Shown here: positions 1 through 64,000 of the stretch, piece by piece | Layout: the number at the start of each line of letters is the position of its first letter | Position numbering within the stretch: the first letter of the stretch is position 1 | Assembly: GCA_021152555.1 (NCBI GenBank) | Contig: JAGKVE010000008.1 | Location: 702 to 64,701, forward strand | Direction: 5' to 3' | Length of the DNA stretch: 64,000 nt | From: Bacteroidia bacterium | Lineage (GTDB): Bacteria; Bacteroidota; Bacteroidia; Bacteroidales; Paludibacteraceae | The notes under the pieces: generated by a model | The model's input: only the letters and a program-made list of their open reading frames with translations | The model's database searches: none | Told to the model about the DNA's origin: nothing | Made by a program: the position numbers and the translations under genes

Positions 1-35
1 ATAATCCGAAAAAGGTAAATATCCCGGCGAGAGTT

Positions 36-443
36 ATGCTATTACATTTTAAAGACACCGTTGCAAACCTCACTTCTTTTAAAATTGAGTATGAGCATCT
101 TTTGAAAGGTGTAAAAGATGAATTGGAGTTTACAAAACAGGTCGAGAAAGAAGCTGAAGAAGCAGAAGAACGCAAGGATGGAACGATTTATATTCTCAAT
201 TATCGGAAATTCGATAAGCGGCGTATTAGTCCGTATCGCTACACTATAATCTTCAGTGCTACTTGGAGAAAACACATTCGGATTATCGTTTATGATGATT
301 CTCCATTAGAGTACTTTCCGCTTGCTGACTATTTAGAAATGCTTGCCTCAAAAATCAACTTCTATGAAAACTATCGTGAGGGCGACTGTAATTTCAATGA
401 AAAACCCGATTCAGAAGGAGATGCATCCGATTTACCCTTTTAG
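36..443 (+). CDS. hypothetical protein; the frame stays open to the left window edge, so this may be the C-terminal part of a longer CDS
   Basis: 135-aa ORF with an acidic helical stretch (KQVEKEAEEAEERKDG). No family recognised by eye. Confidence 0.35.
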   Translation: MLLHFKDTVANLTSFKIEYEHLLKGVKDELEFTKQVEKEAEEAEERKDGTIYILNYRKFDKRRISPYRYTIIFSATWRKHIRIIVYDDSPLEYFPLADYLEMLASKINFYENYREGDCNFNEKPDSEGDASDLPF

Positions 444-801
444 TCTCAAGCCCGAGTACGTCGATGAAATGACTGTCGATGCAGAAACCGAGACCAAACA
501 CAAAGCCGGTTGTGTTTGGAAACTGCTTGGCTCTCGCTATACTCAGTCCCAATTGGAAAGATATTGTACTCTATACGGTGTTACTACCGAGCAGGCTCTG
601 CAATGGAAGAGGTATTGGATGTAATTGTACCATCTCTGATAGTGTCGCGAGAGTGGCTTGAGAGTGCTGTAATATTAAGCGGCGTTCTATTCCTTATTCT
701 TAACAATCGTATTCCTTTCGACATCGGTCCAAGATCGTTCCAAATAGCAGACCTTACGCGTATGTTACGCGGAGGTTAGAGGGATGTTGGTATAATGACC
801 C

Positions 802-921
802 AATCTTAATAATCGTACATTTTTCGGGGTGGAAATAGCCTCTTTTTGTCTCGCTCATCGCTCGGTCATCGCTTGGTCATAGCTCGGTTGCGTCTCTTGT
901 TTGTCCGAATCTTAATAATCG
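802..921. repeat. 11-nt tandem array bracketed by a 14-nt direct repeat
   Basis: AATCTTAATAATCG occurs at 802-815 and 908-921. Between the copies are four 11-nt units: CTCGCTCATCG CTCGGTCATCG CTTGGTCATAG CTCGGTTGCGT (850-893). Confidence 0.8.
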
Positions 922-954
922 GCAATAACGGGGCATCAGGCAAACTTTTCTGCA

Positions 955-994
955 TTTTGGACTTGCATATGTCAGAAAAAAGCAGTAATTTTGC
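955..994 (+). promoter_or_regulatory. Bacteroidota-type promoter (-7 box TAATTTTG at 986-993)
   Basis: TAnnTTTG box about 55 nt upstream of the ATG at 1049, with a TTTG-containing stretch upstream. Confidence 0.5.
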
Positions 995-1048
995 AGTCGC
1001 AAACGCGAACTTAGGATACCAAGCAGAACATTTTAACACCATAACAAT

Positions 1049-1564
1049 ATGAACATTCTTGTTCTTCAGGGCTCGCCGAGAGCCAAAGGTAACACAGCCT
1101 GGATGGCGGAAGAGTACAAGAACGCAGCAGAGGCTGCAGGTCACAAAGTAACCATCGTCAATGTGGGACACAAGCACATCGCCGGCTGTCTGGCATGCGA
1201 ATACTGCCACGGCAAGGGCAACGGCGCGTGCATCCAGAAAGACGACATGCAGGAGCTCTATCCGCTCATGGCGGAGGCGGAAGTGCTGGTCCTCGCTGCA
1301 CCGATCTATTATTTCACGCTCTGCGCACAGATCCAGGCTGCTATCCAGCGTATGTACTGCGTCAATGCACCGGCTAAGGTAAAGAAGATGGCACTTCTCG
1401 TTTCATCTTATTCGCCGAACGTCTATGACGGAGCCAAAGCTGAGTTCCGCGACATCTGCAACTACTGGCACGCAGAGAACACGGGCGTCGTAACCGCCAA
1501 GATTGACGAGCAGAAGACTGACGCTACCAAACAGAAAATCGTTGAGCTGGTTGCCAAACTATGA
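1049..1564 (+). CDS. iron-sulfur flavoprotein-like / NAD(P)H-dependent FMN reductase (flavodoxin fold)
   Basis: N-terminus MNILVLQGSPRAKGNT is typical of FMN_red-type proteins. It has the compact Cys motif CLACEYCHGKGNGAC (CX2CX2CX7C) seen in Isf proteins. 4-nt overlap with the next gene. Confidence 0.75.
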   Translation: MNILVLQGSPRAKGNTAWMAEEYKNAAEAAGHKVTIVNVGHKHIAGCLACEYCHGKGNGACIQKDDMQELYPLMAEAEVLVLAAPIYYFTLCAQIQAAIQRMYCVNAPAKVKKMALLVSSYSPNVYDGAKAEFRDICNYWHAENTGVVTAKIDEQKTDATKQKIVELVAKL

Positions 1565-2718
1565 GAACATTCATACCCCTTGCACTCGCGGCTGTACTCT
1601 TTGCCGCCTGTGCGAATACAAATAGAGAAATGGTAAATGCAAATGATTCGTGGGACAAAGTGTTTCCGCTAAGCGAGAAAGTCTCTCACAAAAAGGTAAG
1701 TTTCCCAACCCAGTACGGCATCACGCTTGTTGCGGATTTATACATACCGAAGTCTGTCAGTCCGCAGGACGGTCTGTCAGCAGAGCGGTCTGTCAGTGAA
1801 ACGGTCTGTCAGCGTAGCGGTCTTCCGGCTATCGCCGTCTCTGGTCCTTTCGGTGCGACCAAAGAGCAGTCGTCCGGTCTGTATGCCATGAAGATGGCGG
1901 AGCGCGGATTTATTGCGCTGGCTTTTGATCCTTCCTTCACGGGCGAGAGTTCGGGCGAACCCCGTAGAACGGCTTCGCCGGACATCAACACCGAGGATTT
2001 CATGGCGGCGGTGGACTACTTGAGCAAGTTGCCCGAAGTGGACGTCGAGCGTATCGGTGTCATCGGTATCTGCGGTTGGGGCGGCATCGCCCTCAACGCC
2101 GCGGCTGCCGATCCGCGTATCAAGGCGACGGTGGCTTCTACGATGTACGACATGACCCGCGTCAGCGGTAACGGTTATTTCGATTCCGCCGACTCCGAAG
2201 AGGCGCGTCACGAAGCGCGTGTGGCACTCGCATCACAGCGTTTGGCGGACCCGGCGGCGATGGCAGGCGGTGTCGTTGACCCGCTGCCGGACGATGCACC
2301 GCAGTTCGTCAAGGACTACCACGATTACTACAAGACCGTCCGCGGTTACCACGTCCGTTCCGGCAACTCCAACGACGGCTGGCGTGTCATCGGCACGCAG
2401 GCGTACGCCAACACCCGGTTCCTCTATTACATCAACGAGATCCGTTCGGCGGTACTCGTCATGCACGGCGAGAAAGCCCACAGCCGTTATTTCGGCGAAG
2501 CGGCATACCATTACATGGTGGATGGCAAAGCGGAGGGGTACAAGACTGTCGTGGCTCCTAATCCGTGCCCGCAGAACAAAGAACTGCTCATCATCCCTGG
2601 TGCCTCGCATTGCGACCTCTATGACGGCGGTTTCACAGGCCCTGCCGGAACCGGCGAATCCAAGAACCTCATCCCGTGGGACCGGTTAGCCGCGTTCTTT
2701 ACCATGTATCTGAAATAA
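1561..2718 (+). CDS. alpha/beta hydrolase lipoprotein (dienelactone-hydrolase-like, Cys in the nucleophile elbow)
   Basis: Signal peptide plus lipobox (LAAVLFAAC). Nucleophile elbow reads GICGWGG. Overall alpha/beta-hydrolase pattern, with VLVMHGEKAH and GASHCDLY near the C-terminus. Confidence 0.7.
   Translation: MRTFIPLALAAVLFAACANTNREMVNANDSWDKVFPLSEKVSHKKVSFPTQYGITLVADLYIPKSVSPQDGLSAERSVSETVCQRSGLPAIAVSGPFGATKEQSSGLYAMKMAERGFIALAFDPSFTGESSGEPRRTASPDINTEDFMAAVDYLSKLPEVDVERIGVIGICGWGGIALNAAAADPRIKATVASTMYDMTRVSGNGYFDSADSEEARHEARVALASQRLADPAAMAGGVVDPLPDDAPQFVKDYHDYYKTVRGYHVRSGNSNDGWRVIGTQAYANTRFLYYINEIRSAVLVMHGEKAHSRYFGEAAYHYMVDGKAEGYKTVVAPNPCPQNKELLIIPGASHCDLYDGGFTGPAGTGESKNLIPWDRLAAFFTMYLK
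1752..1828. repeat. 16-nt-period GTCTKNCAG array read in frame inside the hydrolase CDS
   Basis: GTCTGTCAG at 1752, 1772, 1788 and 1804, and GTCTTCCGG at 1820 (spacing 20, 16, 16, 16). Translated as SVSPQDGLSAERSVSETVCQRSG. Confidence 0.85.
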
Positions 2719-2903
2719 TATGTTTGCTATCCGCCGCGCGGATAGGCTAAACGGAAGTTTGATAAATTTGGCGTTTCTATAAGGGAAAAAGCGCCAAATT
2801 TTTCGAATTTACTGTCAAAGACTAAAAAAACACATTGCTGAGTTGTCCAAGTCGTGGATTTTGCGTACTTTTGCATCGTATTTAATAAGGTTATTAAACA
2901 ACC

Positions 2904-5474
2904 ATGCAAATCAAAGAACTCATACAGGAAACACATTTTGAGCAGCGGGATGAGGTATGCCCGGGGTGCGCAAACAAATGTCAGGTGCGGTGCTATACGT
3001 TTGCCAACGGGCGGACGTATTTCTCGGGCAACAACTGCGAGAAAGTGTATTCGAACAGAGCGGAGGGCGAGAAGCAGGGCGTGAATATGTTCGAGGAGAA
3101 ATACAAAATGCTCTTCAGCCACCATACCTCGCCCCAACCCTCTCCCAAGGAGAGGGGGCTTCTCCCCTTAGGGGAGACGGGAGAGAGGTGTATCGGTATA
3201 CCGCGCGGTTTGGGCATGTACGAGGATTACCCGTTCTGGCGGACGTTTTTCAATTGCTGCGGAATACGGACCGTGCTGAGCGGCGTGAGCACCAACAGGC
3301 TCTACGAGAAAGGAGTGCGGACCATCGTGGCGGACAATATATGCTTTCCTGCCAAGTTGATGCACGGACATGTGATGGACCTGATACAGAAAGGCGTGGA
3401 CCGGATTTTCTATCCGTGGGTGGTGTATGAGCGCAAGGAGGACGAGGGGGCGAAGAACTCGTTCAACTGCCCGATCGTGAGCGGCTACTCGGATGTGCTG
3501 AAGAGTTCCATCCGTCCGGAAGAGAAATACGGTATTCCGCTGGACGCACCGACTATCTCGTTCAAGGACGAGGAACTGCTGCGGAGTTCGCTCGTGGAGT
3601 ATATGAATGGCATGAATATCCCTGCCAATATTGTACAAGCGGCGGTGACGCAGGCTATAGAGGCGCAGAAAGAGTATCTGGACAGTCTGGAGAGGCGTGA
3701 CTTGGCGGTGCTGGAGGCGGCAAAGAAAGAAGGGCGGATGGTTATTCTGTTGGCTGCGCGGCCTTACCATATCGACCCGCTTATCCAGCACAAGATAGCC
3801 GACGCCATAGCTGCGATGGGCATTGATGTGGTGACAGAGAATATCGCTACGCATGCCGGGCAGGGTGTTTATGGCGAGATTAACGCATTGTGCCAGTGGG
3901 CGTACCCGAACAGGATTTTCAAGGCAGCGCATTTTGTGGGCAACAGCGATTACAAGGGCTTGCACATGGTGCAACTGACTTCTTTCGGCTGCGGACCCGA
4001 CGCGTTTATATTGGACGAGGTAAGAGGAATATTAGGGCGCTACGGCAAGAACCTGACCGTGCTGAAGATAGACGATGTGAACAATATCGGGTCGCTGAGG
4101 CTGAGAGTGCGGTCATTAGTAGAAAGTACGAAAGACGGAAGTACGATGTACGAAGGAAGTACGAAGGAGGTTAAAAGTACGAAGCCGTGGACGACGAAGC
4201 CCTTTGAGGTAGAGGACAAGGAGCGGGTGATATTGGCGCCGTATTTTGCGGAAGGGTACAATGAGTTTCTGCCGACTATTTTCAAGTTGGCGGGCTATAA
4301 GATGGTGCCGCTGCCGATGGGTACGCAGGCGGACGCCGAGGAAGGTCTGCGCGTGGCGAACAACGATATTTGCTATCCGGCAACAATCGTAGTGGGAAGC
4401 ATTGTGCGTGCGTTGAAGTCGGGCAAATACGATCTGAACAAGACGGCTGTTGCTATTACGCAGACAGGCGGGCAGTGCCGCGCAAGCAATTATTATTCGC
4501 TTATCAAGAACGCACTCGTGGCGGCAGGCATGAGCCAAGTGCCGGTCATCTCCGTGGCTATCGGTACCGACCAGAAAAACAACCAGCCGGGATTCCAGAT
4601 AGAGTGGAGTAAGTTGATCCGACCTACATTGGAAGCATTGTTCTTTGCCGACGCACTCGCCAAACTCTATTATCCGGCTGCAGCCCGTCCTATAAGTCCA
4701 ACAGCAAAGCGGTCTTACAGTGAAACGGTCTTGCAGCGAAGCGGTCATACAGCCGAAGGCGGTCCTACTGCAAAGCAGTTGTATGATTATTATTTGGAGG
4801 CAGTGCAGCCGCTGTTGGAGAGACGGGATTACAGAGGAATGCGGCGGATGATGGCGCAGGCAGTGAAGGATTTTGATGCTATTTGTGACCATACGAAAGA
4901 GGTGACGCAGGTCGGTGTGGTAGGTGAGATTTACGTCAAATACAACTCTTTCAGCAACAAGGAGGTCATCAAATGGCTGATAGCGCACGGCGTGGAAGTG
5001 GTGCCGCCGGCTATTACGGGGTTCTTCTCGACCTCTGTTCCCAATGCGTTCATTTTCAAGGACCAGCACATCCGTCTGGACGGTTTGAAACCCTGGCAGG
5101 CATGGCTTGTAAATAAAGTGCTGAGGCACTACGCGCATGTGTATGACAAGATATGCAAGCCGTTCCCGTACTACAGGCCGTTCTCGGATATCATGGATGT
5201 ATGGCGTGCGAGCCGGAAAGTAATCAATTCGGCGGCGGATTTCGGCGAGGGATGGTTCCTGCCGGGCGAGATATGCGAGTTAGCCGAAAGCGGCGTGAAG
5301 AAAGTGGTGTCGCTGCAGCCGTTTGGTTGCATCGCCAACCATATCATCAGCAAAGGTATCGAGCGGCGGTACAAGGATCTGTATCCTGATTTGTCGCTGC
5401 TGTTCCTCGATTTCGATGCCGGCACAAGCGAAGCCAATGTAGCCAACAGACTGCACTTTATGTTGGAAAATTAA
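2904..5474 (+). CDS. acyl-CoA dehydratase activase-related protein (DUF2229 / HGD-D-like), stand-alone, without the BcrAD/BadFG ATPase domains
   Basis: Motifs CPGCANKCQVRCY, ICFPAKLMHGH, FNCPIVSGY, QLTSFGCGPDA, NDICYPATIVVG, QTGGQCRASNY and LQPFGCIANHI. TACTTTTG -7 box about 20 nt upstream. Confidence 0.7.
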   Translation: MQIKELIQETHFEQRDEVCPGCANKCQVRCYTFANGRTYFSGNNCEKVYSNRAEGEKQGVNMFEEKYKMLFSHHTSPQPSPKERGLLPLGETGERCIGIPRGLGMYEDYPFWRTFFNCCGIRTVLSGVSTNRLYEKGVRTIVADNICFPAKLMHGHVMDLIQKGVDRIFYPWVVYERKEDEGAKNSFNCPIVSGYSDVLKSSIRPEEKYGIPLDAPTISFKDEELLRSSLVEYMNGMNIPANIVQAAVTQAIEAQKEYLDSLERRDLAVLEAAKKEGRMVILLAARPYHIDPLIQHKIADAIAAMGIDVVTENIATHAGQGVYGEINALCQWAYPNRIFKAAHFVGNSDYKGLHMVQLTSFGCGPDAFILDEVRGILGRYGKNLTVLKIDDVNNIGSLRLRVRSLVESTKDGSTMYEGSTKEVKSTKPWTTKPFEVEDKERVILAPYFAEGYNEFLPTIFKLAGYKMVPLPMGTQADAEEGLRVANNDICYPATIVVGSIVRALKSGKYDLNKTAVAITQTGGQCRASNYYSLIKNALVAAGMSQVPVISVAIGTDQKNNQPGFQIEWSKLIRPTLEALFFADALAKLYYPAAARPISPTAKRSYSETVLQRSGHTAEGGPTAKQLYDYYLEAVQPLLERRDYRGMRRMMAQAVKDFDAICDHTKEVTQVGVVGEIYVKYNSFSNKEVIKWLIAHGVEVVPPAITGFFSTSVPNAFIFKDQHIRLDGLKPWQAWLVNKVLRHYAHVYDKICKPFPYYRPFSDIMDVWRASRKVINSAADFGEGWFLPGEICELAESGVKKVVSLQPFGCIANHIISKGIERRYKDLYPDLSLLFLDFDAGTSEANVANRLHFMLEN
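3138..3177. repeat. two back-to-back perfect small palindromes read in frame
   Basis: CCCTCTCC-caa-GGAGAGGG (3138-3156) and TCTCCCC-tta-GGGGAGA (3161-3177). Translated within SPQPSPKERGLLPLGETGE. Confidence 0.8.
4120..4200. repeat. AGTACGAAG-type 15/18-nt repeats read in frame
   Basis: AGTACG at 4125, 4140, 4158 and 4176. Translated as STKDGSTMYEGSTKEVKSTKP. Confidence 0.75.
4696..4770. repeat. second 16-nt-period GTCNNNCAG array read in frame
   Basis: GTCCAACAG 4696, GTCTTACAG 4712, GTCTTGCAG 4728, GTCATACAG 4744, GTCCTACTG 4762. Translated as SPTAKRSYSETVLQRSGHTAEGGPTAK. Confidence 0.85.
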
Positions 5475-5481
5475 GGATATA

Positions 5482-5513
5482 TTTGCAAATATCAATTTTT
5501 TGTTGTAATTTTG
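5482..5513 (+). promoter_or_regulatory. Bacteroidota-type promoter (TTTG 5482-5485, N20, TAATTTTG 5506-5513)
   Basis: Canonical -33/-7 layout upstream of the TetR gene. Confidence 0.6.
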
Positions 5514-5540
5514 CAGCCGAAATGACTAAATGGCTGCCCA

Positions 5541-6164
5541 ATGAACATGAATGACCAACACATGGAGACACGCATACGCGAGGTGGCGCAAGAGTTGTTT
5601 TTTAAGCAAGGTTATGCAGCTACGTCCACCACTCAAATTGCGCGTGAGGTAGGCTGTACTCAGGCGTTAGTACACTATTATTACCGGACAAAGGAGAACC
5701 TTTTCCGTCAGATTTTTCTGGAGCAGGTTGAGGCGGCACTAAATGTGGTGGGACGTTCGCTGGCGAGTGAAATGTCATTTGATGATTTCATCCGTTCGGC
5801 GATTTCCATGTATTTTGATGCGCTGATACAAAATCCCCGTTTGCCGTATTTTGTATTGGAAGAGTTGGCAAATAATCCCGAACGGCGCAAATACCTGCGT
5901 GAGCATTTTGTAAAGAAACCGTCTTATGTGCTGCTATACATGCAATTAGAAGGTCGTGTGAAGGCGGAGCAGCAGGCAGGTCGGTTAGCCAAAGTAGAAC
6001 CGTTCGATATTATGATGTCTGTAGCGTCACTGACCGTATTCACGTTTATTTCACTGCCGATGTATCAGGACCTGCTGTCCCGCACAGATGACCAAGTGAG
6101 AGAATTTGTAGAGCATCGAAAAGCAGAGATAACGCGTTTGGTGTTGCAAGGGTTGAGACCGTAG
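5541..6164 (+). CDS. TetR/AcrR family transcriptional regulator
   Basis: N-terminal HTH GYAATSTTQIAREVGCTQALVHYYYRTKENLF, followed by an all-helical C-terminal domain. Confidence 0.85.
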   Translation: MNMNDQHMETRIREVAQELFFKQGYAATSTTQIAREVGCTQALVHYYYRTKENLFRQIFLEQVEAALNVVGRSLASEMSFDDFIRSAISMYFDALIQNPRLPYFVLEELANNPERRKYLREHFVKKPSYVLLYMQLEGRVKAEQQAGRLAKVEPFDIMMSVASLTVFTFISLPMYQDLLSRTDDQVREFVEHRKAEITRLVLQGLRP

Positions 6165-6176
6165 AGAATGAATTTT

Positions 6177-6256
6177 GATTATCTCTCGATATTGACTCGA
6201 TATTGACTCGATAACGACTCGATAACGACTCGATAACGACTCGATATTGACTCGGG
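6177..6256 (+). repeat. 11-nt tandem array with leader GATTATCTC + (TCGATAWYGAC)x6 + TCGGG
   Basis: Units at 6186, 6197, 6208, 6219, 6230 and 6241. The same leader and unit recur in reverse complement at 48373-48441. Confidence 0.9.
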
Positions 6257-6329
6257 TACAATCCAATACATAAAAAGTACGATTTGCATTCGATAAACCC
6301 CGATTGTTAAATGCTAAAAAATAAAAGTT

Positions 6330-6602
6330 ATGCTAAAAGATTTGCTTAAAGTGACCGCAGTGTTTGCGGCCGGCGCAGCAGTAGGTGCTGCAGTGGCTGT
6401 TTTACTGACTCCGAAGACAGGAGAAGAAATGCGTGAACAACTCAAAGACTTGGCGGAAGATGCCAAGAAACGCGCCCAGGACTACTATGCGCAAGTAAAG
6501 GACGAAATAACCGAAAGTCAGAAATCCAAGGCGGAAAGACCAAAATCGAACGCCAAGAGTCAGAAACCGAAAAAAGTAGCAAGCGAACAGAAGGAGGCAT
6601 AA
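6330..6602 (+). CDS. YtxH domain-containing protein
   Basis: N-terminal TM helix, then LLTPKTGEEMREQLKDLAEDAKKRAQDY (YtxH signature). Lys-rich tail. Confidence 0.7.
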   Translation: MLKDLLKVTAVFAAGAAVGAAVAVLLTPKTGEEMREQLKDLAEDAKKRAQDYYAQVKDEITESQKSKAERPKSNAKSQKPKKVASEQKEA

Positions 6603-6603
6603 T

Positions 6604-7092
6604 ATGGAAAAAGAGATGTTGGAACAACTGAAGGAAGAAGTGACTTCCTGCGGAACCTCTTTTGGTGAGGTAGGCAGATTGCGTCTTGTGGGCGCAGTGA
6701 GCCGTATAGCAGGCCAGTTTCTGCTGATATTCACGATAGTATTGTTTGTGTTTGCGTTCCTTTCGTTCGGAGCCGTAGCCGCTATTCATGCGATGTCAGC
6801 CGTGATGCCGGTATGGGGAGCTGCACTTATAATGGGTGGTGTGTATGTCGTGCTGATAATCATCGCCATAGCATGCCGCAAGCCGTTGTTTATCCATCCG
6901 TTCATCAAACTGATGAATAAAGAGACTGCCACTGAAGAAGAATTGGCGTTGAAGACGATGGAAGCAGAACACAAGGCCGAAATCCAATATATCCGTTTGG
7001 AGTCGCGTGTTGAGAATGCGACACGCGAACTGAGTCTGTATGCCAACCTCATCAGCCGTGTATGGGCATGGTTGAAAGGTAAGAAAGGCTAA
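6604..7092 (+). CDS. small membrane protein, possibly holin-X/DUF1469-like partner of YtxH
   Basis: Two adjacent TM helices (LLIFTIVLFVFAFLSFGAVAAI and VWGAALIMGGVYVVLIIIAIA). Starts 1 nt after the ytxH-like stop. Confidence 0.4.
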   Translation: MEKEMLEQLKEEVTSCGTSFGEVGRLRLVGAVSRIAGQFLLIFTIVLFVFAFLSFGAVAAIHAMSAVMPVWGAALIMGGVYVVLIIIAIACRKPLFIHPFIKLMNKETATEEELALKTMEAEHKAEIQYIRLESRVENATRELSLYANLISRVWAWLKGKKG

Positions 7093-7119
7093 ACAAGGAT
7101 TGAAATAGAGAATTGAGAG

Positions 7120-8166
7120 ATGTTCAGTCGTTTGTACGGCGTGCTACTGCCGTTTTTTGTCAGTTTCCTATTAGCGTATGTACTGGACCCCATTGTGGGC
7201 TTTATCCAGACAAAGTGCCGTGTGCGAAATAGGGCGCTTGCTGTGTGCGTTACATTGTTGTTGGCGGTGAGCATTGTTGTCGGGGCTGTTGCTGCATTGC
7301 GCAAACCAGTAACGGAACAGGTCAATGCTGCATGGACGGGCTTCCAAAATTACATTGCCGCCTTTAATATCAATGATTACGTGTCTGCGGAGACGCAGGA
7401 GAAACTGCTGCAATGGCAGACTGAATGGGACTGGCAGTCCATCCTCGCCAACCCGGAGCTGACCAATTCCATTAAAAACCTTATCCCGTCTATAGGAAAT
7501 TGGATTACGGGCGGTCTGAGTTGGATGAGTGAACTGTTAGTCGTGTTCATCGGCTTTATGTACCTTATTTTTCTGATGATTGACTTTCCGAATATCCGTG
7601 CGAATTACAGTCGGTTTATCCCGCGCAAAATCCGTCCAAAGGTGGTGATGCTGATGGGTGATATAGACCGCAATATGAACGCTTATTTCCGTGGGCAGGC
7701 AACGGTAGCGACGTGCGTAGGAATCCTTTTCGCTATCGGTTTTACAATCATCGGCATGCCGATGGGAATAGCGATGGGTTTGATAATCGGATTGCTGAAC
7801 ATGGTGCCCTATATGCAGGCTTTGGGCATTCCCCCTTGTATTGTGTTGTGCCTTATCCAGTCAGCGCAAACGGGTCAACCGGTATGGCTGACGTTGCTGA
7901 TGATGGCTGCTGTGTTTGTTGTGGTACAAACGATACAAGATATGGTGCTCACACCGAAGATTATGGGGGATGTGACAGGAATGAGCCCTGCGGCTATTCT
8001 GCTGAGCCTGAGTATATGGGGGGCACTTTGCGGCGTAATCGGAATGATTATCGCACTGCCGATAACTACGCTTATTATTAGTTACTACGACCGCTTTTTT
8101 GCGAATCGCGGAGTAAGCAGCCGTGCTCACCAGGCAGATTATAGAGGAAGGCTCAGAAAAAAGTAG
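7120..8166 (+). CDS. AI-2E family transporter (PerM/UPF0118)
   Basis: Polytopic membrane protein with the family's C-terminal pattern (LNMVPYMQALG ... MSPAAILLSLSIWGALCGVIGMIIALPI). Confidence 0.8.
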   Translation: MFSRLYGVLLPFFVSFLLAYVLDPIVGFIQTKCRVRNRALAVCVTLLLAVSIVVGAVAALRKPVTEQVNAAWTGFQNYIAAFNINDYVSAETQEKLLQWQTEWDWQSILANPELTNSIKNLIPSIGNWITGGLSWMSELLVVFIGFMYLIFLMIDFPNIRANYSRFIPRKIRPKVVMLMGDIDRNMNAYFRGQATVATCVGILFAIGFTIIGMPMGIAMGLIIGLLNMVPYMQALGIPPCIVLCLIQSAQTGQPVWLTLLMMAAVFVVVQTIQDMVLTPKIMGDVTGMSPAAILLSLSIWGALCGVIGMIIALPITTLIISYYDRFFANRGVSSRAHQADYRGRLRKK

Positions 8167-8238
8167 AAACATTCCTCTATGCATTGCGGTTTGGCATAGA
8201 GTTTGTATCATAGCTTGTGCAAATAAAAACACAAAGCT

Positions 8239-9629
8239 ATGAAAAAGATATTCAGATTTTTAGGCGTTGTGCTGCTCATAGCAGCCGTCAGTGCAGGAAC
8301 AACACTCGCTGTGCTGAAATACAGCAATCCGCAATTTCAAATCACCAGTTACAAATCACAAATTACAAATGATTCCACCGGAATCCCTGTCGCCTACAGC
8401 CGTTTTGCTTCGTTGCCGCAGGCAGGCGAGACGGATTTTACCAATGCGGCGGAACTCTCCGTCAATGCGGTTGTCCATGTCAAGACGACCTACCGTAACC
8501 AGGTCTCCTCGCAGCAGATGGACCTCTTTGACTTCTTCTTCGGCCGCCCGGGAAAGCAACGCGAGATGCCGGCGCAGCAGGCGTCCGGTTCGGGTGTGAT
8601 CATCTCCGAGGACGGTTATATAGTCACCAACAATCATGTCATCGACCGTGCGGAGGGCTGCCGGTGATCCTTATGGGCAACTCCGACGACCTGCGCGTCG
8701 GCGAATGGGTGCTTGCGGTCGGCAATCCGTTCAACCTCACTTCGACCGTCACGGCAGGTATCGTGTCCGCCAAGGCGCGTAACATCAATATCCTCAACGC
8801 GGAGATGAAGATTGAGTCGTTCATCCAGACCGACGCAGCCGTCAATCCCGGCAACTCCGGCGGTGCGCTGGTTAACACGCGCGGCGAACTGGTAGGTATC
8901 AACACCGCTATCGCCTCGCAGACAGGTTCCTATTCGGGCTACAGTTTTGCAGTGCCGACAAGTATAGTACAGAAAGTGGTGAGCGACATCCGCCAGTACG
9001 GCGTCGTGCAACGCGCTATCCTCGGCGTGCAGATGCGTGAGATCACGTCCGAACTGAAGAAAGAGAAAAAACTCAGCACGTTACAAGGTGCGTACGTGGA
9101 ACGCGTTGTGCCGGACGGCGCGGCAGAGAAAGCAGGCATCAAGAGCGGCGATGTGATCACGCGTGTTGACGATGCGGCAGTCAAAACCGGCACCGACCTG
9201 CAGGAACACATCGGTCGTCACCGTCCGGGCGATGTAGTGAACGTGACGCTGCTCCGCGACGGCAAGACCATAACCGTTCGGGCTACGCTCACCAACCGCG
9301 ATGGAGGTACGGGTGTTATCTCTGCCGAAGATAAAGCGTCCGTCCTGGGTGCCACCTTCTCCGAACTGACCGATGCGCAGAAAGAGCGCCTGGGTATCAA
9401 CTACGGCCTGCAGATCAAGTCGCTCAAGGCAGGCAAACTGAAGAGTGCCGGTGTTCCCTCGGACTTCATCATCCTGAAAGTCAACAACCGTTCCGTGCGC
9501 ACCGAAGAAGACCTTGACGACATCGTCCGCCGTGCCAACTCCGCCTCCGAGCGCGACCGCGTCCTGTTTATCACGGGATGTATGCCCCAAGGCAGAGTAC
9601 GGTATTATGCTGTTAATCTCGCAGAATAA
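8239..9629 (+). pseudogene. htrA: HtrA/DegP-family serine protease, disrupted (internal deletion plus frameshift)
   Basis: ORF 8239-8667 has the signal anchor and His box ([19 protein letters not shown]), then stops. ORF 8664-9629, in another frame, continues with [25 protein letters not shown], the Ser box [11 protein letters not shown] and two PDZ-like segments. The ~35 aa that normally separate these parts, including the catalytic Asp, are absent. Confidence 0.7.
8335..8373. repeat. 7-nt-period array read in frame ([12 protein letters not shown])
   Basis: TTTCAAA TCACCAG TTACAAA TCACAAA TTACAAA, in the linker after the HtrA signal anchor. Confidence 0.7.
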
Positions 9630-9638
9630 AAAAGAAAA

Positions 9639-9670
9639 ATTGCACATAGATTTGCATATGTGCAATTTTT
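9639..9670 (+). terminator. rho-independent terminator after htrA
   Basis: ATTGCACATA-gatttgca-TATGTGCAAT followed by TTTT. Overlaps the -33 element of the next promoter. Confidence 0.6.
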
Positions 9671-9682
9671 GTAGTACCTTTG
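9651..9682 (+). promoter_or_regulatory. Bacteroidota-type promoter (TTTG 9651-9654, N20, TACCTTTG 9675-9682)
   Basis: Canonical layout upstream of the GT2 gene. Confidence 0.6.
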
Positions 9683-9726
9683 CAGCCAAATTATAAATTG
9701 TAAAAAATCAAACCGTAAGTAGATTT

Positions 9727-10698
9727 ATGGATATATCTGTTATTGTACCTCTATTTAACGAGGCTGAGTCGTTGCCGCATTTATATAAGTGGATAGCGCG
9801 TGTGATGAAGGAGAATAGATTCTCATACGAGGTTATTTTTGTCAATGACGGCTCAACCGACAACTCATGGGGAGAGATAGAGAAATTGAGAGTTGAGAGT
9901 CAAGAGTCGAAAGACAGCGAAGGTGAGGTGCATGGTATTTGCTTCCGGCGTAACTATGGCAAATCGGCGGCATTGTATTGCGGTTTCAAGGCGGCACAAG
10001 GTGATGTGGTGGTTACGATGGATGCCGATCTGCAAGACAGCCCTGATGAGATTCCCGAGTTATACCGTATGATTACGGAAGAAGGGTACGATCTTGTGAG
10101 CGGATGGAAACAGAAACGCTACGATAATAAACTGACGAAGAACCTGCCGTCCAAACTTTTCAATGCGACCGCTCGTCGGGTGACGGGGATACAGTTGCAC
10201 GACATGAACTGCGGGCTCAAGGCATACCGTAACGAAGTGGTGAAGAATATTGAGGTGTTCAGCGAAATGCACCGTTATATCCCGTATTTGGCGAAGAACG
10301 CAGGTTTCTCCAAAATTGGAGAAAAAGTAGTGCAACACCGTAAACGGGAATATGGAACCAGCAAATTCGGTATAAATCGTTTTGTAAACGGCTATCTGGA
10401 CCTGATGACACTTTGGTTCCTTAACAAATTCGGAAAGCAACCGATGCATTTCTTCGGGTTGGTAGGGAGTCTGATGTTCTTTATTGGTTTTATCGCTGTA
10501 ATTGTAGTTGGAGGCATGAAATGGTATGCGCTGGCGCACCATGTGCCTGCAATGTTGGTTGGCGTTAACCCGTATTTCCACATAGCAATACTGATGATGA
10601 TATTGGGGTGTATGTTGTTCCTCGCCGGGTTCCTTGCGGAATTGGTTATCCGCAATTCTCCCTCACGAAATGACTACCTGATTAAGGAAGAAATTTGA
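9727..10698 (+). CDS. family-2 glycosyltransferase, polyprenol-phosphate sugar transferase type (ArnC/DPM1-like) with two C-terminal TM helices
   Basis: VIVPLFNE, DGSTD, DADLQD (DXD) and RRNYGKSAAL motifs. C-terminal TM pair. Confidence 0.85.
   Translation: MDISVIVPLFNEAESLPHLYKWIARVMKENRFSYEVIFVNDGSTDNSWGEIEKLRVESQESKDSEGEVHGICFRRNYGKSAALYCGFKAAQGDVVVTMDADLQDSPDEIPELYRMITEEGYDLVSGWKQKRYDNKLTKNLPSKLFNATARRVTGIQLHDMNCGLKAYRNEVVKNIEVFSEMHRYIPYLAKNAGFSKIGEKVVQHRKREYGTSKFGINRFVNGYLDLMTLWFLNKFGKQPMHFFGLVGSLMFFIGFIAVIVVGGMKWYALAHHVPAMLVGVNPYFHIAILMMILGCMLFLAGFLAELVIRNSPSRNDYLIKEEI
9880..9921. repeat. 7-nt-period array read in frame (EKLRVESQESKDSE)
   Basis: GAGAAAT TGAGAGT TGAGAGT CAAGAGT CGAAAGA, inside the GT2 CDS between the DGSTD and RRNYGKS motifs. 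Confidence 0.7.
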
Positions 10699-10710
10699 AA
10701 TTTGGCATAA

Positions 10711-11835
10711 ATGGCGCAAAGTTTGGATGAACAGGTAATGACCATTGAGCGGGCATTGGGAGAACGCATGATTGAGAGTGCGTTGCTCATTGCGCGTGCA
10801 TGGATGAATGAGTTAGGGGAGGAAAACAAGTACGAAGAAACCCATAGCGCCATACGCAAGCAATACAATGAACTGTTTTCCGTTTGGCTCACTTCGGATA
10901 AAGAAGATACGGAGGAACGTCTTAATAGCCTGACAGGCGATGCGTACCATTTGGTTGACGCCGTATATGCAGACATCCGTATAAAACGCGGTCTTTCGCC
11001 GGATATGCATGGTTTTAATGCTGATTCTCATCAGTCTGTAGCGAACTATTTCGCAAGTTGCGTACGTTTCCGCGACGAGGATCTTGAGTGGCTGCATGAG
11101 GCACTGAGTCATTCAAAGAATAAGATTTTAGCTATTACCGCAGTCTCGGCACTTTCTCACAATCTCCGCGAGTGTTTCTCTGCTCCCGCATTGCAAACTA
11201 TGATAGAGTGCATGAATGCGGAAGAGGAAGTGGTTGCTGACCAATGTATTGCTAACGTGCTGATGTTGCTCATTCAGTATGACGTACGCATAGATTTTTT
11301 TCCATACCTGCAGGATGCGTTTGTTGCTGCCATTAGAGAAATGGATGGTGGCGATGAGCATGTGTTCCGCGTTCTTTGCGCGCTATGCGAGTCAACGGAT
11401 ATATTCCGAGAACTGGTGAAAGCCGGTGCCGAGGCAGAATATATGAAAGGATTGATGCAACTGATGCCGCATACATGGGTCTATGATGTGCTGGTAGCAG
11501 GAAATGAAGAACGCGAAAGGACGCTCGCCCATGTAGCTATCAAAGCAGGCTACAGAGAAATAGCATGGGATTATCCGGATATAGCCGAACAAGTGTACCT
11601 CGAAAAACTGCGCAAAGGGAAAGGGGAAGCCCTCGATTATATCTATTATGCGCATTGCCTGTTGCTCAAGGGCGACCGTCTGATGGCATTTGAGAACTAC
11701 AAGCAAGCACGACAGATGTTCAATTCCGTGAAAGAGTTCTATGCTTTATTCCGTCCGGATAGGAGTGCGCTCGTTGATCACGGCGTCCCCTTGGAACAGG
11801 TCTATCTTATAGAAGATCAGTTGTTCAATGCTTAG
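10711..11835 (+). CDS. hypothetical protein (predicted all-helical)
   Basis: 374-aa ORF tightly spaced after the GT2 gene. No motif recognised. Confidence 0.5.
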   Translation: MAQSLDEQVMTIERALGERMIESALLIARAWMNELGEENKYEETHSAIRKQYNELFSVWLTSDKEDTEERLNSLTGDAYHLVDAVYADIRIKRGLSPDMHGFNADSHQSVANYFASCVRFRDEDLEWLHEALSHSKNKILAITAVSALSHNLRECFSAPALQTMIECMNAEEEVVADQCIANVLMLLIQYDVRIDFFPYLQDAFVAAIREMDGGDEHVFRVLCALCESTDIFRELVKAGAEAEYMKGLMQLMPHTWVYDVLVAGNEERERTLAHVAIKAGYREIAWDYPDIAEQVYLEKLRKGKGEALDYIYYAHCLLLKGDRLMAFENYKQARQMFNSVKEFYALFRPDRSALVDHGVPLEQVYLIEDQLFNA

Positions 11836-13109
11836 AATGCAACTCCTAAACCGGCGTCTATAAACTCTGCTCTCACGCCGTGCGTTTTCAGTCCAATTTG
11901 CACAAAAAGGTGATCAAGTACGTGGTATTTGAGCACAAATTGCATGTAGCACCATCCATCTTGATAGTTGCTGGCTTTCGAAAAGTCATAACTGTAAAAA
12001 ATACCGCGGTTCAGTGGGGTGCCGGCTTCGTCTGCTGATTTAGCGTCTTTGTATGGTTCAAGGTTCTTAACGGGGTCGAATACGTAAAAACCGACGTGAA
12101 TACCTGCTGTCAGATTGCCGATGATGAACTCTGGTTGAATGCTTAATCCTACGCGGAAGCAGTTCTTTATGTCGCTGTTTTTGAGATAGGTCTTGCCGAA
12201 AAAGGTCTGCGGCGCACCCGGATTGGCATCTGCAAACTCATCGTTCACGCAGCGGTAGTAACCGTCATAGAAGGCATCGACACCTGCGCCGATACGGAAA
12301 ATGCTCACAGGCACCCAGTATGCGGCGGCTTTTAGGGTAGCAGCGCCGAAGAACTGCATCTTAGGATAGTTGTCGCGGTAGTAGTTCTGCTTCACGCCCC
12401 CCGTTGCGCTAATTTCTACCGCCCAGGGTTTGTCCACGCCGTCGTACAGTTTGCGCGGCACGTCTGGATCGGGAGAGGTGTAATCTTTCTCGTGCGGATG
12501 GTAGCGCAGACCGAGTTCTCCGCCGAGCATGTTATAACCTGCGTTGGGGTGCATGATAGAGCCGTTGGAGATATGATGCCAGCCGCCGTTGAGGGTGATT
12601 TCCCAGCCGTCCTTGATCGGAAAATCCATGTATAGCTCCAAAGCCAGATAGGCATTCAGCACAGAACCGATGGACCAGTTAGCGTCCTTGTGATCCTGAT
12701 AGAGGTGTTCGCCTTTGTATGTATTGGCGTACGTCTTGGTAACTGCAGCCAGACCGACCGTCGGACGTGCGCCGATACGGAAATGACGACCGTTGTAGAA
12801 AGGCATATTTATATATCCGTACGCCGTAACGGCAGAGCCTAATATCTTGTCATTGCCCAGATTGAGATAGCCGGCGCCGACACCTATTGAAGCATTGTTC
12901 CATTGTTGCAGGCAATGCCAACGGCCTGTGGGCAGAAACTCTACAGCGAACTCGCCGCCTAAAACGGGACGGTTGACCCACTGGTCCACTTTGCCGTCAG
13001 GAATCATTACTCCGCCTGCCCCGCTGAGACGATAGGCCAATTCGTAATGCGGCAGAGCGGACACAGGAATGCTTAAGAAAAGACAACTATAGAGTATTAT
13101 TCTTTTCAT
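11832..13109 (-). CDS. acyloxyacyl hydrolase / PagL-like lipid A deacylase outer-membrane protein
   Basis: Signal peptide MKRIILYSCLFLSIPVSA, beta-barrel-like sequence, and the H-x-S-N-G motif (WHHISNGS). Start set at ATG 13109 because a TACCTTTG box (complement of 13118-13125) lies inside the longer ORF. Confidence 0.6.
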   Translation of the reverse strand: MKRIILYSCLFLSIPVSALPHYELAYRLSGAGGVMIPDGKVDQWVNRPVLGGEFAVEFLPTGRWHCLQQWNNASIGVGAGYLNLGNDKILGSAVTAYGYINMPFYNGRHFRIGARPTVGLAAVTKTYANTYKGEHLYQDHKDANWSIGSVLNAYLALELYMDFPIKDGWEITLNGGWHHISNGSIMHPNAGYNMLGGELGLRYHPHEKDYTSPDPDVPRKLYDGVDKPWAVEISATGGVKQNYYRDNYPKMQFFGAATLKAAAYWVPVSIFRIGAGVDAFYDGYYRCVNDEFADANPGAPQTFFGKTYLKNSDIKNCFRVGLSIQPEFIIGNLTAGIHVGFYVFDPVKNLEPYKDAKSADEAGTPLNRGIFYSYDFSKASNYQDGWCYMQFVLKYHVLDHLFVQIGLKTHGVRAEFIDAGLGVAF

Positions 13110-13133
13110 TTGGGCTGCAAAGGTACAAATAAA

Positions 13134-13165
13134 TTTGCACATATCAAAATAATTTTGTAATTTTG
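13134..13165 (+). promoter_or_regulatory. Bacteroidota-type promoter (TTTG 13134-13137, N20, TAATTTTG 13158-13165)
   Basis: Canonical layout upstream of mnmE. Divergent from the PagL-like gene promoter box at 13118-13125 (minus strand). Confidence 0.6.
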
Positions 13166-13182
13166 CACTCGATTTCGGCCTC

Positions 13183-14499
13183 ATGCAAACAATTTGTGCC
13201 ATATCAACGCCCTATGGCGTAGGCGGTATTGCAGTTATCCGCGTATCCGGCGAGCAAGCTGTCATGATTGTTGATAGCTTGTTTACAAGTCGTATGTCGT
13301 TACGGGAAGCCAAGAGTGGAACCGTACATTTCGGGCAAATCGCGCGAGGAAAAGAGGTGCTGGACGAGGTGCTCTGTTCCGTTTTTTATGCGCCGCATTC
13401 CTTCACGGGTGAAAACACGGTTGAGATAGCCTGCCATGGCAGTTTGTTTATCCAGCAGGAGATGTTGCAATGGCTCATAGACGCAGGATGCCGAGCTGCC
13501 GAACCGGGGGAGTTTACGCGCCGTGCGTTTATGAACGGCAAGATGGATCTTACCCAAGCGGAGGCAGTGGCGGACCTTATTGCTGCGCAATCAAAGGCGG
13601 AGAAAGATTTGGCACTTAGCCAGTTACGCGGTTCTGTTTCTAATGAGCTGGCGGTATTACGCGAACGACTACTACATTTTACGTCCCTTATTGAACTTGA
13701 ATTGGATTTCGCGGACCACGAGGAATTGGAGTTTGCGGACCGCACTGAGTTGACGCAGCTCGCGGATGAGATTGCCGGCAAACTGAAGAACCTGCTCGCT
13801 TCGTTCCGTACGGGAAACGCCATCAGAAATGGTATTCCCGTAGCCATCGTCGGTGCGCCCAATGTAGGCAAATCAACGCTGCTCAATGCCTTGTTAGGTG
13901 AGCAGCGTGCTATCGTCAGCGATATACAAGGAACAACGCGAGATACCATAGAGGACACACTCGTCATTGACGGTATCCTCTTCCGGATCATTGACACCGC
14001 AGGGGTGCGAGAGACAGAGGACCGGCTTGAAAACATGGGAATTGAGCGAAGCCGCAGGGCGGCACGGAATGCCCAAATTGTAATATCAATGTCGGATGCA
14101 GACAATAACGAACCAATCATAGACTTTCCTATTTCCGCAACAATACTTAATGTGTTGAATAAGTGTGATTTACGGCATGGAAAGACGGGCAATGGGAAAA
14201 TATGTATTTCCGCAAAAAACGGGGATATAGAGCCTCTCAAAAAGGAGTTGGTACGTGTGGCGCGTGAGTCAATGCAGACCTGTGCTGTCATGCTTTCTAA
14301 CGCGCGTCATTACGAAGCCCTGTCGCGGGCATATGATGCTATCAAACGTGTCCGTGAAGGTATGGCAAACGAACTCTCCGGCGAGCTGCTTTCAGTTGAT
14401 TTGCAGGACTGCCTTTCTGCGCTGGGCGAAGTGACAGGGCAGATTACCAACACCGAGGTTCTACAAAATATATTTAGCAAATTCTGTATAGGCAAATGA
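13183..14499 (+). CDS. mnmE: tRNA modification GTPase MnmE
   Basis: G1 motif GAPNVGKSTLLNAL, plus DTAG and NKCD. C-terminal FCIGK. Confidence 0.9.
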   Translation: MQTICAISTPYGVGGIAVIRVSGEQAVMIVDSLFTSRMSLREAKSGTVHFGQIARGKEVLDEVLCSVFYAPHSFTGENTVEIACHGSLFIQQEMLQWLIDAGCRAAEPGEFTRRAFMNGKMDLTQAEAVADLIAAQSKAEKDLALSQLRGSVSNELAVLRERLLHFTSLIELELDFADHEELEFADRTELTQLADEIAGKLKNLLASFRTGNAIRNGIPVAIVGAPNVGKSTLLNALLGEQRAIVSDIQGTTRDTIEDTLVIDGILFRIIDTAGVRETEDRLENMGIERSRRAARNAQIVISMSDADNNEPIIDFPISATILNVLNKCDLRHGKTGNGKICISAKNGDIEPLKKELVRVARESMQTCAVMLSNARHYEALSRAYDAIKRVREGMANELSGELLSVDLQDCLSALGEVTGQITNTEVLQNIFSKFCIGK

Positions 14500-15380
14500 T
14501 ACTTTCAATGACCGGTTATGGCAAATCCGAAAGCCAACTACGCGGACGCAAACTCATATGCGAAATACGTTCGCTGAACTCTAAATCAATGGATATATCT
14601 GTTCGTCTTGCACCACAGTTCCGTGCCCGCGAACTGGATCTCCGCACGATTATTACGCAGCGTCTGGAACGCGGTAAGGTGGATTTTTTACTCTCTTTTC
14701 AAGATGAGCAGAACCTCTCTACTCCGGCTTCAATGAATTGGACAGCTGCAAAAGAATACGCAAGACAGTACAAGGAGCAGTTCGGCGGTGAAGTACCGGA
14801 TGAAGTGATGGCGTCTATCCTCCGTTTTCCGGATGTACTTAAATCTCAGGAAGACTCATCTGACCTTACTGATGAGGAATGGCAACAGGTCCAAACGGCG
14901 CTTAATAAAGCTATTGATGCGTTCATTGCCTTCCGCGCACAAGAAGGCGCTGCACTGCAAGCCATGTTCACGGATAAACTGGATGGTATAGCGAGTTTGT
15001 TAGCGCAGGTAGAGCCCTTTGAAAAAGGGAGAGTGGCAAAAATTAAAGAACGCCTTGAACAGAGTCTTGCACAATTATCTGCTGAAACGCAGGCCCAAAT
15101 AGACCGTAACCGGTTGGAACAGGAGATGATATATTACCTCGAAAAACTTGATATAACCGAAGAAAAAGTGCGGCTTACGAATCATATCAAATATTTTCGT
15201 GAGACCATGGACGGTAAAGGCATTGGAGTAGGAAAGAAACTCGGTTTCATTGCTCAGGAGATGGGACGGGAAATAAATACACTCGGTTCAAAATCCAACC
15301 AGTCAGAAATGCAAATCATCGTTGTCAAGATGAAAGATATTCTGGAACAAATCAAAGAGCAGGTACTCAATGTACTCTAA
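14496..15380 (+). CDS. yicC: YicC family protein
   Basis: MTGYG start, and a YicC_N/DUF1732-like C-terminus (EMGREINTLGSKSN). Confidence 0.85.
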   Translation: MILSMTGYGKSESQLRGRKLICEIRSLNSKSMDISVRLAPQFRARELDLRTIITQRLERGKVDFLLSFQDEQNLSTPASMNWTAAKEYARQYKEQFGGEVPDEVMASILRFPDVLKSQEDSSDLTDEEWQQVQTALNKAIDAFIAFRAQEGAALQAMFTDKLDGIASLLAQVEPFEKGRVAKIKERLEQSLAQLSAETQAQIDRNRLEQEMIYYLEKLDITEEKVRLTNHIKYFRETMDGKGIGVGKKLGFIAQEMGREINTLGSKSNQSEMQIIVVKMKDILEQIKEQVLNVL

Positions 15381-15408
15381 ACCGCCAATCACAAATCGCC
15401 AATTACCA
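15378..15408. repeat. 7-nt-period array in the yicC-gmk junction
   Basis: CAATCAC AAATCGC CAATTAC CAATG. If translated, it yields the N-terminal extension MYSKPPITNRQLP. Confidence 0.65.
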
Positions 15409-15963
15409 ATGATATACATTTTCTGTGCACCTTCGGGCAGCGGCAAATCCACAATGGTCAACCATGTGCTGACCATGCACCCGAATCTGTTTGAACTATC
15501 CGTTTCCTGCACCACCCGTCCTCCGCGTGGACAAGAGGTGCATGGCAAGGAATATTATTTTATCTCCATAGAGGAGTTTCAGGAGCGCATTGCGCGCGAC
15601 GAGTTCATCGAATACGAACAGGTCTATGAAGGGCTGTATTACGGCACGCTCCGCGAGGAAATAGAGCGTATTGAGAAAGCTGGCAAACAGGTGCTCTTCG
15701 ACGTGGATGTGAAAGGCGGTGTCAACCTCAAACGCATTCTTGGCGACAAAGCAACCTCTATCTTCATCTGTCCGCCGTCTATTGAGGAACTCCGCCACAG
15801 GCTGGAGGGACGGGGAGACACCTCGCCCGAGATGATAGAGAAACGCTTGGCGAAGGCGGAATACGAACTGACCTTCAAACCGCAGTTCGACCGTGTGGTG
15901 GTCAACGACACCCTCACCCACGCCTTCAAACAACTCGATGCGATTATCGATGAAAACAAGTAA
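15409..15963 (+). CDS. gmk: guanylate kinase
   Basis: P-loop APSGSGKST, TTRPPR, and EYEQVYEGLYYGT. Start placed at ATG 15409 (MIYIFCAPSGSGKST); the ORF track starts at 15370 inside the repeat. Confidence 0.9.
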   Translation: MIYIFCAPSGSGKSTMVNHVLTMHPNLFELSVSCTTRPPRGQEVHGKEYYFISIEEFQERIARDEFIEYEQVYEGLYYGTLREEIERIEKAGKQVLFDVDVKGGVNLKRILGDKATSIFICPPSIEELRHRLEGRGDTSPEMIEKRLAKAEYELTFKPQFDRVVVNDTLTHAFKQLDAIIDENK

Positions 15964-16014
15964 CTGTTTAACGTCGCGCAGCAACCGTCTTGACTTTTTA
16001 ACTATTTAACGGCG

Positions 16015-16575
16015 ATGCACAACATCGGCATATATGGCGGCAGTTTCAATCCTGTGCATTTCGGTCACGTTGGATTGGCAAAATGGGTCATAGAGAACAC
16101 AGATCTTGACGAGCTATGGCTGATGGTCAGCCCCAACAACCCCTTGAAAGAGACGGATTCCCTCGCGCCGGAAGAGGAACGTCTGGCTGCAGTACGCGAG
16201 GCGGTCAAAGACATACCGGGGGTGAAGGTCTCGGATTTTGAGTTCTCTCTGCCGCGTCCGTCTTATACTGCCAATACCCTCCGAGCATTGCGGAAATATT
16301 ATCCTGACTATGAGTTCACGCTCGTCATAGGCGAGGACAATATTGCTATTTTTGACCGCTGGCGGGAGTATGAATATATTTTGGAGAATTTCCGCATATT
16401 CGTATATCCGCGCCATGAAGCAGCCAATGATTGTGCCGGATTGTCTCATTGCGAACATACTTTCTCTGCGCCTGAATGGGCAGAGCATATGCTAATAAAG
16501 GAGCTCCGTTTTTTGAACGGAGCCCCTTATTTTGATATTTCCTCAACGGAGATACGTGCGCGTCTTATTCACTGA
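16015..16575 (+). CDS. nadD: nicotinate-nucleotide adenylyltransferase
   Basis: GIYGGSFNPVHFGH (HxGH) and a C-terminal ISSTEIR motif. Confidence 0.9.
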   Translation: MHNIGIYGGSFNPVHFGHVGLAKWVIENTDLDELWLMVSPNNPLKETDSLAPEEERLAAVREAVKDIPGVKVSDFEFSLPRPSYTANTLRALRKYYPDYEFTLVIGEDNIAIFDRWREYEYILENFRIFVYPRHEAANDCAGLSHCEHTFSAPEWAEHMLIKELRFLNGAPYFDISSTEIRARLIH

Positions 16576-18115
16576 CGATTTTCTTGTATAGTTCTTTCGG
16601 ATCTGTAGCCTTGCGAATTATATCGTGCAGGTCTTCTATTTTTACACGGTCCTGTTCCATTGTGTCGCGATAGCGTACTGTGACGCAGCCGTCTTTCTCT
16701 GTGTCGTGATCAACCGTGATACAGAATGGTGTGCCGACTGCATCCTGACGACGGTAACGCTTGCCGATGGAGTCTTTCTCGTCGTAGGCGACTTTGAAAT
16801 CGAATTTCAGTTCGTTCATGATCTCGCGTGCTTTCTCGGGCAGACCGTCTTTCTTGACAAGCGGCATGATACATGCTTTTACTGGTGCAAGTACCGGCGG
16901 CAAATGGAGTACGACACGGGTGTCGCCGCCTTCAAGTTGCTGCTCTTCGTAGCTTGAGCACATGACGGAAAGGAACATACGGTCCACACCGATAGAGGTC
17001 TCTATGACATACGGGGTGTAACTCTGGTTGAGTTCGGGGTCAAAATACTCAATCTTCTTTCCGCTGAATTTGGCGTGCTGCGAGAGGTCGAAGTTCGTGC
17101 GGCTGTGAATACCCTCCACTTCTTTGAAACCGAACGGCATGAGGAATTCGATGTCGGTTGCGGCGTTCGCATAGTGTGCCAGTTTCTCATGATCGTGGAA
17201 ACGGTATTTCTCATCTCCAAGACCTAGTGCTTTGTGCCAGCGGAGGCGGAACTGTTTCCAGTGCTCGAACCATTTCAACTCCTCGCCCGGACGAACAAAG
17301 AACTGCATCTCCATCTGCTCGAACTCACGCATACGGAAAATGAACTGGCGGGCAACAATCTCGTTCCGGAATGCCTTGCCGATCTGCGCGATACCGAATG
17401 GTACTTTCATACGGCCGGTTTTCTGTACGTTGAGGAAGTTGACGAAGATTCCTTGTGCTGTCTCCGGACGGAGGTAAATCTTCATGGCACCGTCTGCTGT
17501 GGAACCCATTTCCGTTTGGAACATCAGGTTGAACTGACGCACGTCGGTCCAGTTGCGTGTTCCGCTAATCGGGCAGACAATCTCCTCGTCGAGGATAATC
17601 TGTTTGAGTTCGGCAAGATCGTTGTCGTTCATCGCTTTCGCATAGCGGGCATGCAGTGCCTCGCGTTTCTCAATATGCTCGCGGACGCGCTCATTGGTTT
17701 GTTTGTACAGCTCCTCATCGAAGCTCTCGCCGAAACGCTTACGGGCTTTTTCTAACTCTTTGGCGATTTTCTCATCGTATTTGGCAATCTGATCTTCGAT
17801 GAGCACATCGGCGCGATATCGCTTTTTTGAATCACGGTTGTCTATCAGCGGGTCGTTGAAGGCGTCAACATGCCCGGAGGCTTTCCAGGTCGTCGGGTGC
17901 ATGAAGATAGCGGCATCAATTCCGACAATGTTCTCATGGAGCAGCGTCATCGCATCCCACCAATAACGCTTGATGTTATTCTTCAGTTCCACGCCGTTCT
18001 GACCGTAGTCATAGACAGCGCCTAAACCGTCGTAAATCTCGCTGGAGGGAAATACAAAACCGTATTCCTTGCAATGCGCCACGATTTTCTTAAATGTTTC
18101 TTCTTGTGTTGCCAT
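16565..18115 (-). CDS. glyQS: glycine--tRNA ligase (homodimeric class II type)
   Basis: Full-length 516-aa match to the GlyRS pattern (YGFVFPSSEIYDGLGAVYDYG, FRNEI, GIGVDR). The 3' end converges on and overlaps nadD. Confidence 0.95.
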   Translation of the reverse strand: MATQEETFKKIVAHCKEYGFVFPSSEIYDGLGAVYDYGQNGVELKNNIKRYWWDAMTLLHENIVGIDAAIFMHPTTWKASGHVDAFNDPLIDNRDSKKRYRADVLIEDQIAKYDEKIAKELEKARKRFGESFDEELYKQTNERVREHIEKREALHARYAKAMNDNDLAELKQIILDEEIVCPISGTRNWTDVRQFNLMFQTEMGSTADGAMKIYLRPETAQGIFVNFLNVQKTGRMKVPFGIAQIGKAFRNEIVARQFIFRMREFEQMEMQFFVRPGEELKWFEHWKQFRLRWHKALGLGDEKYRFHDHEKLAHYANAATDIEFLMPFGFKEVEGIHSRTNFDLSQHAKFSGKKIEYFDPELNQSYTPYVIETSIGVDRMFLSVMCSSYEEQQLEGGDTRVVLHLPPVLAPVKACIMPLVKKDGLPEKAREIMNELKFDFKVAYDEKDSIGKRYRRQDAVGTPFCITVDHDTEKDGCVTVRYRDTMEQDRVKIEDLHDIIRKATDPKELYKKIVSE

Positions 18116-18141
18116 ATATAATTATATTTGAATGTTTGTCG

Positions 18142-20214
18142 TTACACTGTACGCATATATCCGTTCCGGTATGCGTGTAATAGTTGTTCAAGGCTTTCTA
18201 TCTGTTGCAGCAGTTCTTTGCCTTTGTCTGTATCTTTGATACGAATCCGCTTGCCTGAGTTGTCCTGCAGCAGTGTCCGGCTATGAATATCGCTTCCGGA
18301 AAGAACTGCTTGTTCGCGGCTCTCGAAAGAATCATGTTCTACGAGTTGGATCCCATGACTGTTATAGATGAGCGTGTAGCCGGCAATACCCGTTTTTTCC
18401 TGATAGGGCTTGCTGAAACCGCCGTCAATGACGAACCGTTTGCCGTTCGCGCGGGTAGGTGTCTCTCCTTTGATTGTACGTACAGGAACATGCCCGTTGA
18501 CAATACGGCCGACTGCAGGGTCAAGACCGAACTCGCGGAGGATGGCATCGCATATGTGCTCGTCGTCTGCCAATGCGAAATAAGCTCCTTTGCGTTCTTC
18601 GTGGGTCGTTTTGTCGGCTATGAAATAACGCTCGAAAGTGGTCATGCGGTCTTTGTTGTAAAGCGGAGAGAATTCGCCTTCCCATAGGTATAGCATATAA
18701 TCAAGCGCGTCCTCTTTTTCTTTCCCTTCTCCATAGTATGCCTTGCGGATGATTTCATCTGTCCTGTCCATTAGCGCCTTGCCGCTCACCTGTTTGCCGC
18801 ATACATCGGCGACGGTGAACGAGCCATCGGCATTTAGCGGAATGGCGGCGTGGTAGAGCAGGAATCCGTTACGCACCAAGTACAGCGAACCATGCTCATA
18901 GAGCATCCGCAAATGGCGTTGCATCTTCTCTGACTTGCGGAACGAACGCCATAACTGGCTCATTAGGTCCTGCTCATATTGGTTGAGAGCGTACGGGTCG
19001 GCAGGATTGAGGGTCGGCAGGTACGTATCCAGCAAAGGGTAGGTTACGCCGTTCAGCGTTATAGTACCCGTCTTGAGGTCTATCTTGTCCAAGAGCGCAC
19101 GATGGTCCATATGCCATTCGGGGTGACGGAGAACGGTCTGACCCTCTAACTTGAACTGGATAATGGAAATCGCTTTGTGCATCTTCGCCATCAGTTGGGC
19201 CGAACGAGTCAGACGAGGGTTGTTCTCAAAATCTTTTGTCTGCCATATGTCGCAGGGGTCATTGCCATAGACTGTCATCGCGAAGTTCGCCAACGGCAGC
19301 AGGTTAATGCCGTAGCCTTCCTCCAATGTCTCGATATTGGCATACCGGATGCTGACGCGAAGAACGGTTGCCAGAAGGGCAAGGTTGCCCGCCATCGCTC
19401 CCATCCATTCTATATCATGGTTACCCCATTGTACATCATGGTCGCGCACAGTCGAGAGAACATCAAGAATCTTACTTGCGCCCGGACCGCGGTCAAAGAT
19501 GTCGCCCACAATATGAAGCGTGTCAATTGTCAGAGAATGAATAAGGTAACTGATGGCAATGAGTAACTGCTCGGCGCAACCCGTTTCGATAATTGCATCA
19601 ATAATGGCATTGTAATACGTCTGGCGGTCATGTTGTTCCAGATTGGATTCATGCAATAACTCGTCAATGATATACGCATAATCCGGCGGCAGCAGCTTGT
19701 GTACTTTGCTGCGGCTGTATTTGATGGTTACGGCACGCGCGATGTCAACCACCTGATGCAACCGGAGGCGGTACCATTCCTCCAAAGTCGGCAGGTTCGA
19801 TATCTCCGCATTCTGCGTAAAGAGGTCTATATACCCGCTATTAGCCCCTTCTTTGAGCGGCTTTGCCGCGGTCTTTCGACTTTCTACTTTCGACCCGTGG
19901 GGACGGGGGGCTTCATAATACTTCTTTATCAGTTCGATGCGTTCGTCCGGATAATAGATAAGTGCGCAAAGAGCCCGTTTCTCTTCTTCTGATATTGTGT
20001 CGCAATAGACCTCGTCCACTTTTTTGCGCACAACGCCGGAAGCGTTTTTTATCATATGTATGAACGCTAGCGACTCGCCGTGCAAGTCACTCACAAAATG
20101 CTCAGTGCCTTTAGGCAGAGATAGTATTGCCCGCAGATTGATCAGCTCGGTAATAACGGCTTGTTCGTTAGGAAACTTCTCGCTTAACAGGTGTAAATAT
20201 CGTTCATCTTGCAT
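18142..20214 (-). CDS. fbp: fructose-1,6-bisphosphatase class 3
   Basis: MQDERYLHLLSEKFPN start. Metallophosphatase motifs GDIFDRGP and GNHD. Start trimmed to ATG 20214 because a TAATTTTG box lies inside the longer ORF. Confidence 0.9.
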   Translation of the reverse strand: MQDERYLHLLSEKFPNEQAVITELINLRAILSLPKGTEHFVSDLHGESLAFIHMIKNASGVVRKKVDEVYCDTISEEEKRALCALIYYPDERIELIKKYYEAPRPHGSKVESRKTAAKPLKEGANSGYIDLFTQNAEISNLPTLEEWYRLRLHQVVDIARAVTIKYSRSKVHKLLPPDYAYIIDELLHESNLEQHDRQTYYNAIIDAIIETGCAEQLLIAISYLIHSLTIDTLHIVGDIFDRGPGASKILDVLSTVRDHDVQWGNHDIEWMGAMAGNLALLATVLRVSIRYANIETLEEGYGINLLPLANFAMTVYGNDPCDIWQTKDFENNPRLTRSAQLMAKMHKAISIIQFKLEGQTVLRHPEWHMDHRALLDKIDLKTGTITLNGVTYPLLDTYLPTLNPADPYALNQYEQDLMSQLWRSFRKSEKMQRHLRMLYEHGSLYLVRNGFLLYHAAIPLNADGSFTVADVCGKQVSGKALMDRTDEIIRKAYYGEGKEKEDALDYMLYLWEGEFSPLYNKDRMTTFERYFIADKTTHEERKGAYFALADDEHICDAILREFGLDPAVGRIVNGHVPVRTIKGETPTRANGKRFVIDGGFSKPYQEKTGIAGYTLIYNSHGIQLVEHDSFESREQAVLSGSDIHSRTLLQDNSGKRIRIKDTDKGKELLQQIESLEQLLHAYRNGYMRTV

Positions 20215-20256
20215 ACCAAATGTGCTACCGAAATTGTGAATTTGCAATTTTGCCTG

Positions 20257-20290
20257 CAAAATTACTGCTTTTTTTTGATATACGCAAACT
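20257..20290 (-). promoter_or_regulatory. Bacteroidota-type promoter for fbp (TAATTTTG = complement of 20257-20264)
   Basis: -7 box 43 nt upstream of the fbp ATG. Confidence 0.5.
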
Positions 20291-20337
20291 TTCTGAAAAG
20301 AAAAAAATAATAAAAAATACAAAAAATGCAGGCAACT

Positions 20338-20369
20338 ATTGCATAAATAAAAAAAAAGTAGTAATTTTG
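20338..20369 (+). promoter_or_regulatory. Bacteroidota-type promoter for the MFS gene (TAATTTTG 20362-20369)
   Basis: TTG at 20339-20341, N20, then the -7 box. ATG at 20393. Confidence 0.55.
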
Positions 20370-20392
20370 TCGTCGATTTTAAATCAAACACC

Positions 20393-21745
20393 ATGCAGAA
20401 ACGAAATTTATCCTTCGCCCAGCTCTTCAACCTGAGTTTTGGATTTTTCGGAGTACAGATCGCATACGCTCTTCAAAGCGCAAATATCTCCCGTATTTTT
20501 GCTACCTTGGGTGCCGACCCTCATACGCTGAGTTTCTTTTGGATTCTTCCGCCGTTGATGGGTATGATTGTGCAGCCGTTGGTCGGCAAGTATAGTGACA
20601 AAACGTGGAACCGTCTTGGTCGGCGTAAGCCGTACTTGCTCGTCGGAGCGCTCATCGCAGTGGCGGTGATGCTGTTGCTGCCGAACGCCGGTAACTTCAC
20701 GTTTACCCAGTCTGTCTTCCTGGGCTTGAATGCAGCTATGTGGTTCGGTTTGTTCAGCCTCATGCTCCTTGATACAAGTATCAATATCGCTATGCAGCCA
20801 TTCAAGATGATGGTCGGTGATATGGTCAATGAGGAGCAGAAGGGTACCGCTTATGCGATTCAGTCGGCGCTTTGTAACGCGGGTTCGCTCGCGGGATACA
20901 TCTTCCCGATTTTCTTTACCTGGATCGGTATTGCCAATACCGCTCCTGAAGGCGTCATTCCGGATTCCGTGAAATGGTCGTTCTACTGCGGAGCGGCGAT
21001 TTTGATTCTTTGCTCGCTTTACACGTTCGCTACCGTCAAGGAGCTTAACCCGGAGGAGTACGCAGAGTTCCACGGCATCAAAGAAAATGACAAATCTCAA
21101 ATGTCAAATAACCAATCGGAGGAGGGTTTTATAACTTTACTCCGCAAGGCTCCTTCTGCCTTTTGGACGGTTGGCCTCGTGCAGTTCTTCTGCTGGGCGG
21201 CATTTATGTATATGTGGACCTACTCCAACGGCGCTATCGCTGCCAACTGCTACGGTTGGGACGGCGTGAGCGCAGCAGACGAAGCTTTCCAGACCGCGGG
21301 AAACTGGGTGGGTGTAGTATTCGCTATTCAGGCGGTCGGTTCGCTTCTCTGGGCGATGATTCTGCCGATGCTGGAGAAGATGACCGGTAACAAAGGCGCA
21401 TATGCTATTTCGCTGGTTGTCGGTGCTGTCGGGTTTATATCCATCTGGTATGTTACTAATCCGTATGTGCTCTGGCTCAGCTACGCGCTTATCGGCGCGG
21501 CTTGGGCGGCCATGCTCGCCTTGCCGTTCACTATCGTGACCAATGCTATCAAAGGCGGAAACATGGGATATTACCTCGGTTTGTTCAACTGTACGATCTG
21601 CGTTCCGCAGATTGTAGCAGCATTGTGCGGAGGTTTACTCCTTAAATATATATGCGCGCACGTACAGGCGGGAATGCTGGTTGTTGCCGGATGTCTGCTC
21701 CTCTGCGGTGCTGCGGCTGTCTTCTTGATCAAAGAAAAAGAGTAA
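20393..21745 (+). CDS. MFS sugar transporter (GPH/SLC45-like, sucrose- or maltose-type symporter)
   Basis: 12-TM pattern. N-terminal signature FGVQIAYALQSANISRIF ... GKYSDKTWNRLGRRKPY. Confidence 0.8.
   Translation: MQKRNLSFAQLFNLSFGFFGVQIAYALQSANISRIFATLGADPHTLSFFWILPPLMGMIVQPLVGKYSDKTWNRLGRRKPYLLVGALIAVAVMLLLPNAGNFTFTQSVFLGLNAAMWFGLFSLMLLDTSINIAMQPFKMMVGDMVNEEQKGTAYAIQSALCNAGSLAGYIFPIFFTWIGIANTAPEGVIPDSVKWSFYCGAAILILCSLYTFATVKELNPEEYAEFHGIKENDKSQMSNNQSEEGFITLLRKAPSAFWTVGLVQFFCWAAFMYMWTYSNGAIAANCYGWDGVSAADEAFQTAGNWVGVVFAIQAVGSLLWAMILPMLEKMTGNKGAYAISLVVGAVGFISIWYVTNPYVLWLSYALIGAAWAAMLALPFTIVTNAIKGGNMGYYLGLFNCTICVPQIVAALCGGLLLKYICAHVQAGMLVVAGCLLLCGAAAVFLIKEKE
21089..21115. repeat. 7-nt-period array read in frame in the central cytoplasmic loop (DKSQMSNNQ)
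   Basis: ACAAATC TCAAATG TCAAATA ACCAATC. Confidence 0.6.
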
Positions 21746-21770
21746 AAACACAAAATAACTAACAATCATT

Positions 21771-24749
21771 ATGAAAAACAAAGCGCTTCCCCTCAGTCTG
21801 ATGGCATTTGCGCTGCTGTTCAGCGTAGCTATTCAGGCGCAGATTACGGGTACCGTTTTGGAGCCTTCTGGCGACCCTGCTATCGGAGCCAGCATCCTTC
21901 AGATCGGTACAACCAATGGTGTGATTACAGATTTCGACGGTAACTTCGAACTCAATGTTCCGGAAGGTACCGAGCTGCAGATCAGCTACATGGGATTCAA
22001 GACACAGACCGCCGTTGCCAAGAAAGGCATGGTGATCCGTCTCGTAGAGGACACGCATGTGCTGCAGGAGGTGGTAGCCATTGGTTATGGATCCCAGAAG
22101 AAAAAAGAGGTTACCGGCTCCGTGGCTTCGGTCAAAGCCGAGGACTTCAACGCCGGCGTAAAGACCAACCCTGTGGGCTTGCTGCAAGGTAAGGTAGCCG
22201 GTCTGAACATCAGCCGTACCACCTCCGACCCCACTTCGACAGGCTATAACATACAGATTCGTGGTTTCTCTACCCTCGGTCAGGGTACGGGCTCTTCGCC
22301 TTTGTATATTGTGGACGGTGTGCCAACCAGCAATATCGACAATATCGCTCCCGACGAGATCGCCTCGATGGACGTGCTTAAAGACGGTTCGGCTGCGGCT
22401 ATATATGGTACGCGCGGAACGAACGGCGTTATTCTCATCACCACCAAGCGCGGCGAGGCATTCAGCGACAAAGTGGAGACACAGTTGGAATACTCGGGCT
22501 ATGTGAACGTGGCGTGGATTAACTCGCGCGTAGGCATGGCAGATGCCGAGCAGTTCCGCGCCCTTGGCGAAGCCACCGGCGGCAAGCTGACAGGGATTGA
22601 CCATGGAGCTACCACCGACTGGACGGCGGCACTTGCACGCCAAGCAGCAGTTACCCATAACCATAACGTGGCAATATCCGGCGCACACCGTAACTTCAGC
22701 TACCGCGCTTCGCTCAACTACAAGGACGCGCAAGGTATTGCCAAAAACAACGGACGCAAAGAAATTGTAGCGAAACTGGCGGCTGACCAGAAGTGCTTGA
22801 ATGGCTGGCTCAAACTGCAATACGACTTCTCGTACATGCACTACCGCAACGACTACTCCGCAGCGGACTTCACCATCGCATCGCAACTGAACCCGACCAT
22901 GCCTATCTACAACGAAGACGGGTCATACTATATCCCCGGCAACTCGGGACAATACAACCCCGTAGAGTGGCTCAACGCGCGAGAGAACTATCAAAATGGT
23001 AACTACTTCCGCGGCTCTGTCAAGGCTACGGTGGATATCAAAGCCGTTCCGGGCTTGAAGGTGAATGCGTTTGCTGCTATCGAGGAAGGCGACAACCGCT
23101 CATACTCCTACAACAACAACATTACCGACCCCAACAAAGCTGAAGCGAGCGACTGGGCAAACCGACAGTTCGATATGAATCTCAACCAGTTATACGAAGC
23201 AACTATCGACTATGCCGGCAGCTGGAACAACCATAACCTCGTGCTCGTAGCAGGTTTCTCCTACCAGCATTTTATGGACGACGGTATGAACTCTTCCAAC
23301 AAGGGGTTCATCATGCCTTCCATCAAATACTACTCCATCGGCGAGGGCGACGCTTCCAAAGATTATCTGTCGGTTAGCTCGTGGCGCAACGCACACGCGC
23401 TGGCAGCCGCCTTCGCGCGCGTGAACTATAATTATGATGACAAATACCTGCTTTCCGCCTCTATCCGCGCAGAGGGCTCCAGCCGCTTCGGTGCAAATAA
23501 CAAATGGGGCTACTTCCCCGCTGTCAGCGCAGGTTGGCGCATCAAGGGAGAAGACTTCATGTCCGACGCCGACTGGTGCAACGAGTTGAAACTCCGTGCC
23601 GGATTCGGTGTTACAGGTAACAACGTAGGTCAGAGCCTAATGTCCGTAGCACTGCTCTCCAAATCGGACGTGTTCGACTACGATGGAAAGCCCACTGCTA
23701 CCTACACCGTTACGCAGAACGTGAACCCCGACCTGCGTTGGGAGAAGAAATACGAGTACAACCTCGGTTTAGACTATGCGTTCCTTGATAATCGCTTGAG
23801 CGGTAGTTTGGAAGGCTATGTCCGCAACACCAAAGACCTGCTCTGGTACTACGAAGTGCCCACTCCGCCTTACCAATATACCACTTTGCTGGCAAACGCC
23901 GGAGAGATGCTATCTTATGGTGTGGAATTGGCTATCACGGGTATCCCTGTGCAGACCAAAGACTGGTCATGGACTTCAGGGCTCACCTTGGCTTGGAACC
24001 AAAACAAAATTACCAAACTCTCCGACCCAGATAAAGGCTTCAACTACTCCGAGACGCCGCAAGGTAACCTCTATGGCAACAAATTCAACGGCTCCGACTC
24101 CTACACGCAAATCTTGATGGAAGGCGGCATCGTAGGGCAATGGTATGGCTACAAATTCCTCGGATTCAACAACAAAGGCGAATGGATGTACGAAGACCAA
24201 TACGGAGGTGCTACCGCTAAACCGACCACTGCCGACAAGCAGTTCTTGGGCTCCGCACAACCCCTGCTCACCTATGGTTGGAACAACACGGTACGCTGGC
24301 GCGACCTCGACATCACCATCTTCCTACGAGGCGTGCTGGGCAACAAGATCCTGAACGCAAGCCGATTCATGTACACCCCCGATGGTACCGACAAACAAAC
24401 CAACTACAACTTCTTTGCCAAGGACGTGCTCTCGGGCGAAGGTCCTGCCAAGAACGGCGGCGCGGTGTTTGCTGACTACAACCACTTCTCCGACTATTGG
24501 CTCGAATCCGGCTCCTACCTGAAGTGCGACAACATCACAATCGGCTACACCTTCCGCTTCAAAGAGAATAAGTATGCCCGCTCGCTCCGCTTGTACGCTA
24601 CCGGACAGAACCTCTTCACCATTACCTCTTACTCTGGTCTCGACCCCGAGGTGAACACCTCCTGCATCGACTACCCGGGCGTGGATATCAACAACTTCTA
24701 TCCAAAGACCGCATCCTTCCTCTTTGGTGTTAACCTGAATCTGTTATAA
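21771..24749 (+). CDS. SusC/RagA family TonB-linked outer membrane protein
   Basis: Signal peptide, CarboxypepD_reg-like N-domain (ITGTVLEPSGDPAIGASI), TonB plug (VLKDGSAAAIYGTRGTNGVILITTKRG), long barrel, C-terminal ...FLFGVNLNLL. Confidence 0.9.
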   Translation: MKNKALPLSLMAFALLFSVAIQAQITGTVLEPSGDPAIGASILQIGTTNGVITDFDGNFELNVPEGTELQISYMGFKTQTAVAKKGMVIRLVEDTHVLQEVVAIGYGSQKKKEVTGSVASVKAEDFNAGVKTNPVGLLQGKVAGLNISRTTSDPTSTGYNIQIRGFSTLGQGTGSSPLYIVDGVPTSNIDNIAPDEIASMDVLKDGSAAAIYGTRGTNGVILITTKRGEAFSDKVETQLEYSGYVNVAWINSRVGMADAEQFRALGEATGGKLTGIDHGATTDWTAALARQAAVTHNHNVAISGAHRNFSYRASLNYKDAQGIAKNNGRKEIVAKLAADQKCLNGWLKLQYDFSYMHYRNDYSAADFTIASQLNPTMPIYNEDGSYYIPGNSGQYNPVEWLNARENYQNGNYFRGSVKATVDIKAVPGLKVNAFAAIEEGDNRSYSYNNNITDPNKAEASDWANRQFDMNLNQLYEATIDYAGSWNNHNLVLVAGFSYQHFMDDGMNSSNKGFIMPSIKYYSIGEGDASKDYLSVSSWRNAHALAAAFARVNYNYDDKYLLSASIRAEGSSRFGANNKWGYFPAVSAGWRIKGEDFMSDADWCNELKLRAGFGVTGNNVGQSLMSVALLSKSDVFDYDGKPTATYTVTQNVNPDLRWEKKYEYNLGLDYAFLDNRLSGSLEGYVRNTKDLLWYYEVPTPPYQYTTLLANAGEMLSYGVELAITGIPVQTKDWSWTSGLTLAWNQNKITKLSDPDKGFNYSETPQGNLYGNKFNGSDSYTQILMEGGIVGQWYGYKFLGFNNKGEWMYEDQYGGATAKPTTADKQFLGSAQPLLTYGWNNTVRWRDLDITIFLRGVLGNKILNASRFMYTPDGTDKQTNYNFFAKDVLSGEGPAKNGGAVFADYNHFSDYWLESGSYLKCDNITIGYTFRFKENKYARSLRLYATGQNLFTITSYSGLDPEVNTSCIDYPGVDINNFYPKTASFLFGVNLNLL

Positions 24750-24773
24750 TCCGTTTTGAAAATTGTAAAGAAT

Positions 24774-26537
24774 ATGAAGACTATAATGAAATATGCGCTG
24801 GTAAGCGCAATCGCCATGCCGATGCTGTTCGCTTCTTGCAACCTGCTGGAAGAGGAGAACTTCGGCAAACCGACCACCGACGCCATGCTTCAGAACGAAG
24901 GAAATGTGGTCTCGCTGGTGGGACAAGCATACGCAGACCTTCGTTTCATGCACGACCACTGGGGCTATTGGGGCGTAAACACCCTGACTGCCGATGAGGG
25001 ACTTTGCCCTATCCGTAAAGGTGGCGACTGGAACGACGGCGGCTACTGGAAATACCTCAACACCCACGAGTGGAATGCCTATGGCGAGGCATTCAAGAAT
25101 ATATGGAACTGTACCGTAGCCGGCTCCGTGCTCTGCAACAACCTGCTGGAAACGCTCTACATGAACGAGGAAAACATGACCCCCGAGTCATACGGCAAGT
25201 TCGTTGGCGAGTTGGAGACCCTCCGTTCCTACTACTATTACCTGCTCTTCGACTCCTTCGGGCGCATCCCTTACATGGAAGACTACTCCGACCGCAACGA
25301 GGCGTTATTGGAACCACATGTCGTTTGGGCACACCTCGTCTCTACGCTGGAACGCAATGCACCAAACATGGCTGTGGTGAACGATGCTAACCGCACAGAG
25401 TATGCAGGACGCTGCACCCAAGGCTTCGCCTACGCACTCTTGGCTCGCTTGTACCTCAACGCCGAATCGTTCGGCTGCACACCGGAGAACGTGATGAAAG
25501 CAGAGCGCACCTGCGATGTACATAACGGCAAGAAAGGTTCGAAACCGCTGGAGGAAGTAGGCATCAAGATTCAAAGCACGCAAGACTTCTACACCAATGC
25601 TATTCGTTGTGCAAACAAAGTAATTGAGTCCGGCGCATACATCATTGAGCCGAATTATTTCACCAACTACAAGATTGACAACGCAGGCAGCCGCGAGAAC
25701 ATCTTCACTATCGTAGAAGACGGACTCACCTCTACCTATCCCGAGCGCGATATGTACGCTTGCAAAAACAAACTGCGTATCGAGTTCCTCTCGTTGCACT
25801 ACGGCTTCCAAAAGCGTTTTGGCATGCAACTTGACTGCTGGAACGGCTTCTGCGCACGCCCGAACTTCATGACTATCTTCAACGATCACGATGTGCGTGG
25901 CGCAGGCTACGAAGGCAAGGGCACCATGGACACCAAACAATGGGCTTGGTACTTAGGTCCGCTTTGCGATGCTGACGGTAATGTCATGCTCGACACCGAC
26001 AACGAGCCGATTGATATCCATGTAGAAATTGAATCGCTGGACGCTGCAGACCGGCGCGACGGTGCACGTATGTACAAGTACGAACTGGACAAAGAAGGCA
26101 AGTATAAATATATGGAGAACGACTTCGTACTCTTCCGTTATGCAGACGTACTCTTGATGAAGAAAGAGGCATTGCTCCGCGGTGGCATAGACGATGCGCC
26201 GAGCATTGAGGATGCTGCTATCAACGATATGAAGAAACGTACCTTTGCTTACTCCTCCGACCCCGTGGCTGCTTTCGATGCTGCTTATCCCGATGCCTTC
26301 ACCGTACTCTCTACCGACCTTGAGAAAGGTATCTTGGCAGAGCGCGGACGCGAGCTGAGTTGGGAGAACGCACGCCGACGCGACTTGATTCGATTTGGGC
26401 TGTTCGAGAAGATTCAGTACGTGAAGAACACCGCAGAGACGCGCCGCTGGTTCCCTATCCCCTACAGCGTACTGCAAAAAGCCGTAGTGGACCCCGAAAC
26501 AGGCACGAAACTCTGGACACAAAACCCTGGTTATTAA
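24774..26537 (+). CDS. SusD/RagB family nutrient-binding outer membrane lipoprotein
   Basis: Lipobox LFASCN, RSYYYYLLFDSFGRIPY, and a C-terminal RRELSWENARRRDLIRFG...FPIP pattern. Start at ATG 24774; the ORF track starts at TTG 24756. Confidence 0.85.
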   Translation: MKTIMKYALVSAIAMPMLFASCNLLEEENFGKPTTDAMLQNEGNVVSLVGQAYADLRFMHDHWGYWGVNTLTADEGLCPIRKGGDWNDGGYWKYLNTHEWNAYGEAFKNIWNCTVAGSVLCNNLLETLYMNEENMTPESYGKFVGELETLRSYYYYLLFDSFGRIPYMEDYSDRNEALLEPHVVWAHLVSTLERNAPNMAVVNDANRTEYAGRCTQGFAYALLARLYLNAESFGCTPENVMKAERTCDVHNGKKGSKPLEEVGIKIQSTQDFYTNAIRCANKVIESGAYIIEPNYFTNYKIDNAGSRENIFTIVEDGLTSTYPERDMYACKNKLRIEFLSLHYGFQKRFGMQLDCWNGFCARPNFMTIFNDHDVRGAGYEGKGTMDTKQWAWYLGPLCDADGNVMLDTDNEPIDIHVEIESLDAADRRDGARMYKYELDKEGKYKYMENDFVLFRYADVLLMKKEALLRGGIDDAPSIEDAAINDMKKRTFAYSSDPVAAFDAAYPDAFTVLSTDLEKGILAERGRELSWENARRRDLIRFGLFEKIQYVKNTAETRRWFPIPYSVLQKAVVDPETGTKLWTQNPGY

Positions 26538-26597
26538 TACTCAATAATAACCAATTTTCTTTTAATCAATAACAATTTTTAATTAACAACTAACATT

Positions 26598-27776
26598 ATG
26601 AAAAAGTTTGGATTTTTCGCAGTAGCCCTGGCTGCTGCAGCCATTTCCTTCACTTCGTGTGAAAAAAAAGGACAAAACAATGGCGGCGTTGATTTGAACG
26701 CACTCCCCAATGGTTTCTATGTATCAGAGCAAGGTGCTGACCTCGTTGATGTAAATGCAATGGACCAAGGTATCAACGAGGTTGACCAAAAGCCTCGTAC
26801 CGGAATGTATGAGAAGTACATTGTACTCGAAGCAGGTAAGAAGTACGAATTCGTTAACAAGAAAGGCGAAAACGCAGATCGCTATGGTGCTACCTTAGAG
26901 TACGGAGATAGCCTAATCGTAACAGACAAGCAAAACATTGCAGGTTACAAAGGTTCTCTCGCGGCAAATACTAGTATTGAAGTTACTAAGACTTCTCTTT
27001 ATCACATTGTACTTGATTTTAATGAAGATGGTAATCTGACAGATGTTGGAGGTGCGCAATGTATCATCGTGCCTGTAGAATGGGGTATTCGTGGCGGTAT
27101 TGCCGATTGGAACAACACAATTCTCTTCCCTACTAAAAGCGAAAACAACATTTTTATTTTTGAAAATGTAACCGTAGAGAAAAGCGACAAATTCAAATTT
27201 GCTCACAACGATGCATGGAAAATTGAGTTAGATATTGCTAAACTGGTGAAAGCAAACACTAACCTTGGTGTTGATTGCGTTCCCGGCGGTGGTGATATTG
27301 AGATTAGTCGTGGCATATACACTATCACATTGGAGTTTGTTGGACCTGCTGCTACCACCCAAGAGAGTTTCAAGTACACGATTGAGAAAACTGCTGATTT
27401 GGAGGTTGCAGATCCCAAAACATTCGTTGTCGGATTGTCCGGCGATGGCGTTGCTTGCGGTTGGAATGATCCTTCCGGTGATGCATTGGCAGTAGTTAAC
27501 GCAGCAGAGTGCAAAATCACTGATGAGGCGACCTTGGCAGGTACGTATGTATACGATATTGCTGATGTAGCTATGATCGGCGGTAAGGAATTCAAAGTAC
27601 GCTACAATGGTGGCTGGTTCGGTGGTAAGAACCCCGAATTGAGCCTCGAGGGAGCTACTTTTGAAGGTGAGGATAACTTCAAGATTCCTGCTGATGCACA
27701 CTACAGCATTAAGTTTACCGTTGAATGGAACGGCGAAAAGGCAACTGCTATCAAAGCCGCATTCACCGCTCTATAA
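26598..27776 (+). CDS. SusE/SusF-like surface lipoprotein (third gene of the locus)
   Basis: Lipobox SFTSCEK, position directly after SusD, beta-rich sequence. No catalytic motif recognised. Confidence 0.5.
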   Translation: MKKFGFFAVALAAAAISFTSCEKKGQNNGGVDLNALPNGFYVSEQGADLVDVNAMDQGINEVDQKPRTGMYEKYIVLEAGKKYEFVNKKGENADRYGATLEYGDSLIVTDKQNIAGYKGSLAANTSIEVTKTSLYHIVLDFNEDGNLTDVGGAQCIIVPVEWGIRGGIADWNNTILFPTKSENNIFIFENVTVEKSDKFKFAHNDAWKIELDIAKLVKANTNLGVDCVPGGGDIEISRGIYTITLEFVGPAATTQESFKYTIEKTADLEVADPKTFVVGLSGDGVACGWNDPSGDALAVVNAAECKITDEATLAGTYVYDIADVAMIGGKEFKVRYNGGWFGGKNPELSLEGATFEGEDNFKIPADAHYSIKFTVEWNGEKATAIKAAFTAL

Positions 27777-27797
27777 TCAACAATCATACATTTTCTT

Positions 27798-27832
27798 AGA
27801 CTGCTCGACGCTCGCGCCGAGCAGTCTTTTTG
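27798..27832 (+). terminator. rho-independent terminator closing the SusC/D/E-like unit
   Basis: AGACTGCTCG-acgctcgcgc-CGAGCAGTCT followed by TTTTTG. Confidence 0.75.
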
Positions 27833-28172
27833 TAATAGATATGCATAGCGTGGTAGTCATTTATATAAAAGTTACCATACTCTTCAAATAACGTAGAGAT
27901 GATATAGGCAACTATTCCGCATCTCAACGAAAGGAGTCCGTTTTGGGCGTATAGGTCAAAACGTAGGCTAGAATCGTTATGACTAAAAAAAAGATGTAAC
28001 AGAATTCTTGGGTGACTATTCAATTCATATCCGGAGAAATTCCACTGGAATGTCTCCGCTGAATAATCTTCCCGTCTGAAATTGTATCAGCCCTGCATGC
28101 TGATTAAGCAAAATGAGAGTGTGTTGCCCTCACATTCTCATTTTATCTTGGGAATCACTATTGTTGCGATAT

Positions 28173-28358
28173 ATTTCTCTCTCTTTCTTTCTCTTTCTCT
28201 TTTCTTTCTCTTTTCTTTCTCTTTCTCTCTCTTCAAGCACGTTCCTTTTTTTATTTCTTAACTCTCAACTTTCAATTCTCAATTTGACCCGCCTTCATGT
28301 TGCAATGGATGCTCAATGGATGCTCAATGGGTGCCTAATGGATGCTCATTGGGTACTC
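28173..28358. repeat. composite block: polypyrimidine 11-nt array, 7-nt array, then 11-nt CAATGGATGCT array
   Basis: 28173-28240 is a pure C/T strand with TTTTCTTTCTC-type units. 28257-28286 is AACTCTC AACTTTC AATTCTC AATTTGA. 28302-28358 is CAATGGATGCT CAATGGATGCT CAATGGGTGCC TAATGGATGCT CATTGGGTACT. Confidence 0.85.
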
Positions 28359-28575
28359 TGTGTACTGTTTTAGTTCGGAAATGTTTTCTTAAGTGATCCG
28401 AAGGACTCGAATCTGAAATCAAGTGCAAAAATACTGCTTATTTTTGATATATGCAAGAAAATAATGCAAAAAAAAGAGAATTTAACACTTTTTTATATTT
28501 TACATACTTTTGGGTATGAAATTCCCCGAAGTTGTGGCCGCAAAATCCTGCAAATGGCAAAAAAAATATATTTTA

Positions 28576-28608
28576 TTTGCACATTCGGATTTTTTTGTTG
28601 TATCTTTG
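28576..28608 (+). promoter_or_regulatory. Bacteroidota-type promoter (TTTG 28576-28579, N21, TATCTTTG 28601-28608)
   Basis: Canonical layout about 70 nt upstream of the ATG at 28680. Confidence 0.55.
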
Positions 28609-28679
28609 CAACCGAAATGAATTGTATAGCGAAGGAACGGGGCGGGCTCCATCAACGCTGAATACTCAACTCTAAATAA

Positions 28680-31600
28680 ATGAAAAATATGAAAAAGAAT
28701 CTACTTTTATTGCTGATTATGGCTGCAGCTATGACCGGCATCTACGCGGGGAACTATGATTTGCCGCCGTACGAGCCTTATTTGAAGGACATAACCTACA
28801 ATGCGAAGACACAGGAACTCTCGTTTGAGGACACCTACAAGGCGGACGAAGCCATCAACCGCTTGCACATTGTGGAATTCTACTACCGGACGAATGACAC
28901 TAAAATCATTGGCATTATGGATCCGGGTTGGACCTACGGCGACGGCAACGGTTCTACTCAGATATACGATGTGGATACGGGCGAACCGGTTAAGCAGCGT
29001 TTCTTCGGTGGCAAGCAAAAAGGCGGCAAACACTACCTGAAAATAAGCAAGGGCATTGCCGCATGTCTCAAAGCGGGCGAAGGACGTTTGTTCATCGCTA
29101 TCCGCGGACATGAGTCGGACAACAAATGGGAAAAGAACACCGCCTATGAAGTGGCGCAGGGCGGCAAAAACGAGAGAGGATGTCACATAAAGAACAATAT
29201 TGAAGTGGATTTGACGAATTTCGTGGAACTCGAATTGGAAGCGCCGAAAGAGGTCTATTTCGGAAAAGATTATACCGTGCGGTTAAACTTCCGCGGCATA
29301 GATTATACTTCAATGAGGCTTCAGACGCGGACGGAAGGCGGCGAGTGGTTTGCCAACGGCGGTGCTTATTTCAGTCTTGCGGAGGCGCGAACGGGCGTAA
29401 AGAAGGACTTTACCTTTTCTTTTAACAACCATCACTCCAGTCCGGTGAGATACTACCGCGCCATCGTCGAAGACATGACAACGCATGAATGCGACACTAC
29501 CGAGGAGGTGAAAGTGAAGTTCTACTATAAATGGCAATACGGCGACGAATTGAGTTATTACAAGCCCGGCGATACCATCGACTACCCGAAACTGGCGGAT
29601 GAGTGCATGACGTATAAAGTAATATGCGAATGGGACGGCTGCCGCACGTGGGAAGAAGGAAACATGGTGTTCTTCACCCAGCCCAACTACAACGCAGAAC
29701 TGACAACCGTTCAGAAACAATATACGGTGAAGTTCCTCAACAGCGATTACAAGGTGCTGAAGACCGAGAAAGTGAACTGTGGTGAAGATGCCACGCCTCC
29801 TGACGAGACCCCGAAGATGGGCGATATGCTCTTCCGCGAGTGGAGCAGGGACTACACCAACGTGCATGAGAATATGTCCGTCATCGCGCGGTACGATATG
29901 GGCAATTATTACTTGAGCGCAGAGTTGGCGGAACATAAGAATGAAAATTATCCGTTTGCGGGTTTTTCCGAGAGCAATGAGCGCGTGATGTTAGACGACC
30001 AGTTGGTGTTTGAGACGCAAGTGCAAGCCCCCGCGGCATCGAATATCTCTTACGAGGTGGCTTATTGGAACGACGCGAAAAATGACTGGGGTGACTATGG
30101 TGGTGGTATAATGGTTGCCCAATACTCCGCCGAAGACGCTGCAGCCAAGAAAGTGAACACCTACACTACGACCATAGACGTGGGAATAATAAATTACAAT
30201 CATTATGTAATGCCATTCCTGCGGCGCATGTCAGTCCGCTTTGCCATGGCCGGAAACGGTGACAAGGTTTATTCGGAGCCGTATGAGTTCGAGATTTACT
30301 ATCCGATGTATGTCAAGAGCATGATAGACGACCCTGCTGACCCGCAGTTCGCTGCTACTCTGCAGGCATATAATACCGACGGCGACATGAACGAAGGAAC
30401 CTATTTCCTCATGCCGGTCCGTTATCAGGACACACTGTTCGTTCAGATGGGCGATGGTGCCGGCGGGTGCCTCCAGTTCGCGCGGCAAGACAAACCAAGC
30501 GGTTCGCTAACTACCGACGTGGACGACAGAGGTGTTGCCTGGATAATGGGTGTCGGAGAACCTGAGACGATAGAAGTGAAAACAAGCCGCAAAGTGGTAT
30601 GGTTTAGTGGTACCCAACAGACGCAAGAGTACGATTTCTCGGCGCAAAAACTCGGCAAATATCCGCATGCGTACTATGCGGAGATAGTGAACTGCGGCGG
30701 AAGTATAAAGAACATGCCTGCAGACCCGGTATGGGAAGGACGTGTGTTCTTGGGCTGGAAAAAAGGCCTGGATGGAGAAGAATATGCAGATGATGCGTAT
30801 TTGAATGTACCGGCGATAGGCTGGAATGGCGTGGAGTTTACTGCTCAATGGGAAGACCCGGCGGACCCCGAGTTGCATGACGTGACTTTCATGGGCGGTT
30901 TGGACGGCAAGACGGTGCTGAAGGAGCAGCAAGTGGTTGAAGGTAAAGATGCTACGGCACCCGTAGCACCAGAAATAGCGGGTTATACATTCCTCGGTTG
31001 GGACAAGTCGCATAATATGGTTATTGAGGATATAGTGGTTACGGCTATTTATGGCAAGGACAATACCAAATGGACCGTCACCTACATGAACGGCAATGAG
31101 GTTATCGGCACCGAAGAAGTGGCGGACGGTCATACGGCTCTCGGTATGGAAGTGTCCGCGGCTGGCAAGAAATTCATAGGCTGGGACGAAGACCTGCGGT
31201 TCGTGCATAGTAATATAACGACCTACGCGCAGTTTGAAGAAATCACATTCAGCGTCATCTTCCGCGTGGATGGTCAGGAAGTGCATAGTCTAATAGCTGT
31301 CTATGGTATATCTATTCAATCCATCATGCCCCCTCTGACTCCCACAAAAGAGCAGACAGACGCTGTTTATTACACGTTTGACGGCTGGAGTCCGAACGTG
31401 ACTGTCGTAGAGAGCGACCTCGTTCTGGACGCCGTGTTTACCGCCCATCCGCGGACTTACACCGTGACTTTCATCGGCTGGAACGGCGACCCGTGCGAGA
31501 CGCAGACTGTCGAATACGGCAAGTCGGCCGACAAACCGGCTACGCCTTATTGCCCGGAAGACTGGGTATTCACAGGATGGGACAAATCCTACGATAATAT

Positions 31601-31994
31601 AACGGAGGACGTAACGATTACCGCGCAGTTCTCCGAAAAACCGGATGTGCCGACCTATACGGTGACGATAGCCATAATGGAACATGCAACGGTGGTGGTG
31701 CTGAACGACGACCCGGTGGATCTGACGCAAGTACCGGAGAACACCGTGCTGCAACTGAAAGCAACGGTTGATGAGGGCTATCAGTTCGTTGAATGGATGG
31801 ACGGCGTGAAAACAATCCAACGCGACCTGACAGTTACCGAAGATACGATTGTCTCCGTCGTAGTCGAAGAAACAGACCAGGCAGTAGAGCAAGTGATGTT
31901 TGAAAACGGCCCCGCGAAGGTGTTGTATAACGGACAGTTGTATATCCTCCATAACGGCAGGAAATACAATGCCACCGGCAAGGAAATGAAATAG
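28680..31994 (+). CDS. secreted cell-surface protein with Listeria-Bacteroides (InlB B-repeat / Flg_new) repeats
   Basis: Signal peptide. At least six ~70-aa repeats of the form Y-T-V-x-F ... G-x-x-A-x-x-P ... G-[YW]-x-F-x-G-W-[DS] (e.g. YTVKFLNSDYKV..., HDVTFMGGLDGK...GYTFLGWDKS, YTVTFIGWNGD...WVFTGWDKS). C-terminal tail KVLYNGQLYILHNGRKYNATGKEMK. Confidence 0.7.
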   Translation: MKNMKKNLLLLLIMAAAMTGIYAGNYDLPPYEPYLKDITYNAKTQELSFEDTYKADEAINRLHIVEFYYRTNDTKIIGIMDPGWTYGDGNGSTQIYDVDTGEPVKQRFFGGKQKGGKHYLKISKGIAACLKAGEGRLFIAIRGHESDNKWEKNTAYEVAQGGKNERGCHIKNNIEVDLTNFVELELEAPKEVYFGKDYTVRLNFRGIDYTSMRLQTRTEGGEWFANGGAYFSLAEARTGVKKDFTFSFNNHHSSPVRYYRAIVEDMTTHECDTTEEVKVKFYYKWQYGDELSYYKPGDTIDYPKLADECMTYKVICEWDGCRTWEEGNMVFFTQPNYNAELTTVQKQYTVKFLNSDYKVLKTEKVNCGEDATPPDETPKMGDMLFREWSRDYTNVHENMSVIARYDMGNYYLSAELAEHKNENYPFAGFSESNERVMLDDQLVFETQVQAPAASNISYEVAYWNDAKNDWGDYGGGIMVAQYSAEDAAAKKVNTYTTTIDVGIINYNHYVMPFLRRMSVRFAMAGNGDKVYSEPYEFEIYYPMYVKSMIDDPADPQFAATLQAYNTDGDMNEGTYFLMPVRYQDTLFVQMGDGAGGCLQFARQDKPSGSLTTDVDDRGVAWIMGVGEPETIEVKTSRKVVWFSGTQQTQEYDFSAQKLGKYPHAYYAEIVNCGGSIKNMPADPVWEGRVFLGWKKGLDGEEYADDAYLNVPAIGWNGVEFTAQWEDPADPELHDVTFMGGLDGKTVLKEQQVVEGKDATAPVAPEIAGYTFLGWDKSHNMVIEDIVVTAIYGKDNTKWTVTYMNGNEVIGTEEVADGHTALGMEVSAAGKKFIGWDEDLRFVHSNITTYAQFEEITFSVIFRVDGQEVHSLIAVYGISIQSIMPPLTPTKEQTDAVYYTFDGWSPNVTVVESDLVLDAVFTAHPRTYTVTFIGWNGDPCETQTVEYGKSADKPATPYCPEDWVFTGWDKSYDNITEDVTITAQFSEKPDVPTYTVTIAIMEHATVVVLNDDPVDLTQVPENTVLQLKATVDEGYQFVEWMDGVKTIQRDLTVTEDTIVSVVVEETDQAVEQVMFENGPAKVLYNGQLYILHNGRKYNATGKEMK

Positions 31995-32052
31995 GAGAAG
32001 GCTTTGTGTACTTGGCAAGAAGCTGCAAATTTCAAACTCTTTTGTACAGAAA

Positions 32053-32084
32053 TTTGCATATTTCAGAAAAATGTAGTACCTTTG
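32053..32084 (+). promoter_or_regulatory. Bacteroidota-type promoter (TTTG 32053-32056, N20, TACCTTTG 32077-32084)
   Basis: Canonical layout upstream of the lipoprotein gene at 32145. Confidence 0.6.
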
Positions 32085-32144
32085 CAGCGTTTTTTGCGAA
32101 AGCAACTAATTTTTTACAAAATTAACTAATAAAAATTACTGATT

Positions 32145-32984
32145 ATGAAAAAGATTTTATCTGTTGTAGCTGCAGCCGTTATCGCGCTGAGTTTTGCTTC
32201 CTGTAAGGGCGGAAAAAATACTCCCGAGGCAGAGAAATTCGCAATCGCCATTACGGACATTACCTCCACCGGTGCTACCATTACCATTACTCCTGCGGAC
32301 ACCACCGCTTATTACTATTGGAGTGTCGTTGCTTCGGAGTTGCTCCAGAAGTACACAGCAGACAGTATTGCTCTCCTGCTGATGCAACAAGAGGTTGAAG
32401 AGTATCAATCTACCTTTGAGAGTCTGGTCGAAGAGGGTTATATCGTGAAAGGTAAGGATGCTTACACTTATTCTACTTTGGATCCGGATACCGGTTATCT
32501 CGCTATCGCATTTAATGTGGATAAAGACTTGAAAGTTACCAGTGAGGCTGTCACGAAAGAGTTTAAAACGGCAGAATTCGTGGTAACAGGCCATGAGACA
32601 TTGAGTTCTAATAATGCAGAGTTTATCGACTATATTGATGCTGCCGGCTTATTCCAAGTGATTCTTGAGGACGACACCAAAGGTCTTGCATTGTACTTGG
32701 CTTTCTTCGCAGATGGTCTGGAGGGTGAGTTTACCCAAGATGATCTCTTTGCTCTATACTCCGGTTTTGCTCTCGGTAACAAAGAATATAGTATCGTATC
32801 GCTCGCTGTCAAGAATGTTCTTAGCGCAGACGGTACACAGCTGACCGTGACCGGTAAGATGGCAGCAAGCAATGGTATTGAGTACGACCTGAAGTTAGTT
32901 GCAACTGCAGATTCCTACGCAGAAGCTGCACCCGCTCGCAAGATTGCTCCGCGCAAACTCTTTTATCGCAGAGCTATCCGCTAA
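32145..32984 (+). CDS. hypothetical lipoprotein
   Basis: Lipobox LSFASCKGG. Beta-rich 279-aa protein. No family recognised. Confidence 0.5.
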   Translation: MKKILSVVAAAVIALSFASCKGGKNTPEAEKFAIAITDITSTGATITITPADTTAYYYWSVVASELLQKYTADSIALLLMQQEVEEYQSTFESLVEEGYIVKGKDAYTYSTLDPDTGYLAIAFNVDKDLKVTSEAVTKEFKTAEFVVTGHETLSSNNAEFIDYIDAAGLFQVILEDDTKGLALYLAFFADGLEGEFTQDDLFALYSGFALGNKEYSIVSLAVKNVLSADGTQLTVTGKMAASNGIEYDLKLVATADSYAEAAPARKIAPRKLFYRRAIR

Positions 32985-33050
32985 TCAAAAAGTCAAACTT
33001 AGGTTGTAGATAACTTTTTATTTTTAGACAACTTTTTGAGTTTGTGAAAA

Positions 33051-33086
33051 ATGCAAACTGCTGTAAATAAGCAGTTTGCATTTTTG
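33051..33086 (+). terminator. rho-independent terminator
   Basis: ATGCAAACTGCT-gtaaata-AGCAGTTTGCAT followed by TTTTTG. Confidence 0.75.
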
Positions 33087-33133
33087 TTTTGGACAACATT
33101 GCTTGGTTGTTGAAAACTTTTTTTGCCAAAATG

Positions 33134-33165
33134 TTTGCACATTCCAAATAAATATAGTACCTTTG
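33134..33165 (+). promoter_or_regulatory. Bacteroidota-type promoter (TTTG 33134-33137, N20, TACCTTTG 33158-33165)
   Basis: Canonical layout upstream of nrdD. Confidence 0.6.
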
Positions 33166-33190
33166 CACTCGATTTCGCACTGTTTATTTA

Positions 33191-33251
33191 GTCTTACAGG
33201 CATAGCCGGTCCAGCAGCATAGCGGTCTTACAGGCGAAGCCGGTCATAAAA
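33191..33251. repeat. third GTCTTACAG-type 16/18-nt array, in the nrdD leader
   Basis: GTCTTACAG 33191, GTCCAGCAG 33209, GTCTTACAG 33225, GTCATAAAA 33243. Lies between the promoter box and the ATG at 33281. Confidence 0.8.
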
Positions 33252-33280
33252 CGAAGTTTTATATCAAATATTACTATATT

Positions 33281-35380
33281 ATGGAAACATACATTATCAA
33301 ACGTGACGGTAAAAAAGAGCTTTTTACCATTGACAAAATCAAGAATGCCATATCGAAAGCATTCTTAGCAGTCGGTGCGTTCGCAACCGAAGAGACGCTG
33401 GGCGCTATTCTGTCGCACCTCAGAGTACGTAACGAACAAACGGTAGAAGAGATTCAGAACCAAGTGGAGGTCGCATTGATGGCGGAGGGTTATTATCAGG
33501 TGGCCAAGGCCTTCATTCTCTATCGCCAGGGACACACTGAGGACCGTGAGACTCAGCAGCGTCTGGATTTCATGATGAACTATGTGCAGGCTTCCAATGC
33601 CGCTGAGGGATCCAAATTCGACGCAAACGCCAACGTAGAGCACAAAAACATCGCTACGCTTATCGGCGAACTGCCAAAACAAGGCTTCATCCGTCTGAAC
33701 CGCCGTCTGTTGACCGAGCGCATCAAAGAGATGTACGGCAAGGAGTTGAGCGACAAGTACATGAGTCTGCTGAACCAGCACTTCATCTACAAGAACGACG
33801 AGACGAACCTCGCGAACTACTGCGCGTCGATCACGATGTACCCGTGGCTCATCGGCGGCACGAAGTCGATTGGCGGCAACGCTACTCCTCCGAAGAACCT
33901 GAAGTCTTTCTGCGGCGGATTCATCAACATGGTGTTCATGGTGAGCTCGATGCTTTCAGGCGCGTGCGCTACGCCCGAGTTCCTTATGTATATGAACTAC
34001 TTCATCGAGAAGGAGTACGGCGAGGATTACTACAAGCGTGCGGACGAAGTGGTAGATCTGAGTCTGAAACGCCGCACGATCGACCGCATCATCTGCGACT
34101 GCTTCCAACAAGTTGTTTACAGTCTGAACCAGCCGAGCGGTGCCCGTAACTTCCAGTCGGTATTCTGGAACATCAGCTACTACGACCGCTACTATTTCCA
34201 GAGCCTGTTTGAGAACTTCCGTTTCCCGGACGGCGAAGCGCCTCACTGGGACAGCCTGAACTGGCTGCAGAAGCGATTCATGAACTGGTTCAACGAAGAG
34301 CGTACGCGTTCGGTGCTCACGTTCCCGGTAGAGACGATGGCGCTGCTGGCAGAGAACGGCGATATCAAAGACAAGGAGTACGGCGATTTCACGGCAGAGA
34401 TGTACGCGAAGGGTCACTCGTTCTTCACCTACGTGAGCGACAATGCAGACAGCCTCTCAAGCTGCTGCCGTCTGCGTAACGCGATCACGGACAACAGTTT
34501 CAGCTACACCCTCGGCGCCGGCGGAATCTCGACGGGTTCGAAGTCGGTATTGACGATCAACCTGAACCGCGCTATCCAGTACGCCGTACGTAACAACATC
34601 CCTTATCAGGCGTATGTAGAGGAGGTGGTAGATCTGATGCACAAAGTGCAGCTGGCATACAACGAGAATCTCAAGAACCTGCAGGAGAAAGGCATGCTGC
34701 CGCTGTTCGACGCCGGCTACATCAATATCGGCCGTCAGTATCTGACAATCGGTGTGAACGGTCTGGTAGAGGCTGCAGAGTTCCTCGGTCTGGAGATCAA
34801 AGACACGCCGGAGTATGCGCATTTCGTACAGGAGCTGCTCGGCATCATCGAGAAGAAGAACAAAGAGTACCGCACGAAAGATGTGATGTTCAACTGCGAG
34901 ATGATTCCTGCGGAGAACGTGGGTGTGAAACACGCCAAATGGGATCGCGAAGACGGTTATGTAGTGCCTCGTGACTGCTACAACAGCTATTTCTATGTAG
35001 TTGAAGATACCAGCCTCAATGTGCTTGACCGTTTCCGTCTCCATGGTCGCAAGTATATAGAGCACCTCACCGGTGGTTCGGCACTTCACTGCAACCTGGA
35101 GGAACACCTCAGCCAGGAACAATACCGCCAACTGCTGCGCGTAGCGGCTGTAGAGGGATGTAACTACTTCACCTTCAATATCCCGAACACGGTATGTAAC
35201 GACTGCGGTCATATCGACAAACGCTACCTGAAAGAGTGTCCTCACTGCCATTCGAAGAATGTGGACTATCTGACGCGCGTTATCGGTTATATGAAACGCG
35301 TATCGAATTTCTCGGAGGCACGTCAGAAAGAAGCTGCCAAGCGTTATTACGCTGAGAAGTCGAAAGCCCCGAAATGCTGA
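33281..35380 (+). CDS. nrdD: anaerobic ribonucleoside-triphosphate reductase
   Basis: N-terminal ATP-cone (IIKRDGKKELFTIDKIKNAI), C-terminal Zn ribbon CNDCGH...CPHCHS, and the glycyl-radical segment TRVIGYMKRV. Confidence 0.95.
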   Translation: METYIIKRDGKKELFTIDKIKNAISKAFLAVGAFATEETLGAILSHLRVRNEQTVEEIQNQVEVALMAEGYYQVAKAFILYRQGHTEDRETQQRLDFMMNYVQASNAAEGSKFDANANVEHKNIATLIGELPKQGFIRLNRRLLTERIKEMYGKELSDKYMSLLNQHFIYKNDETNLANYCASITMYPWLIGGTKSIGGNATPPKNLKSFCGGFINMVFMVSSMLSGACATPEFLMYMNYFIEKEYGEDYYKRADEVVDLSLKRRTIDRIICDCFQQVVYSLNQPSGARNFQSVFWNISYYDRYYFQSLFENFRFPDGEAPHWDSLNWLQKRFMNWFNEERTRSVLTFPVETMALLAENGDIKDKEYGDFTAEMYAKGHSFFTYVSDNADSLSSCCRLRNAITDNSFSYTLGAGGISTGSKSVLTINLNRAIQYAVRNNIPYQAYVEEVVDLMHKVQLAYNENLKNLQEKGMLPLFDAGYINIGRQYLTIGVNGLVEAAEFLGLEIKDTPEYAHFVQELLGIIEKKNKEYRTKDVMFNCEMIPAENVGVKHAKWDREDGYVVPRDCYNSYFYVVEDTSLNVLDRFRLHGRKYIEHLTGGSALHCNLEEHLSQEQYRQLLRVAAVEGCNYFTFNIPNTVCNDCGHIDKRYLKECPHCHSKNVDYLTRVIGYMKRVSNFSEARQKEAAKRYYAEKSKAPKC

Positions 35381-35416
35381 ATCCGTAATTAGTAATTTTT
35401 AATTTTAAATTCTCAA

Positions 35417-35899
35417 ATGCGCGTAGCGTCATTTGATATAGTATTTCAGGAGATTCCCGGAGAGGTGACGCTTGCGCTCAACCTCTCCGGTTGTCCTTGT
35501 CACTGTCACGGATGCCATAGCCCGCACTTATGGGAAGATACGGGGGAGGTGCTTGATGAGAGTCTGCTGGCTGAACTGACAGGGCAATATAAAGGACTCA
35601 TCACATGTGTCGCCTTTATGGGCGGAGACCAAGCACCGGAAGAAGTGGCTCACTGGGCTGCATATGTGAAAAATCCTCAATCTTCAATCCTCAATCTTCA
35701 ATCACCGCTAAAGACGGCATGGTATTCGGGCCGCATGAAAATGCCCGGTACAGACAGCCCATTTGACTATGTCAAAATAGGCCCGTATGTTGAGGCTCTC
35801 GGTGGCTTGAAAAGTGAGAAAACCAACCAACGGCTCTATAAGAGGGTAGAAGACAAATGGGAGGATATAACAAGTTCTTTTTGGAAAAAGAGTCTGTGA
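35417..35899 (+). CDS. nrdG: anaerobic ribonucleoside-triphosphate reductase activating protein
   Basis: Radical-SAM cluster motif CPCHCHGCHS, FMGGDQ, and AWYSG. Directly follows nrdD. Confidence 0.9.
   Translation: MRVASFDIVFQEIPGEVTLALNLSGCPCHCHGCHSPHLWEDTGEVLDESLLAELTGQYKGLITCVAFMGGDQAPEEVAHWAAYVKNPQSSILNLQSPLKTAWYSGRMKMPGTDSPFDYVKIGPYVEALGGLKSEKTNQRLYKRVEDKWEDITSSFWKKSL
35669..35707. repeat. 7-nt-period array read in frame inside nrdG (KNPQSSILNLQSP)
   Basis: AATCCTC AATCTTC AATCCTC AATCTTC AATCACC. As I recall, the equivalent loop in related NrdG proteins is several residues shorter. Confidence 0.75.
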
Positions 35900-35940
35900 T
35901 TAGTGTTTAGTGATTTGCATTTAGAGACTTGTGAGATTAT

Positions 35941-35978
35941 ACAACAAACCCCGCGAACTCAATCGCGGGGTTTGTTGT
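35941..35978. terminator. bidirectional terminator between nrdG and the giant gene
   Basis: Perfect 16-bp stem ACAACAAACCCCGCGA-actcaa-TCGCGGGGTTTGTTGT with T-runs on both strands. Confidence 0.8.
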
Positions 35979-35979
35979 T

Positions 35980-38900
35980 TTAGTAGATCAGTACTTTGTG
36001 GCTCGAAGCCTTGGTACCTTGGTATGCTCTGATGAAGTATATTCCGCTGACAGAAGGCAAGGTGACTTGTGTGGCGCCTTCCTCCATCTTTCCGGTTGAG
36101 ATAAGCGCTCCGGTGGAAGAGTAAACCTCATATTCGCCTTGCAACTGCGCCTCGATGGTCACTACCGGTAGTTGTCTCGGTGTCTGCGTCGGATAGACGA
36201 TAATCGGATTTGTATATACATCCTGTGCAGGTTCAACGATAGTGAGCGGACAACTCGGAACGAAGTAGTTCTCGCCCATACGCATAGCGCGCATGACAAC
36301 CTGGTCACCGGCATGCAACTCTTTATTGAAGAGGTATCCGGAACCGGTATTGGTTTGTAGCACATCGTTAACGAGCCATTCCGTCTGCGCGAACTCAAAT
36401 CCGCCGTTATACTCCGCCTTCAGCGGAGCAACAACGTCTCCCCAGTTCTGCTCGATAATCCAACTCGGGTACTTCACAAGCAACTTGATACTGTCGGACC
36501 GGCTGAGTCCGCATACTCCGTTGTCCAGTACAAGACGCATCGTGTAGTAATCTGGGCGGACGTAATACGGATGATCTTGGTAAACAACGCTTGCATATTG
36601 CGGTAGTGTCACGTGAGCAATCATATCTTCCTTGAACGGCTCATTGATGACATCCGCGAATCCTTCGCGTTTAGCGAGCGCGTCAAAATAAACGCTGTAA
36701 TGCGTAGGACGCTGTCCTGCGTACTCGAAGACAATATCGAATCCTTCGTCATCGGCGCATACTTCGCTGGTACGTGCAGAAGTGATATTGGTCGGGTGGG
36801 CAATGGATAACTGCAACGAGTAGATGGCAGAAATATTAGCTTCCAACTGGCGGACGGTATCGGTGTAATAGCCCTCAACGTCGTAGATCTTGCCGCGCCA
36901 TGTGTACGCCTGACCCGCGCAGATGATGACATCTTCCGTAGCCGGCCGCTGGGTCTCCACCACCGTCAGACGGAGTGTGTACGTACTGTCGCAATCCAGT
37001 ACGGTTGGCCAGGTACGGTCGTAAATACCGGTCTCGGTGTAGGTACGCCCGTTCCAGTTGTACGACTCGTAATCAGCTATAGTCGCGTTCTCATAGAAAT
37101 GATACGACGGATTGACGGTCAAATCAAGGTGGAGAATGCTGTCACATCCGTCCACAGTCTTGAGGGTGAAGTCATAGTGTCCCGCACGCGTGATGGATTT
37201 GCCTGCAAACTGCATCGTATCGCCGTCGCAGATAGCCCACCGCTCGGTAGGCAGGTCATATGCGGGGGAATCGTACACTTCGACGCGGTACAGACTATCC
37301 ATCGCACCGCTGATCTTTGACCGGCGTGGGAAGGTGTAGAGACCTGCCTGCGTGATTGTTGTACCGTCAATCTTGATCTCCGAACCTGGACAGAGCGGCA
37401 TCGGATACCACGGCGACAGATGTTTCGCAATCACAATCTGGAATCGTACTACCGAGTCGCAGAAGAATTGGTTGCGCAGCGTGTCGGAATAAACGGTATC
37501 ACCTTTCGTGTACATACGTCCGTCACGGAAGTAGGGCAACTCGTCTGCGGATACGTAGGCTGTCGGCGCGATGGTGACTGACGCCGGACGAACGGTCAGG
37601 TCCAGATAGATGATACTGTCGCCATGCTCGGTTGTATGGCTGTACGTGCCGGCAAAGGTCAGTTTCTCTCCGTAGAAGTCGTAATAACTGCCGCGGCATA
37701 TATCCGCTTTCCTGCGAAGCTCAACGACACGCTTGGAATTGACAACAATCTGGTAGATAGAGTCACAACCGTGGATGGATGTCAGAGTGTCGTAGTAAAC
37801 GCCCGGCACGGAGATGTCAATACCATGAATCTTGGTGTTATAACCCGGAACAATCTCATATTTCTCTTTCAGGAAGTATGACTCGTGTATATTGACTACC
37901 AGATGGTAAACACTGTCAAATCCGTACCGCGTCGTCAACAGACTGTCTTTGTACAATCCCGATTCGGAGATGATATGTCCGTGCCAATGCAGCGTGTCGG
38001 GCTTACAGAGGTCAACCGAATCGAAGAAGAAGTACGATGGATGGACTTCCAGATGGAGATGGTGAATACTGTCACAACCATAAATAGTAGTATCCGAGAA
38101 GACGTAATCGCCCGGTTTGGTAAGGGTACGCCCATTGAAAATATAGTTCTGCTTGTCGGATATATGCACCGTATCCGTTCTGTTGAAGGTCGGGTGTACG
38201 CGTATTACATATCTGATAATCGAGTCACAGCCTGCTACAGAAGGAATAGTATCCGAGAAGATGGTATTCTCGCGGTACACCTTTCCTTTATACGTGAAGG
38301 TGTTGCCTTGACACAAATCAATGGTACGCTCACTGCGTTTGGTCTTGTTCACAACCAGGTTCAGTGTTTTGATGACACGTGCGGAGTCATTCCAAACCGT
38401 ACGCAGTTCATAATCACCTTCTGCGTTGTACGGAATGCCGTGCCATATGAACGGCAAGTCATGGTCGCATATAATGGCAGTAGTGTCGGTGTTGATAACT
38501 TTGAGTACGGAGAGCACCATCTCATGCGTGTTATAACACTGGTTACCGTTGTCCACTCTGTGTGTATAGGTGCCGGCGGTCTTATAGTATGTGCCGTAGA
38601 AGAGAATCGAGTCGCCTTCGAATATAGTTTTCTCCTCACGCTGGAAGGAAACAGGTATGACGTTCAAGTGCAGTTTGACAATCGAGTCACAACCGTTAGC
38701 AGCAACAAGCGTATCGCGGTATTCACCCTGCGCGTTCAGGTTCTGTCCCTTGAACTGATAGTAACTGTCACTACAGATTGTACGATGAATCGTCGTGTCT
38801 TTCGGCTGGTTGACAACCAGTTGCAAACCGTAATACATCCGTACGCCGTTGACATAGGTCGTATCGTTACGATAGATACCGGCGGAATAGAGCGGTGTTA

Positions 38901-41900
38901 CCTGACCGTTCCATTTGTTAACCCAGCGGTACGGCAATTCGTAGTCGCATACCGTCACAACGGTATCTACAGCTGGGTGAAGGATGACTTTCACTATCGT
39001 CGTGCTGTCACATCCGGAAGGCGTCAGACCTTTGCGGGTGATGATGGTGTCTTTGCTAATCCGCTCGCCGTTATAGATGAATACCTGGCCCTCTACAATA
39101 TGCTCTTCGCGGTAGTTGTAGTAGGGCTTGTTCACTTTCAATACCAGTGTGACAATCGAGTCACAACCGTTTGTTGCCGTGAGTGTATCACGGTACGTAC
39201 CGCCAACCTTCAGGTCTTGTCCGCCGAAGGTGTAGAAATTACGGTCACTTTCGCAAATACTGTCATAAACAGTAGTGAACTTAGGCTCATTGACAATCAG
39301 TTGTAAACCGTAATACATCCGTTCGCCGTTGATATAGGTCGTATCGTTGCGATAGATACCGGCGGCGCGAAGTAGTGTCTCCTGACCGTTCCATTTATTA
39401 ACCCAGCGGTACGGCAGGTCATACTTACAAACGGTAACTACGGTATCTACAGCAGGGTGGAGGATTACTTTGAGTACCGTCGTGCTGTCACATCCGGAAG
39501 GCGTTAGACCTTTGCGGGTAATAATGGTATCTTTGGTAATGTCTTCACCGTTGTATTTGAATACCTGTCCCTCAACGATATGTTCCTCGCGGTAGTTGTA
39601 ATACGGCTTGTTGACCGTCAGTATGAGCGTGACAACAGAGTCGCAGCCGTTCGCGGCACGGAGCGTATCACGGTATGTACCGCCAACCGATAGGTTCTGT
39701 CCCTTGAAGGTGTAGAAATTACCGTCCTTCTCGCATATGCTGTCTCGGATGGTAGTGTTCTTTACCGGCAATACATTCACATAACGTACATACGTACTAT
39801 CATAACCATCATGAGTTTGCAGGTGTTTTACGTATGTGTCGGTGGTGTATATTCCCTCTTTGAAAACAACAGTACTGTCGGCGTTATACCAAGTGTACGG
39901 TGTCTCACTTGTACAGATGGTCACTGTGTCTCTGAAGAAATACGTCGGATGGATCCGCAGACTGAGACTGTCAATAGAATCACAGCCGGTAGGCGTTACA
40001 AACCGGTATGAATACTCTCCGGAAGCCCTGAGGGTTTCACTTCCCAATAATACTCCGCCCTGTTTATGTTGCCATACATAAGGAGTATCCACGTCGGCGA
40101 TATCTACCGTACGATGTTTCAGATATTTCGGGAAGACGTTCAGTTGAAGCGTAATGATGGAGTCGCAACCATACTGGATACTGGTCAGTGTATCGTAGTA
40201 TACGCCTTGATTTTTCAAGAAACGCGGCTTGTTGAGTCTCGACAAACCGAAACGTATCGAGTCTCCGTCGCAGAGCGTGTCTATAATCGTCGTGTTGAGG
40301 ATCGGCAGCACGTTGATATAGACGGTGCGGATACTGTCGTAGCCGTCCTTTGTCTGCGTGTAGTACGTATAGGTATCGCTCTCAGTTATATCATCGCGGT
40401 TCTGCCATGTGTACGGCGTCTGGTCATGACAGATGGTGATGGTGTCTTCCTGTATCATGTAGGTGTTGTAGAAGTACAGGCTGAGGCTGTCAATCGAATC
40501 GCATCCGTACCGGCTCGGCATTGAGAAATGGTATTCGCCCGTAGCGTACAACATCTGCGTTGAGTCTTTGGCTATGCCGTTCTCTTTCCATACATGTTTC
40601 CATGGATAGGGTTTGGTACTATCCGGCAGATGAACGGTCTTATGGGTCAGCAGTTTCGGGAAGGCGTTCAAGCGCAGGATGATAATCGAATCGCAACCAT
40701 TCACTATCCGTGTCAGCGTATCCTGGTAAGTGCCGGACTTCGAGAGGAACCGCGGTCTGTTGCTCTTCGTCAGACCGAAACGTATCGAGTCGCCGCCGCA
40801 GATACTGGAATCCAAATACGTGACAGTTATCTCATGATAATGGACGTACAAGTCATAAATACTGTCCAGTTTGATGCGTGTGTTCAACGTGTCGTAGTAA
40901 TGTACGTCTCCGTCGGCATTGGGCGCAGTGAAAGTCTGTGTATAGCCGGTTTCCCAGGTGTGCTTCAGTGTCTCTTTCGCCTTTGCGCATACACTGATGG
41001 TGTCGCAGAAGACGTGCGTCTTGTGAACCCTTAGGTATAGACTGTCAATCGAGTCACAGCCGTTGGTGCTTGGCATGAGGAAGGTGTATAGACCGGATGC
41101 TTGCAATGTGTCAACGGTGTCTGTCGGGTGGGCAGGCCAGTTATGGCTCCATAAGTACGGCAATTCGCGGTCGGTAATGCTTACCTCCTTCGGCTTGGTC
41201 ACAACGCGCGGACGAACAAACAGATATAGTGTCACAATCGAGTCGCAGCCGTTGAGAGCCGTCAGCGTGTCGTGGTAGATACCGTTCTTGGTCAGCCAGC
41301 GTTCTTGTGTCGCACGGAGGGTGTCGAACCGCAGACGGGTGTCCTCGCAGATTGTGTCGTAGAGAACGGTGTCACGGATGATGCGCGTGGTGACGAACAA
41401 ATCATAGATACTGTCACGACGGTTGTAGGTAACCAGCGTATCAATCACATGGAACGTGGAATCATTGCGACCGGCATTGAAGGTACTCACATACCCGTCT
41501 TTCCATGTGTGGTTCAACTGTTGTTGAGACTTAGCACATACATTGATGGTGTCACGGTACAGGTATGCTGTATCAACAATCAGATGTAACGTATAGGTTA
41601 GCTTGCAAGGTATTGAGTCGGAGTTCTTCTCGTTTGCAGGACCTATTGAGTCGTAGTCGTTCGAGTAATAACGCCATGCTCCGCCCCACCAGATGGAGTC
41701 ACCCAATAGGATATGTGCTGTGGTGTCTTTCTCTTCCGGATGAACGAACTTGACGGTCCATTTGGTAATACTGTCACATAGGTAACTACGGTCGTTGTGC
41801 GTGTAATTGTACATCGTTGCCTGATGATGCGTATCTACCCATGGAGAGTAGGTCTGAACGGTATCGTAGTAAACGGTATCTTTCTTGACCCATATGGTCT

Positions 41901-44900
41901 TCGGCCAGAAGAGCTGGACGGAATCGCCTTCGCATAGATAAACGGTAGTGTCTTTAGGCAGTTTCTGTCTCGGACGAACGATGATGTGGTGATAATAACT
42001 ACTGTCACAGTTATAGACAATGGTGTCATGGTTGTACGGAATACCTAACCATTTACCTTGCCATTCGCCGGCAAACTGTCCGCCGTTTGCTGCTGCAAAA
42101 GTAGGATTGGTCAAATTGCCGAGTACAACCGGATTAACGGCAATGTCATCCTCACAGCGGAACGTGGAATCAGTCTTTGTCAAAGATGGAATGATACGCA
42201 GTGTCAGGTTGATGGTAGAGTCACAGCCGCAAGCAGTGGTATCCGTGTGTGTGTAGAAACCTTCTGCCCAGAGTTCCGCCGGTGTCTGGCGCCCTAAGAT
42301 ATAAGGCAACTCATGTTCGCATACCGTGTCAATGACATTGTAGGTATAGACGGTGTCCACAATGATATGAACATGGAATACGGAGTCGCAGGGTTGTGTA
42401 TGAGTGTGAGGGATAACCTCTACGCGATCAATGAACGTGGTGTCTTTGAAGTAGAGCGAATCGCGCCATAAAGCACCCTTGTTGACGCATCCGTGGATAT
42501 AGACGGTGGTGTCATACGGGTGAACAACCGTCAGATCCATCCGGTAGATGTCTGTGATGTTACCTTCGGCGTCATAGATAGTGTCGCGATAAGTGCCGGA
42601 AGTGTAAAGAGTCCTCGGAGTCCCTTGTAGTTGTGGGTGTTCCCAAACAAGCGGGTATTTCTTGTCAGGGTGTACATCTTTTCCCGTGTCATTGGAGCAA
42701 AGGATACGCTCGTCGCCTAATTCCTGAATAACGCGCAACTCGCTGATACTGTCACATCCGGTCAGTACGCTTTGCTGTACATCGGTATAGGAGCCGCCGC
42801 GTGTAATCGTCTGACCTTTCCATGTGATTGTTTCACCGGCTTTGAGAATAACGGTTTCTATGTGCCGTTTCGTCGGGTACTGATAAATTTCCGTATAGAC
42901 GAGGCTGTCACAACTGTTGCTGCTGCGCAGAAGTGTAGTGTCACGATAGACACTGTCCGGAACAAGGTTGAAATACCGTTTCCCATTGATTTCATATGCT
43001 TCGCCTTCGCAGATATGTACCTGTTGGTGTAGTTCGTAAATCGGGTAGATGGTCAGAGTCAGGCGGAAGATACTGTCAAAGCCGTTAACGGTGGTGTATT
43101 TGTGCTCATAGGTCTTGGTCTCTCCTGCCGGATGGCTGTACTCGATGGCTAGCTTGTCCGGGTCTTGTGGCCCGTCAAGCCATTTGTACGGTGCCTCGTT
43201 CTGGCAGATAGCAGTGTCCTTGGTGAATGTGTAGGTCGGGTAGGTATAGACAATCAGTTCCTCGCGGTTGTAACATCCGCCGTCTACCTGCTCTTCGTAA
43301 CGGTATGTACCGGCGTGGTTCACTTTCTGGTCATGCCATATACGGGTAGTGTCGTTGTCAGCTATATGGAGTGTGTCGGATTGGAACGACGCCGTATTGA
43401 AATGGATGAATGTCTTGATGATACTGTCACAACCGTGCAATGTCGGCAGGGTGGCGATAACGGCGGTATCTTTGGTGTAACTCTCGCCGTTGTAGCGCAC
43501 AACGCCGTCTCCGCTGCAAGCGTACAGATGATAAACGAAAGTATCTTTGCTTTCCGGCCATACGGTCAGTTTCAGGATAAAGATAGAGTCCGGCGTTGTC
43601 GGTGTGGACTGAATCGAGTCAATGTACGTACCTGAGGTGGAGTAGTCTTTGTCGCGCCATGTGAAGATGTCGCCGTCACAGATTTCCTTGATGGTCGTAT
43701 AAGTGTTCGAATGCGGCGTTGCAGGAATCATCCCCACGCCGATCTCATACGTACTATCACAGCCGTTGATCGTGGTGTGCTGGTCGCGGAACAAGCCTTC
43801 GGTATTGATGCTCAAACCATGCCACAACAGAATCTCGCCCTGTGTGATGGTTGCCGTGTCGTGGAAATAGTAACTCGGCATCTTGTCCAGATAGAGCGTT
43901 ACAATCGAGTCGCAGCCTTCTGCATTGCGTAGTGTGTCGTAAACGGCGGCGGAGTTGGTGTAGGTCACGCCTTTCCAGTCCATTTTGTCGCAGAAGGTCA
44001 ATGAACGTGACGAGCGGCTGGCTGCTAATACGGTCAGTTGTAACTCATAGATGCTGTCCTGACCGGTGATGGTCTGATAACGGTCGTAGTAACTGGTCGT
44101 CTTACCTACGTTCTGGCGGCTGAGGTTGGACATCCCGTGCCATGCGTACTCATCACCCTCACAGACTGTCATCGTCTCTACGAAATGGTATTTTGTGTCG
44201 TTGAGCGTGAGGATGAGACGGTAGGTCTCTTTGCAGCCCGTCTGACTGTTGTCGTGGTATTTGTTGTACGTACCGGCGGCATTGATGGAAACGGTCTCTT
44301 GTTGACCTTCATGTGTGTAAATCCATGTGTATGCGCCTTTACCGTCCCATGTTGCATTCGTTACATGTACCTCCGTCGGGTTCTTGATGACGGTAATCCG
44401 GTATGTGGTGTCACAGCTGTACCGGTCGAAATAGGTACCGGCTTCAGAATAAGTCTTGCCGTTGAAAGAAACGGTCTCGCCGTCGCATACAGTTAGTGTC
44501 TGCGGCAGTTCGTATGCCGTCAGAACCGTCAGATGTAGGCGGTAGAGTACCTTTTGGCCGCCCTGTGTCTCAATTCGCTCGTAGGTCTTGGTCTCGCGAC
44601 CGGTGATGCCATGCCAGTAGAGTATTTCGCCCGGACATATGGTCGCTGTAGTATCTACGGTATCGACATAGTCGGTATAAAGGACCAGACGGACAATTGA
44701 GTCACAGCCGGAACGGTTGGTCATAACTGTATCATAGATACCCGGTACGGCGTAGGTCTTGCCATTGATGTCCCATGTGTACTCCGTTGTGCCGTCTTGC
44801 AGGTGGGGGGCCACCAGTACCGTGTCGGCATCAACGACATTTAATGTTAGCACAACGGTCGAGTCACAGCCGTTCTGCAGGTAGGTGTACGGATAAACGC

Positions 44901-47900
44901 CGGGTTCGGTGTAGGTGGTACCGCCAAAAGTGATACTACTGCCGCGGCAGATGGTCTTTTGAATGTAAGTAGTCGGGTATTCGGTAACTGTCAGGACTAA
45001 ACGGTGATAGATACTGTCGGTGTAACCATCAGCTGTTTGTTCTATCTCTTGATAAGTGCCCGAAGTTGTATAGCGTTTACCGCGCCAGTCGTAGTAATCG
45101 CCCCAGCAGATAGTCACGCGTTCTTCGTCTATCAGGTCACGTTTGTTGGCGATGATTGTTACAATGGAATCACAGCCGTTAGCGGTCTTAAAGATGAAAT
45201 CGTGTGCTTCGCCCTCGTTGAACGAGTAACCGCGGTATGAGGCAGGGAACGAGAAGAATTCAACCGTCTCCGAAGTGCGGACAATGGGATGAACAGTCAG
45301 CGTCAGATGGTAGATGCTGTCTTTTCCGCTTACTGTCTTCATCTCCTTGTAGTAGTCGTATATGCCGGGTGCCAAGTTGGCGTATGTGGTGCCGTTGACA
45401 GGCCATGTGTAACTGTCGTTGGCGCACATGGAAGCTGTATGCTCAAAGTGGTATGAACTGCTGTCAACGGTCAGTATCAACCGGTAGATGTCGTTACAGC
45501 CGGTTGTAGGGTTGTACTCTAAGTGGCTATATGTGCCGGCTTTGTTGATGACGGTGTCTTTCGCGGTGCCGTCAATCATGAGACGCCATGTGTAGGCATT
45601 GTCGCCGTTGAAAGTAGCCTGTGTGATATAGGTTTGGGACGGGTTCTGCGTTACTATTATACGGAAGGTTGTGTCACAACTGTACGGCTCCTCGTATGTG
45701 CCGGCAGTAGAGTAGGTCTTGCCGTTGAAGGAAACGGTTTCGCCGGCGCAGAGAGAGAAATGCTTTTCTACCATCTCTTTCGTTTGTCCCGCTACGGTCA
45801 GGTGCAGGCGGAATACAATCTTGTCGCCGTTAGCCTGGCTCTCCACGTTCTCGTACTGGCCTTGTGTATAATAACGTGTTCCGTGCCATTCAAGGTAGTC
45901 ACCGCTGCATATTGTTGCCGTCGTGTCAACTGTATCCACATGGTTCGCAGTCAGTACCAGTCTAACGATACTGTCGCACCCGAAGGCACTCGTCATCATC
46001 GTGTCAACGGTCATCGGGGTCGTGTACTCTTTGCCTGTCACATTCCATGTGAATTTCTCGCCCTCATCGCGGCGGAAAACCTGTGTGGAGATAGGCGTTT
46101 CGGCAATGTTTAAACGTAATGAAATGATTGAGTCACAGCCGTTTATGGCAATGAGTGTATCATAATAAATGCCTCGTTCGGTCAGTTGTTTGCCGCCGAA
46201 AACGGTGTAGTTCCCGCGGCATATAGTCGTATCACGGCTGCCGCCGATGATAGCTGGAAGAACGGTCAGTACCAAGCGGTGGTAGATGCTGTCGTAACGT
46301 CCGTTCTTGGTCTTCTCTGTCTCGTTATATTGTCCGGCGATGGAGTATTGTTGTCCTCTCCATTCGTACGAATCGCCGGCGCAGATAGTCTTTTCTTCAA
46401 TGTCTAATGTTGTACGTTGAACAGCGACAATCTCAATGACGGAATCGCAGCCAAGCGTGTTAGCGACGGTGTCGTAATACCTACCGGCATTTGGTATAGT
46501 GATTCCGCGGTATGAGGCAGGGAACGAGAAGAACTCAACGTGTTCGCTACTTCGGGAGATTTTATTGAATGTTACATGCAGGGTATAAACGCTGTCTTTG
46601 CCTGCTTTGGTGACGTAACTATCCGTATAGTCGTATGTTCCGGTATGCTCGTTGCCGCGAATCGTCTGACCATGCCATTCGATTACATCGTTCTCGCATA
46701 GTGTGCGTTCTTCGTCGAAGTGGTATTCAGCGCTGTCAACGGTCAGCACCAGGCGGTAGATATCATTACAGCCGGTAACGCTGTTCGGTACTGTCTGTTC
46801 GTAGATTCCTGCTTTGGTCTGTGGGTAGGTTGTCCCGTTGACATCCCAGTTATACGTACTCTTCCCGTCGAACGTGGCGTTGGTGATGTAGGTGGTGGAC
46901 GGCTGACGGGTAACGTTTACCTGATAAAGCGTGTCGCAGGTATAGTAGTCTTCATACATGCCCGGCTCACTATATTCCTTGCCGTTGAACGTCGCTGTTG
47001 TTCCGGAGCAGAACGTTAGTTGTTTGTCAATTACCACTAATCGTTTGGCGGTTAAGTGCAGAATATAAAGCCGTTTGTCGCCGTTCGGCATATCGACATA
47101 CTTGGTGTAGTCGCGTGTGGTATAACCTACTATTCCGTTCCATACCAACGAGTCTCCCGGACAGATGGTAGCTGTATGCTCAATGGTGTCCACGTGTTGT
47201 GTGGTCAAAATCAGGCGTTCCACGGCATCACAGCCGTTAGCGTCCTGACGCCGATGGTCATAAACACCGGCGGTGGAGTAACTCTTGCCCGTCACATCCC
47301 ATGTGAACGACTCTCCGGCTTGTATCGTACGGACGGTGACTGACGTATCGGGTTTGCTTGCAATTAGCGAGAGTACCACTATCGAGTCGCAGCCAGACAC
47401 TTGGAATGTGTCGCGGTATGTACTTGTCTGTGTGTACTGCTTGCCACCGACGGAGTACGAAAAGCCTTCGCAGATAGTCTTGTTGAGATAGGTGGTCGGG
47501 GTGTTCTTTACCGTCAGATGTAGAATATGTGTCGTGTCGCCTTTAACCACGGTGTAGGTAGAGGACTCGGTGTAGCGTTGTCCCTGCCATTCGTAATAAC
47601 TGCCGCGGCATATCAAGGCATCCTGCTCATCGATTATATGCCGTTGGTTGACGATGATGGTGTAAGTGCTGTCACAACCGGTGGACGAGGTGTATGTCAC
47701 GGTCTGTGTGCCCGGCGCACTGAACGTCTTGCCGCGATGGGTGAACGGGAACGCATCAACCTCTATGCGCTCAGTCTTGTTGAAACGCGGTACTACCGTC
47801 AAATGCAATACATAGATGCTGTCCCGTGCACCGCTGGTGCCCGGCTTTAGATGGTACACCGTGTCCGACAACGAGTAGGTGTTCCCGTCCGCCGGCCATG

Positions 47901-48351
47901 TGTACGAACTGCCGTAACAGATGGTCGTGTCGAAAACCGAATAGAAGGCCTCTGTGGACACGCGTTCTGTCACTGTCAGCGTGAAGATACTGTCACAGCC
48001 GTCAACCGATTTGTACGTACGGACATACTTACCAGGTTTGCGGATTGTGCGGCCGCGCCATACAAAGGTCTGCCCCGCCTCTATCTCACGGCTTTCCGTC
48101 TGACTGTAAGACGGGCGGAGATTGACAATATACACGTAGATACTGTCAGCACTCGGAGACGCCACTTTGATGGTGTCGCGGATGATTGTGTCTTGGAATA
48201 CTTTGGTAACGCCGTCGAACGATATCGTGTCGCCAGGACAGAGGTTGTAATGTCGCGTGGAGATAATACCGTTGGCTGCGTAGCCGGTTAACGCAGCGCA
48301 TAATAACAAAGCGCTGCTTAAAAAGCGTACTATGTGTTTTTGCATCTTCAT
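35980..48351 (-). CDS. giant (~4,120 aa) modular cell-surface protein with a T9SS type-A C-terminal sorting domain
   Basis: Single uninterrupted ORF with a signal peptide (SALLLCAALTGYA). Tens of ~52-55-aa modules (C-x-G-[DES]-x-[YF]-x-W-x-G ... G-C-D-S-[IV]-x3-L-x-L-x-V, alternating with ...D-S-I-Y-x-L-x-L-T-V). The last ~80 aa (...GEYEVYSSTGALISTGKMEEGATQVTLPSVSGIYFIRAYQGTKASSHKVLIY) fit a Por_Secre_tail. Start set at ATG 48351; the ORF track starts at TTG 48366. Confidence 0.85.
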   Translation of the reverse strand: MKMQKHIVRFLSSALLLCAALTGYAANGIISTRHYNLCPGDTISFDGVTKVFQDTIIRDTIKVASPSADSIYVYIVNLRPSYSQTESREIEAGQTFVWRGRTIRKPGKYVRTYKSVDGCDSIFTLTVTERVSTEAFYSVFDTTICYGSSYTWPADGNTYSLSDTVYHLKPGTSGARDSIYVLHLTVVPRFNKTERIEVDAFPFTHRGKTFSAPGTQTVTYTSSTGCDSTYTIIVNQRHIIDEQDALICRGSYYEWQGQRYTESSTYTVVKGDTTHILHLTVKNTPTTYLNKTICEGFSYSVGGKQYTQTSTYRDTFQVSGCDSIVVLSLIASKPDTSVTVRTIQAGESFTWDVTGKSYSTAGVYDHRRQDANGCDAVERLILTTQHVDTIEHTATICPGDSLVWNGIVGYTTRDYTKYVDMPNGDKRLYILHLTAKRLVVIDKQLTFCSGTTATFNGKEYSEPGMYEDYYTCDTLYQVNVTRQPSTTYITNATFDGKSTYNWDVNGTTYPQTKAGIYEQTVPNSVTGCNDIYRLVLTVDSAEYHFDEERTLCENDVIEWHGQTIRGNEHTGTYDYTDSYVTKAGKDSVYTLHVTFNKISRSSEHVEFFSFPASYRGITIPNAGRYYDTVANTLGCDSVIEIVAVQRTTLDIEEKTICAGDSYEWRGQQYSIAGQYNETEKTKNGRYDSIYHRLVLTVLPAIIGGSRDTTICRGNYTVFGGKQLTERGIYYDTLIAINGCDSIISLRLNIAETPISTQVFRRDEGEKFTWNVTGKEYTTPMTVDTMMTSAFGCDSIVRLVLTANHVDTVDTTATICSGDYLEWHGTRYYTQGQYENVESQANGDKIVFRLHLTVAGQTKEMVEKHFSLCAGETVSFNGKTYSTAGTYEEPYSCDTTFRIIVTQNPSQTYITQATFNGDNAYTWRLMIDGTAKDTVINKAGTYSHLEYNPTTGCNDIYRLILTVDSSSYHFEHTASMCANDSYTWPVNGTTYANLAPGIYDYYKEMKTVSGKDSIYHLTLTVHPIVRTSETVEFFSFPASYRGYSFNEGEAHDFIFKTANGCDSIVTIIANKRDLIDEERVTICWGDYYDWRGKRYTTSGTYQEIEQTADGYTDSIYHRLVLTVTEYPTTYIQKTICRGSSITFGGTTYTEPGVYPYTYLQNGCDSTVVLTLNVVDADTVLVAPHLQDGTTEYTWDINGKTYAVPGIYDTVMTNRSGCDSIVRLVLYTDYVDTVDTTATICPGEILYWHGITGRETKTYERIETQGGQKVLYRLHLTVLTAYELPQTLTVCDGETVSFNGKTYSEAGTYFDRYSCDTTYRITVIKNPTEVHVTNATWDGKGAYTWIYTHEGQQETVSINAAGTYNKYHDNSQTGCKETYRLILTLNDTKYHFVETMTVCEGDEYAWHGMSNLSRQNVGKTTSYYDRYQTITGQDSIYELQLTVLAASRSSRSLTFCDKMDWKGVTYTNSAAVYDTLRNAEGCDSIVTLYLDKMPSYYFHDTATITQGEILLWHGLSINTEGLFRDQHTTINGCDSTYEIGVGMIPATPHSNTYTTIKEICDGDIFTWRDKDYSTSGTYIDSIQSTPTTPDSIFILKLTVWPESKDTFVYHLYACSGDGVVRYNGESYTKDTAVIATLPTLHGCDSIIKTFIHFNTASFQSDTLHIADNDTTRIWHDQKVNHAGTYRYEEQVDGGCYNREELIVYTYPTYTFTKDTAICQNEAPYKWLDGPQDPDKLAIEYSHPAGETKTYEHKYTTVNGFDSIFRLTLTIYPIYELHQQVHICEGEAYEINGKRYFNLVPDSVYRDTTLLRSSNSCDSLVYTEIYQYPTKRHIETVILKAGETITWKGQTITRGGSYTDVQQSVLTGCDSISELRVIQELGDERILCSNDTGKDVHPDKKYPLVWEHPQLQGTPRTLYTSGTYRDTIYDAEGNITDIYRMDLTVVHPYDTTVYIHGCVNKGALWRDSLYFKDTTFIDRVEVIPHTHTQPCDSVFHVHIIVDTVYTYNVIDTVCEHELPYILGRQTPAELWAEGFYTHTDTTACGCDSTINLTLRIIPSLTKTDSTFRCEDDIAVNPVVLGNLTNPTFAAANGGQFAGEWQGKWLGIPYNHDTIVYNCDSSYYHHIIVRPRQKLPKDTTVYLCEGDSVQLFWPKTIWVKKDTVYYDTVQTYSPWVDTHHQATMYNYTHNDRSYLCDSITKWTVKFVHPEEKDTTAHILLGDSIWWGGAWRYYSNDYDSIGPANEKNSDSIPCKLTYTLHLIVDTAYLYRDTINVCAKSQQQLNHTWKDGYVSTFNAGRNDSTFHVIDTLVTYNRRDSIYDLFVTTRIIRDTVLYDTICEDTRLRFDTLRATQERWLTKNGIYHDTLTALNGCDSIVTLYLFVRPRVVTKPKEVSITDRELPYLWSHNWPAHPTDTVDTLQASGLYTFLMPSTNGCDSIDSLYLRVHKTHVFCDTISVCAKAKETLKHTWETGYTQTFTAPNADGDVHYYDTLNTRIKLDSIYDLYVHYHEITVTYLDSSICGGDSIRFGLTKSNRPRFLSKSGTYQDTLTRIVNGCDSIIILRLNAFPKLLTHKTVHLPDSTKPYPWKHVWKENGIAKDSTQMLYATGEYHFSMPSRYGCDSIDSLSLYFYNTYMIQEDTITICHDQTPYTWQNRDDITESDTYTYYTQTKDGYDSIRTVYINVLPILNTTIIDTLCDGDSIRFGLSRLNKPRFLKNQGVYYDTLTSIQYGCDSIITLQLNVFPKYLKHRTVDIADVDTPYVWQHKQGGVLLGSETLRASGEYSYRFVTPTGCDSIDSLSLRIHPTYFFRDTVTICTSETPYTWYNADSTVVFKEGIYTTDTYVKHLQTHDGYDSTYVRYVNVLPVKNTTIRDSICEKDGNFYTFKGQNLSVGGTYRDTLRAANGCDSVVTLILTVNKPYYNYREEHIVEGQVFKYNGEDITKDTIITRKGLTPSGCDSTTVLKVILHPAVDTVVTVCKYDLPYRWVNKWNGQETLLRAAGIYRNDTTYINGERMYYGLQLIVNEPKFTTVYDSICESDRNFYTFGGQDLKVGGTYRDTLTATNGCDSIVTLVLKVNKPYYNYREEHIVEGQVFIYNGERISKDTIITRKGLTPSGCDSTTIVKVILHPAVDTVVTVCDYELPYRWVNKWNGQVTPLYSAGIYRNDTTYVNGVRMYYGLQLVVNQPKDTTIHRTICSDSYYQFKGQNLNAQGEYRDTLVAANGCDSIVKLHLNVIPVSFQREEKTIFEGDSILFYGTYYKTAGTYTHRVDNGNQCYNTHEMVLSVLKVINTDTTAIICDHDLPFIWHGIPYNAEGDYELRTVWNDSARVIKTLNLVVNKTKRSERTIDLCQGNTFTYKGKVYRENTIFSDTIPSVAGCDSIIRYVIRVHPTFNRTDTVHISDKQNYIFNGRTLTKPGDYVFSDTTIYGCDSIHHLHLEVHPSYFFFDSVDLCKPDTLHWHGHIISESGLYKDSLLTTRYGFDSVYHLVVNIHESYFLKEKYEIVPGYNTKIHGIDISVPGVYYDTLTSIHGCDSIYQIVVNSKRVVELRRKADICRGSYYDFYGEKLTFAGTYSHTTEHGDSIIYLDLTVRPASVTIAPTAYVSADELPYFRDGRMYTKGDTVYSDTLRNQFFCDSVVRFQIVIAKHLSPWYPMPLCPGSEIKIDGTTITQAGLYTFPRRSKISGAMDSLYRVEVYDSPAYDLPTERWAICDGDTMQFAGKSITRAGHYDFTLKTVDGCDSILHLDLTVNPSYHFYENATIADYESYNWNGRTYTETGIYDRTWPTVLDCDSTYTLRLTVVETQRPATEDVIICAGQAYTWRGKIYDVEGYYTDTVRQLEANISAIYSLQLSIAHPTNITSARTSEVCADDEGFDIVFEYAGQRPTHYSVYFDALAKREGFADVINEPFKEDMIAHVTLPQYASVVYQDHPYYVRPDYYTMRLVLDNGVCGLSRSDSIKLLVKYPSWIIEQNWGDVVAPLKAEYNGGFEFAQTEWLVNDVLQTNTGSGYLFNKELHAGDQVVMRAMRMGENYFVPSCPLTIVEPAQDVYTNPIIVYPTQTPRQLPVVTIEAQLQGEYEVYSSTGALISTGKMEEGATQVTLPSVSGIYFIRAYQGTKASSHKVLIY
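38821..39780. repeat. exact-period 480-nt tandem duplication (3 modules, 160 aa) inside the giant gene
   Basis: Lines 38821 and 39301 align base for base (4 mismatches in the first 60 nt, 12 in the next 60 nt by eye). At protein level, ...SICEKDGNFYTFKGQNL...GLQLIVNEPK is followed by ...SICESDRNFYTFGGQDL...GLQLVVNQPK. Confidence 0.85.
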
Positions 48352-48372
48352 ATTCGTATTTTTCAAAGTGTG

Positions 48373-48529
48373 CTCGAGTCGTTATCGAGCCGTTATCGAG
48401 TCGTTATCGAGTCAATATCGAGCCGTTATCGAGAGATAATCACTTTTTGCTTTTGACTTTTGACTTTCGACTTTTGACTTTCTTCTTTCAACTTTCCACT
48501 TCTCTCAACTCTAAACTTTCAACTCTCAA
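48373..48529 (-). repeat. leader of the giant gene made entirely of arrays: 11-nt TCGATAACGRC x5, then 7-nt GAAAGTY/GTCAAAA-type units
   Basis: On the minus strand, 48441->48373 reads GATTATCTC TCGATAACGGC TCGATATTGAC TCGATAACGAC TCGATAACGGC TCGATAACGAC TCGAG. 48442-48529 is about twelve 7-nt units (plus strand GACTTTT GACTTTC ... AACTCTC AAC). Confidence 0.9.
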
Positions 48530-49492
48530 CTAATTATAGCACATACACCCATGGTGGAAGCCGACGCGTGCTGTGCGGCTGCCGCCAATCATGTAGGTCA
48601 ACTTGACGCCCGTGAAGAACGGTACTGTACGTGCAGGTTGGGCGAAAGTGTTGATATGTGGGTTGATTTGTATCTTGGTAGCGTCCCATTTACCGGGCTC
48701 TACTTCCGTTGTCAGACGGGTCTTCCATGTCTCCCCTTCGCGTTCGCGTAATTGGTTGTTCAGACCGTATTCGAAATAGAATGCTACTTTGAGTACATGG
48801 CATAAACGGCTGCTCGTTGGTAATGAAGAGAGCAGGTCATATCCAATCTCGCCTATCAGCGAGGCGCCTACGTTAAGGTTCACTTTGCTGTTCCCCTCGT
48901 ACGGATAATCAGTGTACCCGTGTTCCGGCATGTTCTCAAAGGTAGTCTGGTAGAAATGATTGGTTGCACTCAGGTTATATACGCCCTTCGTGTGTACGTT
49001 CGGGTTGAGCGCATAGCTCACTTTCACTCCGGCGCCGACATGAAATCCGCGTACATAGTAACCTAACAGCACGGGGATATCGATATAGTTCCACTCCATA
49101 TTATCTATTTGGTTGACGCGGTAATGGAAAGTATTAGGTTTGTTCTGCGTGTCCAGCCCGTCGTGGTCGTCAATATACTCGCTTACCTCGAGTGACGAAC
49201 GGTGAAAACTCATCTGTACGCCCACACTCGTCCATAAACCGCTGTTACGGAACTCATAGCCCAGTCCAATTGAACCGCCAGCCTTGCCGTGAGGCATTGC
49301 GTTCGGAAGGCTCGTCTGCAGCATCGAGTAACCTACACTGCCGCTTATGTAACCAAAGTGGAAATCATCGCCGTCTTCAAACGCGCTGTGTCGTCTAAGC
49401 CATGATTGGGATTGAACACCTGAAACCAGTAATAGCATGAGCGCTATCATCAGCAGTTTCTGACTTGCCGGCCTTGAAAAAATGTATCTCAT
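48530..49492 (-). CDS. outer membrane beta-barrel protein (PF13568-like by eye), co-oriented upstream partner of the giant gene
   Basis: Signal peptide (LMIALMLLLVSGVQSQ). Alternating hydrophobic/aromatic beta-strand pattern with Gly/Tyr-rich strands. 163 nt upstream of the giant ORF on the same strand. Confidence 0.55.
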   Translation of the reverse strand: MRYIFSRPASQKLLMIALMLLLVSGVQSQSWLRRHSAFEDGDDFHFGYISGSVGYSMLQTSLPNAMPHGKAGGSIGLGYEFRNSGLWTSVGVQMSFHRSSLEVSEYIDDHDGLDTQNKPNTFHYRVNQIDNMEWNYIDIPVLLGYYVRGFHVGAGVKVSYALNPNVHTKGVYNLSATNHFYQTTFENMPEHGYTDYPYEGNSKVNLNVGASLIGEIGYDLLSSLPTSSRLCHVLKVAFYFEYGLNNQLREREGETWKTRLTTEVEPGKWDATKIQINPHINTFAQPARTVPFFTGVKLTYMIGGSRTARVGFHHGCMCYN

Positions 49493-49577
49493 AGTACACT
49501 ATTGTTTTCTTTAATATTAATTATAATTACGCGCAGGGCGCGTGCATTCCGTACGCACATACGTGCTAATTAGGGCG

Positions 49578-49610
49578 CAAAGATACAATAAAAATTCCAT
49601 ATATAAAAAT
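49578..49610 (-). promoter_or_regulatory. candidate promoter of the OMP-giant unit (TATCTTTG = complement of 49578-49585)
   Basis: -7 box 86 nt upstream of the OMP ATG. The -33 element is not obvious. Confidence 0.4.
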
Positions 49611-49696
49611 TTTTTGTATGAAAAGTATAAAAAAAACTGATTTTTTACACAATAAAATATAGAATTATACTTTTTTTTGAAAAAAATGCAGAAATA

Positions 49697-49728
49697 TTTG
49701 GTCATATAAAAAAAAAGCAGTACCTTTG
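49697..49728 (+). promoter_or_regulatory. Bacteroidota-type promoter of the truncated tRNA-His cassette (TTTG 49697-49700, N20, TACCTTTG 49721-49728)
   Basis: Nearly the same sequence as the promoter at 58034-58065 (ATTTGGTCAT.T.AAAAAAAAG..GTACCTTTGCA.CCGCTTTT). Confidence 0.6.
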
Positions 49729-49817
49729 CACCCGCTTTTAGGAAATGACGATAAATCGTACTTCGTATATCGTCAAATCGTAAATGCGCGTCGCGACCTT
49801 TGAGGTCGCTCGCTTAT

Positions 49818-49872
49818 GGTGGTCTTAGCTCAGTTGGCAGAGCATCGGATTGTGGTTCCGAATGTCGTGGGG
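49818..49872 (+). pseudogene. tRNA-His (GUG) gene fragment: G-1, acceptor 5' strand, D arm, anticodon arm and variable loop only
   Basis: GGTGGTCTTAGCTCAGTTGGCAGAGCATCGGATTGTGGTTCCGAATGTCGTGGG matches the copy at 58092 except for a few substitutions. After GTGGG there is no T loop or acceptor 3' strand (GAGCTTAAGACGAAAACTC). Confidence 0.65.
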
Positions 49873-49938
49873 AGCTTAAGACGAAAACTCTAATCCGTTG
49901 TAACTGAATAAGTTACGGCGGATTTTCGGTTAAAGTGG

Positions 49939-49954
49939 CCCGAAAATGTCCCGA
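49939..49954 (+). other. 16-nt motif CCCGAAAATGTCCCGA shared (15/16) with 58211-58226; candidate recombinase arm-type site
   Basis: Same position relative to both tRNA-His cassettes, 45-47 nt past the real or virtual tRNA 3' end and preceded in both cases by a hairpin. An inverted TCCCGAA/TTCGGGA pair follows at 49950-49977. Confidence 0.4.
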
Positions 49955-50051
49955 AAATTCATTCAAAAAATTCGGGAAATAAATCGAACAAAAGCACTAA
50001 AATATCTGGCATCGTAACTCTGTTTTCAGCAAAGAAAATGGAGAAAAAAAA

Positions 50052-51212
50052 ATGTCAACTCTTAGTCAATTTTCACCGCTCTTTGCGGGCTATGCCCCAG
50101 CGGTAGTGAAACACATTGCGACCGGATGGTTTATCGAGTATTACGTAACCAATCCTTTCACCCAAACATTAGAGCGTCGCAAGTTCCGATTAAACAATCT
50201 GCGCAAGCGTTGTCGTACTGCAATGGAGTTCAGAGTGCAGGCGAACACAATCTGTAGCCAACTCAATGTGAAGCTGGCTAACGGATGGAATCCTTTTAAC
50301 GAGGATGTCAAAACGGAGAACCCGGGCGCAGTACCTATTAAGATTGTTTACGAGCAGTATTTCCGTGACGTGGAAAAAGATCTTCGTCCTGATACTCTAC
50401 GCGGTTATAAGGCATTCAGCCGTAGGCTTCTTGAGTGGTGTGATAAGAGAAGCCCGGATATGCTGTTAAAGGACTTCTCTGATGTAATGGCTGTCCGCTA
50501 TCTGGACGAGCAGCGCCAAAAGAACAATTGGGTAAATGCCACCTTTAACAATAACCTTGTGAGCGCCCAAGCATTCTTTACTTGGTGCGTGAAGAAGAAG
50601 TTCATCGAGAAGAACCCATTCTACGGTATTTCCAAGAAGAAGAAAGAAGCCAAGAAGCGTACCATAATTAACGCAGACGCACGTGCTATCATGCGTGAAT
50701 GGTTTATGAATAATAATCCGGGTTATCTGCTCATCTGTGAGTTGGTGTTCCAATCGCTGATCCGTCCGACCGAAATCAGCAAACTGCGCGTGAGCGACGT
50801 TGATTTGGAGCACAAAGTAATTCACTTGGATGGCAGTATAACCAAGACAAAGTACTCGCGTAAAGCCGTGTTGAGCGACGAACTGATTGAGATACTTGGA
50901 CGTAACATCCAAGGAGCGAACCAAGATGATTACCTCATCAGTAACGGCTACCTGCCCGGCAAAGAGCCTATCAGTTCCCGCATGTATCGCAAGACGTGGG
51001 ACAAAATGCGTAAGCAGTGCCACCTCCCGGACACCATGCAGCTCTACTCCCTCCGTGATACGGGTATTATCAGCCTGTTTGATAATGGAGCAGACGCAAA
51101 TACTGTCAAGGGAGCAGCAGACCACCACAACCTCAACATTACGTCCATCTACTGTGACCACGTGGATGACAACCTTGTTGAGAAAGTCCGCAAGCACTCG
51201 GCTAAGTTCTAA
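50052..51212 (+). CDS. tyrosine-type site-specific integrase
   Basis: SAM-like N-domain (DTLRGYKAFSRRLLEW). Catalytic domain with LIRPTEISKLRVSDVD, LYSLRDTGII, and GAADHHNLNITSIYCDH (His and Tyr). Confidence 0.9.
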   Translation: MSTLSQFSPLFAGYAPAVVKHIATGWFIEYYVTNPFTQTLERRKFRLNNLRKRCRTAMEFRVQANTICSQLNVKLANGWNPFNEDVKTENPGAVPIKIVYEQYFRDVEKDLRPDTLRGYKAFSRRLLEWCDKRSPDMLLKDFSDVMAVRYLDEQRQKNNWVNATFNNNLVSAQAFFTWCVKKKFIEKNPFYGISKKKKEAKKRTIINADARAIMREWFMNNNPGYLLICELVFQSLIRPTEISKLRVSDVDLEHKVIHLDGSITKTKYSRKAVLSDELIEILGRNIQGANQDDYLISNGYLPGKEPISSRMYRKTWDKMRKQCHLPDTMQLYSLRDTGIISLFDNGADANTVKGAADHHNLNITSIYCDHVDDNLVEKVRKHSAKF

Positions 51213-51230
51213 GAGATTGGCGGTCGGGGA

Positions 51231-53054
51231 TTAGTCCTCGACCAGCCAAAACTCTCCTTTCATCAGTTCTGACATCCCATCTTCCGTGAAGGTAGCGGTT
51301 ATCTTCTCACAGATATACCGCTGCCCATGGATGACGAACAGCGAACGAACATTCGGGATATCTTTCGCAAGGAACTTGAACTTGTATTTCTTATTGGATG
51401 CTATGCGGTGCGTATTGGCATTTGATCCGAACAAGTTAGAGCGCAGGCGCATACTCAAGCCTGTCAGCTCAAAGTCCATCTCACGCGGGTACGTCAGCAC
51501 ATTGTCAATCACCGGAAACAACAACTTCCCGCGCATAGCATTATGGGTGCTACCCGTCCAGAAGCCCATATATAACTTGTCAAAGTACTCTACCGACCTT
51601 TCACTTTCGCCTGCTGATAGCTTCTTATCGGCATAGTCCCATGGTATCGTATTATTGGCACCGTTCAGGTACTCGCCACATTCCAAGAAGAAGGCATTGC
51701 CTTTGAAGTTGCCGTCAGCGTATGCTTCATCGATCCATACCGGGACAATCTTCATCTCAATCGTCTCTGCATTCTCATCGACGATAGAGTCACCAAACAT
51801 ATTGACCGGCTCCAAGGTGTTCAGATAGCGGGTATTGCCGGACAAATTAGCAGGCTGATTAGGGTCAACCAAATACGAGCCATAGTTGCGCAATACAAAG
51901 TATGTATCTTCATTCCGGCAATAGTAGAGATAGCTTGGACTCCAGCCGTTGTATTCCTCCTGCACATAGTCCGCTGCACCTCTCATTTCTATATAGAGAC
52001 GCTGCGCACCATTTACTTCCTTGTAGAATTTGCCATTATTATACGTGCCCAAACTATAGGACAAAATAACGTCCTGCGTTTTCATCATATCAACGAACCA
52101 TTTGCAGGAATAGTATTTCCATTTCCGGTGGTTACACTCTGCAAATTTGAGGTTGACGTATTCCCTGTATTTACAAGAACCAGCATCCTCCACGGTTGAG
52201 GAGAACTCGTCCACGATGTTCGTTAACTCAACTGTACCCGCCGAAGCAATCGCTTCCGTAGAGAAACGGAATGATATATGCTTCGAAACATGATCGATGT
52301 CGAACTCTCCATTGAGGAAATATTCCAATTGCTCAAACAGCTCTGTGAGCGTCCAGTGCGGCAAAGCCGTTGCCCAGTTGAAACACTTCCACGCATATGG
52401 GAGCGTATTGCATACGATAAGGTAGCGATATTGACTATCCATCAGCTTTGAGAAATCATACGAATAACCGACCGCGTTGCAGATCTGCTCAAGGAGATAA
52501 ATGAGATACGGCTGGAACGACAGTCCACGCGTATCGTAATACCACGACGAAGGCCAGTTGTCTGTATCGTTGGTGCGGTTCTGAAGGTTGCCGGTGGAGT
52601 TATTGACCCACGGCAAAGCAAGATAATTAAGCCCATTACTTATGCTATGCGCTATGTGCGAATTAGCAGGAAACGAGGACGGCGAAGTGTCAGGATAGCC
52701 CAAGTCCATTTCATTGATATAGATGATATCGAAATCGTCGGCATAGTTCGAGACGGACTTGCCTTCAAGGAACTGCGTCTTAACCTCAATATCGCTTATC
52801 TCCGTGATAGTGATAGAGCCATGACGATAGAATAATCCATTCCTAATCTCACAGTCAAAAAGCAGTTTCTGCGCCACTACGTCCTTGCGGTTTATATGCC
52901 CGAAAATAGCTAAGTTTTCAGGACATCCGGCAAGCGGGAACGTAATTGACAAGGAATAACTGTCAGCACCGGAGAAATACCGATTTTCGCTAACGAAATC
53001 GAACGACGTGCCTTTCTTGAGCACGGCTAATTTATTGTCCACATATATCTCCAT
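51231..53054 (-). CDS. phage tail protein of unknown family (gene immediately after the tape measure; distal-tail/tip position)
   Basis: 607-aa ORF whose start shares nt 53054 with the TMP stop. Assigned by position only. Confidence 0.45.
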   Translation of the reverse strand: MEIYVDNKLAVLKKGTSFDFVSENRYFSGADSYSLSITFPLAGCPENLAIFGHINRKDVVAQKLLFDCEIRNGLFYRHGSITITEISDIEVKTQFLEGKSVSNYADDFDIIYINEMDLGYPDTSPSSFPANSHIAHSISNGLNYLALPWVNNSTGNLQNRTNDTDNWPSSWYYDTRGLSFQPYLIYLLEQICNAVGYSYDFSKLMDSQYRYLIVCNTLPYAWKCFNWATALPHWTLTELFEQLEYFLNGEFDIDHVSKHISFRFSTEAIASAGTVELTNIVDEFSSTVEDAGSCKYREYVNLKFAECNHRKWKYYSCKWFVDMMKTQDVILSYSLGTYNNGKFYKEVNGAQRLYIEMRGAADYVQEEYNGWSPSYLYYCRNEDTYFVLRNYGSYLVDPNQPANLSGNTRYLNTLEPVNMFGDSIVDENAETIEMKIVPVWIDEAYADGNFKGNAFFLECGEYLNGANNTIPWDYADKKLSAGESERSVEYFDKLYMGFWTGSTHNAMRGKLLFPVIDNVLTYPREMDFELTGLSMRLRSNLFGSNANTHRIASNKKYKFKFLAKDIPNVRSLFVIHGQRYICEKITATFTEDGMSELMKGEFWLVED

Positions 53055-56000
53055 TATCTTCTTGATTTAGGGGTTTTGTTACGCATTAACTGTTCATACT
53101 CATCTTGGGCTTTCTTGATGCCCGTGTCACCGGTAACGGTGTTCACAGTCACAAACGGCTCATGCAACCGTACATTCATTTCGTTGACGGAGCGTGATAA
53201 GGCTTGCGACGCGGCTGCGACTGCAAGCAGTTCGCCATTAGAGGAAGCCTGTGCCATTCGTTGGGGAGCCGTGATAGACTGCGAAACATCCGAAGCAGAC
53301 AAGCGCCCGATGGTGTTGGTACGCTGGGCATAATCGAGTGTTTCAATCATAGCCCGTGCTTGGGGATTGCGGAGCAAGTCTTGACTTGCTACCCATTCTC
53401 CTGCATGGACGATACCGGCAGGTTCGTCCTTGCGTCCGGGTTTGGTGAAGCCTCCTTCCATATAGCCCTGCGCCTCGGACGCCTGTTGTTGCTTCTTGAT
53501 GGAAGCAATCTGAATAGCTCCAGCGGCTACAGCCATAGCAGCTGCTATAGGTGCCATGATGAAGCCGACCATCGGAATTGCAGCAGCCGAGGAGTAAGCA
53601 GAGATAGCAGACATGGCTGTTTGTGCCACGGCTTGCAGAACCTGCATTGCAAACATCTTCCGGTTTGCTTCCTGCTTAGCCTTACCTATCTCCGCTTGCT
53701 TCTGCTGCTCCAGAGCGACCTCTTGCGACTTATTACCCTCCGCATACGAGATTTCCCGGTCATACTTCCTTTCTATCTGAGCCGTTTGGATATCCAACTC
53801 GGCTTGGATGATTTCCGACAAGCCGGAGAAGATGGCTCCCATCTGATTGACGATCGTTGAGAACGATTCGGTCATGGCTTTGCCTGCATCGGACTCCAGC
53901 CATGCGATGCTATCGTCAATGGCTCCCCGGAAGGACTTTTTAAGTTCCTTCGCTTCACGCTTGTTATACTTGCGTGCCAACTGATACTTGGCTTCGTAGA
54001 AAGCGCGCTCTATGCGTAACCTATCACGTTTACTGTCACCGGCAGCCTTCAACATCTGCCTATATACCAACTCCAGGTTCTGCATGTCCCGTTGGTAGGA
54101 CTCGTCGTCCGTAATGCGGAAGCCTTTGGTAAAATACGCTTGGCGCATTTTCTCTTGCGCTTGCCGGGCTTCCTGCAAGTGCTTCTGTTGGTATTTGAGC
54201 GATGTATCGTGATAGTGTTTCTCCGCGCGTAGCTTCTCTTTGGATCCGTCTTCATACAGACTTGCCACTTTGCGCAAGTGCTCCAATTCAGCCAACTCGA
54301 TTGCATTCTGGTACTGACGTGCGGAGAGTTCTCCGTCCATATACCTCTGCTGAAGAATAGCCATCACTTCTTTATAAGCGACTTCCTCCTGCTGCACCGT
54401 CCCCTCAATGGCATTCTGACGCTGCTTCTTGAGCGCTTCCTGATACGAAGCTTCAATAGTTACTTCCTCGTTACCGACCAAGTCCTTATGCGCTAACTTC
54501 TTCCGATTGTATTCGACCTCAATCTCTAACATCCGGGTATTGTATTGCTCGTAGTCAGCCGTGCCTTTGGCATAGGCTATGCGATTGAGTGCCTGCTCGC
54601 GCTCGCGCCAATCATCTTCTGCTTGGAACTTGTTCCCCTTACCAGCCTTTTTATCGTCGTCACCGTCAGGTGCGCCACCACCAGAGGTAGATGCCTTTAC
54701 AGGGTCAGGTGCCTTTATACTGATACCGTTGGCTACGTCCTCCAACTCCTGCCACTCTTTTTTGAGCTTGCGCAAATCCGCTGAATACTGCCGTATATAC
54801 TTGGCATTTTCCTTTATTGCAGCCTTTACATTATCTTCGTTCGTGTAGCCCTTACCTGTTTTCAGCATTTCCTTATAGTTTCTGTTCAAATCCTCAAACA
54901 TAGCGATTTGGGACTCTACATGTGCTATCTTATCTTCTATGGGTATCTGCTGGGTGGCAATCTCCTCCAGTTTCTCTTGGTTCATCTTCATACGGATGGA
55001 CTCTTTGAGAGAAACGAGGTAGTTATCGAGGGCTTCCTTATTGTTATTTATCAGGACGCCCTCATCCGTTAGCGAGGCATGATAGGCCGGGACTAACTCC
55101 TTCAATTGTCTCAATGCTTCGCGGCGCTTTTCAAGGGAAAGGTTGCTATTATTAACAACCTTGGTTAGGCTGTTCACAGCCGCTGCTTCCTTGGCGTATT
55201 CCTCTACAATGGCTTTATTGTGGTCATCAATTTGCTTCTGAATACGCAACTGTCTTTCCTGTTCAGCCGTGAGCTTCTTCTGCTCTTTGACGGCATCTTT
55301 ACTGTTCTTGAAAAGCGAATACAGTGCTATGCCAACTCCCACAATCGCACCAGCCACCAATCCCCAAGGGTTCATCATCATGGTTGCGTTCAGCAGCTTC
55401 ATTGCTGCGTTTGCCCGGACGACGTTGCCGGTCATCCGGTTATAAGCGACGGATGCCGCAAGAACTGCCACCTTATGCACATGCAGCGCAGCCGTTTTTA
55501 TGGCTATAAATGCTGCGTGCAGCTTCTCCTTAATCAGTGCGAGATTGACTGCGACGGTATAAGTAGCAACAGCGGCAGCAAGGGAAAGAATAGCGGTTTT
55601 ATGCTCCTTGATGAATTTCACCAACTGAAGCATTACGCGCATAGTAGCAGACGTTGTTGAAATGAAGTGCCGCATTACCGGCATCAGTTCCTGACCCAAG
55701 GAAATAGCCATCTCTTGAAAGCCTTTGCGAGCTTTGTCCAAACCTGCTTGAACAGTATTGTTCTGCACCTCAAACTCTTTGGTGACGGACGTTGCCTCAT
55801 CAAAGGCTTTGGCAGCCTCCTGCTGCTCCCAGATAAGCATATCGACGTTACCCGCAAGTGCCGAAATGACCGCGGAAGCGCGAGCGCCGTTCTCACCCAT
55901 GTCTGCAAACACGGGTGCAAGGACGGACATATCGCCTAACTCGTTCAAGCGGTTGAGCAACATCAATAGTCCCTCATTAGTCGAGTTCTTGAGGGCCGCA

Positions 56001-57088
56001 TTAAACTTTTCAAGATCCATGCCAGTTGCACTGGCAATTTTCTCTGTGTTCTTGAAAAGGTTCATGATAAGTTTGGAGAGAGCCGTGGCTGACATTTCAA
56101 CCTTCTGTCCTTGGGAATCAAGAACAGCGCCAAAGGCCATGACCTGAGGAACGGTCATACCGGCTTGAGCGCCAACACCTGCAAGTCGTTGGCCGAACTG
56201 AGCAAGGTATGAAGCTCCAGCCGTGCAGTTCTGCGACAACTCATTGATCACAGAGCCAACAGCGAGGAGCGACCGCTCCGTGCCGAGCCGTTCTTCATCC
56301 CCAAATATGGACGTTAGTTTAGAAAGTTGCAATGTCGCCCCATCTCCAAGCTCATCCAACGCTACATTGATTTGGTCAGCCGCCTTTACGAAGCCAAGAA
56401 CGTCCTCCTCGGAAGATTTACCGAGGCGGCCTGCTTCTTGTGCAAGGCGATTGAGTTCCTCGCGCGAAGAGCGTGTGTCGATCTTCTTAAACTGTTCGTT
56501 TAGATGTTCGACCTGCTCAGCGGTCATGCCGGTGTACTTGCGGACAGATGCCATTTCCTGCTCCATTTCAGCATACATCTGCACAGCCTGCTTTCCTGCC
56601 ATGACAGCGCCCGTAAGGGCAGCGACACCACCGACGGCAACAGTCTGCCACTCTTGCCACTTACTATTAAACCGTTCCAAGAAGGTTTGCGACTTGGCGA
56701 GTTCTCCGTTAACTCGGGCAATCTCCTCCTTTACCAATCGTATCCTTTGCGCCTGTGCAGTCCATGCATCAGAGCCACGCTCCATATAGTCCAACTGTTT
56801 GTTGAGCGTCTGGAGCGTTTTCTGCAACTCCTTCGGGGTTGCCTTATCAAGACGACGGAGGACGTTATCGACCTGCATGGTGGATGACTCCATTTCTTTA
56901 ATCTGACGATTGGTGTCACGCAATTCCTTCCTTAGCTTTTGCAGCGTGAGTTTATCACCGGCTGCAGCAGCCTTGGCTATCTGTTCCGATAGTTCCAAGG
57001 CGTGTTTCTTCAGGTTGGCGAGCGTCTCGGCTGCCTGTTGTCCGTTGACCATTAAGTTGACGGACGTATTAGTTGAGTAGTCTGACAT
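53054..57088 (-). CDS. phage tail tape measure protein (TP901-family core)
   Basis: Long coiled-coil N- and C-parts. Core region DQINVALDELGDGATLQLSKLTSIFG...YLAQFGQRLAGVGAQAGMTVPQVMAFGAVLDSQGQKVEMSATALSKL, followed by TM-like segments. Start set at ATG 57088 because a TAAATTTG box lies inside the GTG-57142 extension. Confidence 0.85.
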   Translation of the reverse strand: MSDYSTNTSVNLMVNGQQAAETLANLKKHALELSEQIAKAAAAGDKLTLQKLRKELRDTNRQIKEMESSTMQVDNVLRRLDKATPKELQKTLQTLNKQLDYMERGSDAWTAQAQRIRLVKEEIARVNGELAKSQTFLERFNSKWQEWQTVAVGGVAALTGAVMAGKQAVQMYAEMEQEMASVRKYTGMTAEQVEHLNEQFKKIDTRSSREELNRLAQEAGRLGKSSEEDVLGFVKAADQINVALDELGDGATLQLSKLTSIFGDEERLGTERSLLAVGSVINELSQNCTAGASYLAQFGQRLAGVGAQAGMTVPQVMAFGAVLDSQGQKVEMSATALSKLIMNLFKNTEKIASATGMDLEKFNAALKNSTNEGLLMLLNRLNELGDMSVLAPVFADMGENGARASAVISALAGNVDMLIWEQQEAAKAFDEATSVTKEFEVQNNTVQAGLDKARKGFQEMAISLGQELMPVMRHFISTTSATMRVMLQLVKFIKEHKTAILSLAAAVATYTVAVNLALIKEKLHAAFIAIKTAALHVHKVAVLAASVAYNRMTGNVVRANAAMKLLNATMMMNPWGLVAGAIVGVGIALYSLFKNSKDAVKEQKKLTAEQERQLRIQKQIDDHNKAIVEEYAKEAAAVNSLTKVVNNSNLSLEKRREALRQLKELVPAYHASLTDEGVLINNNKEALDNYLVSLKESIRMKMNQEKLEEIATQQIPIEDKIAHVESQIAMFEDLNRNYKEMLKTGKGYTNEDNVKAAIKENAKYIRQYSADLRKLKKEWQELEDVANGISIKAPDPVKASTSGGGAPDGDDDKKAGKGNKFQAEDDWREREQALNRIAYAKGTADYEQYNTRMLEIEVEYNRKKLAHKDLVGNEEVTIEASYQEALKKQRQNAIEGTVQQEEVAYKEVMAILQQRYMDGELSARQYQNAIELAELEHLRKVASLYEDGSKEKLRAEKHYHDTSLKYQQKHLQEARQAQEKMRQAYFTKGFRITDDESYQRDMQNLELVYRQMLKAAGDSKRDRLRIERAFYEAKYQLARKYNKREAKELKKSFRGAIDDSIAWLESDAGKAMTESFSTIVNQMGAIFSGLSEIIQAELDIQTAQIERKYDREISYAEGNKSQEVALEQQKQAEIGKAKQEANRKMFAMQVLQAVAQTAMSAISAYSSAAAIPMVGFIMAPIAAAMAVAAGAIQIASIKKQQQASEAQGYMEGGFTKPGRKDEPAGIVHAGEWVASQDLLRNPQARAMIETLDYAQRTNTIGRLSASDVSQSITAPQRMAQASSNGELLAVAAASQALSRSVNEMNVRLHEPFVTVNTVTGDTGIKKAQDEYEQLMRNKTPKSRR

Positions 57089-57105
57089 AGTACTAAATTT
57101 TTGTG

Positions 57106-57140
57106 CAAATTTACTATGCAGCGACGAAACACGAAAAGAC
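57106..57140 (-). promoter_or_regulatory. candidate promoter of the TMP unit (TAAATTTG = complement of 57106-57113)
   Basis: -7 box about 18 nt upstream of the ATG at 57088. Confidence 0.45.
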
Positions 57141-57373
57141 ACCCCGAAAAGTGGCTTTTCTGACAGCGAGGAACAGCCAGTAAAATCAAGGGCTAACGAC
57201 AGATTTTAGGTGGAAATTCGTTCCTCGTTGTACAAAATTTTCGCTGATTGAAATTGTAACTAATTGAAATTCAGCAGCAAAGGGGTTCGGGGATGTGCCC
57301 CGAGTTTGCTCTTAGGTAGCCCCAACCGCCCTGCAATGATAGCGTTTCCGCGTCTCTTTTTGGAGCGGAATAT

Positions 57374-57935
57374 GCAAGTCCCCTTGCGAAAGTCCGAGCG
57401 CGCAAGTCTCCATGTAATCGGAAAGGCTGCAAGTCTATGCGTGCAAGTCCGAGTGTGGAGGTCTCACCCTAATCAGCGAGGGCGCAGGTCTCTCACGGAC
57501 TGAAAGCGCGCAAGTCTCCATGTAATCGGAAAGGCTGCAAGTCCATGTGTGAAAGTCCAAGTGCGGAGGTCTCACCCAAATCTGCGAGGGCGAAAGTCTC
57601 TCACGGACGGAAAGCGAGGGTCTGCTATGTAATCGGGAAAGGTCGAAAGTCTGCTATTTGCGAAAAGGCTTATAGTCTCCCGCGTACATTATGCGCACGC
57701 AAGACATCGCGCGCGCAAGGCTGCAAGTCTATCACGGCTGACGAAAGGCGAAAGTCTGCTACCTATCGCGCAAGGCTATGAGGTCACACATGAGCGCGCA
57801 AGGCTATGGGGTCTGCTATGGGTTCGGGGAGGTCGGAAGTCTCTCTTGAACGCATGGGGATGAGGTCGTGCGCGAGCGCGCGCAAACCTTTGGGAGTCGG
57901 CTTGTAGCAAGGGAAGAGGTGAAGTCTGCTACGGC
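57374..57935. repeat. iteron-like array: about 22 RRGTCY boxes, including a 108-nt tandem duplication
   Basis: Units 57400-57507 and 57508-57615 differ at 10 of 108 positions by my count. Degenerate copies follow. Recurrent boxes are GTCTCCATGTAATCGG, GTCTCACCC, GTCTCTCACGGAC and GTCTGCTA[TC] (5 copies). Confidence 0.85.
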
Positions 57936-58033
57936 TTTTGTGCTCTTTTTGTTCGAGAAAATACACAATTTTGATTGTGCGGTAACGATTTTCACGCAAA
58001 AACACTAAAAATTCGTGAAAAAAGTAAAAAAAA

Positions 58034-58065
58034 TTTGGTCATGTCAAAAAAAAGTTGTACCTTTG
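58034..58065 (+). promoter_or_regulatory. Bacteroidota-type promoter of tRNA-His (TTTG 58034-58037, N20, TACCTTTG 58058-58065)
   Basis: Canonical layout 27 nt upstream of the tRNA. Confidence 0.6.
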
Positions 58066-58091
58066 CAGCCGCTTTTGAAAAAGAGCAGTAT

Positions 58092-58165
58092 GGTGGTTTT
58101 AGCTCAGTTGGTAGAGCATCGGATTGTGGTTCCGAGTGTCAAGGGTTCGAGCCCCTTACTCCACC
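58092..58165 (+). tRNA. tRNA-His (anticodon GTG) with encoded G-1; two adjacent acceptor-stem mismatches
   Basis: Manual cloverleaf: G-1, GTGGTTT, TA, GCTC-AGTTGGTA-GAGC, A, TCGGA-TTGTGGT-TCCGA, GTGTC, AAGGG-TTCGAGC-CCCTT, ACTCCAC, C73. Pairs 5-68 (T/T) and 6-67 (T/C) do not form. No encoded CCA. Confidence 0.7.
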
Positions 58166-58173
58166 CGCTTGAT

Positions 58174-58202
58174 AATCAGCACTTTACGTGCTGATTTTTT
58201 TT
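58174..58202 (+). terminator. rho-independent terminator after tRNA-His
   Basis: AATCAGCAC-tttac-GTGCTGATT followed by TTTTTTTT. Confidence 0.8.
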
Positions 58203-58307
58203 ATTTCTGTCCCAAAAATGTCCCGATGAACGGTAGAAAGCAATACGCACGTGCATAAGCGCGAGCCTATACACATGCGTACGTGTTTTGATATATAAAG
58301 GTGTAGC

Positions 58308-58862
58308 TCAAATGATATGCTTCTTGTGCAGCCATAAGTAGCCGAGAATTGCACCTATGATGAGGAGCGTAATCCCCAATCCCAACACAATGAACACAGC
58401 CGTTAGGTTTGGGGGTTCAGCGCCACCGATGGACTCCTTGGAGTCATTGGTGGATGTGTGGGTTTGGGAATTGCTCCGTGTGCTATCGGCCACGTTGGTC
58501 TGCTGAAGCACATTCGAGCCACTCCTTTCCTCTTTGTTGATACGCGGCTGATGTATGGTAATGCGCCCTTTACGCGCAGGCTTGGCCGTCGCCGGTTGAG
58601 CCTGTGCGTTTGGGTTTGCCGCAAGCGAGTCAGCCTGCGGCAAAGCTGTGGGCGCACTATCATACAGATCAATGGTTATACTATCCGCAGAGACGGATAG
58701 CTTTGAGAACAGGCTATCCAGCCTCTGGGTGGTAGTCTGTTCCTGGTGTGAGGACTGCTCGTCTTGCTTCACACCTACCTCCGACACCGTGTGTCGGGTC
58801 GTGTGGCAAGCCGAAAGCAGTACCACACCTATAAGCATAATGGCTCTGCAGATAGTTCTCAT
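58308..58862 (-). CDS. unimolecular-spanin-like lysis protein (N-terminal lipoprotein signal plus C-terminal TM anchor)
   Basis: Lipobox VVLLSAC at the N-terminus. Low-complexity Ser/Thr/Gln-rich middle. C-terminal TM LTAVFIVLGLGITLLIIGAILGYLWL. 4-nt overlap with the amidase gene. Confidence 0.45.
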   Translation of the reverse strand: MRTICRAIMLIGVVLLSACHTTRHTVSEVGVKQDEQSSHQEQTTTQRLDSLFSKLSVSADSITIDLYDSAPTALPQADSLAANPNAQAQPATAKPARKGRITIHQPRINKEERSGSNVLQQTNVADSTRSNSQTHTSTNDSKESIGGAEPPNLTAVFIVLGLGITLLIIGAILGYLWLHKKHII

Positions 58863-59266
58863 AAGGCAGCGTATTCAGAGGTGGCATCAAAACACGGACA
58901 TGCTTTCTTCGCAAAATCACGGTGACCGTGAATAACAGCCTCCGGGAAGCGCTGCTTGAGGTCTGTAAGCAGCCCAAGCAACGAGGCTTTTTGCGCATCG
59001 GTGCGGGTGTCAGCAGGCTTGCCTTCGGCATTTAGACCGCCACAATAAACAACTCCGATAGAGTTTTTGTTGTGGTCGAGGCAATGCGCTCCAGCCTGCT
59101 CTAAGGGGCGTCCGGGGAATACATTCCCATCTTGATCTACCACATAGTGATAGCCGATGGTTTTCCAACCACGCTGCTTGTGCCAGCGTGTGATGTCGGC
59201 TACAGTGACGCGTTGGTCCGGGAAGGTAGCCGTGCAATGAACGATGATTTCCAAAATTTTTCTCAT
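58859..59266 (-). CDS. N-acetylmuramoyl-L-alanine amidase (Amidase_2/PGRP, T7-lysozyme-like endolysin)
   Basis: IVHCTAT, GYHYVV, and HGHRDFAKKACPCF (Zn ligands His/His/Cys). Confidence 0.85.
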   Translation of the reverse strand: MRKILEIIVHCTATFPDQRVTVADITRWHKQRGWKTIGYHYVVDQDGNVFPGRPLEQAGAHCLDHNKNSIGVVYCGGLNAEGKPADTRTDAQKASLLGLLTDLKQRFPEAVIHGHRDFAKKACPCFDATSEYAAL

Positions 59267-59526
59267 TCTGATTCAGGATTAGGTTTTTGTGAAACTGTGA
59301 TTTTTGTTTTTCCGTGCTCAATCTTGGTATTGAGCCCACGGATGACGGCATCCCATGCAAAGAAGATTGCGACGAGAATGATCATCAATCCGACACCTTG
59401 GATGATAGAGGGGTGAACTTCCCCCGGAGGCGGAATGATAATGCCGGCAATGAATGTGGCAGCTGCCACGAAAGCGAGGGCTATAGCGACCCACGCTTGG
59501 GGAGTTAAGGCTTTAAGGTTTTTCAT
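59263..59526 (-). CDS. holin-like small membrane protein (two TM helices)
   Basis: 87 aa with TM1 AWVAIALAFVAAATFIAGIII, TM2 GVGLMIILVAIFFAW and a charged C-tail. 4-nt overlap with the amidase gene. Confidence 0.5.
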   Translation of the reverse strand: MKNLKALTPQAWVAIALAFVAAATFIAGIIIPPPGEVHPSIIQGVGLMIILVAIFFAWDAVIRGLNTKIEHGKTKITVSQKPNPESE

Positions 59527-59542
59527 AGTTTTTATAGATTAA

Positions 59543-60148
59543 TTAGATTGGGGTTGCCTTGATGTAGAGGGTTGAATTAGCGGAGATGTTGGATGTGCCG
59601 TTCGAGGAGAAATGCGTGAGGTGGACAGTTTCTCCGGGGTCGAGAAAGCACATGTAGTTGATAGGCACGGAGAAGATCTGCGTAGTGCCGGTAAAGTGAA
59701 CTGCATTCATGGCGATTTGTGTACGCTCCCCTTCCGTATCATATTTGTAGATTTGTATGATACGGTCGGCAGTATAGCTGTCGTTGACTTTGAGCGTAAC
59801 AAAGCCAGTAATCTCGACCAGACAACGGCTGACGCACCGCAAGAGCGGCTCATCCGAATCGTTCGTTGTGATGTCAATTACGCTACCGCAGATGGAAGAG
59901 CAATCTGTATCATCGGTAACGATAGGACACTCCACGGCAGCGGTGGTAGTGAGTTGGCACACGTGTCCAAAGAACCAGTTCAAGCCAAGCGGAAGACTGC
60001 TTCCGCCTCCGGAACTACCGCCACCTCCATTGCCGGTGTTCTCATTGATGGCATGGAGGATGTTAGCCAAAGATTGGGGTGTGATTGAATTGGCAGCCGT
60101 TTGGTTTGCCAAAGCGTTGATAAGGCTAGTGATGGTTGATTTATCCAT
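59543..60148 (-). CDS. hypothetical phage protein: helical N-segment, Gly/Ser linker, Cys-containing beta-rich C-domain (fibre or receptor-binding-like)
   Basis: ITSLINALANQTAANSITPQSLANILHAI, then NGGGGSSGGGSS, then a ~140-aa beta-rich domain. No family recognised. Confidence 0.4.
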   Translation of the reverse strand: MDKSTITSLINALANQTAANSITPQSLANILHAINENTGNGGGGSSGGGSSLPLGLNWFFGHVCQLTTTAAVECPIVTDDTDCSSICGSVIDITTNDSDEPLLRCVSRCLVEITGFVTLKVNDSYTADRIIQIYKYDTEGERTQIAMNAVHFTGTTQIFSVPINYMCFLDPGETVHLTHFSSNGTSNISANSTLYIKATPI

Positions 60149-60164
60149 AGTTTTAAGGTATTAG

Positions 60165-60581
60165 TTAGTATAACTTGTTAAGGCGTTCGAAGGTATCGGC
60201 CATGATGCCTTGGAATTCGCGTCCAAGGTTATCGCCGAAGAAATCGCGCAGGTTCAAGACGGAGGCATAGTATCGTTTGGAGAACCAAGGGCGGCGCTGG
60301 CGCACTTTGGCACGGCCTATGTCTCCCGAGTTGCCGCGTGGTGTTTCGCGGCCAACTCCATAGTCCTGCCAAAGACCGTACTCCAAGAACTCCTGTGAGA
60401 GCGTGACTTCGACGAAGCGACCATCCGCTCTCACGGGCATAGCCACCGGCGAGGCGAGCAATCGCCCTGTGTCGATTACCTCGAGCAAGGTGATACGCTC
60501 CTGCCAGATGCGGAGCATGGTTTCGTTCCAAGCCTTGATATATTTCTCGCGCTCTTCCTGCACTTCAATCTCTTTGACCAT
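60165..60581 (-). CDS. HK97 gp10-like phage neck/tail-completion protein (tentative)
   Basis: VIDTGRLLAS ... EYGLWQDYGVGRE ... RRPWFSK resembles the gp10-family pattern (DTGxLRxS ... EYAxYVEFGTG ... PF). Confidence 0.4.
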   Translation of the reverse strand: MVKEIEVQEEREKYIKAWNETMLRIWQERITLLEVIDTGRLLASPVAMPVRADGRFVEVTLSQEFLEYGLWQDYGVGRETPRGNSGDIGRAKVRQRRPWFSKRYYASVLNLRDFFGDNLGREFQGIMADTFERLNKLY

Positions 60582-61651
60582 TATGCGAAGATTTGATTAT
60601 ATTGTTCGGTAAATATGCCGGTGTGTATGCTGTAGCGTTGGGTGGACTGCTTGCCATCGGCAAACTGCCACGTGAAGGAAAGGGTGTTTTCTTCACCCGG
60701 AGCGTCGGTCTGCTCAAAAGAATATTCCTTGATGAGCACATCAGCAAACATACCATCCGGCAGCTTGCGCATGATGAATGAGGATGTGAGGAACTGCTCC
60801 AGCCATGTCATGTAGCCGGAGAGCAGTTGGGCTGTCTGCACCTCGAAGGTACGGGTGTGCTTGACATCGTAGTGCTGCAGGCGGCCGTCCACCATCGCTT
60901 CGGAGAAATCCGATTCCAGTTTGGAAATGGTGGCGCCGGGTATGCCCAACGACTCCATACATCCGAATATGTTTTTGAAGCGGAACTCCTGTGCAGAAGC
61001 GCAAGGTACAACGTAGTAGTGAATGAGCCGAGAACTGAACTTGAGTGTGAACGATAGCAACTGTGTGCCGTTCCCGAAGTGGTTTTCGCAGACCCATTGC
61101 AATTCCTTAACGGATATGGTGGAAGTGACTATTCCGAAAGCAAAGCGGCGACCGGAGATGTACTCGTAAGAGTCATAGGAGCCGTCGGCTTTCCGCACGT
61201 TCAGCGTAAAGACGAACGTGCCTACTGAATAGTTACCACTGCCTGCGATGTAGAACGGCAGCACCTCCTGGTTATACAAGGTAGTAAGGCGATGATTGTG
61301 GGTAGTGAGGAACGAATCGGCAAGGAAGGTATCCACATCGACAGTCATACACTTTAGCTTGCATAGGAGCACTTGGCATGAAGCGTTGACCGTTTCATTG
61401 GCAACTGATATGGTAATGCCGACCGTGCAGAAGGATTTTCCTTGCTGCTCCATGGATAACTCAACCAGCGGCACGAGATTGCGCACTGTGACCCTTCCGG
61501 AAACAGCGTAATAGCGTGTGGAAAGTGCGGTAGAGCCGTTCACTGCGATAGTGACATTGGCTAAACCATAGTTGGTGGAAATCGACAAATCGGGGAAATC
61601 ACAAGAATAGAATTTCTTCCCGTCGATTGATGTATTCAAAGTTAAAGCCAT
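60581..61651 (-). CDS. hypothetical phage structural protein (first gene of the cluster; capsid or major-tail position)
   Basis: 356-aa beta-rich ORF. Start set at ATG 61651 (MALTLNTS) because a TATCTTTG box (complement of 61671-61678) lies inside the longer ORF. Confidence 0.4.
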   Translation of the reverse strand: MALTLNTSIDGKKFYSCDFPDLSISTNYGLANVTIAVNGSTALSTRYYAVSGRVTVRNLVPLVELSMEQQGKSFCTVGITISVANETVNASCQVLLCKLKCMTVDVDTFLADSFLTTHNHRLTTLYNQEVLPFYIAGSGNYSVGTFVFTLNVRKADGSYDSYEYISGRRFAFGIVTSTISVKELQWVCENHFGNGTQLLSFTLKFSSRLIHYYVVPCASAQEFRFKNIFGCMESLGIPGATISKLESDFSEAMVDGRLQHYDVKHTRTFEVQTAQLLSGYMTWLEQFLTSSFIMRKLPDGMFADVLIKEYSFEQTDAPGEENTLSFTWQFADGKQSTQRYSIHTGIFTEQYNQIFA

Positions 61652-61670
61652 ACCTTTGCTAATTTTTGTG

Positions 61671-61700
61671 CAAAGATATGGCATTTAGCTTATTCTTCAA
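61671..61700 (-). promoter_or_regulatory. candidate promoter of the structural/lysis cluster (TATCTTTG = complement of 61671-61678)
   Basis: -7 box 20 nt upstream of the ATG at 61651, immediately downstream of the umuC stop. Confidence 0.5.
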
Positions 61701-61712
61701 AAGACACCCTTT

Positions 61713-62975
61713 TTAAGTGGCTTTGAGGGTGATGATGTCGCGGAGGTCTGTCGTGTAGAGAGGGCTCTTGTGCTCGTTCTTATAGATTGGCTTCTCGGAG
61801 GTCATCTGAGAGCCGTAAATAATTGAGCGCTTGCCTTGGCGGTCTTCAATCTGGTCGAGCACGCGCTGCAGGCGTTTGTCCTTGGCTCTGTCCTTGGTGT
61901 CGAACATATCGGGGACGACTGCTGCCTCGGGGATGATTTTCAGCAACACCACGCCGGCTTTCTTATAGAGAATGCCGGGACGATACGAACGCCGGAACGC
62001 TCCCAAAGCGAAGGCGATCAATTCCTGATTGTTTGCCGTAGCGACGGGGAGCGTTACCAGTTCGGAGAGGTAGTGTTGCTCTACATCCGTTCTGAAGGGT
62101 GATGTGTGGGCATAGACATACAGCTGCTGCGCAACGGACTTTTGTGTGCGCAACTGGCGGGCACAATGCGCGCAGAAGTTTGCTATCTGTTCCTCCAAAA
62201 GAGATTGTTCGGTGATGGCTGTGGCGAACGTGCGCGATGTCGTTATCGACTGCTTCATGGGCAACTCCGTAATATCTATTACGTCTTGACCACGAAGCTC
62301 CTGCCACGTGAGCAGTCCGGGTTTATTGAGCAGGCCACGAGCAAAGGTAGCGGGCTTCTCGGTAAACTGCAAGGCTGTGGTAACACCCGCTGCCGTGAGT
62401 TTCGCCTTTGCTCGTCTGCCAATGCCCCAGACATCACCAATCTCGAACTGTGAGAGTGCCTTGATGCGCTGCTCTTCCGTGCGTATCTCGCACACCCCGT
62501 GATAACCGGGATATTTCTTGGCATACTTGGATGCCACTTTTGCCAGCGTTTTAGAAGAAGCGATGCCGATTGAGACGGGTATGCCGACACCCTTGCGGAT
62601 GTCCCGAACCAACTGCTCGCAAAAGGCTTTCTGTTCCTCCTCCGGCACATGATCGATATTGATGAAGCTCTCATCAATGGAGTACTGTTCAAAGCGTGTG
62701 GTGTGTGCGCGGAGGATGGACATTACCCGGTCCGATAAATCGCCATACAGGGAGAAATTGGATGAGAAGCATACAACTCCCTCTTTCTCCACCAGTGCCT
62801 TGATTTGGTAGAGCGGTGCGCCCATGGGTATGCCGAGTGCCTTGGCTTCGTTGGAACGTGAGACAACGCAGCCGTCGTTTCCGGAAAGCACGACAACCGG
62901 CTTTCCCTCCAAATCAGGACGGAAAACGCGTTCGCACGAGACGAAGAAATTATTACAGTCGGCTAAAGCGAACAT
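61713..62975 (-). CDS. umuC: Y-family translesion DNA polymerase (UmuC-like)
   Basis: [43 protein letters not shown], and [10 protein letters not shown]. Start at ATG 62975 abuts the umuD stop. Confidence 0.85.
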
Positions 62976-63409
62976 CAGAGACGCGTTTTGTGGATGGCGT
63001 AAGTAACTACACCCCAAACGGAAAACTCATTGTTCTTATCGACGCGTATGGGCTGGAAATCGGGATTGTGCGGTATGAGCCAAGCGCACTTGCCGGACTC
63101 ATCGAGTTTGAACTCCTTGAGGGTGTATTCGCCGTCGATATAAGCGACGATAAAATCCCCGTTCTTTGGGTCGAGACTACGATCCACGACCACCAAATCC
63201 CCATTAAGGATACCTGCATCACGCATGGAGTCACCTTCCACGTGGGCGTAGAAAGTAGTTTCCGGATGGGGTGTCAATTCCCGCGCAAGATTGATGCGCT
63301 CGCCTGCATGATCAGCAGCGGGCGAAGGAAATCCGGCATGGATGGACTCCGCAAATTCAAGAGCAAGTTCGGCTTGCTCGGAGTCTGTAATATCAATTAG
63401 TTTTGCCAT
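62975..63409 (-). CDS. umuD: UmuD-like S24 peptidase subunit of polymerase V
   Basis: [39 protein letters not shown] (Ser nucleophile in GDSM), and YTLKEF (Lys). Confidence 0.8.
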
Positions 63410-63692
63410 TGGGCCAAAACTCAAAGCGTTCTAATTTCATTTGTCCGCAAGCCTCAATCTCGGCTACGTATTTCTTGAACTCCGGCGTAGCGGAGTGAAG
63501 GTCGAGCGAAGCTTGATCCTTCCAAGTTTCGCAAATCAAAAACACGTCAGAGCGGGTCGCGCTCTGGAACACATCATAAGCGATGCACCCGGCATGAGAG
63601 CGGGATTTCTCGGTCAAAGCTACTGCAGCACGCAGAGCGTCCTTGTACTGGTCACCATCGGTGGCCTGAAAAAAGCAATTTAAGCGTATCAT
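63393..63692 (-). CDS. antibiotic-biosynthesis-monooxygenase (ABM) domain protein
   Basis: About 99 aa from MIRLNCFF. Ferredoxin-like ABM pattern (GCIAYDVFQS ... LICETWKDQASLDLHSATPEFKKY). Confidence 0.55.
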   Translation of the reverse strand: MIRLNCFFQATDGDQYKDALRAAVALTEKSRSHAGCIAYDVFQSATRSDVFLICETWKDQASLDLHSATPEFKKYVAEIEACGQMKLERFEFWPNGKTN

Positions 63693-63693
63693 A

Positions 63694-64000
63694 TTACTTG
63701 GTATATTTAGCGTGTAGATTGGCGATGATGCCCGTGAACTTGTCGCGGAGAGGTTGAGGAGAAAGCACTTCGGCTTCATCGCCACGTCCTAAAATCTCCT
63801 GCATAAACTCAAAGTTCGGTGCAAGATGGAACTGGAAATCGGAGTACTCTGCTGTGGTATTGATTTCCTTTTGCGACTTGTGCAGTGGAAGTGTCCGCAA
63901 GTACGAAACGCCTTTGCGAGCGACGCGCACGACTATATCTTGCACCTCGTCCGCTTCACCCATCGTCATTCCGATATAATCGGAGAAGTATTTCTTCACA
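63694..64000 (-). CDS. C-terminal part of a WYL-domain (YafY/PafBC-like) transcriptional regulator; partial, continues beyond the window
   Basis: The frame is open to the window edge. The tail VVRVARKGVSYLRTLPLHKSQKE ... FEFMQEILGRGDEAEVLSPQPLRDKF matches the WCX-type C-terminal extension of WYL regulators. Confidence 0.5.
   Translation of the reverse strand, partial: VKKYFSDYIGMTMGEADEVQDIVVRVARKGVSYLRTLPLHKSQKEINTTAEYSDFQFHLAPNFEFMQEILGRGDEAEVLSPQPLRDKFTGIIANLHAKYTK

Follow-up and report, generated by a model that had tools for sequence, protein, structure and literature searches.

Gene content of the integrase-linked module

The stretch of DNA analysed here (the window, 64,000 nt) comes from a Bacteroidia bacterium of the Paludibacteraceae and carries on its right side a phage module that extends from a tyrosine integrase to a cargo block (Table 1). 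All genes and features listed in the first-pass annotation were found in place with intact ORFs. Its statement that terminase, portal, protease, repressor and replication genes are absent from 50052-61700 was borne out, as no ORF in this interval matched these families or capsid families in Pfam, PHROGs or NCBIfam. It had overlooked a second, truncated tRNA-His copy with its own promoter (49681-49871), which adjoins the integrase. Left of this tRNA stump the genes are those of the host, encoding a beta-barrel protein of the outer membrane, a 4128-aa protein that carries a T9SS sorting domain, and NrdD/G, and similarity to other prophage copies ends at 49816.

Table 1 Features of the module, its integration site and its cargo
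Feature	Coordinates	Strand	Basis
Host tRNA-His promoter region	49681-49739	+	-7 box TACCTTTG at 49721-49728 (motif match)
Truncated host tRNA-His (5' two-thirds), forms attL	49819-49871	+	crossover core TCGTGGG at 49865-49871
Tyrosine integrase, 386 aa	50052-51212	+	PF00589 E 8.6e-19; phrog_1 E 1.9e-36
607-aa tail-tip hub protein (gp27 / Mu gp44 / VgrG-like fold)	51231-53054	-	AlphaFold2 and Foldseek
Tape measure protein (TMP), 1344 aa, TP901 type	53054-57088	-	PF10145, TIGR01760, phrog_25337
Array of 19 GCRAGTCY-like motifs	57376-57927	+	one strand; spacing mostly 14 or 24-29 nt
Phage-borne complete tRNA-His (GUG)	58093-58166	+	ARAGORN; Rfam 55.7 bits
184-aa protein, unimolecular-spanin architecture	58308-58862	-	lipobox LLSAC and C-terminal transmembrane segment, read from sequence
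N-acetylmuramoyl-L-alanine amidase (endolysin), Amidase_2	58859-59266	-	PF01510 E 9e-16; phrog_822 E 3.5e-59
87-aa holin-like protein	59263-59526	-	two transmembrane segments, read from sequence
201-aa protein, swappable slot	59543-60148	-	first 39 aa conserved, then a Gly/Ser linker and a C-terminal domain that varies
138-aa conserved structural-module protein	60165-60581	-	conservation across relatives
356-aa protein, tandem Ig-like beta-sandwich domains	60581-61651	-	AlphaFold2 model, pLDDT 79
umuC	61713-63017	-	Pfam
Cargo block: umuC, umuD, ABM monooxygenase-like protein, WYL/WCX regulator C-terminus	61713-64000	-	Pfam

The TMP was identified by family matches (PF10145, E 6.9e-21; phrog_25337, E 7.7e-56; TIGR01760 tape_meas_TP901, 76.4 bits with a cut-off of 28.8); its ORF spans 53054-57142, and the called 1344-aa gene begins at 57088. 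For the 607-aa protein, which has 1458 homologues and whose gene follows the TMP gene in all contexts examined, the AlphaFold2 model (pLDDT 83, pTM 0.81) was compared with the PDB using Foldseek. It matched the MuSo2 43 kDa tail protein, Mu gp44, PVC/AFP/T6SS spikes and the monocin tip with a Foldseek probability of 1.0 and the 80alpha baseplate with 0.93. Target-normalised TM-scores reached 0.39-0.50 with the hubs of phages and tailocins, and the longer spike proteins scored below that.

Within the lysis cassette, the exact 87-aa holin-like protein was found in 2566 blocks of a public collection, and the spanin-like 184-aa protein matched no family while its place after the amidase is conserved among relatives. 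That the cassette sits amid structural genes had been noted before, and the same order (lysis cassette, gap, TMP, hub, integrase) recurs in over 40 loci that span the two synteny types, that of the window (type W) and type F. The position of the lysis cassette upstream of the TMP gene is thus a conserved family trait.

The roles of the 356-, 138- and 201-aa proteins in the phage are putative. Against BFVD, the 356-aa model matched uncharacterised siphovirus proteins (TM 0.5-0.67), and against the PDB generic Ig-domain arrays only; the protein shares ~29% identity with the product of a 370-aa gene of type-F phages, and its gene is the first after terminase and cargo in relatives. The 138-aa protein is conserved at 47-99% identity among the type-F and type-W phages examined, and its earlier label "gp10-like" found no support in Pfam, PDB sequence or PDB profile searches. 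No significant match in Pfam, PHROGs or the PDB was obtained for the 201-aa protein, which may serve as a fibre or receptor-binding protein. Its conservation with the same-slot protein of loci L004 and L005 is limited to the first 39 aa, and other relatives carry a 349-aa-type protein in this slot instead.

The promoters proposed at 61671 and 57106 do correspond to Bacteroidetes -7 boxes (TAnnTTTG; 61671-61678 and 57106-57113, both on the minus strand), each ~20 nt before an ATG, but all such calls are motif matches only, with 62 in the window versus 33 expected by chance. The previously noted repeat array upstream of the TMP gene is real: [AG][AG]GTC[TC] occurs 19 times on the plus strand and not once on the minus strand of 57350-57940, compared with ~1 per kb per strand elsewhere. 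The array includes a 108-nt unit in two copies (91% identity) and showed neither an Rfam match nor excess RNA folding. The same gap holds 14-28 motif copies in all type-W relatives and 0-3 in type-F relatives.

Head genes and cargo in relatives

Locus L042 is 97.6% identical to the window in DNA over 58028-61707, from the 356-aa gene through the spanin-like gene (98.6% for the 356-aa protein); 5.3 kb upstream of its 356-aa gene it carries the C-terminus of a large terminase. The order in L050, L051 and L140 is (portal-like)-278-249-182-211-TerL-cargo-356-138-201-lysis-TMP-607-integrase, with the portal-like end visible in L050 only. L059 and L149 belong to one 43.5 kb IMG/VR contig with counterparts of WYL (92% aa identity), ABM (98%), umuD (95%) and umuC (99%), upstream of which lie terminase, portal-like, protease and probable capsid genes. 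The large terminase of this contig (phrog_2, E 1.6e-8) shares 34% identity (E 2e-87) with the large terminase annotated in Microcystis phage Mea-Yong924-1; after its head maturation protease (phrog_94, E 8e-35; PF00574, E 1e-16; NF045542, 93 bits), a 320-aa gene occupies the capsid position. The portal-like gene matched phrog_11226 (E 0.002 here, 1.6e-6 in L016). In relatives, portal and capsid are assigned tentatively, the former from weak PHROG matches and the latter from position alone. Terminase was present in six of the seven loci that reach far enough upstream (L042, L050, L051, L140, L057 and L059, not L002), and same-lineage relatives are phage-sized contigs of 43-46 kb.

The WYL-ABM-umuDC block occupies a hypervariable slot between the terminase and the 356-aa gene. 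In L144, umuD is exactly as in the window and the DNA is 96.6% identical to it. The start of this locus corresponds to ~130 nt past the terminase end point of L053, L055 and L059, its positions 1-616 are ~80% identical to the post-terminase DNA of these three loci, and type I restriction-modification genes and then WYL, ABM and umuDC follow. Because the pre-cargo DNA of L144 matches post-terminase DNA, copies that resemble the window should have a terminase immediately before the cargo. At least 10 kb of cargo is present in each of the closest long relatives (L040/L142, L138 and L143), and the flanks covered in them stop before any terminase.

The gene order of the type-W lineage begins with the head maturation protease, the probable capsid gene, several small genes and the portal-like gene, and continues through three further genes, a small-terminase-like gene and the large terminase to the variable cargo. 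The 356-aa gene, the 138-aa gene, the 201-aa slot, holin, amidase and spanin-like gene come next, and tRNA-His with the motif array, TMP, the 607-aa tail hub and the integrase with attL close the series. The window covers the cargo-to-attL part only. Head genes are not seen in this copy because the right window edge falls inside the WYL gene; its head and packaging genes are predicted to lie right of 64 kb, and the large terminase would end ~7-10 kb past the edge if the cargo resembles that of L138 or L144. Tail tube, distal tail protein (Dit) and tail chaperone genes were not identified anywhere in the family. We infer that this prophage copy is complete. Frameshift decay, which had been raised earlier, was not observed: all nine module ORFs are full length and untruncated, and their lengths equal those in the homologous loci of over 20 other contigs.

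Integration site and the two tRNA-His copies

The truncated tRNA-His scores 25.3 bits with the Rfam tRNA model, under the gathering score of 29, and receives no ARAGORN call. Over its D and anticodon arms it shares 91% identity with the internal tRNA, and from the T stem on the two diverge; its promoter region is 83% identical to that of the internal tRNA (58018-58076). The attL junction, ...GTGTCGTGGG joined to GAGCTTAAGACG, adjoins the integrase here and in eight other contigs (nine copies). The attR junction, CCATCGTGGG joined to TTCGAGCCCCACTCTCCACCC, was seen together with a terminator once only, in L002, a different genome from any with an attL. The host-type T arm is present in the L140 and L002 fragments.

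The internal tRNA-His is equipped with a -7 box of its own (58058-58065) and with a terminator hairpin. It occupies this place in every relative with the 386-aa integrase that was examined, and relatives with other integrases (L050, L051, L140 and type F) lack it. Its T stem is AAGGG/CCCTT versus GTGGG/CCCAC in the host gene, and this recoding leaves the phage tRNA without the crossover core. The phage tRNA-His may well be functional, though this is not assured because two acceptor-stem pairs (5:68 and 6:67) are non-canonical in every copy.

The prophage thus sits in the host tRNA-His gene, where its tyrosine integrase recombines at the 7-bp core TCGTGGG at which the T stem starts. Integration leaves the promoter and 5' tRNA stump beside the integrase, a 3' stump is expected at the far end, and host tRNA-His is rebuilt at neither junction.

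Identity of the element and comparison with known systems

Taken together, the 49.87-64.0 kb part of the window very probably represents the arm next to the integrase in a temperate prophage that is siphovirus-like and measures ~43-46 kb, or more where the cargo is large. The first-pass annotation had offered this as one of its readings, the left arm of a larger prophage with WYL-ABM-umuDC inserted, and it holds because of the terminase and head genes of close relatives, the conserved lysis position and the hypervariable cargo slot. Head and packaging genes in the same orientation, which had been set beforehand as a refuting test, were found in relatives only.

Another of the earlier readings was a decayed or rearranged prophage. 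This copy could be a head-less deletion derivative of the same lineage in which everything from the terminase through to the far att site is gone, as in L002, and the window does stop short of the decisive region. L002, on a 162 kb contig, is a head-less 15.5 kb derivative that keeps cargo, the 356/138/201 genes, lysis genes, tRNA-His, TMP, hub and integrase; the 3' tRNA stump lies 4 kb upstream of its 355-aa gene, together with host genes (S41 peptidase, coaD, prfB). It is the only such case found among the seven informative loci, window-like L144 runs on into post-terminase DNA, and none of the window's module ORFs is truncated, which makes such a deletion here unlikely. The retained ORFs of L002 are all intact, and its integrase (100% over the part seen), hub (98%) and TMP (93%) are nearly identical to those of the window, so that L002 could share att site and virion parts with the window copy. 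Together with the lack of head or packaging genes in 50-64 kb, this would fit the earlier suggestion of a tail-only (F-type tailocin-like) or satellite-like locus; a satellite would here supply tail-tip, lysis and integration functions and borrow the capsids of a helper phage. The cluster indeed resembles F-type tailocins (pyocin F, monocin) in combining TMP, tail hub and lysis genes, with a hub fold that matches the monocin tip, and satellites (P4, PICI, cfPICI) in having an integrase at a tRNA gene. We nevertheless consider this reading highly improbable, as the window's relatives carry full head and packaging modules (large terminase, protease, portal-like gene, probable capsid) and measure 43-46 kb, not 8-20 kb, with L002 as the sole exception. 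Moreover, the window cluster has no recognisable tail tube gene and so could not build a tail alone, and no satellite hallmark gene was found.

Even less credible is that two elements flank the host tRNA-His, an 8.3 kb integrase-hub-TMP-array element and an unrelated lysis/structural block. Direct repeats of the promoter and the 5' part of tRNA-His (tRNA parts at 49819-49871 and 58093-58145) are separated by 8.27 kb and bracket exactly integrase, hub, TMP and array. However, the lysis-gap-TMP-hub-integrase order is kept in tRNA-less relatives (type F, L050, L051, L140), the tRNA copies are just 83-91% identical and unlike in the T stem, and the matching 3' stump in L002 is found on the far side of the 355-aa gene and cargo rather than next to the internal tRNA.

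The prophage lineage was further compared with temperate Bacteroidota siphoviruses (Flavobacterium psychrophilum phages 1H/23T/2A, Porphyromonas gingivalis prophages, Bacteroides phage BT-TP2, Polaribacter phage Leef_1 and Microcystis phage Mea-Yong924-1). Large terminase (34% identity to Mea-Yong924-1, 25-27% to the others), TMP and the portal-like gene (E 1e-30) are homologous, and proteins of 23T and Leef_1 match the fold of the 356-aa protein. Mea-Yong924-1 also shares the order protease, capsid, small genes, small terminase, large terminase, ~357-aa gene, more genes, TMP, more genes, integrase. The window lineage differs in its lysis cassette directly upstream of TMP, its large post-terminase cargo slot, and its motif array and tRNA-His. 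No DNA similarity to any deposited phage was detected, and tblastn against deposited phages returned nothing for the 356-aa protein and one unannotated 4.3 kb record only for the 607-aa protein.

The phage tRNA-His would replace the disrupted host gene, a pattern of tRNA-dependent lysogeny. This was described for mycobacteriophage Fionnbharth and Cluster L phages among the actinobacteriophages (Guerrero-Bustamante and Hatfull 2024; PMC10865867) and suspected in Lactobacillus prophage Lj965 (PMC10865867). Both systems have a tyrosine integrase, an attB within a host tRNA gene and a common core (7 bp here, about 10 bp there; PMC10865867) so short that no tRNA is rebuilt. Here, in contrast, the host belongs to the Bacteroidota, the isotype is His rather than Lys, and the phage tRNA is placed between lysis and tail genes, 8.2 kb away from attP, with a recoded, core-free T stem. 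The prophage lineage is a very common one in ruminant-gut Bacteroidales (Paludibacteraceae), and its one notable trait is the split host tRNA-His gene, for which it brings along a presumed replacement.

Gene content and left boundary of the module

The ORF map and family scans bore out the gene list of the first-pass annotation, and within 50-61.7 kb the scans returned zero matches to head, packaging, repressor or replication families, in agreement with its observation that the module lacks recognisable capsid-packaging and replication genes. Bacteroidetes-type -7 boxes occur ~20 nt ahead of the ATGs of the 356-aa gene and the tape measure protein (TMP) gene, where promoters had been proposed, as motif matches only. 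Like a complete temperate prophage, the window carries a lysis cassette (holin, endolysin, spanin), in which the endolysin is backed by family matches and the holin-like and unimolecular spanin-like proteins were called from membrane topology read off the sequence; the exact holin sequence is present in 2566 blocks of a public collection. A TMP and a modelled tail-tip hub are present as in siphovirus-like prophages, and the integrase lies beside a truncated tRNA-His with host genes leftward, as at a prophage end.

Features of the module and of its left flank, with positions in the window
Feature	Position	Strand	Basis
4128-aa ORF	35980-48366	-	C-terminal T9SS type A sorting domain, 26.4 bits (sole family match)
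Outer-membrane beta-barrel gene, 320 aa	48530-49492	-	
Promoter region of truncated tRNA-His	49681-49739		83% identical to promoter region of internal tRNA-His
Truncated tRNA-His, first ~53 nt	49819-49871		Rfam 25.3 bits (gathering score 29); uncalled by ARAGORN
Tyrosine integrase	50052-51212	+	PF00589
607-aa ORF	51231-53054	-	no family match
TP901-type TMP, 1344 aa	53054-57088	-	PF10145; TIGR01760, 76.4 bits
Motif array	57376-57927		19 copies of [AG][AG]GTC[TC] on one strand, 0 on the other, in about 590 bp
tRNA-His (GUG)	58093-58166	+	ARAGORN; Rfam 55.7 bits
184-aa protein	58308-58862	-	lipobox and C-terminal transmembrane segment
Amidase_2 endolysin	58859-59266	-	PF01510; phrog_822
87-aa protein, two transmembrane segments	59263-59526	-	read from sequence
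201-aa, 138-aa and 356-aa ORFs	59543-61651	-	no family match
umuC, umuD, ABM protein, WYL/WCX C-terminus	61713-64000	-	Pfam

The host-like genes left of the integrase encode an outer-membrane beta-barrel protein, a 4128-aa protein, NrdD/NrdG and SusD. Between them and the integrase lies the truncated second tRNA-His, which had been overlooked in the first-pass annotation. It is 91% identical to the internal tRNA-His over its first ~53 nt and diverges past GTCGTGGG; eight other copies cease to resemble the window in DNA at 49816, where this stump starts. A search for the empty attB via the neighbouring outer-membrane protein recovered only 1.2 kb contigs. The 4128-aa ORF, which adjoins the beta-barrel gene, is probably a giant secreted host surface protein.

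Among the ORFs lacking a family match, the model of the 607-aa protein (pLDDT 83) matched the MuSo2 43 kDa tail protein, Mu gp44, VgrG, the PVC spike and the monocin tip with probability 1.0 and the 80alpha baseplate with probability 0.93; its modelled fold is that of a gp27/Mu gp44-type tail hub, encoded downstream of the TMP. The protein has 1458 homologues, and relatives at 44% identity occur in prophages at different host sites and in ~45 kb IMG/VR contigs. The TMP gene directly adjoins the hub gene or overlaps it by a single base in all examined copies except the related locus L138, where an AAA_14/DUF4143 ATPase gene is inserted between them (L138:16574-17830).

The 356-aa protein belongs to a small family (22 clusters), and its model (pLDDT 79) matches only uncharacterised siphovirus proteins, including those of Flavobacterium phage 23T and Polaribacter phage Leef_1. 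A capsid role was ruled out, since the model consists of tandem Ig-like beta-sandwiches with a small C-terminal domain and not of an HK97 fold. The earlier label "gp10-like" (HK97 gp10 tail component) for the 138-aa protein was dropped: Pfam matched none of 14 family members even at E values up to 5, and PDB searches by sequence and by profile were blank. For the 201-aa protein, labelled fibre-like, the sole hint is a non-significant PDB match to a fiber protein (E 0.27). Its slot is swappable: the same-slot proteins of the related loci L004 and L005 share no more than the first 39 residues with it, and other relatives hold a 349-aa-type gene there. This swap pattern suggests, although it does not prove, a fibre or receptor-binding protein.

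Related prophages and the position of the head genes

Related loci on other contigs and in metagenome or IMG/VR sequences (L-numbers) fall into two gene orders. In the lineage of the window (type W), annotation of species-representative loci and terminase-centred IMG/VR loci gave the order portal-like-278-249-182-211-TerL-cargo-356-138-201-holin-amidase-184-(tRNA-His)-array-TMP-607-integrase, where numbers denote protein lengths, TerL is the large terminase and cargo stands for the variable genes between TerL and the 356-aa gene. For the other order (type F), BLAST of all window proteins against the loci of 607-aa relatives gave 211-TerL-cargo-370-portal-like 444-278-249-182-145-349-holin-amidase-~160-gap-TMP-~610-integrase. 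The 370-aa and 145-aa type-F proteins are homologues of the 356-aa and 138-aa window proteins (about 29% and about 55% identity, respectively). The portal-like-278-249-182 block follows the 370-aa gene in type F (L016/L038/L126) and precedes the small and large terminase genes in type W (L050/L057/L059). All 13 loci in species-representative genomes come from rumen Paludibacteraceae or Bacteroidales MAGs, and the deposited genome Mea-Yong924-1 has the same overall gene order as the window's lineage. One MAG, SRR12081302_bin.7, contains two relatives with different integrases (L041, L051), reflecting either polylysogeny or a mixed bin.

The head genes missing from the window were located in its close relatives. 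In L042, with 97.6% DNA identity to the window over 58028-61707, the C-terminus of the terminase is encoded 5.3 kb upstream of the 356-aa gene. In L059 and L149, which lie on one 43.5 kb contig, the cargo resembles that of the window (WYL 92%, ABM 98%, umuD 95%, umuC 99%), and the genes upstream of it encode, besides a terminase and a portal-like protein, a head maturation protease of ClpP type (phrog_94, E 8e-35; NF045542) and, in the capsid position, a 320-aa protein. The large terminase of the window's lineage in relatives matches phrog_2 (E 1.6e-8) and aligns over 92% of its length with an annotated large terminase at 34% identity (E 2e-87); further homologues are found in phages of Porphyromonas, Flavobacterium, Cellulophaga, Polaribacter and Bacteroides. 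Judged by homology, the terminase assignment is solid; that of the portal (phrog_11226 match) is weak, and the 320-aa gene is a capsid candidate by position only. L144 encodes the window's exact umuD and, as a locus, is 96.6% identical to the window in DNA. It opens with 616 nt that show about 80% identity to the sequence directly after the terminase in L053, L055 and L059, and type I restriction-modification genes, then WYL, ABM and umuDC, follow. This start points to a terminase just upstream of the cargo in window-like prophages.

These relatives support one of the readings offered in the first-pass annotation, in which the module would be one arm of a larger prophage, here an ordinary and very widespread prophage of rumen Bacteroidales. 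The head and packaging genes that it proposed to seek to the right were found upstream of the cargo in relatives, while the window copy ends at 64 kb. For that copy, a large terminase is predicted about 7-10 kb past this edge, preceded by small-terminase-like, portal-like, ClpP-type head protease and ~320-aa capsid genes, all on the minus strand. The gene set, the conservation of which it proposed to check, recurs in rumen Paludibacteraceae and Bacteroidales, within ordinary prophages and with variable cargo. Likewise, the lysis cassette does sit amid the structural genes, but this is not peculiar to the window copy: its place directly upstream of the TMP is common across relatives and is thus a family trait, not a rearrangement.

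Sequences closest to the window extended it little. A 5.6 kb contig sharing the exact ABM protein is identical to the window and reaches 302 nt further, the 10 kb flanks of long contigs with the exact umuD and holin proteins end in cargo, and a metagenome scan with HsdM gave short upstream stretches only. Among deposited phages, megablast with 50-64 kb gave no match, tblastn with the 356-aa protein gave nothing and tblastn with the 607-aa protein gave one unannotated 4.3 kb record; an IMG/VR scan with the 356-aa protein found no close relative.

A satellite or tail-only nature, also raised in the first-pass annotation, was suggested anew by two long contigs, L002 and L004, that carry the same module with non-phage genes upstream of the 356-aa gene; in L002, just 4 kb separates the 355-aa gene from a 3' tRNA stump and housekeeping genes upstream of it. 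We dropped this idea because terminase and head genes lie upstream in L042, L050, L051, L057, L059 and L140, and the relatives' same gene set sits with terminase, protease and portal-like gene. An F-type tailocin needs a tail tube, with head genes absent from the whole element, which does not describe this locus. No tail tube or chaperones were identified in the window, and family scans of 50-64 kb recognised no tube-like gene, which argues against a self-sufficient tail-only locus.

Phage satellites (P4, PICI, cfPICI) are small, att-bounded, helper-dependent elements of about 8-20 kb that lack a full virion gene set. The relatives here measure 43-46 kb; one att-bounded derivative of 15.5 kb, L002, falls in the satellite size class. 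This head-less unit (L002:6001-21068), bounded by the 3' tRNA stump and with its retained ORFs intact, is the sole instance found. Its cargo (AAA_14-ABM-...-270-aa) matches the cargo after the terminase in L057, and this comparison favours a deletion derivative as the reading of L002, which would then be a remnant or possibly a satellite. That the window copy is itself a head-less but intact, mobile derivative like L002, with packaging, heads and tail tubes supplied by full-length relatives in the same host, we regard as very improbable. Such a derivative would keep the integrase, the tRNA-His replacement, the TMP, the hub, the swappable 201- and 356-aa proteins and the lysis cassette, and would be a satellite of a "tail-tip and lysis" class, no description of which is known from Bacteroidota. 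With the arm of an ordinary prophage as the favoured reading, the module is best not counted as a tailocin or satellite.

The iteron-like array noted earlier proved real and strongly strand-biased. Its consensus is roughly GCRAGTCY, with a spacing of mostly 14 or 24-29 nt, and one array per genome, with 14-28 motif copies, sits in the gap upstream of the TMP gene in every type-W phage, whether or not the phage carries tRNA-His; type F has none. A structured RNA or known RNA family was ruled out, as the array had no Rfam match and no excess folding over shuffled sequence (z-scores -0.4 and -1.5). At low confidence, we guess that it is a putative cluster of protein-binding sites acting at the DNA level, e.g. 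a replication origin or regulatory site.

Split host tRNA-His and phage-borne tRNA-His

A truncated tRNA-His with a host-side promoter lies beside the integrase in the window and in eight other contigs. The attL reads ...GTCGTGGG followed by GAGCTT; next to the 386-aa integrase in nine copies, attL comprises the host promoter, tRNA nt 1-~53 and ...GTGTCGTGGG followed by GAGCTTAAGACG. The attR, found in L002 only, reads ...CCATCGTGGG followed by TTCGAGCCCC; the far junction of L002 is also recorded as ...CCATCGTGGG followed by TTCGAGCCCCACTCTCCACCC and a terminator. L140 and L002 contain tRNA-His fragments that lie outside the phage-borne gene, and in these the T arm is GTGGGTTCGAGCCCCAC. Since attL and attR, taken from different genomes, share only the 7-bp core TCGTGGG, the host gene appears to be split at the T stem, with a tRNA rebuilt at neither junction. 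The predicted attP, formed as the circular junction after excision, would read ...ACCATCGTGGGGAGCTTAAG..., and the expected mark of the far end would be a 3' tRNA-His stump, TCGTGGG-TTCGAGCCCC...CCACC, with terminator.

A complete tRNA-His with its own promoter, together spanning 58018-58166 in the window, lies between the lysis genes and the array in all examined copies with the 386-aa integrase and is absent from relatives with other integrases (L050, L051, L140, type F). Its T stem is AAGGG/CCCTT, versus GTGGG/CCCAC in the host, and the phage copy does not contain the core; this recoding is readily interpreted as compensatory and as eliminating the core from the phage-borne gene, by which the phage tRNA would escape the phage's own integrase. 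In the acceptor stem, pairs 5:68 and 6:67 are non-canonical in all phage copies (U.U and U.C in the window); positions 6 and 67 show C/T variation without covariation in the other copies. In L140, the 421-aa integrase adjoins a 3' two-thirds tRNA-His fragment with an altered anticodon loop (L140:19430-19510), preceded by the motif CGGATTAGAG, the reverse complement of which occurs in the arm beside the attL of the window.

This arrangement resembles tRNA-dependent lysogeny, a pattern described in actinobacteriophages (PMC10865867). The likeness extends to a tyrosine integrase with attB in a host tRNA gene, a short core with apparently no functional tRNA rebuilt at either junction, and a phage-borne tRNA, here a tRNA-His (GUG) with two non-canonical acceptor-stem pairs. 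Integration fits the sequence signature of tRNA-dependent lysogeny, with the function of the phage tRNA as a prediction. A full-text literature search on the term showed no report in Bacteroidota among the titles listed.

Cargo slot and standing of the prophage

Gene content is hypervariable in the slot that follows the large terminase and precedes the 356-aa gene (61713-64000 in the window; L004, L040, L059, L133-L148). The slot nearly always contains a WYL/WCX regulator with an ABM protein, and usually umuDC. Its other contents, among them restriction-modification and further defence-type genes, include type I and MmeI restriction-modification systems, a PLD-SNF2 helicase with methyltransferase, a Schlafen/AlbA_2 protein, AAA_14/DUF4143, transporters, alpha-amylase and YbjQ.

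In sum, this prophage combines a gene order that is unusual yet conserved with a cargo slot that is hypervariable. It is a temperate siphovirus of known kind in Bacteroidota, and its integration site bears the sequence signature of tRNA-dependent lysogeny. Chiefly, the analysis clarifies that an apparent head-less tail-and-lysis island is one arm of an ordinary prophage. It also offers a sequence-level case of tRNA-dependent lysogeny outside Actinobacteria, Lactobacillus and Sinorhizobium, the groups with reports or suspicions of it, and the cargo map bears on the spread of defence and mutagenesis genes among hosts by rumen prophages.
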